The notes under the pieces were generated by a model. The model was not told the origin of the DNA. It made no database searches and worked only from the letters and a program-made list of their open reading frames with translations. From NCBI GenBank assembly GCA_038057055.1, contig JBBUDY010000017.1:1-55698 (forward strand): a stretch of DNA of 55,698 nucleotides, given 5' to 3'. How positions within the stretch are numbered: the stretch's first letter is position 1; each line of letters starts with the position of its first letter. This DNA comes from Patescibacteria group bacterium (GTDB lineage: Bacteria > Patescibacteriota > Minisyncoccia > Phycocordibacterales > Phycocordibacteraceae). Below, piece after piece: positions 1-55,698 of this stretch. The position numbers and the translations under genes are program-made.

Positions 1-154
1 GCACTGAGCCCTTGCATCACGTCATACCCCGTCCGCTTGCGGCGGGGTTGTTGATAAATCCTTTTCCTTTTCTCCAAAAAAGCCCTTTCAAATTCTATGC
101 GAGCGGCGCGTCTCGCGCCGCGAGCTGACTTCCCCAAACTTGCATTTTCCCAAC

Positions 155-247
155 TGGCGGATGGGGAGGGATTCGAACCCTCGATACGATTTTACTCGTA
201 TAGCGAGTTAGCAACCCGCCGCACTAAGCCATCTATGCGACCCATCC
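155..247 (-). tRNA. tRNA-Ser (anticodon GCU), class II with long variable arm, CCA encoded
   Basis: The reverse complement folds as a cloverleaf. Acceptor GGATGGG/CCCATCC; 3-bp D stem; anticodon stem GCGGG/CTCGC with loop TTGCTAA (anticodon GCT). 6-bp variable-arm stem; T arm GAGGG-TTCGAAT-CCCTC; discriminator G plus CCA. Confidence 0.88.
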
Positions 248-269
248 GTATTGCGCCACAATATCAAAT

Positions 270-890
270 TTAATGCGCGAGAGCGAGCGGAATGATGTGT
301 TCGGCGCCGGCGGAGGTGAGTGCATCAATGGCGGCTTGGAGCGTCGCGCCGGTAGTGATGACGTCGTCGATAACGATATAGGTGCGCGTGGGGTCGGCGT
401 GGTGCGCGGCGCCGAAGGCGCCGCGCATGTTCTCCACACGTTCTCGACGGGGAAGCGAGACTTGCGAGACGGTTTCTCGCGTGCGAAGCAGAAGCGTCGT
501 GTCAACAGTAATGTCGAGTTCTTTTACTGCTCTTTTCACAATTTCCTCCACCTGATTAAATCCGCGCCCTTCCCGACGTTCTTTCCCGAGCGGTATTGGG
601 GTGAGCAATACAAGGTTCCACCTTGTATTGCTCACGTCATCGGCGTCACGGAGATATTCGGCGAGTGCGTGAGCGAGAAGCGTAAAGGCATGTGCACTCC
701 CGTGATACTTCGCTTCATGTATCGCCGCGCGGACGCTTGGCGTCGAGAAGGGAAGGAGTCCAATCGTTTCTGGGTGAGTGTCAGATATGAGACGCGGAGC
801 AACGAGAGCGAGGAAAGTATCAGTCGGGACATCTCGTAGGAGCGCTTCATCCACACGTGGCGGGAAAAGGAAATCAAAAAAGCGTCTCAT
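270..890 (-). CDS. comFC: ComF family phosphoribosyltransferase-domain protein (competence protein ComFC-like)
   Basis: C-terminal PRTase motif IVIDDVITTGATL. N-terminus FFDFLFPPRV is typical of ComF. Start moved to the internal Met (MRRFFDF) because the longer ORF runs antisense into pilM. Confidence 0.8.
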   Translation of the reverse strand: MRRFFDFLFPPRVDEALLRDVPTDTFLALVAPRLISDTHPETIGLLPFSTPSVRAAIHEAKYHGSAHAFTLLAHALAEYLRDADDVSNTRWNLVLLTPIPLGKERREGRGFNQVEEIVKRAVKELDITVDTTLLLRTRETVSQVSLPRRERVENMRGAFGAAHHADPTRTYIVIDDVITTGATLQAAIDALTSAGAEHIIPLALAH

Positions 891-892
891 GG

Positions 893-898
893 TATTAT
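893..898 (+). promoter_or_regulatory. -10-like box TATTAT, 6 nt upstream of the pilM ATG (leaderless-type promoter candidate)
   Basis: Hexamer read directly in the sequence. The same geometry recurs at many genes in this window. Confidence 0.35.
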
Positions 899-904
899 TG
901 TCGC

Positions 905-2002
905 ATGGCGTTCCTCTCAGATTTATTTGCGAAGAAGGAGAAAAGTGTACTGGGAGTCGATATAGGCTCCTCGTCATTGAAAGTCGTACAGCTACGCAAG
1001 GAACATGGACAAGCAGTGCTCGAGACGTATGGCGAGCTTGCGCTCGGCCCCTACGGCGGCTCTGAAGTCGGCCAAGCGACAAATCTCTCCGCTGAGCAGG
1101 TGACCGAGACGCTTAAAGACCTATTGCGAGAAGCAAAAGTGACAACAAAGATGTGCGGTGTCTCGATACCGTTTGCGCGCTCTCTCTTGACGCTTGTGAC
1201 GTTGCCGTACCGGAAAGATTCTGCAGAGCAAAAAACGGTTATTGAACTCGAGGCACGGAAATTTATTCCGGTACCGATAAGTGAAGTGCAGTTGGACTGG
1301 TTCGTGGTACCTCAGGCAGATCCGACACAGTCTACCGAGGACGATCCCCACGCTATCTCTGCTGCTCATGAGACGATTGAGGTGTTGGTGGTAGCGGTCC
1401 ACAATGATGAACTCTCTTTACTTCAGAGTGTCATTGCGGGCGCGGAACTTGAAGCGAGCTTTTATGAACTTGAGATTTTTAGCACCATCCGTGCAGTAGT
1501 CGAGGAACAGGTACGACCAGTGATGGTACTTGATGTCGGTGCGGCCTCGACAAAGACCTATATTATTGAATACGGTGTTGTGGTGCTCTCACATGCCCTC
1601 AGTGTCGGGAGCCAGGACATTACGCGTGCCATCTCTGTCTCAAATAATGTTTCTATTGCTCGGGCTGAAGCGATGAAAAAAGAGAAAGGCTTTAGTGATG
1701 CGGGTACGCATGGAGGGATAGAACTTGTTTTTTCGCGCATTTTTTCAGAGGCACGCCGCGTTCTTACGCAGTATGAAACGGCGCATAAAAAATCAATCAC
1801 CTCCATCATCCTTACCGGCGGCGGTGGGGTTACCAAGGAATTGGCTGCGTATGCAAAGAATACGTTCTCGATTGACGTGCGGGTCGCAGATCCGTTCAAA
1901 AAGGCTGAGGCGCCTGCTTTCATGCGTCCGATTCTTGAACAAATCGGTCCGGAATTTGCTGTTGCCGTCGGTCTCGCTCTGCGCAAACTCGAAGAAATTT
2001 AA
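905..2002 (+). CDS. pilM: Type IV pilus assembly protein PilM (actin-like ATPase fold)
   Basis: N-terminal VLGVDIGSSSLKVVQL motif and a later ILTGGG motif. It is the first gene of the pilus operon. Start set at MAFLSDLF. Confidence 0.8.
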   Translation: MAFLSDLFAKKEKSVLGVDIGSSSLKVVQLRKEHGQAVLETYGELALGPYGGSEVGQATNLSAEQVTETLKDLLREAKVTTKMCGVSIPFARSLLTLVTLPYRKDSAEQKTVIELEARKFIPVPISEVQLDWFVVPQADPTQSTEDDPHAISAAHETIEVLVVAVHNDELSLLQSVIAGAELEASFYELEIFSTIRAVVEEQVRPVMVLDVGAASTKTYIIEYGVVVLSHALSVGSQDITRAISVSNNVSIARAEAMKKEKGFSDAGTHGGIELVFSRIFSEARRVLTQYETAHKKSITSIILTGGGGVTKELAAYAKNTFSIDVRVADPFKKAEAPAFMRPILEQIGPEFAVAVGLALRKLEEI

Positions 2003-2050
2003 AGCGAATGTTTTACACAGATGTCTCGCATAATACTCGGGTGAGTAGCG

Positions 2051-2056
2051 TATACT
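2051..2056 (+). promoter_or_regulatory. -10 box TATACT, 8 nt upstream of the ATG at 2065
   Basis: Read directly in the sequence. Confidence 0.35.
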
Positions 2057-2064
2057 GAAAGGAA

Positions 2065-2643
2065 ATGGCTCTTCCTCCCACCATCCCGACCTCGTTTGTT
2101 CCCCGATCGGTATCTGTTGCCGCGCACCAGTTCCGTGCTAATCGCTCCAATACGTTCGGTTTTTTTTCATATGTAATCCTCGGCATTGTCTTTGTGCTCG
2201 CGCTCGGTGTTTTTTTCTACGGTCGAATCCTTGATGGAAAAAAAGTCGCACGAGATGCGGAACTCGCGCATGCACAGAAAGCGATTGATGTTGCGACCAT
2301 CGAGGGTTTTGTACAGTTGCGTGATCGTCTTAACTCAGGCGCAGTCCTCCTTGCAAATCATGTTGCGTTCTCTAATTTCTTTAAGCTGTTGGAGACCTTA
2401 TTGCCAGATTCAGCTCGTTTCTCCTCGATTCACCTTTCAATTAACGACTCGAAGAAAGTGAAGCTTGACGGTTCCGGTGTGGCGAGAGATTTCAATGCAC
2501 TCGCGGCTGTTTCTACTGCATTTGCCAAGGATGGTCATATCAAGGACGCTATTTTCTCGAGTATCGTTGTCAATAAAGACAGCTCGGTATCCTTCACGCT
2601 CTCCGCCACGCTCGACCCCAAGGTCATTGCTTTTTCGCCATGA
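2065..2643 (+). CDS. PilN-like bitopic pilus assembly protein
   Basis: Single N-terminal TM helix (FFSYVILGIVFVLALGVFFYG) followed by a periplasmic domain. It lies between pilM and the pilO-like gene, with a 4-nt overlap to the next gene. Confidence 0.5.
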   Translation: MALPPTIPTSFVPRSVSVAAHQFRANRSNTFGFFSYVILGIVFVLALGVFFYGRILDGKKVARDAELAHAQKAIDVATIEGFVQLRDRLNSGAVLLANHVAFSNFFKLLETLLPDSARFSSIHLSINDSKKVKLDGSGVARDFNALAAVSTAFAKDGHIKDAIFSSIVVNKDSSVSFTLSATLDPKVIAFSP

Positions 2644-3188
2644 ATGAAAACGTCATACCCACGCTCGCGCTCATTGTTGCCGCCGGCGTATTCTTTTTCT
2701 ACGTAAGTCCGACCTGGTCTGGACCGATAGCTTCTACGAAAGCTGCAATTGCTTCTGACGACAAAGCGCTTGCAGCGGCAATCACCTATGCAACTCAGCA
2801 AAACAAGCTCGCAGATGCGAGTAATGCGATTGACCGCGCTGACCTCGACCGGCTTACCATGATGCTCCCAAGTTCTGTTGATAATGTCCGTCTCATTCTC
2901 GACCTCAATGCGCTTGCTGCTCGAAGTGGACTCACACTCTCCAGCATAGATGTCGTGGCAAACAGTACCGTCACAAAATCGAACAATGAGAAAGCATCAG
3001 CATCAAATCCTATGGGCTCGGTCAATCTTACCCTCTCTGCAGTCGGTACGTATACGGCACTGCAGACGTTTTTACAGGGTGTGGAGAGGAGTCAACGCCT
3101 TCTTGATGTCCGTGAGCTTGCGGTAAAAGGCTCGGACACGGGGGTTTATACTTACCAGATGAAAATAATGCTGTATTGGTTGCGTTAA
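2640..3188 (+). CDS. PilO-like pilus assembly protein
   Basis: N-terminal TM helix, then a coiled-coil region and a C-terminal alpha/beta domain. Start overlaps the previous stop (ATGA). Confidence 0.5.
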   Translation: MNENVIPTLALIVAAGVFFFYVSPTWSGPIASTKAAIASDDKALAAAITYATQQNKLADASNAIDRADLDRLTMMLPSSVDNVRLILDLNALAARSGLTLSSIDVVANSTVTKSNNEKASASNPMGSVNLTLSAVGTYTALQTFLQGVERSQRLLDVRELAVKGSDTGVYTYQMKIMLYWLR

Positions 3189-3200
3189 TTTATTTTCACT

Positions 3201-3482
3201 ATGAAATCTAATTCCACTCTCACCATCGCTACCGTTGCCCTCGTTGTTGCGGGTCTCGCCTACTGGTATTTCTTCACGGACACGGGGAATGAACCGCCTC
3301 TTTCGACGAGCACACGGACGAATGTAGCTCAAATGCAATTTGAGACATTGGTTGGTGAGCTCGAACCGATTTCATTCAATACCAGTATATTTTCAGATGC
3401 ACGTTTTAATGCTCTTGCTGATATCACCACAGCTGTTTCTCCTGAATCCTTCGGTCGTGTTGACCCCCTCGCCCCTCTTTAG
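3201..3482 (+). CDS. Small membrane-anchored protein of the pilus operon (function unknown)
   Basis: 93-aa ORF with an N-terminal TM helix (LTIATVALVVAGLAYWYFF). Call is based on operon position only. Confidence 0.4.
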   Translation: MKSNSTLTIATVALVVAGLAYWYFFTDTGNEPPLSTSTRTNVAQMQFETLVGELEPISFNTSIFSDARFNALADITTAVSPESFGRVDPLAPL

Positions 3483-3486
3483 GCGG

Positions 3487-3492
3487 TATAGT
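3487..3492 (+). promoter_or_regulatory. -10 box TATAGT, 5 nt upstream of the pilB ATG
   Basis: Read directly in the sequence. Confidence 0.3.
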
Positions 3493-3497
3493 AAACT

Positions 3498-5267
3498 ATG
3501 AACCTTCTCGGACTACTCGTTGACAAAGGACTCCTCTCAAAGGGCGACCGATTGATTGTTGAGGCTGAACTAGCAGCAAAGAAAGGTTCACTTGCCAGCA
3601 TACTTGCCGCGCGAGGTATTTCACTTGCTCAGGTACTCACGAGTGCGGGGGAGACGTACGGGCTACCAGCCCGGATATTGGGCGATCCTCCTGCAAATAA
3701 AGAAGCATTCGGGTACATTCCTATCGACTCGGCTCGTCACTACGGGTTTGTGCCACTCGATATCGTTGATGGAGCACTCGATATCGGTATCACCGATCCC
3801 GACAACATCGAGGCGTTTGACGCTCTTCAGTTCATCTCAGGGAAAATTGGCATGCCCTATAAGATTACGCTCATCACGCAAGAAGATTTTGATCGGGTAC
3901 TTGATGCCTATCAGGATCTTTCAGGTGAGGTTGAAAAAGCTCTTTCTGAATATGAGATGGTTGCAAAATCCTCTGAAGTTGAGTTTTCACACAATGAGAA
4001 AACACCAGCTCCAGGGGAGAAGTCCGATGCTTCTATCCATAATGAAGCCCTGAAAGAAGATGCTCCCGTTACAAAAATTGTTTCCACGGTATTGCGCTAT
4101 GCCATTGAAGGGCACGCATCCGACATCCACATCGAGCCTTCATCGACTAAGACACGGATTCGTTTTCGTGTGGATGGGGATTTACATACGTCGCTCGAAT
4201 TACCAGAACGAGTACATGCGGCGGTTGTTGCCCGAATCAAAATACTCTCAAAATTACGTCTTGATGAGAAACGGAAGCCACAAGATGGGCGTTTCTCAGC
4301 GATGGTTGAAGGACATAGGATAGATTTCCGTGTTTCCACATTTCCGACCGAGTATGGTGAGAAGGTGGAGATGCGTATTCTGGACCAATCAGGCACAAAG
4401 ACCACTCTAGAATCACTTGGACTCACAAGCGCTCATCTTGAGGATGTTCGTGACATGATGAAGTCTCCGTACGGCATCATACTTATTGCAGGACCGACTG
4501 GTTCAGGAAAATCAACAACACTCTTTGCAATGCTCTCAGAGCTCGACAGTGAGGCGGCGAACATTGTCTCGCTCGAAGACCCGATTGAATACGAGATTCC
4601 CGGTGTGTCGCAAAGTCAGGTGCGAGCAGAGATTGACTATACCTTTGCGAGCGGCCTCCGCTCCATTTTGCGTCAGGACCCCGATGTCATTATGGTTGGT
4701 GAGATTCGTGATAAGGAAACTGCCGTGCTTGCCGTGCAAGCGGCGCTTACCGGTCACCTCGTGTTCTCCACTATTCACACGAATACTGCGGTCGGTGCGA
4801 TACCGCGCCTTATCGATATGGGTGTCGACCCATTCCTTATTGGCCCCACCCTGATTGGAGTTATCGGGCAACGGCTTGTCCGCAAGATGTGCCCAGGCGC
4901 CGGCAAGCCTTTTCCTATACGTGACAGCATCAAAACGCTTATCGAACAGGATTTCGCCGATTTGCCCGACGAGTACCGTGGTGTGTTGCCCCCGTTTAAG
5001 GAGTTTTATCATGCGAGTCCAACTGACGAGTGTCCAACTGGTTTACGAGGTCGTCTTGGCGTGTACGAGATACTTCGTATGGATAAGAAACTTGAACAGG
5101 TGGTATTGAAAGAGCCGGTTGATAGTGCTATCCACGCGGTTGCGCGCTCAAATGGCATGTTGACGATGCGTGAAGACGCGATTCTGAAAGCGCTTCGAGG
5201 TCAGATTCCCTTTGAGGAAATTAACACCCTTGGAGGGGACCTTTTCCCCGGAGACGATATCCCTTGA
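3498..5267 (+). CDS. pilB: Type IV pilus assembly ATPase PilB (GspE family)
   Basis: Walker A GPTGSGKSTT, the GspE signature LRQDPDVIMVGEIRD, and an N-terminal MshEN/GSPII-like domain. Confidence 0.92.
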   Translation: MNLLGLLVDKGLLSKGDRLIVEAELAAKKGSLASILAARGISLAQVLTSAGETYGLPARILGDPPANKEAFGYIPIDSARHYGFVPLDIVDGALDIGITDPDNIEAFDALQFISGKIGMPYKITLITQEDFDRVLDAYQDLSGEVEKALSEYEMVAKSSEVEFSHNEKTPAPGEKSDASIHNEALKEDAPVTKIVSTVLRYAIEGHASDIHIEPSSTKTRIRFRVDGDLHTSLELPERVHAAVVARIKILSKLRLDEKRKPQDGRFSAMVEGHRIDFRVSTFPTEYGEKVEMRILDQSGTKTTLESLGLTSAHLEDVRDMMKSPYGIILIAGPTGSGKSTTLFAMLSELDSEAANIVSLEDPIEYEIPGVSQSQVRAEIDYTFASGLRSILRQDPDVIMVGEIRDKETAVLAVQAALTGHLVFSTIHTNTAVGAIPRLIDMGVDPFLIGPTLIGVIGQRLVRKMCPGAGKPFPIRDSIKTLIEQDFADLPDEYRGVLPPFKEFYHASPTDECPTGLRGRLGVYEILRMDKKLEQVVLKEPVDSAIHAVARSNGMLTMREDAILKALRGQIPFEEINTLGGDLFPGDDIP

Positions 5268-5281
5268 CCTTTCAGATGTAG

Positions 5282-5287
5282 TATACT
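5282..5287 (+). promoter_or_regulatory. -10 box TATACT, 7 nt upstream of the ATG at 5295
   Basis: Read directly in the sequence. Confidence 0.4.
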
Positions 5288-5294
5288 TTTAATA

Positions 5295-5699
5295 ATGGTA
5301 TATCGCGTATATCTTGTTGACGACGACCGGTTTCTCCTTGATCTCTATGCCGTTAAGTTTCGTGCTGCCGGTCATGAGGTAAGTGTCTTTGGAAGTGGAG
5401 AGGAGCTTCTGGCTGCTCTGCGAAAGGCGGATGCAAAGGCACCCAGCGTTATTCTCCTCGACCTTATTATGCCAGGCATCGGTGGGTTCGGAGCACTTGA
5501 AGTAATACGAAAGGAACATCTTGCGCAGGGTTCTAAGATAGTCATTCTCTCAAATCAGGGTCAAGATTCTGATATCGAAAAAGCGAAACAGCTGTCCGCT
5601 GATGGGTACATCATCAAGGCGTCTGCCATCCCGTCTGAAGTGTTTTCAGAAACTATTCGTACGATTGAATCCGGAGCGCCTCCTGCGAAGATGCAGTAA
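5295..5699 (+). CDS. Stand-alone CheY-like response regulator receiver protein
   Basis: Acidic pocket LVDDD, phospho-acceptor context ILLDLIMPG, and a conserved Lys context (YIIKA). No output domain. Confidence 0.85.
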   Translation: MVYRVYLVDDDRFLLDLYAVKFRAAGHEVSVFGSGEELLAALRKADAKAPSVILLDLIMPGIGGFGALEVIRKEHLAQGSKIVILSNQGQDSDIEKAKQLSADGYIIKASAIPSEVFSETIRTIESGAPPAKMQ

Positions 5700-5704
5700 C
5701 TCTC

Positions 5705-6766
5705 ATGACCGTCGACAAACGTCTCGAAGAACTCCTTGACTTCGTCATTACTCAAGGCGGTTCGGATTTGCATCTCTTTGCCGGCGGTTCGCCTATGTTG
5801 CGAGTGAGCGGTGCACTTATTCCTATGAGTAAATACCCGGTACTCTCTGCTTCAGAAACAGAGGCAATGTTTAAGAGCATTGTAGAACCAGAGCGATGGG
5901 ATTCGTTCAAGAATAATCAAACTATCGACCTGTCTTATTCACACAAAGAAGGCGAGCGTTTTCGGGTAAATGGGTATCGCGCACAAGGAGCAACGACTAT
6001 TGCATTTCGACGCATACCTTCTGCGATAAAGACTTTCACCGACTTGAATCTCCCTTCAGTGCTTGACGTATTTACCCAGCGCGAACAAGGTTTCTTCCTT
6101 GTTGTAGGACCAGTAGGGCAGGGGAAGTCGACGACACTCGCGACGATGATTGACCGCATCAACGACTCTCGTGCGGAACATATTCTTACCATCGAGGACC
6201 CGGTCGAGTATCTGTTTACGCCGAAACGCTCGCTCATTCATCAGCGTGAAGTGCATATCGATACTCCCGATTTCCACGCGGCGCTCCAGAGTGCGTTTCG
6301 GGAGGATGTGGATGTCATTATGGTAGGGGAGATGCGCGACTATGAGACCATTTCCTCTGCGGTGACCGCCGCAGAGACCGGTCACCTCGTGTTCTCGACG
6401 CTTCACACCAACAATGCCGCGCAAACGATTGATCGCATCATCGATATGTTCCCGGCTGAGCAACAATCGCAAGTGCGCGTGCAACTTGCAGGGAGTCTCG
6501 CGGGCATCTTCTCGCAAAGACTCATCCCACGCATCTCCGGCGGGCTTATTCCTGCATGCGAGCTTCTTATCAATAACAATGCAGTGGGTACGTTGATACG
6601 CGAGGCACGAACGCATGAAATCGGCACGGTGATTCAGACCTCTTCACAAGAAGGGATGATTGATATGGACCGCTCGCTCGCTGATCTCGTGCGCCGGGGA
6701 GAAGTGACAGTCGAACGTGCATTCGAGTATGCGATGGACCCAAAAACTTTTGAGCATTATCTCTAA
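5705..6766 (+). CDS. pilT: Twitching-motility retraction ATPase PilT
   Basis: Walker A GPVGQGKSTT, FREDVDVIMVGEMRD and TGHLVFSTLHTN motifs. About 350 aa, which fits PilT. Confidence 0.92.
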   Translation: MTVDKRLEELLDFVITQGGSDLHLFAGGSPMLRVSGALIPMSKYPVLSASETEAMFKSIVEPERWDSFKNNQTIDLSYSHKEGERFRVNGYRAQGATTIAFRRIPSAIKTFTDLNLPSVLDVFTQREQGFFLVVGPVGQGKSTTLATMIDRINDSRAEHILTIEDPVEYLFTPKRSLIHQREVHIDTPDFHAALQSAFREDVDVIMVGEMRDYETISSAVTAAETGHLVFSTLHTNNAAQTIDRIIDMFPAEQQSQVRVQLAGSLAGIFSQRLIPRISGGLIPACELLINNNAVGTLIREARTHEIGTVIQTSSQEGMIDMDRSLADLVRRGEVTVERAFEYAMDPKTFEHYL

Positions 6767-6768
6767 CT

Positions 6769-7974
6769 ATGCTTTTCAAGTACCACGCGATTGATCAAGA
6801 TGGACACGAACGCGATGGGACCATCGAGGCCTCCTCGAAAGAGATAGCCGTTTCTGCACTACAACGGCGCAGTTTCATTATATCGGCAATCGAATCGGCG
6901 GAGAAAAATCCATTCTTTAGTCTTGAAATTTCATTTTTCGATCGAGTATCCAACAAAGACGTCGTCATTCTCTCGCGCCAAATAGCAACCCTGTTTGAAG
7001 CACAGGTGTCTGCTCTTCGAGTCTTTAGACTTATCGCCACCGAGGTAGAAAACAAGAAACTTGCGGCTGTGCTCTCTACCGTTGGAGACGATATTCAAGG
7101 CGGGAGTCCCATCAGTTCGGCACTCGGGCGTCACCCCAAGGTCTTCACGACCTTTTATGTCAATATGGTGAGGGCTGGCGAAGAGTCAGGAAAACTCTCA
7201 GAAACATTCAATTATCTTGCTGATTATCTCGATCGTTCCTACGAGCTAGTGAGCAAAGCCGAGAATGCACTTATTTACCCGGTTTTCGTTATTGCGGTCT
7301 TTTTCGCCGTGATGGCGCTTATGCTCACGCTCGTTATACCCAAGATTAGTGCAGTTCTCATCGATTCTGGTCAAGAAATACCGGTCTACACCAAGATTGT
7401 CATCGGCTTCTCAAACTTCCTTGTCAATTATGGGATTTTTGTGCTCATCGCGCTTCTCGCGGGAGGGGTGTATGTGTGGCAACTCGGGAAGACCGAGAAA
7501 GGGAGGCTCATACTCGACAGCGTACGACTTTCAATCCCGTATGTCGGGGGACTCTACAAGAAGCTCTATCTTTCGCGTATCTCGGACAATCTCTCTACGA
7601 TGCTCCTTTCTGGCGTTTCAGTTATCGAGGCGTTTGAAATCACCAGTTCGGTGGTGGGTAATGCCGCGTACGCACGTATACTCCATGAAGTTGGTATAGA
7701 CGTAAAGGGCGGGATGTCTATTTCTGATGCGCTCGACCGGCATGCGGAGATTCCGGGAATTATGGTCGCGATGACGAAAGTGGGTGAGGAGACAGGACAA
7801 CTCGGCAAAATCCTCACCACACTCGCGAAGTTCTATAACCGCGAGGTGACGAATGCCGTGGATACCCTGGTCGGGCTTATAGAGCCGATTATGATTGTGC
7901 TCCTCGGTCTTGGTGTTGGCGTATTGCTTGCCGCTGTTCTGCTCCCAATTTATAACCTTGCCGGCTCTATTTAG
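6769..7974 (+). CDS. pilC: Type IV pilus platform protein PilC (GspF family)
   Basis: Two GspF repeats with three TM segments. About 400 aa. Lies immediately after pilT. Confidence 0.9.
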   Translation: MLFKYHAIDQDGHERDGTIEASSKEIAVSALQRRSFIISAIESAEKNPFFSLEISFFDRVSNKDVVILSRQIATLFEAQVSALRVFRLIATEVENKKLAAVLSTVGDDIQGGSPISSALGRHPKVFTTFYVNMVRAGEESGKLSETFNYLADYLDRSYELVSKAENALIYPVFVIAVFFAVMALMLTLVIPKISAVLIDSGQEIPVYTKIVIGFSNFLVNYGIFVLIALLAGGVYVWQLGKTEKGRLILDSVRLSIPYVGGLYKKLYLSRISDNLSTMLLSGVSVIEAFEITSSVVGNAAYARILHEVGIDVKGGMSISDALDRHAEIPGIMVAMTKVGEETGQLGKILTTLAKFYNREVTNAVDTLVGLIEPIMIVLLGLGVGVLLAAVLLPIYNLAGSI

Positions 7975-8047
7975 ACTATCCACACCCCCTGTTTCTGTGC
8001 AGAGACGTATGGCGTACAATAGAGCCATTAGCCACATACAACATACT

Positions 8048-8566
8048 ATGTACATAAATCGTTCCCGAGGTTTTACGCTTATCGAACTTCTTGTCGTTAT
8101 CGCTATTATTGGCGTTCTCTCGGCAGTGGTGCTCGCTTCTCTGAATACTGCCCGCAATAAGGGTAATGACGCCGCTATTCAGTCTGATATGGCGACTATC
8201 CAAACTCAAGCAGAGATTTACTACGGCGGTGCTGGTGCTAATTCATATGGACCCGCACAAGCTTGGACTGCAGGTACCGCAACGGGAGACCCTCTTGCCG
8301 GCGGTTCTGTTAGTTGCGCCACCGGGATGTTCAGCGACACGACTATAAAAAAGGCTCTTGCCGCCGCTGACCTGGTGAACGGAACTTTTGAAGTAGGTTG
8401 TGCCGCCGTCGCCTCTGGCTCGCTTACGGGGTATGTCGCTGCCGCGCAGCTCACCTCGGGTGGGTGGTGGTGTGTCGACCACACCGGCGTGGGCAAGAAG
8501 GAGACTGGAGCGTGGCCGGGCGCAACAATGCCAGTAGATGGAGGAGGTAGTCCGGCGTGCCCATAG
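8048..8566 (+). CDS. Major type IV pilin paralogue 1 (prepilin-type N-terminal cleavage/methylation domain)
   Basis: Leader MYINRSRG then FTLIELLVVIAIIGVLSAVVLASL. Start set at the short class III leader rather than the longer ORF start. Confidence 0.85.
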   Translation: MYINRSRGFTLIELLVVIAIIGVLSAVVLASLNTARNKGNDAAIQSDMATIQTQAEIYYGGAGANSYGPAQAWTAGTATGDPLAGGSVSCATGMFSDTTIKKALAAADLVNGTFEVGCAAVASGSLTGYVAAAQLTSGGWWCVDHTGVGKKETGAWPGATMPVDGGGSPACP

Positions 8567-8616
8567 TTATTGAAACGTCTTTATTCTAATTCCTTAAACA
8601 ATCTAAACAATCTTGC

Positions 8617-9099
8617 ATGAAATGTAAACAGTACCGAGGTTTTACGCTTATCGAACTTCTTGTCGTCATTGCTATTATCGGTGTCCTCTCGGCAGTGGTG
8701 CTTGCTTCCTTGAATTCTGCCCGCTCGAAAGGCAATGATGCTGGCGTGAAGGCAAATCTCGCTACGGTGAGCACTCAAGCGGCACTCTATCTGTCAGACA
8801 ATAACAACACCTATGGAACAGTATCTAATGGCGTGTGTCCTACAGTAGCCGGAACGGGCAACGTCTTCACCAATATAACTATCGTAAGTGCGATAAGCGC
8901 GGCACTTACTGATGCTGGCGGTAGTAGCACCGCGACCTGCTACGCGGCACCAACTGGCTATGCAGTGGCAGTGTCGCGACCGGCAGATGTTGCAACGACC
9001 ACCTCGACGTATTGGTGCGTCGATAACACGGGTGAACGCTGTGGTGTCAATACGGCCATCACTGGTCCGTCATGCGGCACGTGCATTACGAGACAGTAA
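8617..9099 (+). CDS. Major type IV pilin paralogue 2
   Basis: Leader MKCKQYRG then FTLIELLVVIAIIGVLSAVVLASL. The C-terminal part differs from paralogue 1. Confidence 0.85.
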   Translation: MKCKQYRGFTLIELLVVIAIIGVLSAVVLASLNSARSKGNDAGVKANLATVSTQAALYLSDNNNTYGTVSNGVCPTVAGTGNVFTNITIVSAISAALTDAGGSSTATCYAAPTGYAVAVSRPADVATTTSTYWCVDNTGERCGVNTAITGPSCGTCITRQ

Positions 9100-9112
9100 T
9101 CTTGTAAAGTAA

Positions 9113-9148
9113 GAAACCCGCGTCCGCCAGTTGGCGGACGCGGGTTTC
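9113..9148 (+). terminator. Strong stem-loop after the pilin genes (intrinsic terminator candidate)
   Basis: GAAACCCGCGTCCGCC-AGTT-GGCGGACGCGGGTTTC forms a 16-bp perfect stem. Confidence 0.65.
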
Positions 9149-9163
9149 TGCTATCATGCGTTT

Positions 9164-9928
9164 ATGTTTCTTCTCGGCTCTATTTTCCTGTTCTTTCTCG
9201 GTGCAATTATCGCGAGCTTTATTGGTGTCGTTGTTGTGCGACTTAATACCGGAGGGAGTTTTCTCACCGGTCATTCCCGCTGTGACGCGTGTACCGTGCC
9301 CCTACTGCCTCTTCAGTTGGTGCCGATTTTTTCGTATCTCGCCTCTGGAGGAAATGCGCACTGTTGCGGCACACGCCTCTCTCCACTCGCCCCTCTTTCA
9401 GAATTTCTTCTCGGTGTACTCTTTGTCCTTGCGTATAACATAATCGGTCTTGTGCATGCGCTCCCGTTTATGCTTGCGGCACTTACCACACTGCTTGCGC
9501 TTGTGCTCTATGATCTGGCACATCAGATACTCCCAACGCCACTTCTTATCGTTTTCATTGTGACAAGTGCGCTTTCTGGCTACCTTCTCGCAGATTCTGT
9601 AGGGGCATTTATAAGCTCGGTCTTTGTTGCACTCATTCTCGCTGGTATTCTCGCAGGTATTCATTTTGTATCGCGAGGTCGTGCAATGGGCTTTGCCGAC
9701 GCACCGTTTGTCTTCGGCTGTGCGCTTCTCGTAGGTCCTGCCGCATTGCCTGGTTTTATTTTTTCGTTTTGGATTGGGGCAGGGATTGGGATAGTCCTGT
9801 TGGTTCGTAGGCCACGAGGCTCTAGAATGGGAGTTGAGGTGCCGTTCGCACCCTTTCTGGCTGCAGGATTTCTCCTCGCGTACTTTACCCAATGGAACCC
9901 TTTTACCGTAATCGAGGCTTTACTCTAA
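9164..9928 (+). CDS. pilD: Prepilin peptidase (A24 family, PilD-like)
   Basis: N-terminal Cys motifs (RCDACTV ... HCCGTRLS). Multi-TM body with Asp motifs (LYDLAH, GFADAP). Start moved to MFLLGS because the ORF-track start lies inside the terminator hairpin. Confidence 0.75.
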   Translation: MFLLGSIFLFFLGAIIASFIGVVVVRLNTGGSFLTGHSRCDACTVPLLPLQLVPIFSYLASGGNAHCCGTRLSPLAPLSEFLLGVLFVLAYNIIGLVHALPFMLAALTTLLALVLYDLAHQILPTPLLIVFIVTSALSGYLLADSVGAFISSVFVALILAGILAGIHFVSRGRAMGFADAPFVFGCALLVGPAALPGFIFSFWIGAGIGIVLLVRRPRGSRMGVEVPFAPFLAAGFLLAYFTQWNPFTVIEALL

Positions 9929-10515
9929 TCGAGATGCTCGTCGTGCTTGGAATCATAGCGGCGGTGACGAGTGTTGCGCTTGCGAGCCAAAGTTCTTTCA
10001 ATAGGACGCTGATACTTGCAAACACAGCATACGACATCGCGCTTACCTTGCGTTCTGCTGAAAACTTCGGGATTGGGAGCCGGGCGATTTCTGGTACCGC
10101 GAACGCAGGATACGGTGTCCATTTCCAGAGAGGGACATCTGATTCGTTCCTACTTTTTGCCGATACGTCGCCTGCAAACAATTTTTCGTGCACCAGACCT
10201 GACTGTAGACCGGGAGACCAGCTCTATTCAATTGACGACACGCTTGTGCAGACCTACACACTTGGGAACAACATCATCGTGAGCAATTTCTGTGTCTTCT
10301 CAGATCGATGGCAATGCGCATCGACCGGCGACGTCAGCTCTCTTGATATCGTGTTTGCACGTCCTAATCCGGATGCATCCATACGGACAGATGGTTCGTC
10401 GTATAGTTCTTATACGGCGGCATGTCTTGTTATCAGTTCAGATAGGGGAGGGTTCCGTTTCGTTTCGGTTGAAGCGTCTGGTCAAATAATCCCAGCAGCC
10501 TCTTCATGCCCATAA
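9892..10515 (+). CDS. Prepilin-type minor pilin/pseudopilin
   Basis: Leader MEPFYRNRG then FTLIEMLVVLGIIAAV. Confidence 0.75.
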   Translation: MEPFYRNRGFTLIEMLVVLGIIAAVTSVALASQSSFNRTLILANTAYDIALTLRSAENFGIGSRAISGTANAGYGVHFQRGTSDSFLLFADTSPANNFSCTRPDCRPGDQLYSIDDTLVQTYTLGNNIIVSNFCVFSDRWQCASTGDVSSLDIVFARPNPDASIRTDGSSYSSYTAACLVISSDRGGFRFVSVEASGQIIPAASSCP

Positions 10516-10517
10516 AT

Positions 10518-11969
10518 ATGGAAGCACGAAGCACGAAGCACGAAGCACGAAACGGATACACGCTCATTGAACTCGTTGTTGCAGTTGGGCTGTTTGCATT
10601 GGTCATGACGCTCGCTTCAGGTGCTTACCTCCTCATGATTGACCTCAATCGACAGGCACAGGGTATTGCCACGGGTGTTGATAATCTCTCCTTCGCACTC
10701 GAGACTATGACGCGCAGTATCCGTACCGGTACCGCGTATAGGTGTGGGACCTTGGGAAGTGAGGGTGATTGTCCGGGCGGCGCAAATAGTTTTTCCTTCA
10801 CCGATGCGAGCGGCGCGGACATTACCTACGCACATGGTTTCCAGGCTGACGAGGTGACGGGTGCTATCGTCAAAAATGGCACGATAATTCTCACTGATCC
10901 GTCAGTATCCGTTTCTTCTCTCATGTTTTACGTTTCAGGAACGGCGACGGTCGCTTCTGCCGATTTTGCTCAGCCGTATGTGACCATCATCATTTCGGGT
11001 ACCGTTTCTTCTGGCCCTCGGAAGACTCCCCAAGTCTTTACGGTCGAGACTGGTGCCACCATGCGTGGTATCGACCTCAACATCGCATCAGCGCCGTCTG
11101 AAGACATCCCAACTCCCACGTGCACACTCTCAGCTGATTCTGCCTTTGTTCTACCAGGCGGTTTGCCCAAATTATCTTGGACAACCAGATTCTCAGATTC
11201 AATTTCAATTGATCAAGGTATAGGACCGGTCTCACCAGCCTTTTATGGTTCGGAGGACGCCACTACTCCACTCGCCACCACCACCACCTACACCGCCACC
11301 GCGACAAACAGTGCGGGAGGGTCGGCAACCTGTAGTGCAACGGTGTCGGTATCGGGAGTCGGTTCCTGCTCGGCAACTCACTTCGGTTGTATCAGCGGAA
11401 CTTCCGCTAACAATGTAGAGGACACTAATGTGTGGACGTGGACGTGTACTGGTGCAAATGGTGGCACGACCGTCTCGTGTTCAGAGGAGAAACCGACCAA
11501 TCTGAGCGGCTACGCGTGGTCTCCCCTCATTGGTTGGATTAGTTTCAGCGGTCCCAATTATGGCGTATTAGAAAACAAGACCACCGGAGCGTTGTATGGA
11601 TACGCATGGTCCTCACGTATCGGCTGGATTAGTTTTAATGCATCTGATGGAACGCATACAGCACCGCGCGTTGATTTCACCACGGGGAACATTTCTGGTT
11701 GGGCACGCGCCTGTGCGGCATTCGCTGATAAAACTACGTGCAGTGAACCGCTTGATAGCAAGAGTGGTGGTTGGGATGGCTGGATTGCTCTCTCGGGTAT
11801 TGCTCAAGATGGCTCAAGGTATGGCATTACTCAGAGTTCGACATGTGAATGGACTGGATTTGCATGGGGCTCTACAGGTATTGGCGCGATCAGTGTGCGC
11901 GGCACCGCTGCCGACTATTCTACCTATGGAGTGACCGGAGATGATCCAGCCGCGTGCGCTCCCCACTAA
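10518..11969 (+). CDS. Large prepilin-type minor pilin (candidate tip adhesin) with Ig-like segment and Trp-rich C-terminal repeats
   Basis: Leader MEARSTKHEARNG then YTLIELVVAVGLFALV. C-terminal units GYAWSPLIGWISF, GYAWSSRIGWISF and GFAWGSTGIGAIS. Confidence 0.7.
   Translation: MEARSTKHEARNGYTLIELVVAVGLFALVMTLASGAYLLMIDLNRQAQGIATGVDNLSFALETMTRSIRTGTAYRCGTLGSEGDCPGGANSFSFTDASGADITYAHGFQADEVTGAIVKNGTIILTDPSVSVSSLMFYVSGTATVASADFAQPYVTIIISGTVSSGPRKTPQVFTVETGATMRGIDLNIASAPSEDIPTPTCTLSADSAFVLPGGLPKLSWTTRFSDSISIDQGIGPVSPAFYGSEDATTPLATTTTYTATATNSAGGSATCSATVSVSGVGSCSATHFGCISGTSANNVEDTNVWTWTCTGANGGTTVSCSEEKPTNLSGYAWSPLIGWISFSGPNYGVLENKTTGALYGYAWSSRIGWISFNASDGTHTAPRVDFTTGNISGWARACAAFADKTTCSEPLDSKSGGWDGWIALSGIAQDGSRYGITQSSTCEWTGFAWGSTGIGAISVRGTAADYSTYGVTGDDPAACAPH
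10521..10551 (+). repeat. Heptanucleotide tandem repeat (GAAGCAC) x4 plus a partial copy, inside the leader-peptide codons
   Basis: Perfect copies at 10521, 10528, 10535 and 10542, then GAA. Confidence 0.95.
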
Positions 11970-11979
11970 GTATGTGTTG

Positions 11980-11985
11980 TATACT
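11980..11985 (+). promoter_or_regulatory. -10 box TATACT, 9 nt upstream of the ATG at 11995
   Basis: Read directly in the sequence. Confidence 0.35.
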
Positions 11986-11994
11986 AATTATTGT

Positions 11995-13401
11995 ATGAAC
12001 CTGCGTCGTTTCTTCTCATACTCTTTGGTTGCAGTGGGAGCTCTGATTCTCTCGGCTGGTCTTCAAGTGTACGCTTTTTCAGAACCGAATACGGCCCCTC
12101 CAAACGCCGATGTTGACGCCCCTTTAACCACCGGTGCGACCGAGCAATCAAAGAGTGGCGGTCTGATTCTTAATACTGGCGGTTCCACAAACGGTCTCAT
12201 TGTACAATCCGGTAACGTTGGTGTTGGGACAACAAGCCCCACCGCGCTTCTTGGCATACAAGGAGCGATAGGTGTTAACAGCTCACAACTCTATCTCGCG
12301 GCGAACGGCAAGGTTGGTATCGGAACGACAGTGACGTCGAATAACGAACACACCATTATATATTTGCCAAACAATAAGGATTTGGCTGGTGTTAATTCTG
12401 GGGGAGCTGCGGCTTTTCCGCTTATAGGTATGGGTAGTTCCGATAAGATAACCATTGACCGAGATGCGCTCGGCTCTACATTTGGTGGCAACGTCGGTAT
12501 CGGGACGACCGTGGCGAATGACAAATTAGATGTAGCAGGAAGGATAAGAATTTCAACAAATGCAACTTCTCCAGGGACGAACATAGCATCGATATATAGA
12601 GGAGCAGCGACGGGGCTGACTCTTACCGGAAACACAGCCTCTACGTACTCTTGGGATTTGGTAAATAATTTAGGAAATGATGTGTTATTTAACCCTGTGG
12701 GAACAACCGTAGCGTCATTCGGTGGCAGTGTTGGCATCGGGACGGTAGCACCAGACTTTAAACTCGATGTGTATGGCGCCCTTGGTGCACTCAGGTTGAA
12801 TAATCCTTCCGGAGATTTGGATACTCATCTACAAGTGAAGGATTATCTCTGGCGGCTCATTGTTGGCGGTACCGGTACGAGTTATGGGGTCGGTGCAGGT
12901 GGACTCGGTTTTACCTCTGGCGGTACCTATGCACTGAAACTGTTAGGCAACTATGTCACTGTCCCTTATTCGCTCGGTGTCGGGATGGCGAATAATCCAG
13001 GAACGTATACATTAGCGGTAACCGGCGATGCGTGGGTAACGAGTGGCGCATGGTCGGGATCGGATCTGCGCTGGAAGAAAAACATTCAACCGATAACCGG
13101 TGCTCTAGATACAGTTATGCAACTCTCTGGAGTCTCTTATCTTTGGAGAAAGGATGAATTTCCACAGAATAATTTTGACGACAAAGCCCACTTTGGATTG
13201 ATTGCTCAAGACGTGGAGAAGATAGTACCTGAACTGGTTACAACTGGACCGGATGGCTATAAGGGTATTGATTACAATGGACTCGCGCCCCTGCTTATTG
13301 GGTCTACGCAAGAACTACAGAGAATCATTATGAATCAGCAAAATGAAATAGAAGAGTTGAAGGCAAGAGTGTCTGATTTGGAGAATAAGATGCTGAAGTA
13401 A
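11995..13401 (+). CDS. Secreted tail-fibre-like protein with C-terminal S74 intramolecular-chaperone (endosialidase chaperone) domain
   Basis: Signal/TM segment MNLRRFFSYSLVAVGALILSAG. Repeated G(N/K/S)VG(I/V)GT motifs. C-terminus SDLRWKKNIQP...YLWRKDE...HFGLIAQDVEKIVPELV...IDYNGLAPLLIGSTQEL plus a coiled coil matches the S74 pattern. Confidence 0.8.
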   Translation: MNLRRFFSYSLVAVGALILSAGLQVYAFSEPNTAPPNADVDAPLTTGATEQSKSGGLILNTGGSTNGLIVQSGNVGVGTTSPTALLGIQGAIGVNSSQLYLAANGKVGIGTTVTSNNEHTIIYLPNNKDLAGVNSGGAAAFPLIGMGSSDKITIDRDALGSTFGGNVGIGTTVANDKLDVAGRIRISTNATSPGTNIASIYRGAATGLTLTGNTASTYSWDLVNNLGNDVLFNPVGTTVASFGGSVGIGTVAPDFKLDVYGALGALRLNNPSGDLDTHLQVKDYLWRLIVGGTGTSYGVGAGGLGFTSGGTYALKLLGNYVTVPYSLGVGMANNPGTYTLAVTGDAWVTSGAWSGSDLRWKKNIQPITGALDTVMQLSGVSYLWRKDEFPQNNFDDKAHFGLIAQDVEKIVPELVTTGPDGYKGIDYNGLAPLLIGSTQELQRIIMNQQNEIEELKARVSDLENKMLK

Positions 13402-14014
13402 TGCAGGCTACAATGCAATCTTCTCGTGCCGGGTTCACGCTTATTGAGACCATGGTTGCGATAACCATACTTACGTTTGCAATGGCAGGACCTATGTTTA
13501 CCGCCAGTCGTGCCATTGTTGCGGCACAGACCGCACGCGACCAACTCACTGCCATCTATCTTGCTCAAGAAGGTATCGAACGTGTGCGTGCGATGCGTGA
13601 TAATGCATATTTGGCCGCGTATCATACGGGTGGTGCAGATATCTCGAGCACTGCGTGGAGTGATTTTCTCACCGGGTCAGGTTCCGCATCGATTTCTAGA
13701 TGCATCACATCAAATGACGCACCAAACGCCTGCACGCTCGATTCAGTGGGGGATGGGTCTCTCGAACAATGTATAGCTGCTGATTCCTGTGAACCGTTGT
13801 ACCTTACCGGGTGTACGAATGGTCCAGAGGGGCTCTCCTGTACGCCGCCGAATATGTATACACAGCGCGATCTCCCTGGGAGCGTACTCTCGCCCTTTGT
13901 CCGCACGATCCAAGCGACTATCATTACTCCACATGAAGTAAAAATAGTTTCGACCGTCTCATGGACGTACCACAACACGCCGTATTCTGTGATGGTCTCG
14001 GACCATCTTTCTTC

Positions 14015-14024
<10 letters not shown>
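13401..14024 (+). CDS. Prepilin-type minor pilin
   Basis: Leader MQATMQSSRAG then FTLIETMVAITILT. The ATG overlaps the previous stop (TAATG). Confidence 0.75.
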
Positions 14025-16535
<2,511 letters not shown>

Positions 16536-16541
16536 TACAGT
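16536..16541 (+). promoter_or_regulatory. -10-like box TACAGT (preceded by TGA), 7 nt upstream of the gatC ATG
   Basis: Read directly in the sequence. Confidence 0.3.
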
Positions 16542-16548
16542 AATTCAT

Positions 16549-16872
16549 ATGGCGACTACGGAGGAAGTAAAGAAATTGGCGGCGCTCGCGCGGATTAAGA
16601 TAGGCGATGCGGAGCTTGAGAATTTCACGAGCGAGTTTGACGCGATTCTTGCGTACGTGGGACAGCTTGAGAAACTTGATCTACCAACTGGTTCAGAGAG
16701 AGAGAAGCCACTTTTACACAACGTGATGCGGGAAGACGGCGAGCCGCACGAGGCGGGGAAGTATACCGAGAAGCTTGCAGAGCAATTTCCACAGCGCTCC
16801 TCCTCCGCTGAAGCTACGGAGGACAAGGAGGGCGTATATTTGGAAGTAAAGCAGATTATTACTCATGAGTAA
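16549..16872 (+). CDS. gatC: Glu/Asp-tRNA amidotransferase subunit C
   Basis: N-terminus VKKLAALARIKIGDAELENFTSEFDAILAYVGQL is typical of GatC. Overlaps the gatA start. Confidence 0.85.
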   Translation: MATTEEVKKLAALARIKIGDAELENFTSEFDAILAYVGQLEKLDLPTGSEREKPLLHNVMREDGEPHEAGKYTEKLAEQFPQRSSSAEATEDKEGVYLEVKQIITHE

Positions 16873-18322
16873 GAAGCCAAATGAGATGACGATTGTAGAG
16901 GCTGCCCGCGCGCTGCGCCTGCCTGCGCATGCAGGGCAGGCAGGCGCGCGGGAGTTGACCGTGCGTGAACTCTGGGACGCGTGCGCCGAGGCGGCGCACG
17001 CAAAGAATCCTGAATTGAATGCATTCCTTGAGATTTTTGATATTGATGAAAGAGCAATAGAAGCAGCGCAGATTCGTATTGATACGGAGAAAGATGCGGC
17101 ACCGCTTCTCTGCGGCATTCCGCTCGCAATCAAAGACAATATTTTGATAGAGGGGAAGATTGCGAGTGCCGCGAGCAAGATGCTCGAGAATTATACAGCG
17201 ACCTATGACGCCACGGTTATTAAAAAGCTGAAGGAGGCGGGAGCGCTTTTTGTCGGTCGCACCAACATGGACGAGTTCGCAATGGGCTCTTCAACCGAGC
17301 ATTCTGCCTACGGCGCAACCAAGAATCCACACGACACCTCCCGTGTGCCGGGCGGCTCCTCCGGCGGCTCCGCCGCCGCTGTTGCCGCGCACCTGTGTAT
17401 TGCCGCGCTCGGTACCGACACAGGCGGCTCCGTACGCCAACCAGCAGCACTCACGGGTCTTGTGGGGCTCAAGCCGACCTATGGCGCCGTCTCGCGCTCG
17501 GGGCTCATCGCGATGGGCTCATCGCTCGACCAGGTCGGCCCGCTCACGAAGTCAGTTGAAGACGCGAAGATCCTTTTTGATGCCATTTGCGGTCAAGATG
17601 TGCTCGACGCAACGACTATTCCAGCTAATCTCTATCCTGCTTATGAGGTTCAAAAAAAATTGCGCATCGGGATGCCGCGACACCTACTTGAAAAGGGAAT
17701 TGATGCAGATGTGTCAGCAGCCTTTGATGCAACGCTAGAGAAGCTTGCGGGAGAAGGGCACACAATCGTCGATGTTGCATTGCCGACCAGCGAATACGCG
17801 CTTGCAGCGTACTACGTCATTATGCCGGCCGAAGTATCGGCGAATCTTGCACGTCTCGACGGTATCCGCTACGGCCACGCTGTGCGCGGCAAAACATTGC
17901 TCGATGATTACATTAATTCTCGTACTGAAGGCTTTGGCGAAGAAACGCGCCGCCGCATCTTGCTTGGCACCTTCGTGCTCTCTTCTGGCTATATTGATGC
18001 CTATTACCGCAAGGCAGACGCGGCACGCGCGATACTGCGTCGCGAATATGGGAGAGCATTTGAATCGTGTGATGTAATCGCATTCCCGACGACGCTCTCT
18101 CCCGCCTTTAAGTTTGGCGAGAAGGGAGATCCGGTGGCCATGTATCTCGAAGACATTTTCACCGTGACCGCGAACCTCACCGGTATGCCAGCAATCTCGG
18201 TGCCGATGAATATGGTAGAAAAAGAGGGCAAGAAACTTCCAGTCGGCATCCACTTCACCGCGCCACATCAAGCAGAAGAAACTCTTTTTACTATCGGTGA
18301 AGCAGTACAGCGTACTTCGTAG
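16865..18322 (+). CDS. gatA: Glu/Asp-tRNA amidotransferase subunit A (amidase signature family)
   Basis: Amidase signature GGSSGGSAAAVA. About 485 aa. Follows gatC. Confidence 0.95.
   Translation: MSKKPNEMTIVEAARALRLPAHAGQAGARELTVRELWDACAEAAHAKNPELNAFLEIFDIDERAIEAAQIRIDTEKDAAPLLCGIPLAIKDNILIEGKIASAASKMLENYTATYDATVIKKLKEAGALFVGRTNMDEFAMGSSTEHSAYGATKNPHDTSRVPGGSSGGSAAAVAAHLCIAALGTDTGGSVRQPAALTGLVGLKPTYGAVSRSGLIAMGSSLDQVGPLTKSVEDAKILFDAICGQDVLDATTIPANLYPAYEVQKKLRIGMPRHLLEKGIDADVSAAFDATLEKLAGEGHTIVDVALPTSEYALAAYYVIMPAEVSANLARLDGIRYGHAVRGKTLLDDYINSRTEGFGEETRRRILLGTFVLSSGYIDAYYRKADAARAILRREYGRAFESCDVIAFPTTLSPAFKFGEKGDPVAMYLEDIFTVTANLTGMPAISVPMNMVEKEGKKLPVGIHFTAPHQAEETLFTIGEAVQRTS
16915..16947. repeat. 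GC-rich palindromic element, long variant (GCGCCTGCCTGC-GCATGCAGG-GCAGGCAGGCGC), in-frame inside gatA
   Basis: 12-nt arms are perfectly complementary. 33 nt equals 11 codons and encodes LPAHAGQAGA. Confidence 0.9.
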
Positions 18323-18336
18323 CTTTAGCGAAGTAG

Positions 18337-18342
18337 TATACT
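18337..18342 (+). promoter_or_regulatory. -10 box TATACT, 8 nt upstream of the ATG at 18351
   Basis: Read directly in the sequence. Confidence 0.35.
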
Positions 18343-18350
18343 AGGTGTAT

Positions 18351-18923
18351 ATGCTGGGATTGCAGACAAACACTGAATACTTCTTTCGTCTGCTCTATGA
18401 ATGTTTGCACGGTGCGTGCTATGGCTCGATGGCAGGTGTCTCTGCATTTCTCTCGCACCTCTGGCTCTGGATTATTTTCATCGGATATGCATTTTCAGTC
18501 ATAGGGCTTTTTATCATTGTCTACTGCACCATGCGCCTCTTTGAATTGTGCAAACGTGAAGAAGAATTTTATAGCACCCTTATTGTGCCGCCAGACGCGA
18601 AAGGCGGTATGCATCCGCGTTGGGAACATATTCAATCGCTTCTTGAGGGCAATAGCCCGAGTGAGTGGCGGGAAGCAATTATTGAAGCTGATATCATGCT
18701 CGATGATGTCTTGGCGAAGCACGGCTACGAAGGCGACGGAGTGGGGGAGAAATTGAAGAGGGCCGACAAAGAGACGTTCAAGACACTCCAAAACGCCTGG
18801 GAGGCGCACAAAGTACGCAACCTCATCGCGCATCAGGGCTCTTCTTTCGATCTCTCCGAAAGCATCGCGGGCCGCACCATACAGCATTACGAAGCCGTGT
18901 TCAGAGAGTTTAAGGTGATATAG
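18351..18923 (+). CDS. Hypothetical membrane protein
   Basis: ORF with one or two TM helices (LWLWIIFIGYAFSVIGLFIIVY) and a soluble C-terminal domain. No recognisable motif. Confidence 0.4.
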   Translation: MLGLQTNTEYFFRLLYECLHGACYGSMAGVSAFLSHLWLWIIFIGYAFSVIGLFIIVYCTMRLFELCKREEEFYSTLIVPPDAKGGMHPRWEHIQSLLEGNSPSEWREAIIEADIMLDDVLAKHGYEGDGVGEKLKRADKETFKTLQNAWEAHKVRNLIAHQGSSFDLSESIAGRTIQHYEAVFREFKVI

Positions 18924-18960
18924 GTTGCGCGATTCATTCATACAGGTGTAGTATTCGAAT

Positions 18961-19031
18961 AGCGGGGTAGAGGAGAGGTACCTCGGGAGGCTCATAACCT
19001 CCAGACGCCGGTTCGATTCCGGCCCCCGCAA
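18961..19031 (+). tRNA. tRNA-Met (anticodon CAU), initiator-type features; CCA not encoded
   Basis: D stem GAGG/CCTC with A11:U24. Anticodon stem GGAGG/CCTCC with loop CTCATAA. T arm GCCGG-TTCGATT-CCGGC. Acceptor AGCGGGG/CCCCGCA with an unpaired 1:72 position (A.A). The ends resemble the E. coli initiator tRNA (GCGGGG...CCGGCCCCCGCAA). Confidence 0.8.
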
Positions 19032-19158
19032 CACGGTTGTGAGCTTGTGTCAAGTACCGTCCCCCATCAGAATTCTCTGAAAACGGGTACAGTACCGACA
19101 GGCATGAAGCTCCGAAAAGAACACAGAAGCCGCGACATATGTCGCGGCTTCTGTGTTT
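19011..19158 (+). repeat. att-like repeat copy A (tRNA-Met 3' part plus downstream block ending in a terminator hairpin)
   Basis: Shares GCAACACGGTTGTGA, AGTACCG and GTACAGTACCG.CAGGCAT with copies B and C. Ends with the hairpin ACACAGAAGCCGCGAC-ATAT-GTCGCGGCTTCTGTGT (19121-19156). Confidence 0.7.
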
Positions 19159-19193
19159 GCCCAGGCAACGGTATACTGGGATTAAGAAAGAAT

Positions 19194-19829
19194 ATGAAAA
19201 CCATCTATTTCATTCGTCACGGAGAAAGCGAAGGCAATACAGGTCCGGTGCGACAAGATGGTTTCAGCTCACTTTCTGATCGTGGTCGCGAGCAAGCAGC
19301 ATTCATGGCCGAGCGTTGTTCCAAATTTCCTATAGACATCTTGGTAGCGAGCACGATGACTAGAGCGCAACAGACGGCGACGATAATCGGAGAGAAAATT
19401 GGGAAGGAAGTAGTGTCATCAGAGTTTTTCACGGAGCGACGTCGGCCATCAGCTCAAACGGGGAAGCCAAAGGAAGATCCAGAAGCTTTGATTATTGATA
19501 AGGAGATATGGAATAACTTCGGCACTGCCGGGTACCGACATTCGGATGAGGAGAATTTTGAGGATTTACGTGACCGAGCACAGCAAGCGCTTCAATTTCT
19601 AGCGAATCGTTCCGAAGAGAATATCGCGGTTGTAACGCACGGTTTCTTTATGCGTATCGTCGTGGCGTACGTCGTATTTAAGGAACGACTTACTGGGAAG
19701 GAGTGTGAGTTATTTATGCGTACGTTCCACATGGAGAACACCGGGCTTACGATTATAAAATATGTTGGCCCAGACAAGGAGCCGCCGTGGTGGGTGTGGA
19801 CGTGGAATGACCACACGCATCTGGGGTAG
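19194..19829 (+). CDS. Histidine phosphatase family protein (phosphoglycerate mutase-like)
   Basis: N-terminal catalytic motif IYFIRHGESEGN. Start set at MKTIYF. Confidence 0.8.
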   Translation: MKTIYFIRHGESEGNTGPVRQDGFSSLSDRGREQAAFMAERCSKFPIDILVASTMTRAQQTATIIGEKIGKEVVSSEFFTERRRPSAQTGKPKEDPEALIIDKEIWNNFGTAGYRHSDEENFEDLRDRAQQALQFLANRSEENIAVVTHGFFMRIVVAYVVFKERLTGKECELFMRTFHMENTGLTIIKYVGPDKEPPWWVWTWNDHTHLG

Positions 19830-19838
19830 TATGAATGC

Positions 19839-20252
19839 ATGAACGATTACTCGAAATTCTTAGTCAAAGAATATACACACTGGCTCGTGAACGTTCACGA
19901 GAATCAAGGCTATCTCGGCAGGTGCATCGTATGGTGCAAAAGGGAAGATGCTCTCGATCTAGCGGATGCTACTGAAGCAGAGCAAAAGGAACTCATCACT
20001 ATCATTGGCGAAGTGCGAGAAGCCACGAAACGAGCATTCCAAGCTGACTGGTTCAACTACGCATTCCTCGGTAACGGAACACGTCATCTCCATGGGCATT
20101 TCATTCCGCGCTACTCGACTGCGCGTGAATTTGAAGGAGTGACTTTCACTGACGAGATGTGGGGACACAACTATAGAACTGATCACGCGTTCGTTACGCC
20201 TCCCGAAGTTTTGGATGCGGTGAAGGATAAATTGAAAGCCGAGCTACAGTAA
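19839..20252 (+). CDS. HIT family nucleotide hydrolase/transferase
   Basis: Histidine triad HLHGHFIPRY. Confidence 0.75.
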   Translation: MNDYSKFLVKEYTHWLVNVHENQGYLGRCIVWCKREDALDLADATEAEQKELITIIGEVREATKRAFQADWFNYAFLGNGTRHLHGHFIPRYSTAREFEGVTFTDEMWGHNYRTDHAFVTPPEVLDAVKDKLKAELQ

Positions 20253-20256
20253 ATTT

Positions 20257-20574
20257 ATGAGCCAACACAAAATCGTCGTCTACGTTCCACTGACCCATAC
20301 CGATGTGGCCAGGGAAGCTATCGGCACGGCCGGAGGTGGCAAACTTGGTAAGTATTCCTTCTGCAGTTTCTCAACTCGTGGCATCGGTCGCTTTAGGCCG
20401 GATGAAGGTGCGAATCCTCATATTGGCGAAGTAAGAAAGTTTGAAGAGGTGGAGGAAGAACGAATTGAGGTTACTTGTGATTCTAGAGTGGTGGGCAATG
20501 TTATTGCGGCAATTAAGCGTGTCCACCCATATGAGGAAATTGCTATGGATGTTTGGGCACTTGAGGCGGTATGA
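20257..20574 (+). CDS. Small alpha/beta protein of the YqfO-C-terminal/COG3323-like type (function unknown)
   Basis: Pattern IVVYVPxxH...GxYxxCSF...G.FrP...NPxiG is recalled from that family. This is a memory-based assignment. Confidence 0.4.
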   Translation: MSQHKIVVYVPLTHTDVAREAIGTAGGGKLGKYSFCSFSTRGIGRFRPDEGANPHIGEVRKFEEVEEERIEVTCDSRVVGNVIAAIKRVHPYEEIAMDVWALEAV

Positions 20575-21188
20575 GTATTTCTACAAACGACTCTCCAAAA
20601 GAGGTACTCGACGAAGTAATGGAAGAATACGAGAAGACATTGGTCGTTCCAAATCACAAGTCCTCGCCGCAGTGGATGCTCATGCCCGTAGGGTTGGTCG
20701 GTTCGGGGAAAACGACCATCGTGAAGCCACTCGCTGAGCATTTCGGACTCATTCGCATCTCTACGGATGAGGTGCGCGAACAATTGAAACGGCGTGGCTA
20801 CTCATACGAGGGAGCTCGGGAGATTACCCATGAACTCCAGAAGAAATACTTGGAGCTTGGCTACAGTATTGCGATTGACGCCAATACAGGAAGTCCCCAC
20901 GGACTCGAGTTCAATAAAAAGACTGAAGAAGCATTCCCACAGGTGCGCCAGCTATTCATTCACATTAATCCGCCCGAAGAGTTCATCGTCAATAAGCTCA
21001 GGAATTATAACCACACATGGCTTTTCAAAGATGGCGACCATGCTGTCGAACGCTTCCGTTTTCACAAAGAGAAATTCACGCTTCCCAATCTCCCGTTTGT
21101 CTACACCTTCGACACCTCGAGAGGGGACCTTCCTGAACAGATTAAGAAAGGAATTGAGGCAATAGAAGAGAAACTCAATCAGAGATAA
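20571..21188 (+). CDS. P-loop kinase/ATPase (AAA_33/zeta-toxin-like fold)
   Basis: Walker A GLVGSGKTT. About 200 aa. 4-nt overlap with the upstream gene. Confidence 0.6.
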   Translation: MSISTNDSPKEVLDEVMEEYEKTLVVPNHKSSPQWMLMPVGLVGSGKTTIVKPLAEHFGLIRISTDEVREQLKRRGYSYEGAREITHELQKKYLELGYSIAIDANTGSPHGLEFNKKTEEAFPQVRQLFIHINPPEEFIVNKLRNYNHTWLFKDGDHAVERFRFHKEKFTLPNLPFVYTFDTSRGDLPEQIKKGIEAIEEKLNQR

Positions 21189-21193
21189 AAAGA

Positions 21194-21248
21194 GGGGATC
21201 GGAATCGAACTACGGCGGGCAAAGCAAAAATGGGGACCGGAATCGAAC
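21194..21248. repeat. Two inverted-orientation tRNA 3'-end-like fragments (GGGGATCGGAATCGAAC and GGGGACCGGAATCGAAC)
   Basis: Each is the reverse complement of a T-loop plus acceptor 3' strand (GTTCGATTCCG.TCCCC). No complete cloverleaf can be drawn. Confidence 0.6.
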
Positions 21249-21271
21249 TTGAGCATCTAGGCCGTAGAAAG

Positions 21272-21397
21272 TCCAGTTCGATTCCGACCCCCGCAACACG
21301 GTTGTGACGCCAGGAACCAGTACCGACCCACATTGGGGTCAGTACAGTACCGCCAGGCATCACGTACGCAAAAGCCGCTCGAAAGAGCGGCTTTTGC
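21272..21397 (+). repeat. att-like repeat copy B (decayed tRNA-Met 3' fragment plus 86-nt block plus terminator hairpin)
   Basis: TCCAG-TTCGATTCCGACCCCCGCAACACGG matches the tRNA-Met 3' part with a 7-nt deletion. The 21293-21378 block matches 36729-36814 at 80 of 86 positions (hand count). Hairpin GCAAAAGCCGCTC-GAAA-GAGCGGCTTTTGC. Confidence 0.8.
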
Positions 21398-21483
21398 GTT
21401 GTGGCACCTTGGTAGGGACCCTAGTATAATGGTGGCAAATACAATGAAATCTTGAATTTATCAATCTCTAAACCTCGTACCTC

Positions 21484-22362
21484 ATGAGCCACCTAATACC
21501 AACTACTGCGATCGATGCTCTAATGAAAGGACCGTCGCTCACCAAGACCCAGCAGGTCGCTGCGTTGCATAATCATATCCGTGACCTTCTGGAGCCGGAT
21601 TACCATATCTTCCTTCAAGGGTCATACAAAAACGATACCGCTCCTTCTGACATCAACGATGTGGATATTGTTGCGGTCCGTAAGAAGACCTACAGCGGGA
21701 CCTATTCTCCGCACCCAACCACCACAACTATTGCCTGGAAAACAATCGTCGACGAGATAATCACGAAGCTTCTTCAGGACAATACGTATGGGTGGAATAT
21801 CGAATCAGGCGATAAGTGTATCAAGCTAGAGGGAGTCTTTAATGTAGACGTTATCCCGGCTGTCGTCTACAACGACCACGAGGAGGACCCAATTGTTGTG
21901 TATTCGTTCAAAGATGGAAAGGAAATAATTAATCGTCCTCGACTCCACTACACGAACGGTGTAGCGAAGCACGAGGCAACCTCAAAACTCTATAAGCCGA
22001 CCGTACGCATGTTCAAGAACTGGAAGCAGAATCATTACGGACAGGAAAAGGATACCGTCTCATCGTTCAAGATTGAGGCACTCGTCCACAGTGCAGACGA
22101 TGCTCACTTTGTTAGCGATGGCGCTGCCTGTTTCATTTTGGTCGGTGAGAACATCCTTGAGCGACTCAATCTCCGGTCTCTTGCCCCGACATCGATTATG
22201 AGTGTGTGCGGTGGGGAGGACATCACAGCAAACTGGGACCTGGCAGCGCGCAGACGATTCGTGGATCAACTCACTGCTTCAGTGCAGCACGCACGTCAAG
22301 CATATAACGCAGGAAACCAGTCTCTAGCGGAAGCCCATTGGGATCTAGCTTTCAATCAATAG
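21484..22362 (+). CDS. Pol-beta-fold nucleotidyltransferase of the SMODS/CD-NTase type (CBASS cyclase candidate)
   Basis: LQGSYKNDTAPSDINDVDIV gives the GS...DxD motif. A third acidic residue lies in FNVDVIPAV. About 290 aa. Followed by a 2TM-beta effector gene. Confidence 0.6.
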   Translation: MSHLIPTTAIDALMKGPSLTKTQQVAALHNHIRDLLEPDYHIFLQGSYKNDTAPSDINDVDIVAVRKKTYSGTYSPHPTTTTIAWKTIVDEIITKLLQDNTYGWNIESGDKCIKLEGVFNVDVIPAVVYNDHEEDPIVVYSFKDGKEIINRPRLHYTNGVAKHEATSKLYKPTVRMFKNWKQNHYGQEKDTVSSFKIEALVHSADDAHFVSDGAACFILVGENILERLNLRSLAPTSIMSVCGGEDITANWDLAARRRFVDQLTASVQHARQAYNAGNQSLAEAHWDLAFNQ

Positions 22363-22364
22363 TT

Positions 22365-22994
22365 ATGCGCAAACATGCTCCAGGCTTCGGGTTTTATTCC
22401 GTCTTTACTCTCATCACTATCGTTCCAGCAACGATTATCGCGCAAGCAATAGCTAACGCGCTTACGACCCTAGCGGGCCCGTTTGTTCAGTTTGCGGAAT
22501 GGGGACTACTACAACCGCCGACCGCTATCGCGATTATTGCCTTACTGTTTGTTTTCTACGACCGATTCTTTTGGAAAATACCACCGTTCACCTTGATTCA
22601 CGGTATTCCGAATATCAATGGACGCTACGAAGGGGAAGGCGAATCGAGTTATCAAGATGGTTTCAAGTATCCGGTCATAATCGAGGTTCATCAGACCCTT
22701 CTCAATACGCTCGTTTGTCTGTACACCGAACGTTCTGGCTCACATAGCGTTATGTCCGCCATGGGACAAAACGAGCGGAGGAACCAGTACCTATCGTACT
22801 CGTACAAGAACGCACCAAAGACCGTAACGGATGATCGTGATATGCGGCCGCATGATGGTTTTGCATGCCTAGAGATATTCGATAATGGCGACCGGCTAGA
22901 AGGATTCTACTTTAATGATCCTCGTGAGCGTGAAAGTTTTGGAAAGCTCGTACTAAAGCGAGTGAGTCGAAATACACAAGGCAAGTTTAAATAA
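22365..22994 (+). CDS. Two-TM plus beta-rich C-terminal domain protein (S-2TMbeta/Cap15-like CBASS effector candidate)
   Basis: Two N-terminal TM helices, then a ~130-aa beta-rich domain (INGRYEGEG...LEGFYFND...GKLVLKRV). The ATG lies 2 nt after the NTase stop. Confidence 0.55.
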   Translation: MRKHAPGFGFYSVFTLITIVPATIIAQAIANALTTLAGPFVQFAEWGLLQPPTAIAIIALLFVFYDRFFWKIPPFTLIHGIPNINGRYEGEGESSYQDGFKYPVIIEVHQTLLNTLVCLYTERSGSHSVMSAMGQNERRNQYLSYSYKNAPKTVTDDRDMRPHDGFACLEIFDNGDRLEGFYFNDPRERESFGKLVLKRVSRNTQGKFK

Positions 22995-24321
22995 CAGATA
23001 CACTTTTACTCTTCAGGGTAATCTTGCCGCGCAACTGTTCAAGCAACTGGCGCTTTTCCTCAATAGTTCCTTCCTCGAGTAGATACTTCGCGTATCGCTT
23101 AACATCCATCTCGAGCGCTTTTTCCTTTTCTTTTACGCCCAGTACTTGTGAGCGCAGTTTGTTGAATCGCGCAACCTCCTTATCTATGAGATGTCGTGCG
23201 CCAAGGCGGTCTATCTCTATTCCGTCGATGATTTCCGATAGTTGCTCTATGAGATTGTCTTCGCGGATATATGGATTCTTGCACCGTCGGTCTTGGGCGC
23301 GAGTGCATAAGTAATATCTGTAAATCTTTGTCGTTCCAAGCATCTTTACGAATTTCTCTTTATCCATGCAGGTGACGCCGGAACCGCACTCACCACAGGT
23401 CATCAAGCGAGTGAAGGCAAATTCACCGACTCGCTTTTTTGGATTCGTTTCCGATACGATTTTCTCTCGCACCAGTTCGAAGAGTTCTCGAGTGATAAGC
23501 GCTTCATGCTTGCCGACATACCAGTTGCCGCTTCCGCGCGGGTACTCGAAGACCCCGCAATAAAATGGATTTTTTAGGAGCTCGTAGAGAGTACCGATAC
23601 TCATATTTTTTCCGCTTCGGGTCGAGAATTTAACTTCTTCTCGTAGCCAGTGGTATATCTTCACTCCGCTCCACCGCTCTTTCCCAACCTTCTCGAATAT
23701 CATCTTCACGATAGGGGAGCGTATCGGGTCGAGTAGGTACTCGCATTTGTGGTCCGACCTCGTGTCATTGAGATATCCGACTGGTGCCCAGCCGGGAAGC
23801 ATACCCATCTCGGCTCGTGTTCGCAGACCGCGCTTCACGTTGATACTCTTATTATCGTTTTCAAGCTTCGCCTGCGAGCAAAGGATCATCAGTAGGAACT
23901 TTTCATTCGGATTGTTCGAGAATTTCTGACTATACGTCTGTATCTGCACGAGCACTCCTGCATCCATCATGTCGACGACCCGTCCGAGGTCGCCCGCGTT
24001 ACGGCTGATGCGGTCGGCCGCCCACGTCAGTATCCCGTTGAACTTCCCGGCACGCATTTCGTTGATCATCTCGTTGAATACCGGCCGCTGGCTAGCCTCT
24101 TTTGCCGAGTGGCTCTCGCGTTTGACCTCTACCACCTCAAGACCGTCCCGAGCCGCCAGCGCTGACATCTCCTTGATCTGCGAATCGATGGACAGCGCCT
24201 GCTGTTCATCTTGCTCAGTGCTCTTTCTGGCGTAGAGGCAGTACCGCACCTTTACCGCCTCCTTGGCCTCTGGTTTAAGCCCTAGAACCCTATCTGTGCC
24301 CTCAAATACCGCCTTATTCAT
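22987..24321 (-). CDS. Large serine recombinase (resolvase catalytic domain, recombinase domain, zinc ribbon and coiled coil)
   Basis: Catalytic context YCLYARKSTEQDEQ. ADRISRN motif. Cys cluster CGECGSG...CTRAQDRRC. C-terminal coiled coil. Confidence 0.85.
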   Translation of the reverse strand: MNKAVFEGTDRVLGLKPEAKEAVKVRYCLYARKSTEQDEQQALSIDSQIKEMSALAARDGLEVVEVKRESHSAKEASQRPVFNEMINEMRAGKFNGILTWAADRISRNAGDLGRVVDMMDAGVLVQIQTYSQKFSNNPNEKFLLMILCSQAKLENDNKSINVKRGLRTRAEMGMLPGWAPVGYLNDTRSDHKCEYLLDPIRSPIVKMIFEKVGKERWSGVKIYHWLREEVKFSTRSGKNMSIGTLYELLKNPFYCGVFEYPRGSGNWYVGKHEALITRELFELVREKIVSETNPKKRVGEFAFTRLMTCGECGSGVTCMDKEKFVKMLGTTKIYRYYLCTRAQDRRCKNPYIREDNLIEQLSEIIDGIEIDRLGARHLIDKEVARFNKLRSQVLGVKEKEKALEMDVKRYAKYLLEEGTIEEKRQLLEQLRGKITLKSKSVSVI

Positions 24322-24390
24322 TGCATTGTGGTTACTTGCTAATTCGCCCTACCACAATGGATGACGCAACCCGCGCTGTGAGTCCAGACC

Positions 24391-25050
24391 CTACTTTTTC
24401 TTATAATTCTTCAAGAATTCTTCGATATTGACCCCATCGCGTTTAAGTTCGCGTTCTAGTTCCTTTTTGAATTTCTCTTGTGGCTTGCCGGTGCCCCAGT
24501 CTGAGATACGCTCTTCGTCCGACATTACATGTGCTGAGCTATGTATCTCATCGTGCGTTTCGTTTTGTTCTGCGCTCTTGCTTGCTAAGAATTTCTCTTT
24601 TAGCTCTTCACTTCGAATGAATGTACCCAACATTCCCGATATACGACAAGCCCTGACGATTTGTTCACGTTGTTCATCAGGAAGTATTCCATCGTTATCA
24701 ACTAAATGATATTCGTGTCGAATGCGTTCGGCGAACCACACATGATTATTCTTAAGCCAGAATATGAGCGCGGTCAGATGGCCTTCCTGGATCTTTTTTA
24801 ATAGCCCTGATATGGCAATGTCGTTGAGATACTCGCGACCAGTGTTGATTGCCTTGTTGGCGAGACCTTTGAATTCCTTATCTTCCGAGAGCCACTTATA
24901 GTATGTTGAACGACCGACCCCGACACGTTCGCAAGCGAGTTGCACGATGCAACATTTTGTCAGATGTTCAAGAACAGCAAGTTTCTGTTCGGCGGTCTTT
25001 ACAGAAAGCGTTGCCAGACGCTTTTTCTTAGCCAACTGCTTTCCAGTCAT
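24391..25050 (-). CDS. HTH protein resembling phage small-terminase/Homeodomain-like regulators
   Basis: ACERVGVGRSTYYKWLSEDKEFKGLANKAI...ALIFWLKN follows the TerS-like HTH pattern. Function is uncertain: regulator, recombination directionality factor or TerS. Confidence 0.4.
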   Translation of the reverse strand: MTGKQLAKKKRLATLSVKTAEQKLAVLEHLTKCCIVQLACERVGVGRSTYYKWLSEDKEFKGLANKAINTGREYLNDIAISGLLKKIQEGHLTALIFWLKNNHVWFAERIRHEYHLVDNDGILPDEQREQIVRACRISGMLGTFIRSEELKEKFLASKSAEQNETHDEIHSSAHVMSDEERISDWGTGKPQEKFKKELERELKRDGVNIEEFLKNYKKK

Positions 25051-25053
25051 ACA

Positions 25054-26376
25054 CTAGGAAATTTTCTTCGCCTTTTTTCCGGTTGTCTTCTCCCAGCGGG
25101 CAATAATTACTGCGGTATATATCTCGCTCTTTTCCATCACGTAACAGCGACGACCTAGCTTATTAGCTGCAATCAGCGTTGAGCCACTACCCCCAAAGGG
25201 TTCAAGAACAAGATCACCGCGTTTCGTCAGTACCTTGAGATACGGCAGGAGAATTTCAACAGGTTTAGTTCCGAAGATGATTCCCTGGCCAGACGACTTC
25301 TCGTCTGCCGCAACAAAGTCTACGAAGTCAGTTGGGCAATACTTCTTGCCTTTCCCAGGTCCCTCCCAGTGCGGACTACCAGAGGTTGCGAAGAGCGCGG
25401 TCTCATACTGCTCTTGAAAGAGAGGATCGTCTTCTGGCTCATCGTTTAGTACGACTTCACCTGAGGTACCAACAAGCGCTACATCGTGCTTGCTAAAGAA
25501 TTTGTACTTGGCAGAAAAACCTTGTACGCGGTTGCTCAGATGCCATACAATGGTGTTGCGGTAGCGCCAATGCTTCTCGAGCGCGTTCCATATAGTTCTC
25601 AAATTCTTAGGGTTCTCATAGACGATGATTGAGAAGTCAGTTTTTTGCGCCTGAGCTACATTGGCCATCCAGAGGTCGGTAAAGTTCTCTGGTAGTGAGT
25701 CGGTGCCGAGATACTTGCGGTCTCGCTTTAAGCCAAAACCTTCAGTCGGCTTGCCGTTTTTCTTTTTGCCCCGAAGGTAATCAAGAATATAGGGCGGATC
25801 TGTGAAGCACATATCTGCCTTCTCTCCGCCCATTAGAGCGAGCATATCAGCCTCGATCATGCTGTCACCACAACGAAGACGCGAACCATCCAAGTCGAAC
25901 ATATCACCCTTCTTAATCGTTACCTCGCTGATGTTTAATTTTTCCAATTCACGCTTAAGGTCAAAATGCTCGGGTGTAGTTTCAACCTCGAATATTTCAT
26001 CAAGCTCAATTGTGTCGAAACCTACATCTTTCAGGAAATCCTCGCCGAAATCCTTAAGTATTGCAAGGTCAAATTCTCCGAGATTCTTGTTCAAACGAAT
26101 GTTTAATTCTTTTTCGCGTTCTATCTCCGGTATATTCACATACACTACAGGCATTTCTTTGAGCTCAAGATCTTTGGCGACTTTCAGACGGAAGTGTCCA
26201 CCTACAACTACATTCTCGCGACCTTCGGCTTTATTGCACACGATAGGGTCCACCATACCGAAACGCTGCAAGCTCTCCTTCAATGCAGCAATTTGTGATT
26301 CGTTCCACTTACGGGGATTATATTCCGACGGTTTCAATTCACTGATTGGCACATACACGATATTTAAGTTTTCCAT
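25054..26376 (-). CDS. ParB-like nuclease domain fused to an N6A/N4C DNA methyltransferase
   Basis: N-terminal ParB box (LKPSEYNPRKW). Motif IV TDPPY. C-terminal AdoMet motif LEPFGGSGSTLIAA (beta-class order). Confidence 0.85.
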   Translation of the reverse strand: MENLNIVYVPISELKPSEYNPRKWNESQIAALKESLQRFGMVDPIVCNKAEGRENVVVGGHFRLKVAKDLELKEMPVVYVNIPEIEREKELNIRLNKNLGEFDLAILKDFGEDFLKDVGFDTIELDEIFEVETTPEHFDLKRELEKLNISEVTIKKGDMFDLDGSRLRCGDSMIEADMLALMGGEKADMCFTDPPYILDYLRGKKKNGKPTEGFGLKRDRKYLGTDSLPENFTDLWMANVAQAQKTDFSIIVYENPKNLRTIWNALEKHWRYRNTIVWHLSNRVQGFSAKYKFFSKHDVALVGTSGEVVLNDEPEDDPLFQEQYETALFATSGSPHWEGPGKGKKYCPTDFVDFVAADEKSSGQGIIFGTKPVEILLPYLKVLTKRGDLVLEPFGGSGSTLIAANKLGRRCYVMEKSEIYTAVIIARWEKTTGKKAKKIS

Positions 26377-26720
26377 AACAAAAAACGAATAGCTTATAAG
26401 GCATATTCGGTAGCTCGAACAGGAGGTTGCTTATTCAGTTAAATTAACTATACACCCCTGCTGTGGTGTGCAAATTATTTTGAGAGTATTTTCCGGCTCT
26501 TGAAGAGCCGCACTGCTTTTTCTTCAATTGGACACTTCAATCAACGTTTATAACAGAAAGTATATGTCAATACTGTCAATGAAAGCCGCTTAAAATAGTT
26601 ATCCACAAGGCCCTTCGCAAACGTCGAAATCTAAGCTAGGGTGCAAGGCGATAGCTGAAAGTGCTATCATTCTTTTACAACCGAATATGCGCCTAAACCC
26701 TTCGGGGCATGGCGTAAAAA

Positions 26721-26765
26721 ACCGTCCAAGGTAAAAAGCTCCTCGTCAGGAGCACCTTGGACGGT
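26721..26765 (+). promoter_or_regulatory. Compound stem-loop in the leader of the nuclease/R-M operon
   Basis: ACCGTCCAAGGT ... ACCTTGGACGGT forms a 12-bp perfect stem. It encloses an inner hairpin GCTCCT-CGTC-AGGAGC. Further CCGTCCAAGG/CCGTCCAAC boxes lie at 26840-26849 and 26859-26867. Confidence 0.6.
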
Positions 26766-26851
26766 CCCTCCGGGAAACTGGGGGTGGGTGGCGCAAGTCA
26801 TCGCCTGGCGGGGAGCTTTTTGTATCCCGCTAGTTAAATCCGTCCAAGGAA

Positions 26852-27844
26852 ATGAAAACCGTCCAACCCGACCAAGCGGGTCATCTTGGATTTTTAGATC
26901 AATACGCAACCGACAGCGAAATATTTTCGCTTCGTTCTGGTAAGCAAATTTCTATACCAAAGTATTTCCTTGACCTTAAGAAATGGGAAGGAGTACCGAT
27001 TGCCAACACATATAACAATAAAGCGGTCATCGATTGGAACGGTGAGCCGGTATTCGCCGAGTTAGCCGTTCTGCGACTATTCCAGTCGAACGGATGGAAA
27101 GGCGTGTGGGTCGATTCGTATCGGAGAAAATTCAGAGTCGGTCTGCCAGACGTGGTCGATCCGATAGAATTACCGGAAGCACAAACACAGCTATTAAATA
27201 CTCTTCGAGAAAAGACTGGACGTTTCGGAGGATGTTGGGACTTACTGCTGTGGAAGGGCGACGACACACTTTTCGTCGAATTAAAGCGACGAGGGAAAGA
27301 TAGAATACAGATCACCCAAACTGACTGGCTTTCAGTGGCTCTCGAGTCGGGTCTGGCTAAAGATAACTTTGCGATCGTCGAATGGGATTTTTCTTTGCCG
27401 AACCGTCTTATATTTGAGTATCCAGAGGACAGAAAATTCTTTGTCGATCTACTATCTGGCGGAGACGAAGAAAAATTCGACAAAGAATTTTCCGATTACT
27501 TCGATTTCAACCACCAGGCTATCAAGCGTTGGGTGTTTAATAAAACGAGCAAGAAAGTACTAGCAGAGCTTATTGAGAAATATGGTGGTAAGTGTCAGCT
27601 TCGGATTCATCCCGAGTGCAGTACGACCGGTGTGTGGCATCCGGATCATATAATCCCGCTCGCATCCGCAGAATTACATAGGAAACTGAGACATCTCACA
27701 AACAATTCGGATGGCTCTAAGCCCGAGTCGGTGAGCTACGGATCAAACCACCCGAAAAATCTCACATTAGCCTGCGAGAAGTGCAATTTGCGCAAAAAAC
27801 ACCGCATAATCTGGCCAGTACCTAAAGATGAAGAAAGTTGCTAA
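26852..27844 (+). CDS. VRR-NUC (PD-(D/E)xK) nuclease domain fused to a C-terminal HNH endonuclease
   Basis: GCWDLLLW...TLFVELKRRGKDRIQITQTDW matches the VRR-NUC pattern. HPDHIIP...NLTLACEKCNLRKKH matches HNH. Confidence 0.7.
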   Translation: MKTVQPDQAGHLGFLDQYATDSEIFSLRSGKQISIPKYFLDLKKWEGVPIANTYNNKAVIDWNGEPVFAELAVLRLFQSNGWKGVWVDSYRRKFRVGLPDVVDPIELPEAQTQLLNTLREKTGRFGGCWDLLLWKGDDTLFVELKRRGKDRIQITQTDWLSVALESGLAKDNFAIVEWDFSLPNRLIFEYPEDRKFFVDLLSGGDEEKFDKEFSDYFDFNHQAIKRWVFNKTSKKVLAELIEKYGGKCQLRIHPECSTTGVWHPDHIIPLASAELHRKLRHLTNNSDGSKPESVSYGSNHPKNLTLACEKCNLRKKHRIIWPVPKDEESC

Positions 27845-30086
27845 AATCAAGGTAATGCAATTGTCAGACAACGAAAAACGTGATGCCATAAAATACCTTG
27901 AAGCTGGGAAGCCACTCCCAGAGAAATACCGCTTTCTGCTGTTCGGTGAGACCCAAGAAGTCGAGCTTCTTTGGAATGGGAAAACAAACGAAGTGACAAA
28001 TGTCGTCCTGCCTTTCCAAGTCATTGAACAAATTGATGAACCGAGGAGTAATGAGAAATTTGGCACTACTGATTCTCTTTTTGATACAACGGGCAGACAA
28101 ATAACTGGCTGGACGAATAAGCTAATCTGGGGAGATAACAAGCTTATCCTCTCTTCTTTAAAGAATGGTCCTTTACGGAAGGAGATAGAAGCACACGGCG
28201 GCTTGAAGTTGATCTATATAGACCCGCCTTTTGATGTGGGGGCTGATTTTTCAATGGATATAAAAATTGGCGATGGAGAAGATGAAGAAAGCTTTACTAA
28301 AAAGCCGTCGGTCATAGAAGAAATCGCGTATCGTGATACTTGGGGCAAGGGGGCTGATAGCTTTATCGCGATGATCTATGAACGCCTGAAGCTCATGCAT
28401 GACCTGCTTGCAGAAGACGGAAGCATTTATGTGCATTGTGATTGGAGAGTCTCGAGTTATATGAGGCTTGTGTTGAATGAAATATTTGGATTGGATAATT
28501 TTATTGCAGAAATAATATGGAAAAGATCCGACAGCCACAACGACTCTAAGACCATAGGTGCCGTTGACGACAGAATTCTTTTTTATAGCAAGGGGGATAA
28601 CTTCATATTCAACAAGCAGTACGTACCAATGACAAGCGAAGTAATTGATGCTTGGTACAAAAAAGATGAGAATGGAAAGTTGTATAAGTTGGAAAATACT
28701 CTAGCCCCCGGTGGTAGAGGACCGATTTATGATTGGCATGGAGTAACTCGTGCTTGGCGTTATACGAAAGAAAACATGAAGAAACTTGAAGACGAGGGCA
28801 AGCTTTACCATACAAAAACAGGCTATCCTAAAAAGATTGTTTACCTCGAAGAGAGTAAGGGCGTACCTATAAATACCATTTGGACTGACTTGAGATTGGT
28901 AAATCGAACTTCTCATGAACGTTTAGACTACCCTACACAAAAGCCTGAAAATCTACTTGAGAGAATAATTACAATGTCGACTGGTGAAGGCGACCTGATT
29001 GCAGATTTTTTCTGCGGTTCCGGGACTACTCTTTCTGTTGCGGAGAAGCTGAACAGAAAATGGATCGGTTCTGATCTCGGAAAGTTTGGAATACACACAG
29101 CGAGGAAGCGACTTATAGGAGTGCAGAGAGAATTAAAGAAAGCAGGAAAAGATTTCCGTGCTTTTGAGATTTGGAATGTTGGTAGATATGAAAGAGAAAA
29201 TTTCCTCGCAGTGAATGATGATTTACGCGCAGAAGAAAAGGCCAAGCAAGCAGTGAGAAAAGAGAAGGAGTTCGTTAAGCTCATCATTTCGGCGTATAAG
29301 GCCGAACCAGTAGATTCCTTCGTAAACATGGTTGGTAAAAAAAGAGATCGCTTGGTGGTTGTGGGACCTATCAATGCACCAGTCTCATCTAAATTGGTGC
29401 AGGACATTGTTGCCGAATGTAAGAAGAAAAATATTACTAAAATCGATGTGCTCGGATTCGACTATGAGATGGGTCTTGATTTCGGAGAGTATAAAAGTCA
29501 AGGAATTGATATTGCGTTTATGATTATTCCGAGGGAAGTTTTTGATAAAAAGGCGGTTGAGAAGGGACAGGTGAAGTTTTACGATGTTGCATTCATCGAA
29601 GCGAAGCCGATAATTAAAGGAAAGGGTAAAGGCAAGGAGCTCTCGATCGAACTTTCTGATTTCTCTGTATTCTATAATCAAGACGATTCAGGCGAAGTAG
29701 CAGAAACTCTTCGCCCCGGTGGAGCTAAGGTAGTCGTGGAAAACGGACAGGTCGTAAAAATATCGAAAGATAAAACAACGGAGCTGATTTCAAAAGAGGT
29801 TTTGACGAAAAAGTGGAGCGACTGGATTGATTATTGGGCGGTGGATTTTGATTTTGCGAGTAGAAAAGAAATCATCAAGGTCATAGAGAATGATGAAGAA
29901 AAAGAAGTTTGGACTGGCGACTATATTTTTGACAACGAATGGCAAAGCTTCCGCACAAAGAAGAACAGGAACCTTGAACTTATTTCCGTGGCTAAGGAGG
30001 TGCCGAAAGGGACTTATAAAGTCGCGGTAAAGGTCGTGGATATTTTCGGTAATGACACAACGAAGGTGTTGGAAGTAAAAATATAG
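27828..30086 (+). CDS. mod: Type III restriction-modification methyltransferase (Mod)
   Basis: Motif IV IDPPFDV is followed far downstream by motif I DFFCGSGTT (beta-class order). About 750 aa. Lies directly upstream of Res. Confidence 0.85.
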   Translation: MKKVAKIKVMQLSDNEKRDAIKYLEAGKPLPEKYRFLLFGETQEVELLWNGKTNEVTNVVLPFQVIEQIDEPRSNEKFGTTDSLFDTTGRQITGWTNKLIWGDNKLILSSLKNGPLRKEIEAHGGLKLIYIDPPFDVGADFSMDIKIGDGEDEESFTKKPSVIEEIAYRDTWGKGADSFIAMIYERLKLMHDLLAEDGSIYVHCDWRVSSYMRLVLNEIFGLDNFIAEIIWKRSDSHNDSKTIGAVDDRILFYSKGDNFIFNKQYVPMTSEVIDAWYKKDENGKLYKLENTLAPGGRGPIYDWHGVTRAWRYTKENMKKLEDEGKLYHTKTGYPKKIVYLEESKGVPINTIWTDLRLVNRTSHERLDYPTQKPENLLERIITMSTGEGDLIADFFCGSGTTLSVAEKLNRKWIGSDLGKFGIHTARKRLIGVQRELKKAGKDFRAFEIWNVGRYERENFLAVNDDLRAEEKAKQAVRKEKEFVKLIISAYKAEPVDSFVNMVGKKRDRLVVVGPINAPVSSKLVQDIVAECKKKNITKIDVLGFDYEMGLDFGEYKSQGIDIAFMIIPREVFDKKAVEKGQVKFYDVAFIEAKPIIKGKGKGKELSIELSDFSVFYNQDDSGEVAETLRPGGAKVVVENGQVVKISKDKTTELISKEVLTKKWSDWIDYWAVDFDFASRKEIIKVIENDEEKEVWTGDYIFDNEWQSFRTKKNRNLELISVAKEVPKGTYKVAVKVVDIFGNDTTKVLEVKI

Positions 30087-30088
30087 CT

Positions 30089-32779
30089 ATGGCCCTCCCT
30101 AAAGATTTTCCAAGAGACCCATATGCGGTACTAGATCCGGGCATTCGCTGGTTTCCAGCTGACGAGGATTTAAGAGAGAAGGGCTTTGATAAACTCATCC
30201 CTCCACTTGTCGCTGATCTCCGCAAGAAGATAAAGGAGTGGAGGGATAAAGACTATGAAGGAGCTAGTGAGACCTCGAAGGCGCTCTTGAACTGGTGGTT
30301 CAAGGAAGAACATATTTTGTATGACCAACACGGTGCGTCATTTCATTTCAGGTATTATTTCGCTCAAAGAGAAGCGTTAGAGACCGTCATCTGGCTCTAT
30401 GAGGTTGCCAAGGTGAAGGATAAATACGACCTCATTCGCTATAACTCGACTGGTGTACTAAGTCCACAAATGTTTACAGAAGAGTGGCTACGCTTCGTGA
30501 TTAAGATGGCCACAGGCGCAGGTAAGACTAAGGTTATGAGCCTTGTTGTGGCATGGGCGTATTTCCATAAGAAATATGAGAAAGATTCCAAACTCGCAAA
30601 GAACTTTCTTTTGATAACGCCGAATGTCATCGTCTTCGAGAGAATCAAGAACGATTTCGCTGGTCTGAAGATATTCTTCAGCGACCCTGTTCTGCCAGAA
30701 AACGGATACCAGGGTCAAAATTGGCAGGATGATTTTCAAGTCACTTTGCACCTACAAGATGATTTGAGGAATGTTTCAGATACTGGAAATATATTCCTCA
30801 CGAATATACACAGAGTTTTTGAGAACGATGTAAAAGAAGTGGGTCCGGAAGACGAAGACACCTCGGTTTATTTCTTAGGAAATAAACCCGTTACAAAGAC
30901 GAATGATTCTACTGTTGATCTCGGAATGATTGTCAGAGATATAGACGAGCTTATTGTTCTGAACGACGAGGCGCACCATCTGCATGACGACAAATCCGCG
31001 TGGGTAAAATCCATTCAGGATATAGATAATCGGTTGAAGCAGAAGGGATCCGGTCTAGCTCTACAGTTGGATGTTACAGCAACACCGAAGAAAAATGATG
31101 GATCTATTTTTGTTCAGACGATTTCCGACTATCCGCTCGTTGAGGCTATCCATCAACGAGTAGTGAAAAATCCGGTCGTTCCAGATGCAGCGAGTAGAGG
31201 AAAACTCAAAGAGAATCAGAGCGCATTATTTAGTGAGAAATACAGAGACTACATAAATCTTGGCATCGAAGAGTGGCGGAAGACATACGAAACGCTAAAG
31301 CCAATGGGCAAGAAGTCGATTCTTTTTATCATGACGGATGATACGAAGAATTGCGACGAAGTGGCTGAATATATTGAAACGAGCTTTGCGGATTTGAAGG
31401 GTGCTGTTCTAACTATTCACACCAATAAGAGTGGCGAGATTTCGGAGAATGTATTGGGGAAAAATAAAGATGAGTTAACCATACTCAGACAACAAGCGAA
31501 CGATATAGATAGCTGGGAGAGCCCATTCAAGGTGATCGTATCCGTGATGATGCTGAAAGAAGGGTGGGATGTGAAGAATGTCACAACGATTGTTGGACTC
31601 CGACCGTATGCGGCCGACTCGAAGATCCTACCTGAACAGACACTCGGTCGCGGTCTTCGCCGAATGTTCTTCGGCAGAGATGATGTCGAGGAATATGTGA
31701 GTGTTGTTGGTACTCCCGCATTTATGGATTTCGTCGAGTCAATCAACGGCGAGGGAGTGATTCTAGAGAAGAAGGCTATGGGTACCGGCACAAAACCGAT
31801 TACGCCTATGGTCATCGAGGTCGACAAGGATAATCCAAAGAAAGATATAGAGAAGCTAGACATTGAGATCCCAGTGATGTCTCCGAGGATACAACGAGAG
31901 TATAAAAATCTTGCAGAGCTGAATGTCTCTAATTTTGGAAATGAGAAAGTAAAAGTGAAGACATTCTCCGAGGAAGAGAAAAGAGAAATCGTGTTTAAGG
32001 ATGTGGTTGATGAGAAGACACACCATACGACCGTGCTAACGGGGGATATCGAGCCGGATTACCAAAGTGTTATCGGCTTTTTCACGCAAGCTGTGATGAG
32101 AGATCTAAGGTTATTTGGTTGCTACGATATTTTGTTCGGTAAGGTAAAGGAATTCGTTCAAGGCCATATGTTTGATCGGCCGGTGAATCTGTCAGACCTG
32201 AATACTTTGAGGAATCTATCTGAAATAGAATATATACGCCTCATTAAGAGCTCATTCAAAAAAGCGATCAATGAACTAACTGTTCAGGACAGCGGAGATA
32301 CGGAAATCAAAAACTACATAAAAATCAGCGAGGCACGGCCATTCGTTGTGAATGACAAGTCTTATCTAATCCCAAAAAAATCAGTCTTCAATAAAATTGT
32401 TGGGGATAGCAATTTTGAGCTTGCCTTTGCTGATTTCCTCGAGAATTGCGATGACGTGATATCTTTTGCAAAGAACTTTGAGAATAAAGAAGCCACTGCG
32501 CTCAGGATCGAGTATAAAAACTCTGAAGGATCTATCGCTAATTATTATCCAGATTTTTTCGTCAAAAAAGACGACAAAACTGTGTACATAATTGAAACGA
32601 AGGGTCGTGAGGAGGAAGACGATAAGTTGAAGTTCCAAAGACTGCAAAAATGGTGCGAAGACGTCAATGCTCGCCAAAGCAGGACAATGTATAAGGCACT
32701 CTACATAAAACAGGAGGAATGGGAAAAAGATAAGCTAAAGAATTTTGATGAGGTCGTTAGAGTATTTAATTCTAAATAA
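30089..32779 (+). CDS. res: Type III restriction enzyme Res subunit (SF2 helicase plus C-terminal PD-(D/E)xK nuclease)
   Basis: Motif I MATGAGKTKV, motif II NDEAHH, motif VI QTLGRGLR. C-terminal YYPDFFV...YIIETKGRE. Confidence 0.88.
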   Translation: MALPKDFPRDPYAVLDPGIRWFPADEDLREKGFDKLIPPLVADLRKKIKEWRDKDYEGASETSKALLNWWFKEEHILYDQHGASFHFRYYFAQREALETVIWLYEVAKVKDKYDLIRYNSTGVLSPQMFTEEWLRFVIKMATGAGKTKVMSLVVAWAYFHKKYEKDSKLAKNFLLITPNVIVFERIKNDFAGLKIFFSDPVLPENGYQGQNWQDDFQVTLHLQDDLRNVSDTGNIFLTNIHRVFENDVKEVGPEDEDTSVYFLGNKPVTKTNDSTVDLGMIVRDIDELIVLNDEAHHLHDDKSAWVKSIQDIDNRLKQKGSGLALQLDVTATPKKNDGSIFVQTISDYPLVEAIHQRVVKNPVVPDAASRGKLKENQSALFSEKYRDYINLGIEEWRKTYETLKPMGKKSILFIMTDDTKNCDEVAEYIETSFADLKGAVLTIHTNKSGEISENVLGKNKDELTILRQQANDIDSWESPFKVIVSVMMLKEGWDVKNVTTIVGLRPYAADSKILPEQTLGRGLRRMFFGRDDVEEYVSVVGTPAFMDFVESINGEGVILEKKAMGTGTKPITPMVIEVDKDNPKKDIEKLDIEIPVMSPRIQREYKNLAELNVSNFGNEKVKVKTFSEEEKREIVFKDVVDEKTHHTTVLTGDIEPDYQSVIGFFTQAVMRDLRLFGCYDILFGKVKEFVQGHMFDRPVNLSDLNTLRNLSEIEYIRLIKSSFKKAINELTVQDSGDTEIKNYIKISEARPFVVNDKSYLIPKKSVFNKIVGDSNFELAFADFLENCDDVISFAKNFENKEATALRIEYKNSEGSIANYYPDFFVKKDDKTVYIIETKGREEEDDKLKFQRLQKWCEDVNARQSRTMYKALYIKQEEWEKDKLKNFDEVVRVFNSK

Positions 32780-35700
32780 TGTGGCTACCTTATTACCGAA
32801 AGACGACAAGGGTTACTCGGTAAACTTAGATGTAAATAACCCCAGAAGGGACGAGATTTGTGACTTTCTAGATTCCTTCAATGCACTTGAGAAGTTCTGC
32901 GAAGTCAGGCCTTCAATTTTATTGAAAGGTGGCTGGTATGCAATGCAGAGGGAGAATAGAATCCAAAATCTGGATTGGATGGCACAATCAGCCCACTCAT
33001 TTAGGGAGATACATTACGGCATTCTAGACAGTAAGACTTTGATTTTTAAGACGAAGCGGTTTCTCATTTTGAATGCAATAAAGTTCTTCAACTACAAAAC
33101 TAATAACATTCCAAAAACTAGGAAGGATAAAATCTCAGACTCGCTAAAGACTTATGTTGCAGATGAAGCCAAACGGCAAGAAATATCGACAGCAATAAAT
33201 AAAGTACATATTGCCTTTACAAAAATAGCTCACCATTTTAAGGAGCGAGACAGTCTCAAGGACACCTTGAAGATATTTGTATTTCTTAAAATTACCCAGA
33301 GTAATATAGCCGCGATTGAACCGGAGAGCTTCGAGAGTCTCGTAGATATATTTGAGAATCTGATTCTTGATATAAAGCCAAGAGGTCTGACCTCCCATAA
33401 AATAATCGACGACATACTCCTGAACAAGAATTTCGACGAGAAGATAATCAGATCGATTTGTCTTTCGGGTGGCAATCCAGACACTAAGCGATACTTTTTC
33501 TCTAAGGCGGATGAGATTTGGCTGAAATGGCTCTGGGAGAAAGGGTTACTGGACGACTTAAAGAAACCCGCTTTAGATACATCTAAGTATTCGTATCGTC
33601 TACCAGAGCTTGAATATTTAACTCGTATGGTAGGGAAAGAGCCCAAAATGGTTACCGAGATAATGAACTCAGTTACTATCTCAAAGGAAACTTTTAATCC
33701 AGAAGTGGTCGATAGATTTACTTGGATCATCAGTTTACTTCCTGTCGAGCAAACAAAGATTTTGTTTCCAAAGATTTTGCGTGAAAGCTGGGTGCAACTC
33801 ATGTCCCCATTTCATAGATCAGGATACGAATATATAAAAATTGTTGAAAAGTTAAAAGAGTCTGGAGACCCTGATGCATTAATCGGTCTGGCAAAAATTA
33901 TTCTGACACCACGCTCCAAAGAGGAAGTTCAGGCAATAAACGGTTATATATCATCAGATAAATTATTCTATCTTAACGACATAACAGAGACCGGCCTCTT
34001 TGATCTGCTTTTGGATACCAGAAATACAGAGAAAGAAAAGACACTTGCGTTAGCACTCGACGTGCTAGGTAAGGTAGTTACCAACGGCAAGGACAGAGAA
34101 GTTGTTTTTAAGGAATCGGAGCCTTTTTATTTGCTTGATGTAGATATTTTCACGATTGAAGTAAATAACGAAAGAAAATCATATACGAAAGATGATATTG
34201 AGAATCTCATTGCTCTGGCAAAGAAACTTATTGATGAGCTGTTCTCTTCAGCTTGTGATAACCCAGCTGAGGTTAGAAGATTGTACGATACCAACATTTC
34301 TGGCCTTCCTGACAGCAGGACTTTGTACAAGCTCAGACTGTACACGGCCACACGATGTCCATCTGTCTTCAGGCAAGAAATTAAAACCCTGCTGTTTAGA
34401 GTTTTCGAGGTTGGAGAACGGTACTTTGAAATTGAAGGTGGGGCGGAATATCATAGTGCATTAATTGCCGGTTTTAGTGCACTTGATGCAGATACAGCTC
34501 AGCGAGAGTATGTCGCGAAAGTATTTGAGTATTTTGGAGCAAAACTTGAAAATGAGGATAAGGAGAAATGGAGGCGAGAGGCCGGACTTGAAATCGTTAC
34601 TTATATTAAAACTTATTTAACGAAGGAAGAAATTGAACAATCAGAAAAGCTGTTTGGAAAACTTCCAGAGGGTAAGAAGTTATCCCCACACCCAGAAGCA
34701 ACTATGGGTGAGGCAGGAATCGTGGCCCACCGATCTCCAATAAATGTCAGTGAATTCTCCGTTGAACAAATTGTTGAACACCTTAAAACTGACTGGTCCC
34801 CTACAGTACTTAAAGAACAGTACGGTGGGGATGATTTCCTTAGTCCTCGTGGAACTGAAGGACTCGGCGATGCGTTGAAAGACGATGTCAAAAAGCGACT
34901 AGATTCGTATCTAGAGAAAATAAACGATTTCTTCGACAGAGATAACATTGCGCCCCACTATGTTTATTCGGTGATTCGTGGAATCGAGGAAATGTTAAGA
35001 AACAAAGAGAAGATTTCTTTAGAGCAGGCCGGTAAGCTCGTAGATTTCTTTGAATTCGTTAAAAACGAGGGCTTGAAGACTCCTTTCAAGAAGGCTGACG
35101 ATAAAGAGTGGCTAGCAGACTGGATTGAAGTTCATAAAGTTATTGTAGACGCATTGCTGTATCTTACGGAAAACAAGGATTTAAAGGTGTCACTACATTC
35201 GGCATATCGAGACAAAATCCGCGACATAATTTCGTATCTACTAACTATTGAGAGTAGCCCGTCTAAAGAGCACGAAAAACCAGAATATGGCGAACCGTAC
35301 CATGTGGCAATCAATTCAGTACGTGGCCGTGCGTACGAAGCATTTGTTATCTTTACTGAGAATGACGGAAAGGCTCTTGCTGAAGATGTAAAAAGTATTT
35401 ACAGACAGTCTCTTAACGATGAATCAATCGCGGTACACTTTGTCATCGGGCGTTATCTAGCTACTTTCTATTTTCGAGATAAAGAATTTATAAAAGAGAC
35501 ACTCCCTGAAATCTTCCCGAAGGATGATCCCGTAAAAAAGGACATGTATTTAGCCTCGTGGGAGGGATACCTATCAAACACCTTATATGACAAGCTCTTT
35601 GCAGAGTTCAAGAACTATTACGAACATGCCATCATGCTGGACCCATCCGTATATACAGAGAGGAAATATACTAGGAGTTTAGATGAATTACTCGCGACAC

Positions 35701-36329
35701 ACCTTGCCCTCGCTTATGCTAATCTAGACCTTAAAATAGGTGACCCATTGTTTGATCTATTCTGGAAGACTCCCAACGCAACGAGACATTATGAGTTTGC
35801 ATCTTTTCTTGGACGAAGTTGTTTAACTCGAGATAGTGCTGGTGATGAATGGTTAAAGGAAAATAAGGTAAGCAAAGAAAAGCTTATTGAATTTTGGAAT
35901 TGGATGCTGGCCACAGATATCCCGATTGATGCGAAGGCTTTTGCAGGGTTTGGTTTCTGGGTGAATCCAGATAAGGAAGTCATCGATGAAAAAATCATTG
36001 TTAAAAATTTAGTTGCCACACTCAAGAAGTCCAATGGAGAAATTGATTGGGACTACGGTTTAATGCAACGTCTTAAAGTATTTGCAGGAATTGATCCCGT
36101 AAATACATTAGAAATCATAAAGAATTATCTCCTTCTTGATGGCGAACTTAATCCTCACAGGAGGTCTCCTTTGTTTAGTCTTGAGAATGAAATCAAAGAA
36201 GCTCTCGTCATCATCTATAAAGATCCAACACTGAAGAGTGCTGTCAAAGATTTAGTCGATATCCTGATTGAGAAAGGCAGTAGCTCATTCTGGGGGTTAA
36301 AGGACGTTCTTGGGGGGATAAGTAAATGA
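32745..36329 (+). CDS. Orphan 1194-aa protein, mostly predicted alpha-helical, with no recognisable catalytic or NTPase motif
   Basis: Uninterrupted ORF. The ATG at 32745 overlaps the res end by 35 nt. An alternative GTG at 32781 lies 1 nt after the res stop. No GxxxxGK[ST] motif found by eye. Confidence 0.6.
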   Translation: MMRSLEYLILNNVATLLPKDDKGYSVNLDVNNPRRDEICDFLDSFNALEKFCEVRPSILLKGGWYAMQRENRIQNLDWMAQSAHSFREIHYGILDSKTLIFKTKRFLILNAIKFFNYKTNNIPKTRKDKISDSLKTYVADEAKRQEISTAINKVHIAFTKIAHHFKERDSLKDTLKIFVFLKITQSNIAAIEPESFESLVDIFENLILDIKPRGLTSHKIIDDILLNKNFDEKIIRSICLSGGNPDTKRYFFSKADEIWLKWLWEKGLLDDLKKPALDTSKYSYRLPELEYLTRMVGKEPKMVTEIMNSVTISKETFNPEVVDRFTWIISLLPVEQTKILFPKILRESWVQLMSPFHRSGYEYIKIVEKLKESGDPDALIGLAKIILTPRSKEEVQAINGYISSDKLFYLNDITETGLFDLLLDTRNTEKEKTLALALDVLGKVVTNGKDREVVFKESEPFYLLDVDIFTIEVNNERKSYTKDDIENLIALAKKLIDELFSSACDNPAEVRRLYDTNISGLPDSRTLYKLRLYTATRCPSVFRQEIKTLLFRVFEVGERYFEIEGGAEYHSALIAGFSALDADTAQREYVAKVFEYFGAKLENEDKEKWRREAGLEIVTYIKTYLTKEEIEQSEKLFGKLPEGKKLSPHPEATMGEAGIVAHRSPINVSEFSVEQIVEHLKTDWSPTVLKEQYGGDDFLSPRGTEGLGDALKDDVKKRLDSYLEKINDFFDRDNIAPHYVYSVIRGIEEMLRNKEKISLEQAGKLVDFFEFVKNEGLKTPFKKADDKEWLADWIEVHKVIVDALLYLTENKDLKVSLHSAYRDKIRDIISYLLTIESSPSKEHEKPEYGEPYHVAINSVRGRAYEAFVIFTENDGKALAEDVKSIYRQSLNDESIAVHFVIGRYLATFYFRDKEFIKETLPEIFPKDDPVKKDMYLASWEGYLSNTLYDKLFAEFKNYYEHAIMLDPSVYTERKYTRSLDELLATHLALAYANLDLKIGDPLFDLFWKTPNATRHYEFASFLGRSCLTRDSAGDEWLKENKVSKEKLIEFWNWMLATDIPIDAKAFAGFGFWVNPDKEVIDEKIIVKNLVATLKKSNGEIDWDYGLMQRLKVFAGIDPVNTLEIIKNYLLLDGELNPHRRSPLFSLENEIKEALVIIYKDPTLKSAVKDLVDILIEKGSSSFWGLKDVLGGISK

Positions 36330-36330
36330 T

Positions 36331-36525
36331 ATGAACAATTTGGAGAACGAAATTAATAAGATGAAATCCTTAGCTTATAAGGGTCGATTTAGCATTTATT
36401 ATCAACCAGACGAGTGTCTGGTTAGAACCTATTTTAAAGATGGTAGTCAGCATAAAGAGATCGGAAAGACCCTCGAAGAAGCCATATCCAAAATGGTTAG
36501 ATTTCTGAAAAGTCAGTCACTGTAG
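36331..36525 (+). CDS. 64-aa hypothetical protein, coupled to the 1194-aa ORF
   Basis: The ATG lies 1 nt after the upstream stop. Base composition matches the upstream gene. Confidence 0.4.
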   Translation: MNNLENEINKMKSLAYKGRFSIYYQPDECLVRTYFKDGSQHKEIGKTLEEAISKMVRFLKSQSL

Positions 36526-36718
36526 ACACTTTCGCACTCCTTTTTATAGTGTCTATCGTGTCTATTGAAGGGTACAGTACCGCCGCCCTAGTTGGCCGAT
36601 CTAAAGCGAGCAAAAACCCTTCAAATCATTGGGAACCGACCCATACCGGCCCCCATCGACTAAGGGGGAAGGAAGGTGCCCAGAAAACCTTGTAACTCCC
36701 TATGGGTACGGGTACAGT

Positions 36719-36830
36719 ACCGGCCTGGGCAACACGGTTGTGACGCCAGGAACCAGTACCGTTCCCCATTGGGACCAGTACAGTACCGCCAGGCATCACG
36801 TAAGCAAAAGCCGCGAGAAGCTCGTTTTTC
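36719..36830 (+). repeat. att-like repeat copy C (right end of the island)
   Basis: ACCGGCCTGGGCAACACGG resembles the tRNA 3' end. The 86-nt block 36729-36814 matches copy B. Ends in a degenerate hairpin and T-run. Confidence 0.8.
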
Positions 36831-36838
36831 GTTACTGA

Positions 36839-36844
36839 TACACT
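36839..36844 (+). promoter_or_regulatory. Extended -10-like box TGATACACT, 6 nt upstream of the ATG at 36851
   Basis: Read directly in the sequence. Confidence 0.35.
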
Positions 36845-36850
36845 CTCAAT

Positions 36851-37252
36851 ATGACCCGCGAGGCATTTGAGAAATTAGTGCAAGAAGGCTTTCTTTTAAT
36901 ACCAGAAAGGTTTCGCGAGAAGATACAGAATGTCGCACTCCTCGTGGAGAACGAACCATCAGAAGACATACGAAAGTTGGAAGATCTTAAAGAGGATGAG
37001 ACACTCCTCGGGTTATATCGGGGCATACCCAATACCGTGCGCGGCGACACCTACGGTGTCGGAGAGACACTCCCGGACACCATTACGCTTTACCAATTGC
37101 CAATAGAAAAAGTGGCGCTCGAAGATGGAGAGGACGTCCGGAAAGTCATCGCCGAAACCATTTGGCATGAATACGCGCACTATTTCGGCATGGACGAAGA
37201 CGAAGTGCAGTTCCGCGAATCTATGCGAAACCCGGGAAGTAGTCGGTTTTGA
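36851..37252 (+). CDS. Small zinc metallopeptidase-like protein (COG3824/DUF1025 type)
   Basis: C-terminal HEYAHYFG (HExxH) motif. About 130 aa. Confidence 0.65.
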   Translation: MTREAFEKLVQEGFLLIPERFREKIQNVALLVENEPSEDIRKLEDLKEDETLLGLYRGIPNTVRGDTYGVGETLPDTITLYQLPIEKVALEDGEDVRKVIAETIWHEYAHYFGMDEDEVQFRESMRNPGSSRF

Positions 37253-37325
37253 TATTGAAGCGGAGTGAGTCAAATAAAAATACCCGCAGTGGCAAGGCCA
37301 CATACGGGTATTGAGTTGCTCGGTA

Positions 37326-38747
37326 CTACCGAGCGGCGCGTTCACGGATCTCAGCAAAGCTTTGATCCACGAGGAGTTCGCCGTCTTTGAATACCGGCAC
37401 CAGCTCGTTCTTGAGGCCGAGCTTTTCGGCTTCTTCTTCACGTACCGTGTAGTACACCCCGTCTTTGCAGACGAGCGCCAAACGACCGGCCTTGGAACGC
37501 TTGCCCGGGTCGGTGATGGGATCTTTCATTACATCCCGCCACGTCCCGTTCACTTCCGTCGCCGAGCACTTGAACGCGAACTTCTGCGTGTCGCGGTCCA
37601 TCTTTTGCAGAAGCCCGCCGCCCGAACCGAACGCGACATTGTCGGCAGACCAGCCAGCGATTTTCATCGCAACCAGCACTTTGTCGAGCATCTCGTAGTC
37701 AATGCCGTCGCCCTGGATGACACGCACTTTCGGATTGAGGACCTTGTAGCCCTTCTTGTTCACTTCATATCCGAACGCATCGCCCAAGATTTGGAGCACG
37801 CGCACCACGACATCGGGCGGATACCCGCTGTCAGGACGTACCACGAGCACACCATCGCGCGCCAGCACCGCTTCTTTGAGTTCTTTGCCCCAGATTTCGC
37901 GGCAAGCGTTGTAGATATCGTAGCTGTCAGAAACCACAGCGACGAGACCGGTCGGGAAGGCCTTCAGCATGTTTGCGTAGGCATCCTTCTCGTTCTCGTA
38001 TCCCCACGAGGTAATCGTGGAGTGTTCTGCGGCAGGAATTGAGAACCCTGCCATCGGCTCGCCGTAATACTTCCTGGCTACGCGGATGCCCTGGAAGGTG
38101 TCCGTGCCCTTGAAGCTGACCAAGTGCGCCGAGTCGCCGATGCCCGCGGATTCAACTGATGTTGACCCACGGAAACCGAAATCGTGCACTTTGAAGTCGA
38201 TGAGCGAGGTGTCGCCGGTCGCTTCAAGGTAGTTCAGCACCCGAAGGCGCATGTACCTGCTCTGTGTGGCGACCGTTGAGGGGTACCAGATCATCGAGAG
38301 CAGTGTTTCCACGTAGTTGGTCACCCACGGCAATTCCGGATCGGTATTCTCGACCGTCATCAGGACATTCCTTGCCGGCACATTGGTGCCTTCAGGAACG
38401 GCTTTGATGATAATCGGGAGCCGGCCGCCATGCACCGTGAGTATCCTGTCCCAACCTGCGCGGTTGTAGATGCTGTTCGTGCCGAAGTGCGCCTCAAAGT
38501 CGTCAGCCGCCTCGTCGACATTTTCAGGCGTTACGATGCGGCCGGAGAGATAGCGCTTCAGGTAGTACTGGAGACCGTAGAACGTTACTTCAGAGAATAC
38601 TCCACCGCGGCTCTCGAAGTACGAATGAATCTTCATCGTGCCGGGAGGGAGTTGGTTCCAGTGCGAGACCTTGTAGCTGTCGGAGAGTTCAACGGTGTTG
38701 ATTTCGCCGTTTGCGCCGATGCTCGGATTGCCTTTGTTCGCATTCAT
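37326..38747 (-). CDS. nadV: Nicotinamide phosphoribosyltransferase (NadV/NAMPT)
   Basis: About 470 aa. Motifs VSDSYD, VVRPDSG, IQGDGI and AFGSGGGLLQK are typical of NAMPT. Confidence 0.88.
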   Translation of the reverse strand: MNANKGNPSIGANGEINTVELSDSYKVSHWNQLPPGTMKIHSYFESRGGVFSEVTFYGLQYYLKRYLSGRIVTPENVDEAADDFEAHFGTNSIYNRAGWDRILTVHGGRLPIIIKAVPEGTNVPARNVLMTVENTDPELPWVTNYVETLLSMIWYPSTVATQSRYMRLRVLNYLEATGDTSLIDFKVHDFGFRGSTSVESAGIGDSAHLVSFKGTDTFQGIRVARKYYGEPMAGFSIPAAEHSTITSWGYENEKDAYANMLKAFPTGLVAVVSDSYDIYNACREIWGKELKEAVLARDGVLVVRPDSGYPPDVVVRVLQILGDAFGYEVNKKGYKVLNPKVRVIQGDGIDYEMLDKVLVAMKIAGWSADNVAFGSGGGLLQKMDRDTQKFAFKCSATEVNGTWRDVMKDPITDPGKRSKAGRLALVCKDGVYYTVREEEAEKLGLKNELVPVFKDGELLVDQSFAEIRERAAR

Positions 38748-38794
38748 GATGTTTCCTTTTCAGTGTGTGATGGGACCTGCAGATGATGTTGCAA

Positions 38795-39688
38795 TTACTT
38801 CTTGAGTACTTCGACGACTCGCTTGATGAGCGACCGGTGCGCTTCGACGATGTTGTTCGCATCAATCGAGAGCGAGTGCCATGCAACTCTTGCGAGGTCG
38901 TCTCCGGCGCGCGGCGCGCCGGCCATGTGGGTTGTGACGAAGAGAGCGGTCATAATCTTGTCGCGCTCTCGCTCATACCGCCAATCATTCACACGATACG
39001 AACCAGCGTAGGTAAGTTCGTGCGTCATGATGTTTCCGGCTTCTTCTTTGAGTTCCCGCTGGGCTGTCGCTTCGAGCGATGTGTCGCTCGGATCGACAAA
39101 CCCTCCGATGAGCCGCCACTGGTCGCCGTCCGTTTCCTTTTGTCCGAGAAGAATCTCGAGCGCCGGATACCGGACGACGGCAATATCGACCGTTTGGTAC
39201 GAGATTGCCGGCCGCAATTGTTGTGCCGCGATCATCCCCTTGCGAAAGGAAGGATTCCATTCGATTGGAGCTGATGCGCATGCACGCTCACTCGTTCCCG
39301 ATATTTCTGGTACCATCGGCACCACGACTATCGGTAGCTTGCCCGAGTAATGGGGGACGAAGCTGTCGCGAGAGGCGTAGAGCCTGATGTGTGCACCGGG
39401 GAACGTCTGTGCGAGAAGCGTGTCCAGTTTGTTTGACCAGACGGCATCGTCGGGGTGGTCGGAATGTTCGAGCACCACGACATCCGGAAATGATTCCCGG
39501 ATACCCTGCGCCCGTACCGGGTAGGGAAGGGGGTTGCGCTCCGTAGGGAGTGAGTCGCCCTTTCCGAGAACTACCGTAGTCACATCACACTCGCGTAGGG
39601 CCCACCGGATAAGGTGTTTGTGCCCTTCATGAAGTTCAGCAACCTGGAATCGTCCAACAACTACACCAACTGTTTTCAAGCTTTTCAT
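38795..39688 (-). CDS. nadM: Bifunctional NMN adenylyltransferase / Nudix hydrolase (NadM-Nudix)
   Basis: N-terminal GRFQVAELHEGH nucleotidyltransferase motif. C-terminal Nudix box GGFVDPSDTSLEATAQRELKEEAG. GGAGG RBS upstream. Confidence 0.85.
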   Translation of the reverse strand: MKSLKTVGVVVGRFQVAELHEGHKHLIRWALRECDVTTVVLGKGDSLPTERNPLPYPVRAQGIRESFPDVVVLEHSDHPDDAVWSNKLDTLLAQTFPGAHIRLYASRDSFVPHYSGKLPIVVVPMVPEISGTSERACASAPIEWNPSFRKGMIAAQQLRPAISYQTVDIAVVRYPALEILLGQKETDGDQWRLIGGFVDPSDTSLEATAQRELKEEAGNIMTHELTYAGSYRVNDWRYERERDKIMTALFVTTHMAGAPRAGDDLARVAWHSLSIDANNIVEAHRSLIKRVVEVLKK

Positions 39689-39728
39689 GTGTTCCTCCTC
39701 GTTTTCAAAGAACCGTTTCGGATAAAGA

Positions 39729-39749
39729 TTAGTGTACTAAGTACACTAA
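39729..39749. promoter_or_regulatory. 21-bp perfect palindrome TTAGTGTAC-TAA-GTACACTAA (NrtR operator candidate) upstream of nadM
   Basis: 9-3-9 inverted repeat containing a GT-N7-AC core, 41 nt upstream of the nadM start. Confidence 0.6.
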
Positions 39750-39792
39750 GTAAGGGTAAAAAATATATGGCTCCTACCCCTCTCTACCCACC

Positions 39793-39813
39793 TAAGTGTA
39801 TCTTATACACTAT
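39793..39813. promoter_or_regulatory. Second related palindrome TAAGTGTAT-CTT-ATACACTAT
   Basis: AGTGTAT/ATACACT inverted repeat with the same spacing and half-site family. Confidence 0.5.
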
Positions 39814-39850
39814 CACTTTTCCTGTCAATACCCCCTGTGGATATCGGGTT

Positions 39851-40543
39851 TTATAAAACTTCTACTTCCTTGACCTTATCAGAAGAAAAACGATAAAGTT
39901 GCGCGGGTCGAAACGCACCGCCAGTCCGTTTGTGGGGAAGGGGAGCGATGAAATGAAGCTTCAATATTTTCTTGCGGAAGTTCCTTTTATCAAGACTGGA
40001 GTGCAGGATGCTCTCATACGCATGTTCGAGTTCGGTGAGTGTGAATTCTTTTGGCATAAGCTTCCCGATGAGTGTTGTGTATGTTATGCGAGAACGCAGT
40101 CGGTCAATTGCCACAACCAACATCTGATCGTGGTCATAGGCAAGTCCTCTGACTTCGCTCACCGGGCTCCACCACGCATCGGACGTATCAAGTCGTTCTT
40201 TCGTAGAGAGTTTTTCCCACGGTGTGAGTGCGAGATACGCGACGGCGACCACGCGGCCGCGCGGGTCACGCTTGAGTTCACTAAAGGTGTACAACTGCTC
40301 AATGTAGATTTCTCTCGCATCGAGCAGACCCTTTGTCCGTACCAAACGCTTTGCGGCTTCCTCGGCCGTTTCCTTGGGGTCAATAAGACCGCCCGGCATA
40401 CCTCTACTGTTCGAGAAGTGGGGAGGACGTTGTACCTTGGTGAGGCGCACAAGGAGCTTGTTGTCGCGGATGGTGAACATAACAACATCTGCGGCGATGA
40501 TTGCAAATTGAAAGTGTTCCGGCACAGTATTTCTTTTCTTCAT
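39851..40543 (-). CDS. nrtR: NrtR-type transcriptional regulator (Nudix-like domain plus C-terminal winged helix)
   Basis: Degenerate Nudix box (GMPGGLIDPKETAEEAAKRLV) followed by a ~90-aa wHTH-like tail (LTELEHAYESIL...NFRKKILKL). Adjacent to nadM and nadV. Confidence 0.75.
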   Translation of the reverse strand: MKKRNTVPEHFQFAIIAADVVMFTIRDNKLLVRLTKVQRPPHFSNSRGMPGGLIDPKETAEEAAKRLVRTKGLLDAREIYIEQLYTFSELKRDPRGRVVAVAYLALTPWEKLSTKERLDTSDAWWSPVSEVRGLAYDHDQMLVVAIDRLRSRITYTTLIGKLMPKEFTLTELEHAYESILHSSLDKRNFRKKILKLHFIAPLPHKRTGGAFRPAQLYRFSSDKVKEVEVL

Positions 40544-40662
40544 AGAGATATGTTGGGAATTGTGTCGCGTGGGTTACTTATTGTCAATACTACACCTTAT
40601 CCACAGGTCTGTAAACGTATGCTTGACACTAACTCTCATCAGGAGTATTCTCGAGATTAGAG

Positions 40663-40686
40663 TTAGTGTGTCAATTACACACCTGA
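40663..40686. promoter_or_regulatory. Related imperfect palindrome TTAGTGTGT-CAAT-TACACACCTGA in the nrtR/SPFH divergent region
   Basis: GTGTGT/ACACAC inverted repeat with a TTAGTGT half-site. It also forms the right arm of a longer inverted repeat with 40623-40636. Confidence 0.45.
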
Positions 40687-40813
40687 TCTTTGCCAACATA
40701 ATACACTCGTTTGACACAGTACTGGCAAAGTCGTACTCTGCATCCGGATAGCAGTTCATAGCTACCACATCTAAGCAACTCAACCAGCAGCAGTAGTGAA
40801 CAGGAGAAACGCC

Positions 40814-41698
40814 ATGAAATATCTGCCTCTCACCGTGTTCAACAAGGCCGGTGCGACCAGTAACGTGTTTTTGGTCGCCGGCGGGGAACGGATCAACAAA
40901 GGTCTCGGCTACATAGGGGTCGTCCCTGTATGGAAGTCAGTGGCCGTTGTACCGACTTCGCCACGCACGGAAGACTTCCAGATCGCCGAGCGTTCGAAGG
41001 ACAATCAACCGATGACGGTCACGGGCAACGTATCGATTGTGCTCGACCCCGAAACGGCAGTCGCGAGGTACGATTTCTCCGTCGACGTTTCAAGTGGTGC
41101 CTACGTGACCCCGTTCGACTCCGCGCTCAGGGCGGCAGTGATCGAAGTGATACAGGGAGCTATCCGCGAAGTTGCAGGCTCCCTCAGCATCATCGATGCT
41201 CCCAAGTCGTACAAGGCCTTCGAAGAAAGGGTCAGGAGAGCGATTGAAGCCGCAAAAGTCGTGATCAAGACCAAAGGCTTTAGCTTCGAAACGGTCAGCG
41301 TGACGAGGGTTGCGCCGACCGACCGCGAAGTCGAAGCGTCCATAGGCGCCGAAGAGCGCTTCGCGATTCTCGAAAAGGCCGACAAGGCCAACCACGACCG
41401 CCAGATGAGGGCCCTCAAGGACCAGCTTGAAATCGGCGAGGAAGAAGCGGAAAACAGGCTTGCTCTCGAACGGAAACGCGACGAACTCCTGGGTGAGAAG
41501 AACAAGAACGATCTGAAGGCAGCCCAAGGAGAACAAGCGGCAACCAAGAAACGTCTCGAGGCCTATGCCGATGTCAATCCTGCGACTCTGCTCGGCGCGG
41601 CGGTTCTCCGACTTTCCGAACGTGGTGGTGTCGAACATCTCTCGATCGTCCCCGAAATGTTTGCGGCGGCCAAGGCCGGTGCCGACACGGGCAGGTGA
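40814..41698 (+). CDS. SPFH/band-7-like domain protein with C-terminal coiled coil
   Basis: Beta-rich N-terminal half, then a charged coiled coil (EERFAILEKADKANHDRQMRALKDQLEIGEEEAENRLALERKRDELL). AGGAG RBS upstream of MKYLPL. The family call rests on architecture only. Confidence 0.5.
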   Translation: MKYLPLTVFNKAGATSNVFLVAGGERINKGLGYIGVVPVWKSVAVVPTSPRTEDFQIAERSKDNQPMTVTGNVSIVLDPETAVARYDFSVDVSSGAYVTPFDSALRAAVIEVIQGAIREVAGSLSIIDAPKSYKAFEERVRRAIEAAKVVIKTKGFSFETVSVTRVAPTDREVEASIGAEERFAILEKADKANHDRQMRALKDQLEIGEEEAENRLALERKRDELLGEKNKNDLKAAQGEQAATKKRLEAYADVNPATLLGAAVLRLSERGGVEHLSIVPEMFAAAKAGADTGR

Positions 41699-42624
41699 GC
41701 GCGATGGTGAGCCGCGTTGTGCTTGTCACCAAACGCTCGCCGCTTGAGGAGCTCGTGCTCAAGCATCTAACGTTCAACAAAGCCGAGTTCGCACTTAAGG
41801 CGGCAGGGCAGTCTATAGCGACGTATGTCGAAGAGGACAGTCGTTACCAGGCTGCCGTAACTGCCATACGTGCGCAGGTCCCAAACGATCTGCCCGTTTC
41901 GGTGATGCGGCGCGATGAACTCGCGAACGCGAACTTCCAATTCCGGGATACGGACCTCATCGTGGTCTGCGGCCCGGACGGACTGTTCGTCAACGTTGCA
42001 CGGTATGTTCGCGACCAGTTGGTGCTCACGGTGAATCCTGGTGTCTTTGGGGCTGGCGCACTTATGCTTTTCCCGCCCAGCAAGGTGGGGGGCGTAATAG
42101 CGTCGATCCAAAACGGGACGCACCATGTCGAACGGTTGCCGCTCCTCAAAGCGGTCATCGACGATGAGCGGGTGATGTGGGCGGCCAGCGATATCTTTGT
42201 CGGGCGGACCGACAAGGTCTCAGCGTGGTACGAGCTGTTGTTTGGTCGCGTGCAAGAAGTACAGGGCTCCGATGGGGTCCTCGTATCGAGCGGTATCGGA
42301 TCGACCGGCTGGATACAGTCTGTCGTCAATATGGTAGAAGGGCTGACGCGAGAGGGGACTCCCCACAAGCTGAAGCAGCTTCCTGCCGCGGCAAGCAATG
42401 AACTCGTGTTTGTCGTCCAAAATCCGATATCGTCCCCGACCACTGGCCATTCGATCATAACCGGCAGGATCACTCCCAGTAAACCGCTTTCGCTGTATTC
42501 GCGCATGCCCGAAGGAGGATTCATTTTTTCCGACGGAATGCTTGAGCAGGCGGAAGCATGGAATGCCGGGAGCTGGGTGGCAGTTACGGTCGGAGACCGG
42601 TATGTACAGCGGATCGTTCCTTGA
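41695..42624 (+). CDS. NAD kinase/diacylglycerol-kinase-fold protein with a deviant GGDG motif
   Basis: DLIVVCGPDGLF lies in the GGDG position. VNPGVFGAGALM lies in the NxGxLGFL position. SSGIGSTGW lies in the TPTGSTAY position. The GTG start overlaps the SPFH stop (GTGA); an alternative ATG lies at 41704. Confidence 0.55.
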   Translation: MSAMVSRVVLVTKRSPLEELVLKHLTFNKAEFALKAAGQSIATYVEEDSRYQAAVTAIRAQVPNDLPVSVMRRDELANANFQFRDTDLIVVCGPDGLFVNVARYVRDQLVLTVNPGVFGAGALMLFPPSKVGGVIASIQNGTHHVERLPLLKAVIDDERVMWAASDIFVGRTDKVSAWYELLFGRVQEVQGSDGVLVSSGIGSTGWIQSVVNMVEGLTREGTPHKLKQLPAAASNELVFVVQNPISSPTTGHSIITGRITPSKPLSLYSRMPEGGFIFSDGMLEQAEAWNAGSWVAVTVGDRYVQRIVP

Positions 42625-42679
42625 ACACACGAGCTATGACTCGGGCCGACAGCGCAATGCTGCCGGCTTTTTCTTTTGT

Positions 42680-44152
42680 CTAGGCGAAGCCGGGAAAGTA
42701 GTCGGTTTTGATAGAGAAGCGAGAGACGCCCATATCGTGGAGGGTCTTTTCAAACGCGGTTACCATGCCGTGCGGGCCGGAGAGGTAGAACGTGCGCTCT
42801 TTGTAATCGGGAACTTCTCGAGCAATCATCGCGCCGTCGATTCTACTTGTGTAAATCGTCTTCATACCAATCTCGCGCTCAGCAGTATCGAAAATATTTT
42901 TATAGGCAATCTCGGAAGCTGTCTTGTTTGAATAGAGAAGTGTGACGGTGCGCGTATCTTTTGTATCCATCAGGTACTGTACCTGACTGCGGAAGGGGGT
43001 CACGCCGATACCACCGGCGATGAATACGAGTTTTTTCTTTGGATTTTTCGGCAAGACAAAGTCTCCGGCAAGACTCGAAGCAGAGATAACGTCACCAATC
43101 TTTAGTGCAAGGAGAGCGCGTTTGAAAGTGCTCTCTGGCTCATAAATCTTCACCCCAAGTCGCACGGTGTGTTCAGTGGGTGATGAGGCGATGGTGAAGA
43201 AGCGCCGGTTCCCGCGGTCGTCGCTCGGACTGTGCCCCAATGTCCATTCCAAGTATTGTCCTGGATGGAAGGTGAGCGGCTTGTCTGGGGTGAATACAAA
43301 TTCAAACGTGCCGGCAGCAATCTTGTTCTTCTCTGCGAGCGTGAGCATGAAGCGTCCCTTGGGACTCACAAGGGCGACGAACAGGTTACCGACGAGGAGT
43401 GCAAGCTCCGGTGAGAAATAGAAGGACCCAAGGTGAATAATGGAGGTGAAGAGAAGACCGACCAACGCCCCGTACAACACTCTCAAAGTTCGGCTGGGTG
43501 GTGCAGTCAAGGGTTCGGTGAGCATCACAAAAGCGAAGAAAAGAAATGAAGAGTATTGGAATGTGTGCGCGAGTATGGCAATCGGACTGCCGTGGGAAGT
43601 GAGAACGATAGTCAGCAGCACGACGACGAAAAAAGAAAGGACGAGATCAAATCTGCGGATTTTGCGCACAATGAGCAATCCGCCAAGGAGCACAAAAGGG
43701 AGGAGCACCAGATTTCCATCGATCCACCACGTTGCCGATTGACCAAGAATAAGCGCCGAGAGCGCAACGCCAAAGGCCGCGGGATTGAAAATATGTTTTC
43801 TGCCGATAGTGAAAATATATTTCGATGCCATTGCTCCCGCCGATACAAAAATGAGAAAACCAATACTCGCATAATTGTTGAGGGTAGCGGGGGCGAGTAT
43901 GAGCGCGAGAATAAAAGCGGTGATATACACTGATTCGACATTCGGTATTGCTCCGGACCATTTCGCGAATATATAATTCGAACCCCAACATAGGCTTACA
44001 ATAAGCAGCGTTGAGAATATAAGGTCTATGGGACTATAGGGAAGGAGACCAAAAGAGCAGAAAAGTACCGCCACCGCGAGAAGCGCGATAAGGACGTACA
44101 GCACAAGGCGGTACATCGTGATTCTGTTCAGGAATTTGTCGATAAAAGTCAC
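42680..44152 (-). CDS. Polytopic membrane domain fused to an FNR-like FAD/NAD(P)-binding oxidoreductase
   Basis: About 250 aa with multiple TM helices. Then RRFFTIASSP (RxYS-type FAD motif) and LVFIAGGIGVTPF (NAD(P) motif). Confidence 0.7.
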   Translation of the reverse strand: MTFIDKFLNRITMYRLVLYVLIALLAVAVLFCSFGLLPYSPIDLIFSTLLIVSLCWGSNYIFAKWSGAIPNVESVYITAFILALILAPATLNNYASIGFLIFVSAGAMASKYIFTIGRKHIFNPAAFGVALSALILGQSATWWIDGNLVLLPFVLLGGLLIVRKIRRFDLVLSFFVVVLLTIVLTSHGSPIAILAHTFQYSSFLFFAFVMLTEPLTAPPSRTLRVLYGALVGLLFTSIIHLGSFYFSPELALLVGNLFVALVSPKGRFMLTLAEKNKIAAGTFEFVFTPDKPLTFHPGQYLEWTLGHSPSDDRGNRRFFTIASSPTEHTVRLGVKIYEPESTFKRALLALKIGDVISASSLAGDFVLPKNPKKKLVFIAGGIGVTPFRSQVQYLMDTKDTRTVTLLYSNKTASEIAYKNIFDTAEREIGMKTIYTSRIDGAMIAREVPDYKERTFYLSGPHGMVTAFEKTLHDMGVSRFSIKTDYFPGFA

Positions 44153-44225
44153 GTCTATGAGTATAGCGCGAGAGTACTAGCGAAGAAATATCTGACATGG
44201 TATTGATGCTGTAGAGGAGGAAACC

Positions 44226-44624
44226 ATGGATCAATCAAACCACCATGATCAGCCAGAGCTATGGTTTCGACCAAGCCCGGCAATGTCTTTCAGTGCTCTT
44301 TTATCGCTCTTTGAGGTAGAAGAAATAACAGCCACACCTCGTCTCGGGAAACGCGATGCTATGCATCCGAAAGGATACGTCCTAGGTACTGTAGTGACCG
44401 CCCGTCTATTTGACGAAAATCGGCAAGAGCGGATTCACAAGAAGGTATATATCGATCGTGTCACGAGCAAACTACTCCGTGACATTACGGGGTTTGAGTT
44501 GAAAGAAACTAGGTATCGCTCGGCGTCATTGCTACAGGAAGACCTTTCCTTTTTTGAAGGACGATCAGTAGCGCTCGATGAAGTCGTCAGTATCGTCGAG
44601 TTCTCGTATCTCACTCAATTGTAA
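44226..44624 (+). CDS. Hypothetical protein
   Basis: 132-aa ORF with a GAGGAGG RBS upstream. No recognisable motif. Confidence 0.4.
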   Translation: MDQSNHHDQPELWFRPSPAMSFSALLSLFEVEEITATPRLGKRDAMHPKGYVLGTVVTARLFDENRQERIHKKVYIDRVTSKLLRDITGFELKETRYRSASLLQEDLSFFEGRSVALDEVVSIVEFSYLTQL

Positions 44625-44640
44625 TTAACTGGAGGAAAAG

Positions 44641-45654
44641 ATGAACATCACGACGCTTATCACCAAAGGCATTGCGCGCGTTGCCGATCTTCCTCCTGTG
44701 AATTGGAGAGAGATCAGTACTGACGTATCGCTCACTGTGCCGCTTATTGTCGAAGATTATCCGGCGAAGACGGCTACGATGTGGAATGCACTGTACGAAA
44801 ACCTCGGGATGCCAGACCGGAACATGATGCTAGTCGCTGATCCAAAAGATCTCGCGCAGATTATCGAAGTGTTTCGAGCGGATTCGCGGTACAAGGGCGG
44901 CGGCGCAGGGGTAGGCTTCAAGCAAGCGATTATCCCGCACCTCGATGAAGTTACATCGCTTGCGAAAGCGATGGGAGCGGTCAACATCATCAAGAGAAAT
45001 GCTGACGGCAAACTTGTCGGTGACAACACTGATGGCGAAGGCTACGCACGCAGTCTTGCAGATGTTCTCGCTGTGAAAGGCCAGTCGCTCAAGGGCGCAC
45101 ATGTCCTGATGCTTGGGGCGGGTGGTTCTGGTCGAGCAATTGCATTTGCTCTCGCGAGTAAAGGTGCACAGCTAGTCATCCTCAATCGGACCGAAGCAAA
45201 GGCGCGCGAGCTTGCCAACACATTGAACCAACACTCGGGATTTGGTGTTGCGGTCGGCGGCGGGAGGGAGCTATTGCCCTCTGTGTTGAGCAAAGTAAAC
45301 GCCGTGGTGTCCGTTATCGACGACCCCGTGTCCCCACTCGACGCCTATTCAACGATTGGTGATATGGAATTCCCAATAACAAGAGGATCCATTAAGCGAA
45401 ACTATGCAACGACCGAATGGCTCTTGGAGAAGATTGATCGGTCACTTGTTATTTCGGACATTCGTATTCGCAAAGAACCGACGGCGATGCTTGTTCAGGC
45501 GAAAGAGCTTGGCTTTTCGACGCTCGACGGCATTCCGATGGTAGTGAATCAGGGCGCCACTGCTTTCTGGTGGCTCTATCGTGACCAACTCTTCTCGCGT
45601 GGTGTTACAGAAGAAAATGTGAAGGAGGTCATGCGAAAGGCTGCCGGATTATGA
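44641..45654 (+). CDS. Shikimate/quinate dehydrogenase family protein
   Basis: GDNTDGEGY motif and Rossmann motif MLGAGGSGRAIAFAL. GGAGG RBS upstream. Confidence 0.75.
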   Translation: MNITTLITKGIARVADLPPVNWREISTDVSLTVPLIVEDYPAKTATMWNALYENLGMPDRNMMLVADPKDLAQIIEVFRADSRYKGGGAGVGFKQAIIPHLDEVTSLAKAMGAVNIIKRNADGKLVGDNTDGEGYARSLADVLAVKGQSLKGAHVLMLGAGGSGRAIAFALASKGAQLVILNRTEAKARELANTLNQHSGFGVAVGGGRELLPSVLSKVNAVVSVIDDPVSPLDAYSTIGDMEFPITRGSIKRNYATTEWLLEKIDRSLVISDIRIRKEPTAMLVQAKELGFSTLDGIPMVVNQGATAFWWLYRDQLFSRGVTEENVKEVMRKAAGL

Positions 45655-45696
45655 ACACCTGTAGAACTTGAGGACCGAGCTGGCAACTCGGTCCTT

Positions 45697-46665
45697 TTAC
45701 TTTTCGGAAACGATATTGGTCGGGGCGCCGGCGGCGAAGTGCTGGATATTTTCGATGGTGGTGTTCAAGATGCGTTCGACGGCCTCTTGGGTGTTGAAGG
45801 CGAGGTGGGGGGTGACGATGACGCGTGGATGGTCGATGAGGTAGTGATTTTCTTCAGAAATTGCAGACTGTTCTTGCAGGTGTTGCTCGTCTTCAAGTAC
45901 ATCGAGCGCGGCACCCGCGAGAATGTCTCTTTTGAGCGCATCAACAAGCGCATCGGTCTCGATGACCGCACCGCGCGCGGTGTTGATAAGGTAGGCACCC
46001 TTTTTTATACTGCCAATATTTTCTTTATTGATGAGGTGGTGCGTGTGCGGGTTGTAGGGAACGTGCAAGGAAATGATGTCTGACTGTGCAAGGAGCTCAG
46101 GGAGGGATACGTAGGGGAAATTGAGCGTGTGGGAGAGGTCTTGATTCGGATATGCGTCAAAGCCGATAATCTTCATGCCGAATCCCTGTGCCATCTTGAT
46201 TACATGCGCGCCGATGTGGCCGGTGCCGACGATGCCGATCGTTTTCCCCGCGAGGTCAAAACCGCGGAGACCAGTAGGGGAGAAGGTACCGGCGCGCACG
46301 CGTTCATCAGCGTCGATAATCCTCCGCGAGAGAGCGAGGAGAAGTGCGAAGGCGAATTCAGCAACCGTGTTTTCGCCATAGAACGGAACATTTGCGACTG
46401 CGATACCGCGCGTCTTTGCTGCTGCCAAATCAATGTGGTCGAAGCCAGTCGAGCGGGTCGCGATGAGCTTCAAGGCAGGAAAGCGGCTCATCTCTGCCTC
46501 GCCAATCGGCGACTCGATAAACGTGCAGAGCGCATCTGCCTCTGGGTCGGTGAGGTCTGGATAAGCAGAAAAAGCGTCCTTGTGGAACGTAATATCTTCA
46601 CTCGGGAGCTTCGCCTTCACAAACTCTTCCTCCCACTCCTCCCCCGCAAAATAATGGATTTTCAT
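45697..46665 (-). CDS. D-isomer-specific 2-hydroxyacid dehydrogenase (D-lactate dehydrogenase-like)
   Basis: NAD motif GIVGTGHIGAHV. Catalytic context LINTARG ... DVLEDE ... VIVTPHLAF. Start set at MKIHYFAG. Confidence 0.85.
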   Translation of the reverse strand: MKIHYFAGEEWEEEFVKAKLPSEDITFHKDAFSAYPDLTDPEADALCTFIESPIGEAEMSRFPALKLIATRSTGFDHIDLAAAKTRGIAVANVPFYGENTVAEFAFALLLALSRRIIDADERVRAGTFSPTGLRGFDLAGKTIGIVGTGHIGAHVIKMAQGFGMKIIGFDAYPNQDLSHTLNFPYVSLPELLAQSDIISLHVPYNPHTHHLINKENIGSIKKGAYLINTARGAVIETDALVDALKRDILAGAALDVLEDEQHLQEQSAISEENHYLIDHPRVIVTPHLAFNTQEAVERILNTTIENIQHFAAGAPTNIVSEK

Positions 46666-46713
46666 AAGGTATATGTTACCTCGTTTCGGCTTCTCACTCC
46701 ACGGGGTTATTGA

Positions 46714-46742
46714 CATAAAAACAACCCCCGCTTTGGGCGGGG
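46714..46742 (-). terminator. Intrinsic terminator downstream of the 184-aa gene
   Basis: On the minus strand, the CCCCGC-CCAAA-GCGGGG hairpin is followed by TTGTTTTTATG. Confidence 0.6.
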
Positions 46743-46760
46743 TGAAGGGACACAGACTTG

Positions 46761-47315
46761 TCACGAAACGCATTCGTAGGCCAGCTGGTCATTGATTCGC
46801 CAAAGGCCTGTGGACGGTCCGTGCATGCTCATAATGCGGAATTCCATTTTGAGCACATCTTTAAGGAACATCTGGACCAGTGCCTTGATGAACTGGCGTG
46901 TGGCCACTTGACCGATTCCAATTAGCCCGAAGGCATCAGCGGCAACGCCAAGTGAAGGACCCTCGAGCGTCTGGGTTAATTCAGAGCGAGGATGAGACAC
47001 GATAGGGACACAAAGAACAGCAACGTTCCCTGGGAAAATCGCCTCTTCAAATTCGCCAGCCATGTCGCAGTTGGCGATCTTCTCCAACGTGAAATCAGAC
47101 AATGTCACCAATTTCTCGTGCACCAGATGGTCGAGCTCGATTGAGTTGACGAATTTCTGCCAGTTCTCCCCCGTCCATCCGAGGCCCTCATTAAGGGTTC
47201 GATAGATTTCGACCAAGGCTTCTCTGATGGTCAGGAAATAAATTCGAGCCATTACGTTGCGGTAGAAGGTGTCTGGACGTAATTCCGGTTCTTCAACCGT
47301 GGATTGCGTTTTCAT
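46761..47315 (-). CDS. Hypothetical protein (cassette 1 of the eno/dehydrogenase hot spot)
   Basis: 184-aa ORF with no recognisable motif. Confidence 0.4.
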   Translation of the reverse strand: MKTQSTVEEPELRPDTFYRNVMARIYFLTIREALVEIYRTLNEGLGWTGENWQKFVNSIELDHLVHEKLVTLSDFTLEKIANCDMAGEFEEAIFPGNVAVLCVPIVSHPRSELTQTLEGPSLGVAADAFGLIGIGQVATRQFIKALVQMFLKDVLKMEFRIMSMHGPSTGLWRINDQLAYECVS

Positions 47316-47413
47316 GTTCGATATCCTCGTGTAGTTGTGGGGGACAGTGTCGGACGGGGTTTTGATCTGCTCGATACTATATAGACAAAGACAGTGCCTG
47401 TCAAATTCGTGTA

Positions 47414-47505
47414 CTAGAGACTTTTTGCTTCGTGCTTGATGGCAAGGAGGCGCTCGTATTTCTCGAGACGTTCGCGCTGGCCGAGGCCGCCAGCTTTGGT
47501 GCTGT
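47414..47505 (-). pseudogene. Remnant of an enolase 3' end (last ~30 codons plus stop) from a diverged allele
   Basis: Translates to STKAGGLGQRERLEKYERLLAIKHEAKSL*, versus GIKAGGLGQRERLEKYERLLAIEHEAEH* in the real eno at 49427. About 85 percent DNA identity (hand count), mostly at synonymous positions. Confidence 0.8.
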
Positions 47506-47532
47506 ATACTATTTGTCTATCGGAAGCTATCT

Positions 47533-48018
47533 ATGAGTACTGCGTATATTGACGGTGCAAATCTGCACAAAGGAGTTGAGTCTTCAGAATGGAAGCTCGA
47601 TTATCGGAGATTCCGGTCTTGGATTCGTCAGAAGTTCAATACAGGAGACGCTCATCTTTTCATCGGGCTGATGCCAAAACATGCAAGTCTCTATACAGCA
47701 CTGCAAGACGCTGGATATAAACTGGTGTTTAAAGAAATCATATATGACGGAGATGGACACGTAAAAGGAAATTGTGATGCCGATCTGGTGCTCCATGCAG
47801 TACGGGACTATTTCGAGGGAAGAGTTACTTCAGTTGTGCTCGTCTCAAGCGATGGTGACTATGCTCCGCTCGTCAAATTCTGGCTTGAAAAGGGTGTCCA
47901 CTGCACGATTGTCTCACCGGCGCCCATACAAAAGTGCTCAATCCTACTCAAGAGAACTGGTGCACCAATTGTGTACTTGGAGGATGTGAAGCATAAATTG
48001 TGGTATGGTCCAAAATGA
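47533..48018 (+). CDS. NYN/LabA-like (DUF88) nuclease-fold protein
   Basis: AYIDGANL ... DADLVLHAV ... VLVSSDGDYAPLV matches the NYN pattern. Confidence 0.7.
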   Translation: MSTAYIDGANLHKGVESSEWKLDYRRFRSWIRQKFNTGDAHLFIGLMPKHASLYTALQDAGYKLVFKEIIYDGDGHVKGNCDADLVLHAVRDYFEGRVTSVVLVSSDGDYAPLVKFWLEKGVHCTIVSPAPIQKCSILLKRTGAPIVYLEDVKHKLWYGPK

Positions 48019-48131
48019 AAAAGCCCCCAGCATGGACGTATCCGTGCAAGGGTCTTTCTCGTGGTGATTAACTCCATTATACATGTGCAAGGCTGGATTT
48101 CAATGAGGGTGGGGATAGACTATTTCATCCG

Positions 48132-48179
48132 CACAAACTCCTCCTCCCACTCCTCCCTCGCAAAATAATGGATTTTCAT
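48132..48179 (-). pseudogene. Remnant of the 2-hydroxyacid dehydrogenase 5' end (first 16 codons)
   Basis: 46 of 48 nt are identical to 46618-46665, including the start codon. Confidence 0.8.
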
Positions 48180-48207
48180 AGTATGTATTTTACACTGCCC
48201 GCTTTAC

Positions 48208-48609
48208 TTACGCTGATGTCTTTATTGCAATAACCTCTATTTCAATATCACACCCATCTTTTACTGTTTTATTAATTTCTACCAAAGTGCTTACTGGTTT
48301 TGCATTTTTGAGGTATTCATTTCGTATCATTGAGATTTCCTTAAATTTTGACATGTCTGTCACGTAGATGACAACTTTGACCACATCATTAATGGACGCT
48401 CCGCCTTCAGCAAGAATTTTCTTTATATTTTCAAATACATATCTCGTTTGAGTTTGTATGTCGCGAGGTGCAACAGCATTACCGTTTTTATCCATAGCAA
48501 TTTGGCCGGTGACAAAAACAATATTCACATTCCCAATGTCAACTTTAAGACCATGAGAGTATGCACCCATAATCTCGGTGAAATCCTTCGGATTCAGTTG
48601 TGTTTTCAT
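48208..48609 (-). CDS. ridA: RidA/YjgF family reactive-intermediate deaminase
   Basis: GAYSHG...VFVTGQIA...IEVIA matches the RidA pattern. Start set at MKTQLNP. Visibly AT-rich. Confidence 0.8.
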   Translation of the reverse strand: MKTQLNPKDFTEIMGAYSHGLKVDIGNVNIVFVTGQIAMDKNGNAVAPRDIQTQTRYVFENIKKILAEGGASINDVVKVVIYVTDMSKFKEISMIRNEYLKNAKPVSTLVEINKTVKDGCDIEIEVIAIKTSA

Positions 48610-48619
48610 CTTCGAACTA

Positions 48620-48691
48620 TTATATCCCAGCCTCGTACTCGATGGCGAGGAGGCGGTTATATTTTTCGAGGGGCTCATGTTGCCTGAGACC
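48620..48691 (-). pseudogene. Second, more diverged enolase 3'-end remnant (about 23 codons plus stop)
   Basis: Translates to GLRQHEPLEKYNRLLAIEYEAGI*, versus GLGQRERLEKYERLLAIEHEAEH*. Confidence 0.7.
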
Positions 48692-48732
48692 TCTCCTCCC
48701 GATAACCCTTTCTTCCAGCTAGTGTTAATTTC

Positions 48733-48742
48733 TCCTATAGGA
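48733..48742. promoter_or_regulatory. Palindromic box TCCTATAGGA (upstream of ridA, downstream of the regulator gene)
   Basis: Perfect 10-bp palindrome inside a ~30-nt block that recurs at 49350-49380. Confidence 0.45.
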
Positions 48743-48761
48743 CAAATATTAGTGAATTAGA

Positions 48762-49346
48762 TTATGTGGCAAGATGAAAGTGTTTGCGCAGACGACGATC
48801 GGACTCCAATGCCTCGGCTACATAAGAAAGCATTTCTCCAGTACCACTTCTCAAATGTGCTCGTACAAGACTGATGAATTCATCACAAGGGTAGGGATAT
48901 ACCCATACACTGTCTTGAAGCCGCAAAAAGCCAGCACTTGAAAGTAATAACCGCAGTCGGGAGCGAGCTTTTCGGCGTTTTTCTCGGATATCGAACATCA
49001 CAATTCGCCATTTGCCGTCCCAAAAAGCCGGCTCCGGAATGCGGTACTCGCTTGCGTAGATTGTTTCGATTGTGGTATGACCTTTCTTTGTAAGTGTAAC
49101 TTTGCGCAGTCCGCGTTCGCCCGATGTTTTTACCATTCCAGCGCGTTCGAGATTTCGTATTGCTTGTGCGATACGACTATAGAGTTTTTTTCGATTAGCC
49201 GCAGCGCGATCGAGCTTCTTTAAAAGTGAGAGCGTGTTTGGTGCAACAAGCGCAATGCTCATCACGCCACCAATCGCGAGTGTTCGAAGAATGAGATTAC
49301 GCATCGGTAAGTACGCACTTCTTCTTTCAGTCCGTATTTTCTTCAT
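48762..49346 (-). CDS. PaaX-like regulator (wHTH plus Cas2/VapD-like C-terminal domain)
   Basis: N-terminal TM/wHTH region (IAQAIRNLERAGMVK) and C-terminal WRIVMFDIREKRRKARSRLRLLLSSAGFLRLQDSVWVYP. This is a memory-based family call. Confidence 0.5.
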   Translation of the reverse strand: MKKIRTERRSAYLPMRNLILRTLAIGGVMSIALVAPNTLSLLKKLDRAAANRKKLYSRIAQAIRNLERAGMVKTSGERGLRKVTLTKKGHTTIETIYASEYRIPEPAFWDGKWRIVMFDIREKRRKARSRLRLLLSSAGFLRLQDSVWVYPYPCDEFISLVRAHLRSGTGEMLSYVAEALESDRRLRKHFHLAT

Positions 49347-49359
49347 CTGTTAAATTATA

Positions 49360-49369
49360 TCCTATAGGA
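49360..49369. promoter_or_regulatory. Palindromic box TCCTATAGGA, 13 nt upstream of the regulator start codon
   Basis: Identical 10-mer with flanking similarity to the 48724-48750 block. Confidence 0.45.
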
Positions 49370-49426
49370 CAAAAATTAACATATGCGAAAAGTGAATATC
49401 TCGAGAGGATACAGTATTGTTTACGA

Positions 49427-50638
49427 CTAGTGCTCGGCTTCGTGTTCGATGGCGAGGAGACGCTCGTATTTTTCGAGGCGCTCGCGCTGACCGAGGCCGC
49501 CGGCTTTGATACCGTGTGCGCCAATGCCGTACGCGAAGTCGGCAATGAAGGTGTCGTTGGTCTCGCCAGAGCGGTGTGAGGCGATAGCCTGCCAGCCGGC
49601 GGTGTACGTCTCTTGTACCGCCTGGATTGCCTCGCGCACCGTGCCGATCTGATTTGGCTTGACGAGCACAGCGTTTATTTCTTTGTGAGCAGCAGCTTCC
49701 CGAATGCGTGCAGGGTTGGTCACCGTGAGATCGTCACCGACAATCAGTATCTTGTCGCCAAGTGCTGCAGTAAGTTTGGTGAAATAATCAGCTGACTCTT
49801 CATCAAATGGATCTTCAATGCTGTGAATAGGGAACCGTTCGGCAAACTCTCGATAAAGCGCCAAGAGTTCATCGGCTGAATAAGATTTGCCGAGTAGATG
49901 ATACGTACTATCTTTGAAAAACTCGCTTGCCGCAGCATCAATCGCGATTGAAGTACCGGAGAGTTCTTTCACGAGATCAGTCAAAATCTCAAACGGCTGT
50001 TCAAGCGTATCAAAGGTTGGTGCGTAGCCGCCCTCGTCACCCATCGGGACGTTTCCGAGTCGTTCGCCGAGTTTTGCGAATGCTTCTTGTGCAATCGGGA
50101 ATGCCTCACTTGTTTTTCCCTCGACCACGAGTATGTATTCTTGAAAAGGGAGTTTGCTTGTCCCGAGTGAAGTCGAGGGGAAGTCAACGTGGACGCCGCC
50201 GTTCATCACGTTTACATACAATCGCGGTGCCACGGGAGTGGTGCCAGCGCCTGCCTGCGCAGGCAGGCGCTCGGCGATAGCACTCCAGAGCGGCACACTT
50301 TCCCCAAGCGCAAAGAGCCGTTGTGCGGCGATAGAGACCGAGAGGAGAGCGTTCGCGCCCAGGCGCGACTTGTCCGGTGTGCCGTCGAGCTCGATGAGAA
50401 ATGTATCAAGCGCATCTGCCGAATTAAAATCATGTTGCGTAAGTGTGCTCGCTATCTCACCGTTTACATTTTCTACCGCTATACTTGCATCAAGCTCGAG
50501 GGCTTCATGAGTTCCCGTACTTTTCCCCGATGGCGCAGATGCCGTTGTAGAACGTGTTCCAGACGCGAGAGTGACTTCTATCGTCAATCGTCCGCGAGTG
50601 TCTGGAATAGTTCGTGCAACAGCCTTGTCTATGTTCAT
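49427..50638 (-). CDS. eno: Enolase
   Basis: RTIPDTRGRLTIEVTL N-terminus, SHRSGETNDTFIADFA and LVKPNQIGT motifs. Start set at MNIDKAV, 1 nt after the ppsA stop. Confidence 0.93.
   Translation of the reverse strand: MNIDKAVARTIPDTRGRLTIEVTLASGTRSTTASAPSGKSTGTHEALELDASIAVENVNGEIASTLTQHDFNSADALDTFLIELDGTPDKSRLGANALLSVSIAAQRLFALGESVPLWSAIAERLPAQAGAGTTPVAPRLYVNVMNGGVHVDFPSTSLGTSKLPFQEYILVVEGKTSEAFPIAQEAFAKLGERLGNVPMGDEGGYAPTFDTLEQPFEILTDLVKELSGTSIAIDAAASEFFKDSTYHLLGKSYSADELLALYREFAERFPIHSIEDPFDEESADYFTKLTAALGDKILIVGDDLTVTNPARIREAAAHKEINAVLVKPNQIGTVREAIQAVQETYTAGWQAIASHRSGETNDTFIADFAYGIGAHGIKAGGLGQRERLEKYERLLAIEHEAEH
50247..50270. repeat. Perfect 24-nt palindrome GCGCCTGCCTGC|GCAGGCAGGCGC, in-frame inside eno
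   Basis: Read directly in the sequence. It encodes part of the LPAQAGAG segment, which is absent from the canonical enolase LPVPM..N.INGG region. Confidence 0.9.
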
Positions 50639-50639
50639 A

Positions 50640-53060
50640 TCAAGACAACTTCTCTTCAAGTTCGGCGATAGCCTCCAGCGTTTTGACTACCGAATCAGGA
50701 TTGAGCGACATGCTCTCGATACCTTCTTTCACCAAGAATGCGGCGAAGTCGGGGAGGTCAGAAGGCCCCTGGCCGCAGATGCCGAGATATTTCCCGCGTC
50801 GTGTACACGTGCGGATAATCTTGGCTATAAGCGCGCGCACCGACTCGTCATTCTCATTTGCAATATGGGTCACGATACCCGAGTCGCGATCAAGCCCCAG
50901 CGTAAGCTGGGTGAGGTCGTTTGAGCCAATCGACATGCCGTCGAAGAGGTCGAGGAATTCTTCATCGAGAATGATATTCGAAGGGATTTCGCACATCATA
51001 TATACCGGAGTCGCTCTCTTTTTATTGGTTGCGAGTACGCGCGTGGCGAGACCGTTCTTCGCCATAATGCCGAGCACCTGATGCGCTTCTTCTACGGTAC
51101 GGCAGAAGGGAATCATCGGGATGACGTTCGTGAGACCCATGTCCTCACGCACTTTGACCAGTGCGCGACACTCGAGCACGAAGGCGTCTTTAAACTTCGG
51201 GTCATAGTAGCGGCTGGCGCCGCGCCAGCCGAGCATTGGGTTCTCTTCTTTTGGTTCGTACGCTTCACCGCCAAGTAGGGTTACGTATTCGTTGGTCTTG
51301 AAGTCAGAGAAGCGGACGATGACGGGGCGCGGTGAAAATGCAGCCCCAATCTTCGCAATGCCATACGCGAGGTTATCTACATAGAAGTCAACGGGGTCTT
51401 TCCAGCCTGCAGTCTTTGCGGTAATTGCGGCACGCAGTTTTGGCGTGAGTTTTTTAAAATCGAGAATTGCGAGCGGGTGGATACCGATATTGGAGGCGAT
51501 AATGAATTCCTCGCGCGCGAGCCCGACACCTCCCACTGGCAGGAACGAATTTTCAAACGCAATTTCCGGTGACGCAATATTCACCATGATCTTTGTTTTT
51601 GTTTTTGGCAAGGTTCCGAGTTTGTGTTCACGCACGGTAATCTTCGCTTTGCCCTGCGTAACGACTCCAGCACTGCCGGTCGTGTCGACGGTGACGAGCG
51701 TGCCGTTTTTCAAGGCTCGTGTGGCATTCCCCGAGCCAACAATTGCAGGGAGACCGAGTTCGCGTGAGACGATTGCCGCATGAGAGGTGCGCCCGCCCTT
51801 GTCAGTCACAATCGCGCTTGCCATCTTCATAATCGGTTCCCAGTCGGGGTCGGTCATCGTCGTGACGAGCACCTCACCTTTCTTAAATTCTCTAATCTGC
51901 TTCGGATTCATGATGATATGGACGTTGCCTACCGCCACTTTCGAGCCGACCGAGATGCCGCGTACCAACTCCTTTCCTTGCCCCGACACTTTGTATTCAA
52001 TAAGTTTTGAGAAGTCGCGCTCGGCTTGCACGGTCTCTGGCCGTGCTTGCACGAGGAAAAGCTGATTTGTCTTTCCGTCTTTGGCCCACTCCATATCCAT
52101 CGGGGTCCACTTCTTCGCACGCTCTGAATAATGTTTCTCGACCGTAGCACCCCAGGAGGCGAGAGTAATGATTTCTGCATCGGTGAGCACAAAGCGTTTT
52201 GCATCGACCTCTGGAGTGGCAACGACTTTCGTCTGCTGTACCGCGGAGCGTCCGGTCGCATAAATCATCTTCTTTGTATTTATCCCAATCTTTTTCCAAA
52301 TGATTGGCGATTTCACGACACCGATTTTCGACTTCATCACCAGATACTCGTCTGGCGTGATGTGCCCCTGCACAATCATTTCGCCGAGGCCGTAGGTCGC
52401 ATTGACGACCACGACATCACGAAAGCCGCTTTCAGTATCAACCGTGAACATCACTCCCGAAGCGCCAAGGTCAGAGCGGACCATCTTCTGTACTCCCACC
52501 GAGAGTGCAATCTTCATATGGTCAAATCCTCTGTCCGCACGGTAGGAGATAGCGCGGTCGGTGAAGAGAGATGCCATGGTCCAGATAGCCGCGCGCACCA
52601 CATCCTTTTCGCCGCGGATATTGAGATACGTCTCTTGCTCGCCGGCAAATGAGGCTCCCGGCAAGTCTTCAGCGGTTGCGCTTGAACGCACGGCGACATC
52701 GGTGTTCTTGCCGTACTGCTTTTCCATTTGAGCGTATGCTTTCGAGATTTCTTTCTCGAGATCTGTGGGCAGGGGAGTCGCACGCATCTTTTCGCGTATA
52801 AGCTTCGCACACCGTGACAGCTCCTTGAGGTTTCTCGTATTGAGACCTTTGAGCGTTGTCTTGATGAATACATCGAGACCAGTCTTCTTCAAATAATAAT
52901 AGTATGCAGCGGCAGTGACACAGAAGCCCCCCGGCACACGCACGCCCTTCGGCGTGAGGGTCTGAATCATTTCTCCGAGCGAGGCATTCTTGCCGCCCAC
53001 CTGCGCGACATTGTCCATGCCGATGTCTTGCATCCAGAGTATGTGTGCGGGTTTCTTCAT
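50640..53060 (-). CDS. ppsA: Phosphoenolpyruvate synthase (pyruvate, water dikinase)
   Basis: About 800 aa. N-terminal VGGKNASLGEM. Phosphohistidine region TDKGGRTSHAAIVSRELG. C-terminal PEP-utilising domain. Confidence 0.93.
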   Translation of the reverse strand: MKKPAHILWMQDIGMDNVAQVGGKNASLGEMIQTLTPKGVRVPGGFCVTAAAYYYYLKKTGLDVFIKTTLKGLNTRNLKELSRCAKLIREKMRATPLPTDLEKEISKAYAQMEKQYGKNTDVAVRSSATAEDLPGASFAGEQETYLNIRGEKDVVRAAIWTMASLFTDRAISYRADRGFDHMKIALSVGVQKMVRSDLGASGVMFTVDTESGFRDVVVVNATYGLGEMIVQGHITPDEYLVMKSKIGVVKSPIIWKKIGINTKKMIYATGRSAVQQTKVVATPEVDAKRFVLTDAEIITLASWGATVEKHYSERAKKWTPMDMEWAKDGKTNQLFLVQARPETVQAERDFSKLIEYKVSGQGKELVRGISVGSKVAVGNVHIIMNPKQIREFKKGEVLVTTMTDPDWEPIMKMASAIVTDKGGRTSHAAIVSRELGLPAIVGSGNATRALKNGTLVTVDTTGSAGVVTQGKAKITVREHKLGTLPKTKTKIMVNIASPEIAFENSFLPVGGVGLAREEFIIASNIGIHPLAILDFKKLTPKLRAAITAKTAGWKDPVDFYVDNLAYGIAKIGAAFSPRPVIVRFSDFKTNEYVTLLGGEAYEPKEENPMLGWRGASRYYDPKFKDAFVLECRALVKVREDMGLTNVIPMIPFCRTVEEAHQVLGIMAKNGLATRVLATNKKRATPVYMMCEIPSNIILDEEFLDLFDGMSIGSNDLTQLTLGLDRDSGIVTHIANENDESVRALIAKIIRTCTRRGKYLGICGQGPSDLPDFAAFLVKEGIESMSLNPDSVVKTLEAIAELEEKLS

Positions 53061-53066
53061 AGAAAA

Positions 53067-54374
53067 TTATTTTTTAAGCGCGATAATAAGATCAGACACA
53101 TTAGAATCAGTATACCCGGTCACGAGTGCATCACCGACTGTGGTAAAGAAATCAAACGAGCGATGTTCTGCAAGATACTCCTCAATTGAAAGCTGTTGTG
53201 CCGTTGCATGTGCACGGGTCGTTGTATCGGCAATTGCGCCCGCATGGTCAGTGTTGTCGTGACCGTCTGATGCAAAAGGGAGTAAGAGTTCTCCGTCACG
53301 GATATCTGCAAGCGCCGCGAGCGCCATTTCTTGATTCCTTCCCCCTGCCTGCGCAGGCAGGCCTGTGCCAGCATTTTGAGAAAGTGTGACCGTACTCTCT
53401 CCGGCAGAGAGTAGGACAGTATCCGCGCCCATGGCACGCAACTTCTCTACGACGGCACGGCCAATCTCGCGCGCCTCTCCGGAGAAGTGATCGTTCACGA
53501 TTTCAACCGCATAACCGCGTTTCTCTGCGTCTTCTCTCATCGCGTCGAGCGCACTGTGACTGGTGAGGAACAGTACGTTTGCAACGCGCTCGAAATATTT
53601 CTGCTCCTTTGGCGTCTCTATGAATTCAATATTCTTTGAGGCAGCGATGTTGTATTTCTCCAGAACCGCTTTTGCATCAGCAATAGTCGAAGAGTCGAGT
53701 ACGGTCGGTCCAGAAGCGATAGAGCGGACATCGTTACCCGGCACATCAGACACAATGAGTGAGATAACTTCGGCAGGGTATGCAGCCTTTGCGAGTGCGC
53801 CACCGCGCGCCTGCGAAAGGTGTTTGCGCACGGTATTCATCTCTTGTATCGTGGCACCCTTTGTCGTGAGCTCATTCCAGAGCGCGCTTTCGTCGAGGAA
53901 GGTCATGGGAGCAGTAGGGAGGCACAGCAAGGTCGAGCCGCCGCCGGAGATAAGCATGATGACAAGGTCATTCTCGGTTCGATCGGCTAGGAATTCAACA
54001 ATACTCTTAGCCGCTTCTACGTTTGCCTCGCTCGGGAGTGGGTGCGTACCAACAAGCATTTCTATTTTCTTGAGAGAGTGCTCTGTTGAAGGAAATACAT
54101 CGAGTGCCATACCGCCAGTCAGTTTCTCACCAAGGAGTTTCTCAATTTCTTTGGCGGTGGAAAAGGCACATTTGCCGACACCAACGAAGAAGATTTTTCG
54201 CCCCGCGAGGTTGTAAGTTACGTTGTCGACACGCAGCTCCTCGGGACCGAGGACCAGTGTGCGCTTCAAGGCCGCGCCGATATTAATTGCCGCATAGCCC
54301 GCTTCTGCGATCGAGAGAGCATCAGTACGCAGATCATTTACAGCAAGTGCATCAAAATTTTGTATGAGGCCCAT
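53067..54374 (-). CDS. Glycerate 2-kinase / hydroxypyruvate reductase-like (MOFRL family)
   Basis: LISGGGSTLL and SAGESTVTL ... GGRNQEMALA motifs match the MOFRL pattern. Confidence 0.8.
   Translation of the reverse strand: MGLIQNFDALAVNDLRTDALSIAEAGYAAINIGAALKRTLVLGPEELRVDNVTYNLAGRKIFFVGVGKCAFSTAKEIEKLLGEKLTGGMALDVFPSTEHSLKKIEMLVGTHPLPSEANVEAAKSIVEFLADRTENDLVIMLISGGGSTLLCLPTAPMTFLDESALWNELTTKGATIQEMNTVRKHLSQARGGALAKAAYPAEVISLIVSDVPGNDVRSIASGPTVLDSSTIADAKAVLEKYNIAASKNIEFIETPKEQKYFERVANVLFLTSHSALDAMREDAEKRGYAVEIVNDHFSGEAREIGRAVVEKLRAMGADTVLLSAGESTVTLSQNAGTGLPAQAGGRNQEMALAALADIRDGELLLPFASDGHDNTDHAGAIADTTTRAHATAQQLSIEEYLAEHRSFDFFTTVGDALVTGYTDSNVSDLIIALKK
53344..53361. repeat. Perfect 18-nt palindrome CCTGCCTGC|GCAGGCAGG, in-frame inside the glycerate kinase gene
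   Basis: Encodes LPAQAG, inserted immediately before the conserved GGRNQE motif. Confidence 0.9.
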
Positions 54375-54483
54375 GCTCTTAGAGTAACCTAGTATTGCCT
54401 GTTTGCGAAGTTTGTCCTATACTACACATTAGTTGTCAGCGTTCCGCGCTCATGCGGACGCCTTTCATACAACGGAGGTCCAG

Positions 54484-54969
54484 ATGAACCAACTAGGGAA
54501 AGGAAGCACCCTTGTCGTGTACGATCTGTACCTCGACAGGAGAAGTAACTTGGGCATTGCGTTGTCACCCAAACGTCTTCATGCAGAGCTGGAAAGGATT
54601 ATCGGAGAAGTGGGGATGTTTCAGCGCATGGGTCTTCTTGATGTATGGGACAGCGAGGATTATGGGCCTGCGACCTCTTTCCACTCACTAGGTGAGTCGC
54701 ACAGCCGCATGTTCTTCTGTGCTGCCGCCGAATTCAGTCGCGCTGAAACGTGGCCAGGCGAGCAGATTACTCACGTACAGGGAGAAGACCAGCTCTGCAA
54801 CTTCAGTCGTAACAATGAAGATGCCGCCAAGTTGTTCGCCTGCCTTGTGATTGAACTTCTGAAGCCAGTATCTGCGGAAATCCTCGTGATTTACCGCGGG
54901 CCGGGCCAGTCGTTGCGTCCGGCGGGGCCGACAATCATGTGGCGGCGCGGCATGCCGAGACCGTTCTGA
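54484..54969 (+). CDS. Hypothetical protein
   Basis: ORF with a GGAGG RBS 6 nt upstream of MNQLGKG. No recognisable motif. Confidence 0.4.
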   Translation: MNQLGKGSTLVVYDLYLDRRSNLGIALSPKRLHAELERIIGEVGMFQRMGLLDVWDSEDYGPATSFHSLGESHSRMFFCAAAEFSRAETWPGEQITHVQGEDQLCNFSRNNEDAAKLFACLVIELLKPVSAEILVIYRGPGQSLRPAGPTIMWRRGMPRPF

Positions 54970-54984
54970 ACCAGAAGCAAAAAG

Positions 54985-55012
54985 GGGCCCGAGCGATTTT
55001 CGCTCGTGGTCC
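54985..55012. terminator. Stem-loop between convergent genes (bidirectional terminator candidate)
   Basis: CGAGCG-ATTTT-CGCTCG core with flanking GGGCC/GGTCC. An A-run lies upstream and a T-run downstream. Confidence 0.45.
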
Positions 55013-55020
55013 TGTAGTTT

Positions 55021-55536
55021 TTATCGACGCAAGTAGGGGCGGGCGTAGCGGTCGAGACCCCAGTGGCCGGCGACGCGACGTGCGAGGATGATACCGAGCG
55101 CGAGGACGAGCATAATCGGGTTTGTGCTTACAGTGCCCGCCAGGAGGAAGTTGAGATTCATAAAGAAGCCGAAGAATGCAGCGACACCAGTAAAGAGTCC
55201 AACGATGAGCCCGAGCCCAACGAGTAGTTCGCCGACGGCAATGGCGTTGGACCACGTGACGAGGTGGGGGAGCACGGCGCCTTTGAGAAATGCGGCATAC
55301 CACATCTGGACATCGGGATGGAGACCTGTCGTTTTGCCAAGTGCCCCTTGCACGAAGCCTTGCATAGCAGCACCCGCGTCGCCGCCAAACCATGCCGGGT
55401 TTGTCACTTTCTCCCATCCTGCCATAAGCCACTCATAGCCGAGGTAGACGCGGACGACGAGCCAGAAAGGTGCGCTCGCGGTGTTTGTGGTAAAGAAGTT
55501 GGTAAACGCAGATTGCTGGACGGTGTAGGTGTTCAT
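55021..55536 (-). CDS. DoxX-like integral membrane protein
   Basis: Four predicted TM helices. N-terminal FWLVVRVYLGYEWLMAGWEKV resembles DoxX-family starts. Confidence 0.5.
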   Translation of the reverse strand: MNTYTVQQSAFTNFFTTNTASAPFWLVVRVYLGYEWLMAGWEKVTNPAWFGGDAGAAMQGFVQGALGKTTGLHPDVQMWYAAFLKGAVLPHLVTWSNAIAVGELLVGLGLIVGLFTGVAAFFGFFMNLNFLLAGTVSTNPIMLVLALGIILARRVAGHWGLDRYARPYLRR

Positions 55537-55698
55537 GTCTCTATTCTAGAATGTCTTGGACAAAATAAAAGCTCTTCAATTTGATATCCAACGTCGGATT
55601 TGCATATTTCGTAGAGGTGTGTTATGGTAAAAGCTGGTGGTGTTTAGCACCCTCGCCCCTCAAAGTCCCCACCCTGCTTGCGTTAGCGAATAATAACT

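Follow-up and report, generated by a model that had tools for sequence, protein, structure and literature searches.

How does the same short GC-rich palindrome come to lie in frame within three enzyme genes of one Patescibacteria contig, and where did it come from? The stretch of DNA analysed (the window, 55,698 nucleotides) contains an 18-nt perfect palindrome, CCTGCCTGCGCAGGCAGG, hereafter called P, three times, where shuffled sequences gave an expectation of 0.00 occurrences. Two copies are exact and one carries a single mismatch (16918-16935). The host genes are those for enolase (eno), GatA and a glycerate-kinase-like protein (Table 1), just as the preliminary description of this DNA had named them. 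All six 9-mer half-sites of the window fall within these three copies. In agreement with that description no intergenic copy was found in the window, nor was a further half-site.

The reading frame is identical at all three copies (one of three possible) and gives the peptides LPAQAG or LPAHAGQAG. The inserted units measure 18 nt in eno, 27 nt in gatA and 18 nt in the glycerate kinase gene, the gatA copy being composed of P with one mismatch and an additional right half. As these lengths are multiples of three, the host ORF continues through the insert. The multiples of three had been recognised before, for elements given as 24, 33 and 18 nt, and the excess over the inserted units is host flank. 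In eno the palindrome formed by GCGCCTGCCTGC followed by GCAGGCAGGCGC (50247-50270) was correctly described and is even longer, being perfect over 50246-50271; the GCG/CGC by which the palindrome is extended in eno and gatA belongs to the host flank and fits by coincidence. Likewise, the peptide gained by enolase had been read as LPAQAGAG and has to be shortened to LPAQAG, since the AG after it belongs to the host.

Table 1. Host genes and inserted elements in the window.
Feature	Position	Strand	Remark
Host gene eno, 403 aa from ATG	49427..50638	-	
Host gene gatA, 485 aa	16865..18322	+	
Host gene, glycerate-kinase-like	53067..54374	-	DUF4147 and MOFRL in the syntenic relative L148
P element, perfect palindrome	50250..50267	-	In enolase, read LPAQAG; absent from 115/120 orthologues
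27-nt, 1.5-unit P variant CCTGCCTGC GCATGCAGG GCAGGCAGG	16918..16944	+	In gatA, read LPAHAGQAG
P element, exact 18-mer	53344..53361	-	In MOFRL/DUF4147 glycerate-kinase-type gene, read LPAQAG

Empty sites and dispersal of P

In the enolases nearest to that of the window the site is empty in 115 of 120 orthologues, AIAxR running uninterrupted into AGTT, and on the DNA level the filled sites have precisely 18 nt more than the empty site (CAACG^TGCGGGC). It follows that P was inserted cleanly as an 18-nt unit, without target duplication, and, as had been proposed, is not ancestral sequence. It occupies two enolase sites, in lineages that are just 68-77% identical, and is 18/18 identical among enolase lineages with diverged flanks. 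P was recovered in five contigs from three sources (NCBI, Logan and ENA). The closest named enolase relatives of the window are Kaiserbacteria. Within the population of the window itself no presence/absence polymorphism was found, every member of the cluster being P-positive, and a second enolase insert of 24 nt showed no enrichment as a repeat family in the loci examined.

Removal of the insert also restores normal spacing in the other two proteins. Without the 9 residues GatA is collinear with the solved GatA of P. aeruginosa, and without LPAQAG, which directly precedes the conserved GGRNQE motif, the glycerate kinase regains the canonical spacing ahead of this motif. That the 9 residues of GatA are an insertion is inferred from the sequence, as no close orthologue was compared.

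The exact 18-mer was located in at least 119 genome stretches. Its flanks are unrelated between them, and 70 of the stretches listed belong to named Patescibacteria lineages. The P-bearing stretches listed come mostly from AT-rich Patescibacteria; among the matches listed P spans many Patescibacteria classes and some other phyla, and it is also found in cultured isolates and in independent assemblies. Its density is low and without association with gene ends, and no copies with two or three mismatches to P were seen. In AT-rich loci, 55 of the 96 copies listed are intragenic and 41 are non-coding.

Within ORFs of at least 200 aa one frame clearly predominates. Among the matches listed P is read as LPAQAG 51 times, as PACAGR 12 times and as CLRRQ 6 times (51/69 = 74%; binomial p = 6.5e-12). 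The preliminary description had likened the three copies to Rickettsia palindromic elements and had suggested a genome-wide count; the matches listed form a repeat family that is dispersed and strongly biased towards in-frame insertion, and because of these two properties the resemblance is upheld. The insertions prefer purine^pyrimidine sites, often GA^CG, i.e., after an Asp, Gly or Asn codon. Among the matches listed 195 of 248 flanks have a purine at position -1, and the residue preceding a coding P is D in 18, G in 17 and N in 7 of 65 cases. A target-site duplication could not be found, as the flanks of P contain no direct repeat and the empty and filled enolase sites show no difference beyond the 18 nt.

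Several trivial or special sources of P were rejected. Against chance or artefact stand the shuffles, the independent assemblies and isolates, the recurrence at orthologous sites and the frame bias. For a phage origin, viral contigs gave 25 matches to the 18-mer, mostly in GC-rich DNA and without a frame pattern, and the cassette described below is essentially absent from them, with one distant relative. An insertion into functional tRNA genes, considered for copies with D-arm-like flanks (GGATCG, then P, then TCTAATGGTAGGA), was discarded because the tRNA-Gln gene itself is intact close by and what P interrupts is a remnant 5' fragment (ARAGORN). Five such tRNA-Gln 5' fragments split by P adjoin free-standing GIY-YIG or HNH ORFs. 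In intergenic DNA, TCCGCCAGCTGGCGGA and other short GC-rich palindromes cluster with P.

Literature searches for the exact strings, the peptide motifs, GIY-YIG in combination with MITE, and in-frame GIY-YIG insertion found nothing. Beyond a single-case note from 2006, which is discussed below, the searchable literature contains no description, so the earlier remark, in which P was not recognised as a described repeat family, still holds and the family is widespread and apparently undescribed.

A GIY-YIG nuclease cassette with the ends of P

P equals the two outer 9-mers of a longer cassette placed next to each other. This cassette of 282 nt has no start codon, encodes a UPF0213/SLX1-like GIY-YIG nuclease (LPAPRPG…RQAG) and is bounded by imperfect inverted repeats of ~20 bp, the outer 9 nt of which are CCTGCCTGC and GCAGGCAGG. 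Both outer 9-mers are at least 90% conserved in the consensus of 73 non-redundant cassettes, and the inverted repeats reach ~8-11 nt past the P halves. The length is exactly 282 nt in 76 of 80 metagenome loci, and in 76 of 80 at least 20 open codons are present on each side. The flanks are gaC on the left and (c/t)g on the right. The nuclease matches Pfam PF01541, with UPF0213 (1zg2 and 1ywl) as nearest solved structures, followed by SLX1. A RAYT/IS200-like partner, as considered in the preliminary description, was not what emerged: the associated protein is this GIY-YIG nuclease cassette, which has the P halves as its inverted-repeat ends.

The in-frame hosts of the cassette comprise HsdS, HsdR, MGMT, MsrB, TrmD, trigger factor, ArgRS, a SET-domain protein and others. 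The SET-domain protein lies on a Kaiserbacteria contig, which was assigned via its HisS (84-85% identical to named Kaiserbacteria proteins). At E <= 1e-30 the cassette protein has relatives in 199 cluster representatives; of the best 150 of these, 110 lie in proteins of at least 250 aa, and in 129 the match is preceded by more than 30 aa. Relatives bounded by LPAPRP…RQAG were found inside MGMT, HsdR, MsrB, TrmD, HsdS/M, DUF899 and others, and the hosts of 93 representatives are 65 HsdS together with trigger factor, ArgRS, QueC, TatD, TrmD, SET and others. About 45 distinct insertion sites are used in the 80 cassette loci, and divergent hosts repeatedly carry a cassette at the identical position of a conserved motif, e.g., between QDPND and EPAS of HsdS. 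Cassettes at the same site are more alike (75%) than those at different sites (64%), which is also compatible with plain vertical inheritance or with homing. A search for miniatures at the cassette sites of HsdS, MsrB, MGMT and other hosts yielded only three empty HsdS sites in the DNA examined.

Hairpin miniatures (minis) of about 20-43 nt, which are intermediate between the cassette and P, are abundant and include four tandem 33-mers and one 27-mer nested in a cassette repeat; the tandem and nested minis were counted in favour of minis propagating by themselves. The 80 cassette loci (~370 kb) hold ~45 minis and no exact P. Minis of 30-39 nt keep inner bases of the cassette repeat. Cassette loci carry minis of 30-42 nt, whereas Patescibacteria loci instead carry P and 20-mers. 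Common to cassette, minis and P are the ends, the purine^pyrimidine flank preference and the lack of a target-site duplication, and the lengths of P, the cassette and most minis are multiples of three. The host ORF runs through P and the cassette in an identical frame, their ends encoding LPA… and …QAG, and the host protein gains a 6-residue loop from P or a domain of ~94 residues from the cassette. The hsdR gene of locus L070 combines three elements, all in frame: P, a hairpin mini of 39 nt and a GIY-YIG domain with P halves at its borders.

In ~0.93 Mb of P-bearing genome DNA only one cassette was found among the matches listed, in a WOR-3 MAG. A GIY-YIG gene lies within 8 kb of P in 9 of the 119 loci listed, and only that of L070 is of the cassette type; by rough estimate, without a measured rate, this is close to background. 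With 9 of 119 loci, proximity gives no support, and the link between P and the cassette therefore rests on their shared ends. No cassette or GIY-YIG ORF was found in the 55.7-kb window.

Proposed origin of P and its alternatives

We consider it probable, on balance, that P is the smallest, cargo-free member of an insertion family in which the GIY-YIG cassette is the autonomous-looking form. Its mobilisation is inferred, and there are no activity, binding or transposition data. P would have arisen from the cassette by losing everything between the two outer 9-mers; in the consensus CCTGCCTGC[GC CGCG…CGCG]GCAGGCAGG, dropping the segment between the two GC dinucleotides gives exactly P. Because it has no coding cargo and the window is without a GIY-YIG ORF, P is at most a non-autonomous derivative. 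As such it could have multiplied in Patescibacteria with the family nuclease supplied in trans. This nuclease, being related to structure-specific GIY-YIG enzymes, might plausibly recognise the hairpin or cruciform of the ends, or cut targets, into which the element is then copied. Selection would then retain only copies read as harmless LPAQAG in tolerant loops, and the upkeep of P at the nucleotide level, with 18/18 identity across diverged lineages, may reflect ongoing nuclease recognition.

More tentatively, and with doubt slightly outweighing confidence, we propose an unrecognised class of prokaryotic mobile element. It would be an inverted-repeat-bounded SLX1/UPF0213-type GIY-YIG cassette without start codon that survives as a translated internal domain of host proteins (restriction-modification subunits and housekeeping enzymes) and spawns hairpin miniatures of 18-42 bp, which seeded LPAQAG-like loops in Patescibacteria and beyond. 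If this is true, conserved proteins of the Candidate Phyla Radiation repeatedly acquire indels from a tiny piece of selfish DNA, and the alignments, phylogenies and structure predictions made for this group are affected by them. Beside introns and inteins there would be a third mode of residence for a nuclease gene within a host gene, namely read-through as an inserted domain. Moreover, a GIY-YIG (SLX1-like) nuclease would for the first time in a bacterial element be paired with terminal inverted repeats, and through this pairing the long unknown function of the ubiquitous UPF0213/YhbQ/YazA-type nucleases would become directly testable. The exact 18-mer is a simple marker to find and date such insertions.

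Some observations do not fit easily with the derivation of P from the cassette family. The 9 nt per end that P retains are very short for recognition by a protein. The 18/18 identity of P and the absence of copies with two or three mismatches are not explained by a neutral "dead miniature" model. In addition, the window has neither cassette nor GIY-YIG gene, a single cassette stands against ~0.93 Mb, no obvious enrichment of GIY-YIG genes near P is seen, and the greater likeness of same-site cassettes also fits vertical inheritance or homing.

Alternatively, P could be immobile and represent the scar of a former GIY-YIG cassette, left as an excision footprint or by internal deletion when cut ends or GC microhomologies rejoin as CCTGCCTGC-GC-AGGCAGG. 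We regard this as unlikely, although it accounts for P being exactly the two outer cassette 9-mers, for its regeneration by a deletion between the GC dinucleotides, and for the agreement of P and cassettes in flank preference and frame. GIY-YIG enzymes such as I-TevI and UvrC typically leave 2-nt 3' overhangs, and a self-complementary GC overhang would religate into P. One cassette per about one genome-equivalent of P-bearing DNA would suit a low-copy cut-and-paste element, and P at repeated enolase sites could be the result of site-specific cassette homing followed by loss. However, P cannot be the universal outcome of cassette loss because the cassette loci hold their minis and no exact P. 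Self-insertion of minis is the simpler explanation for the tandem arrays and for the mini found within a cassette repeat. Moreover, a start-less cassette could not express its nuclease at the non-coding copies of P (41/96 in the AT-rich loci, matches listed), and none of the 120 enolase orthologues bears a cassette.

It is more doubtful still that P is an independent REP/MITE-like palindrome which is spread by another enzyme (RAYT/IS200, or a free-standing GIY-YIG or HNH) and serves as a landing pad into whose centre the cassette inserts. The cassette does consist of P halves separated by DNA, Patescibacteria hold far more P than cassettes, and the five split tRNA-Gln fragments do lie beside free-standing GIY-YIG/HNH ORFs. 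The clustering of TCCGCCAGCTGGCGGA and other short palindromes with P would suggest a general palindrome-spreading process. However, the inverted repeats of the cassette exceed the P halves, and the inner repeat bases in 30-39-nt minis indicate nested cassette deletions and not insertions into P. Cassettes can do without P sites, as the cassette-rich loci lacking P show, and empty HsdS sites between QDPND and EPAS likewise point against P-occupied sites as a requirement. No RAYT/IS200-like gene was seen in the partly annotated window (only ~20 of its ORFs were scanned against Pfam), and the GTAG-type 5' signature of REPs is missing from P.

Very improbable is a removal or skipping of the hairpin after transcription, by RNA-level excision or ribosomal bypass, after which the host proteins would be without LPAQAG. 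The RNA hairpins at eno (-28.8 kcal/mol, z = -4.5) and gatA (-36.9 kcal/mol, z = -3.8) are very stable and the nucleotides of P are conserved despite diverging flanks, but the glycerate-kinase copy folds weakly (z = -0.5). Precedents are reported elsewhere: in animal mRNAs inverted repeats trigger the excision of transposons, and phage T4 has a mobile bypass element (PMC12779559; bioRxiv 10.1101/2022.08.31.505936). However, one frame for 74% of the coding copies and lengths in multiples of three are expected only if the insert is translated, and read-through is also implied by the start-less cassette nuclease, whose frame joins that of the host at either end in 76 of 80 loci. Finally, that P is ancestral or functional host sequence (binding site, uptake signal, terminator) or an assembly artefact is hardly credible: the sole amino-acid differences between near-identical enolase copies of the population lie inside P (ERL, ERR, EPQ) and might stem from sequencing problems at a GC hairpin, but the 115 orthologues without P, the five contigs and cultured isolates with it, the low density without a tie to gene ends, and a reading-frame bias that no artefact can produce all argue against it.

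Comparison with known elements

Rickettsia palindromic elements (RPEs) are ~100-150 bp long and confined to Rickettsia, and we know of no autonomous partner for them. They were reportedly described by Ogata et al. in Science in 2000. P and RPEs are both selfish palindromic repeats in protein genes that keep the frame and add a peptide to conserved enzymes, and both also occur in non-coding DNA and in RNA-gene contexts. P thus satisfies the definition of in-frame insertion with an added peptide, which is a behavioural resemblance only. Its length of 18 bp alone excludes membership of the RPEs, no comparison with an RPE consensus having been made; in further difference, its hosts span many Patescibacteria classes and some other phyla, and its ends match a nuclease-encoding cassette. 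Measured against the cassette family, P has the outer ends CCTGCCTGC … GCAGGCAGG, the LPA…/…QAG frame and the purine^pyrimidine site without duplication, but it does not encode a UPF0213/SLX1-like GIY-YIG nuclease.

Like MITEs and REPINs, P is short, multicopy, hairpin-forming and of non-autonomous appearance, and it has kept terminal inverted repeats from a longer element that codes for a protein. Of the properties that define MITEs it has the terminal inverted repeats in common with an autonomous element, but not the target-site duplication. Its length is far below that of known MITEs, most copies lie in frame within genes, and its partner is a GIY-YIG nuclease and not a DDE or HUH transposase. 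REPs carry a conserved 5' GTAG-type signature. P does not qualify as a REP/REPIN-RAYT system, being intragenic in 55 of 96 copies (AT-rich loci, matches listed) and without GTAG, and no RAYT was seen in the ~20 window ORFs scanned.

The cassette resembles homing endonucleases (I-TevI, Seg) in being a small GIY-YIG nuclease that recurs at the same sites, where same-site copies form lineages. For homing proper, in which the nuclease cuts the empty allele and repair copies the element in, this recurrence across divergent hosts and the similarity of same-site cassettes are only indirect evidence. In contrast to these it has neither an intron or intein restoring the host product nor a start codon of its own, and so does not meet the classical definition of homing elements as intron- or intein-borne or equipped with their own start. 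It is also read through on both sides, bounded by inverted repeats and dispersed over ~45 sites in 80 loci. Its nuclease falls into the UPF0213/SLX1 branch and not the I-TevI/UvrC branch (PMC1564403). The same 2006 source reports a single recent GIY-YIG domain insertion (MCA0838 of Methylococcus capsulatus), which is probably the same cassette, although the MCA0838 sequence was not compared; the term inverted repeats has no match (0) in that paper.

P finally shares features with short palindromes of organelles, which also adjoin tRNA genes, lie sometimes within ORFs, and nest and cluster. Yeast mitochondrial GC clusters, Neurospora mitochondrial PstI palindromes and Magnusiomyces byp elements are short GC-rich palindromes in AT-rich genomes, and the core of the Neurospora PstI palindrome, CCCTGCAGTACTGCAGGG, is 18 nt long, like P. 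They differ from P in that they are unrelated in sequence, organellar and without a nuclease cassette with the same ends, and in that byps are bypassed and not translated.

An 18-nt palindrome in three host genes

The palindrome P (CCTGCCTGCGCAGGCAGG, 18 nt) is present in three copies in the window, all read in the same frame. Dinucleotide-preserving shuffles gave 0.00 matches expected by chance, all six 9-mer half-sites of the window are part of these three copies and no further P-like copy was found in it by relaxed searches. In the preliminary description a 24-nt palindrome was placed at 50247-50270; it exists, but the perfect palindrome is longer (50246-50271). Insert lengths of 24, 33 and 18 nt had been proposed for eno, gatA and the glycerate kinase gene, and only the last could be retained. 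The gatA unit consists of P plus an additional right half (27 nt in total), and the eno insert comprises 18 nt with GCG/CGC as host flank, because empty and filled sites differ by exactly this length.

Coordinates of P copies, host genes and neighbouring features (L-numbers are other genome or metagenome loci; all other entries are in the window)
Feature	Position	Strand	Remarks
P copy in eno	50250-50267		exact; read as LPAQAG
P copy in glycerate-kinase-type gene	53344-53361		exact; read as LPAQAG
P copy in gatA	16918-16935		one mismatch; read as LPAHAGQAG
Enolase (eno)	49427-50638	minus	P host
gatA	16865-18322	plus	P host
DUF4147/MOFRL glycerate-kinase-type gene	53067-54374	minus	P host
Second in-frame insert in eno, 24 nt	50156-50179	minus	PSTSLGTS
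TCCGCCAGCTGGCGGA palindrome	9112-9149		between two ORFs
38-nt perfect palindrome	19120-19157		AACACAGAAGCCGCGACAT/ATGTCGCGGCTTCTGTGTT; centre CAT/ATG
tRNA-Met	18961-19032
P-split tRNA-Gln fragment, L027	1724-1763
P-split tRNA-Gln fragment, L037	3529-3572
P-split tRNA-Gln fragment, L038	6774-6815
P-split tRNA-Gln fragment, L042	361-395
P-split tRNA-Gln fragment, L109	712-752
Inverted pair of tRNA-3'-end-like sequences	21232-21292
Large serine recombinase	22987-24321	minus	ahead of low-GC island
Weak HNH-like ORF	26852-27844		in 21232-36329 region
Type III restriction-modification, mod	27828-30086		in low-GC island
Type III restriction-modification, res	30089-32779		in low-GC island
ORF of 1194 aa			in 21232-36329 region; no Pfam match

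P is an insertion and belongs to a large dispersed family. For enolase, the suggestion that the peptide is inserted was confirmed by the 120 closest relatives (67-100% identity, Kaiserbacteria/Paceibacterota-type), 115 of which read ...AIAxR/AGTT... with R directly joined to A. The empty site in DNA of the syntenic relative L148 reads CAACG^TGCGGGC, and comparison of filled sites with it revealed no target duplication at eno. Without LPAQAG the glycerate kinase shows the usual spacing ahead of GGRNQE. GatA would be collinear with P. aeruginosa GatA after removal of 9 extra residues, an inference for which no close orthologue was compared. The L148 glycerate kinase orthologue (68% identical) carries a different GC-rich insert (7240-7290, …GPSPRRSGLRPREG…) at the exact position of P in the window, about 10 residues longer and containing an inverted repeat of 7-8 bp; evidently the loop preceding GGRNQE has repeatedly served as a landing site or tolerated inserts.

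The second in-frame insert in eno (VHVDF/PSTSLGTS/KLPFQEY) is missing from most enolase orthologues, identical in the relative P0013 (72% identity) and adjoins the site holding P in P0002 and P0054; the DNA loci compared gave no sign of a repeat family for it. In otherwise identical enolases of one population (P0198, P0001, P0201) amino-acid differences are confined to the left arm of P (window 50259-50270 region), giving AERLPAQAG, AERRPAQAG and AEPQPAQAG, which could stem from a hot spot of mutation or from errors in sequencing the hairpin.

Dispersal and reading frame of P

When one genome per species was scanned, the exact 18-mer was found in at least 119 stretches, where about 9 were calculated as chance expectation for a 596-Gb collection of uniform composition. 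Among the matches listed, 70 of 119 loci belong to named Patescibacteria lineages of many classes, and the remaining ones include Bacteroidota, Terriglobia, one WOR-3 MAG and two cultured isolates. The flanks are unrelated between loci and P is mostly a GC island within AT-rich DNA. A purine precedes P (-1) in 195 of 248 flanks, with the mirror pyrimidine at +1, and no target duplication was seen in the flanks of the listed copies. Loci chosen for one copy contained 5 exact extra copies and 5 with one mismatch, but none with two or three.

Among the listed matches in AT-rich loci, 55 copies lie inside long ORFs and 41 outside. The in-frame bias expected earlier was clearly recovered in listed ORFs of at least 200 aa (LPAQAG 51, PACAGR 12, CLRRQ 6; p = 6.5e-12), and this bias implies that P is translated. 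The residue ahead of coding P is mostly D, G or N. P is located at the same enolase codon boundary in lineages that share 77% and 68% identity with the window, and at a second enolase site (GGVHA/LPAQAG/D) in two further lineages. At the shared site P is identical at 18 of 18 positions although neighbouring synonymous positions differ; purely neutral change does not account for such perfect conservation. Overall, the initial palindrome finding was upheld and extended.

Length variants of P (L075 921, L087 393, L032 3415, L017 7435, L102 486) vary by CCTG units or in the centre, as in (CCTG)3-type 22-mers and the 20-mer CCTGCCTGCC/GGCAGGCAGG with a CCGG centre, and suggest slippage or variable junction formation.

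The GIY-YIG cassette and its relation to P

In L070 (WOR-3 MAG; 3958-7494) a single hsdR ORF of 1179 codons carries four insertions of the family: P, a 21-mer, a 39-mer and a full nuclease cassette with a reversed half-site ahead of it. P, the 39-nt hairpin CCTGCCTGCCGCGCCGC-ttcacttt-GCGGCGCAGGCAGG (LPAPQSEAARQAG) and the GIY-YIG domain are all in frame; the domain has roughly 95 residues, no start codon and about 25-nt inverted repeats starting with P halves. Its relatives found by searching form a GIY-YIG subfamily nearly always bounded by LPAPRP… and …RQAG, in mutually unrelated hosts (MGMT, HsdR, MsrB, TrmD, HsdS/HsdM, DUF899, DNA methylase).

A metagenome scan with the cassette alignment gave 434 relatives, from which a set of 80 loci was retained. 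Exactly 282 nt were measured for 76 cassettes, and in 76 the cassette's own frame stays open for at least 20 codons on either side. The end consensus is gaC/CTGCCTGC GC CGCG… and …CGCG GCAGGCAGG/y; conservation of the outer 9-mers is at least 90%, and the cassette consensus minus the segment between its two GC dinucleotides is exactly P. The about 45 distinct insertion sites are typically …D/G… or …D/E… (GA^CG), and the HsdS motif LVPQDPND/EPASVLLE is targeted in many hosts (35-64% GC). Cassettes at the same site are 75% similar versus 64% at different sites. That sites recur and that cassettes at the same site form lineages suggests that insertion has a homing-like component, with no mechanism shown.

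Among 1.84 billion cluster representatives, 199 matched at E <= 1e-30 and 5254 at <= 1e-10. From the best 150, 110 are in proteins of at least 250 aa, in 129 the match is preceded by more than 30 residues, and hosts of 93 comprise HsdS (65), trigger factor, ArgRS, QueC, TatD, TrmD, pseudouridine synthase, SET, NUDIX and others. In viral contigs the cassette is essentially absent. The nuclease, which matches Pfam PF01541, is closest among solved structures to the UPF0213 proteins BH0048 and EF2693 (E = 3e-15), with SLX1 coming next; by this kinship it may recognise hairpin or cruciform ends, although no mechanism is shown.

The cassette loci also contain about 45 short hairpin insertions with cassette-type ends (minis, 20-43 nt), most commonly of 33 and 30 nt (CCTGCCTGCGCCGCG-loop-CGCGGCAGGCAGG, read LPAP..RQAG), and no exact P. 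In Patescibacteria loci the minis are almost exclusively P and 20-mers. Ends, frame and flank preference are common to P and the cassette, and intermediates exist. We infer that P arose by loss of the cassette interior and then multiplied in Patescibacteria as a non-autonomous unit. P could also be merely the scar of a lost cassette, which is still viable, if improbable. However, P is missing from cassette-rich DNA, and minis are found in tandem (four of 33 nt in L200, 2-133) and nested within other elements (a 27-nt mini in the right repeat of the cassette in a SET-domain gene, L212, 3001-3310), so a mobile, cassette-derived P is preferred. L212 is assigned to Kaiserbacteria on the basis of HisS, which shares 84-85% identity with named Kaiserbacteria proteins. 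Kaiserbacteria also include the closest named relatives of the window enolase, and therefore the cassette exists in a lineage shared with them.

The likeness to Rickettsia palindromic elements drawn at the outset holds for behaviour, which is closest to these and to MITEs, but not for membership, as P differs from the former in length and hosts and, unlike MITEs, is not flanked by a target duplication. The cassette is similar to a homing endonuclease gene, from which it differs by its inverted-repeat boundaries and by the absence of an intron, intein and start codon. In literature outside subscription access, no description of the P sequences, peptide motifs or concept was found beyond a single 2006 note. 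We rate P and the cassette as a variant of in-frame selfish palindromes and nuclease-borne mobile elements; that cassette plus miniatures form a class not yet described is a serious possibility, to be held tentatively.

Other palindromes and neighbouring elements

Another family of short GC-rich palindromes, TCCGCCAGCTGGCGGA, has a window copy with centre GT inside 18-nt perfect arms and further copies at L066 2079, L082 1715 and 7273, L096 7450, L104 4962, L106 5738, L111 5470 and L022 6320. In P-bearing loci it is often 40-200 nt from P, within intergenic GC-palindrome clusters. L106 contains a third motif, CTCTCCTTGCCAAGGAGAG. Both may represent miniatures derived from other cassette families.

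In five Patescibacteria genomes a leftover tRNA-Gln 5' fragment is split by P between nt 9 and 10 (GGATCG^TCTAATGG). It is neighboured by a free-standing GIY-YIG ORF (L027, L038), an HNH ORF (L037), nothing (L042) or a decayed GIY-YIG copy with stop codons (L109), and intact tRNA-Gln comes after the fragment and its neighbouring ORF. This looks like a homing-endonuclease module spreading into tRNA-Gln and bringing P along.

The 38-nt palindrome of the window lies at the 5' end of a histidine-phosphatase ORF, 88 nt past tRNA-Met, and as RNA would sequester the likely start codon. The region 21232-36329, which contains a low-GC island (39-44% versus about 50%), is probably an integrated element.
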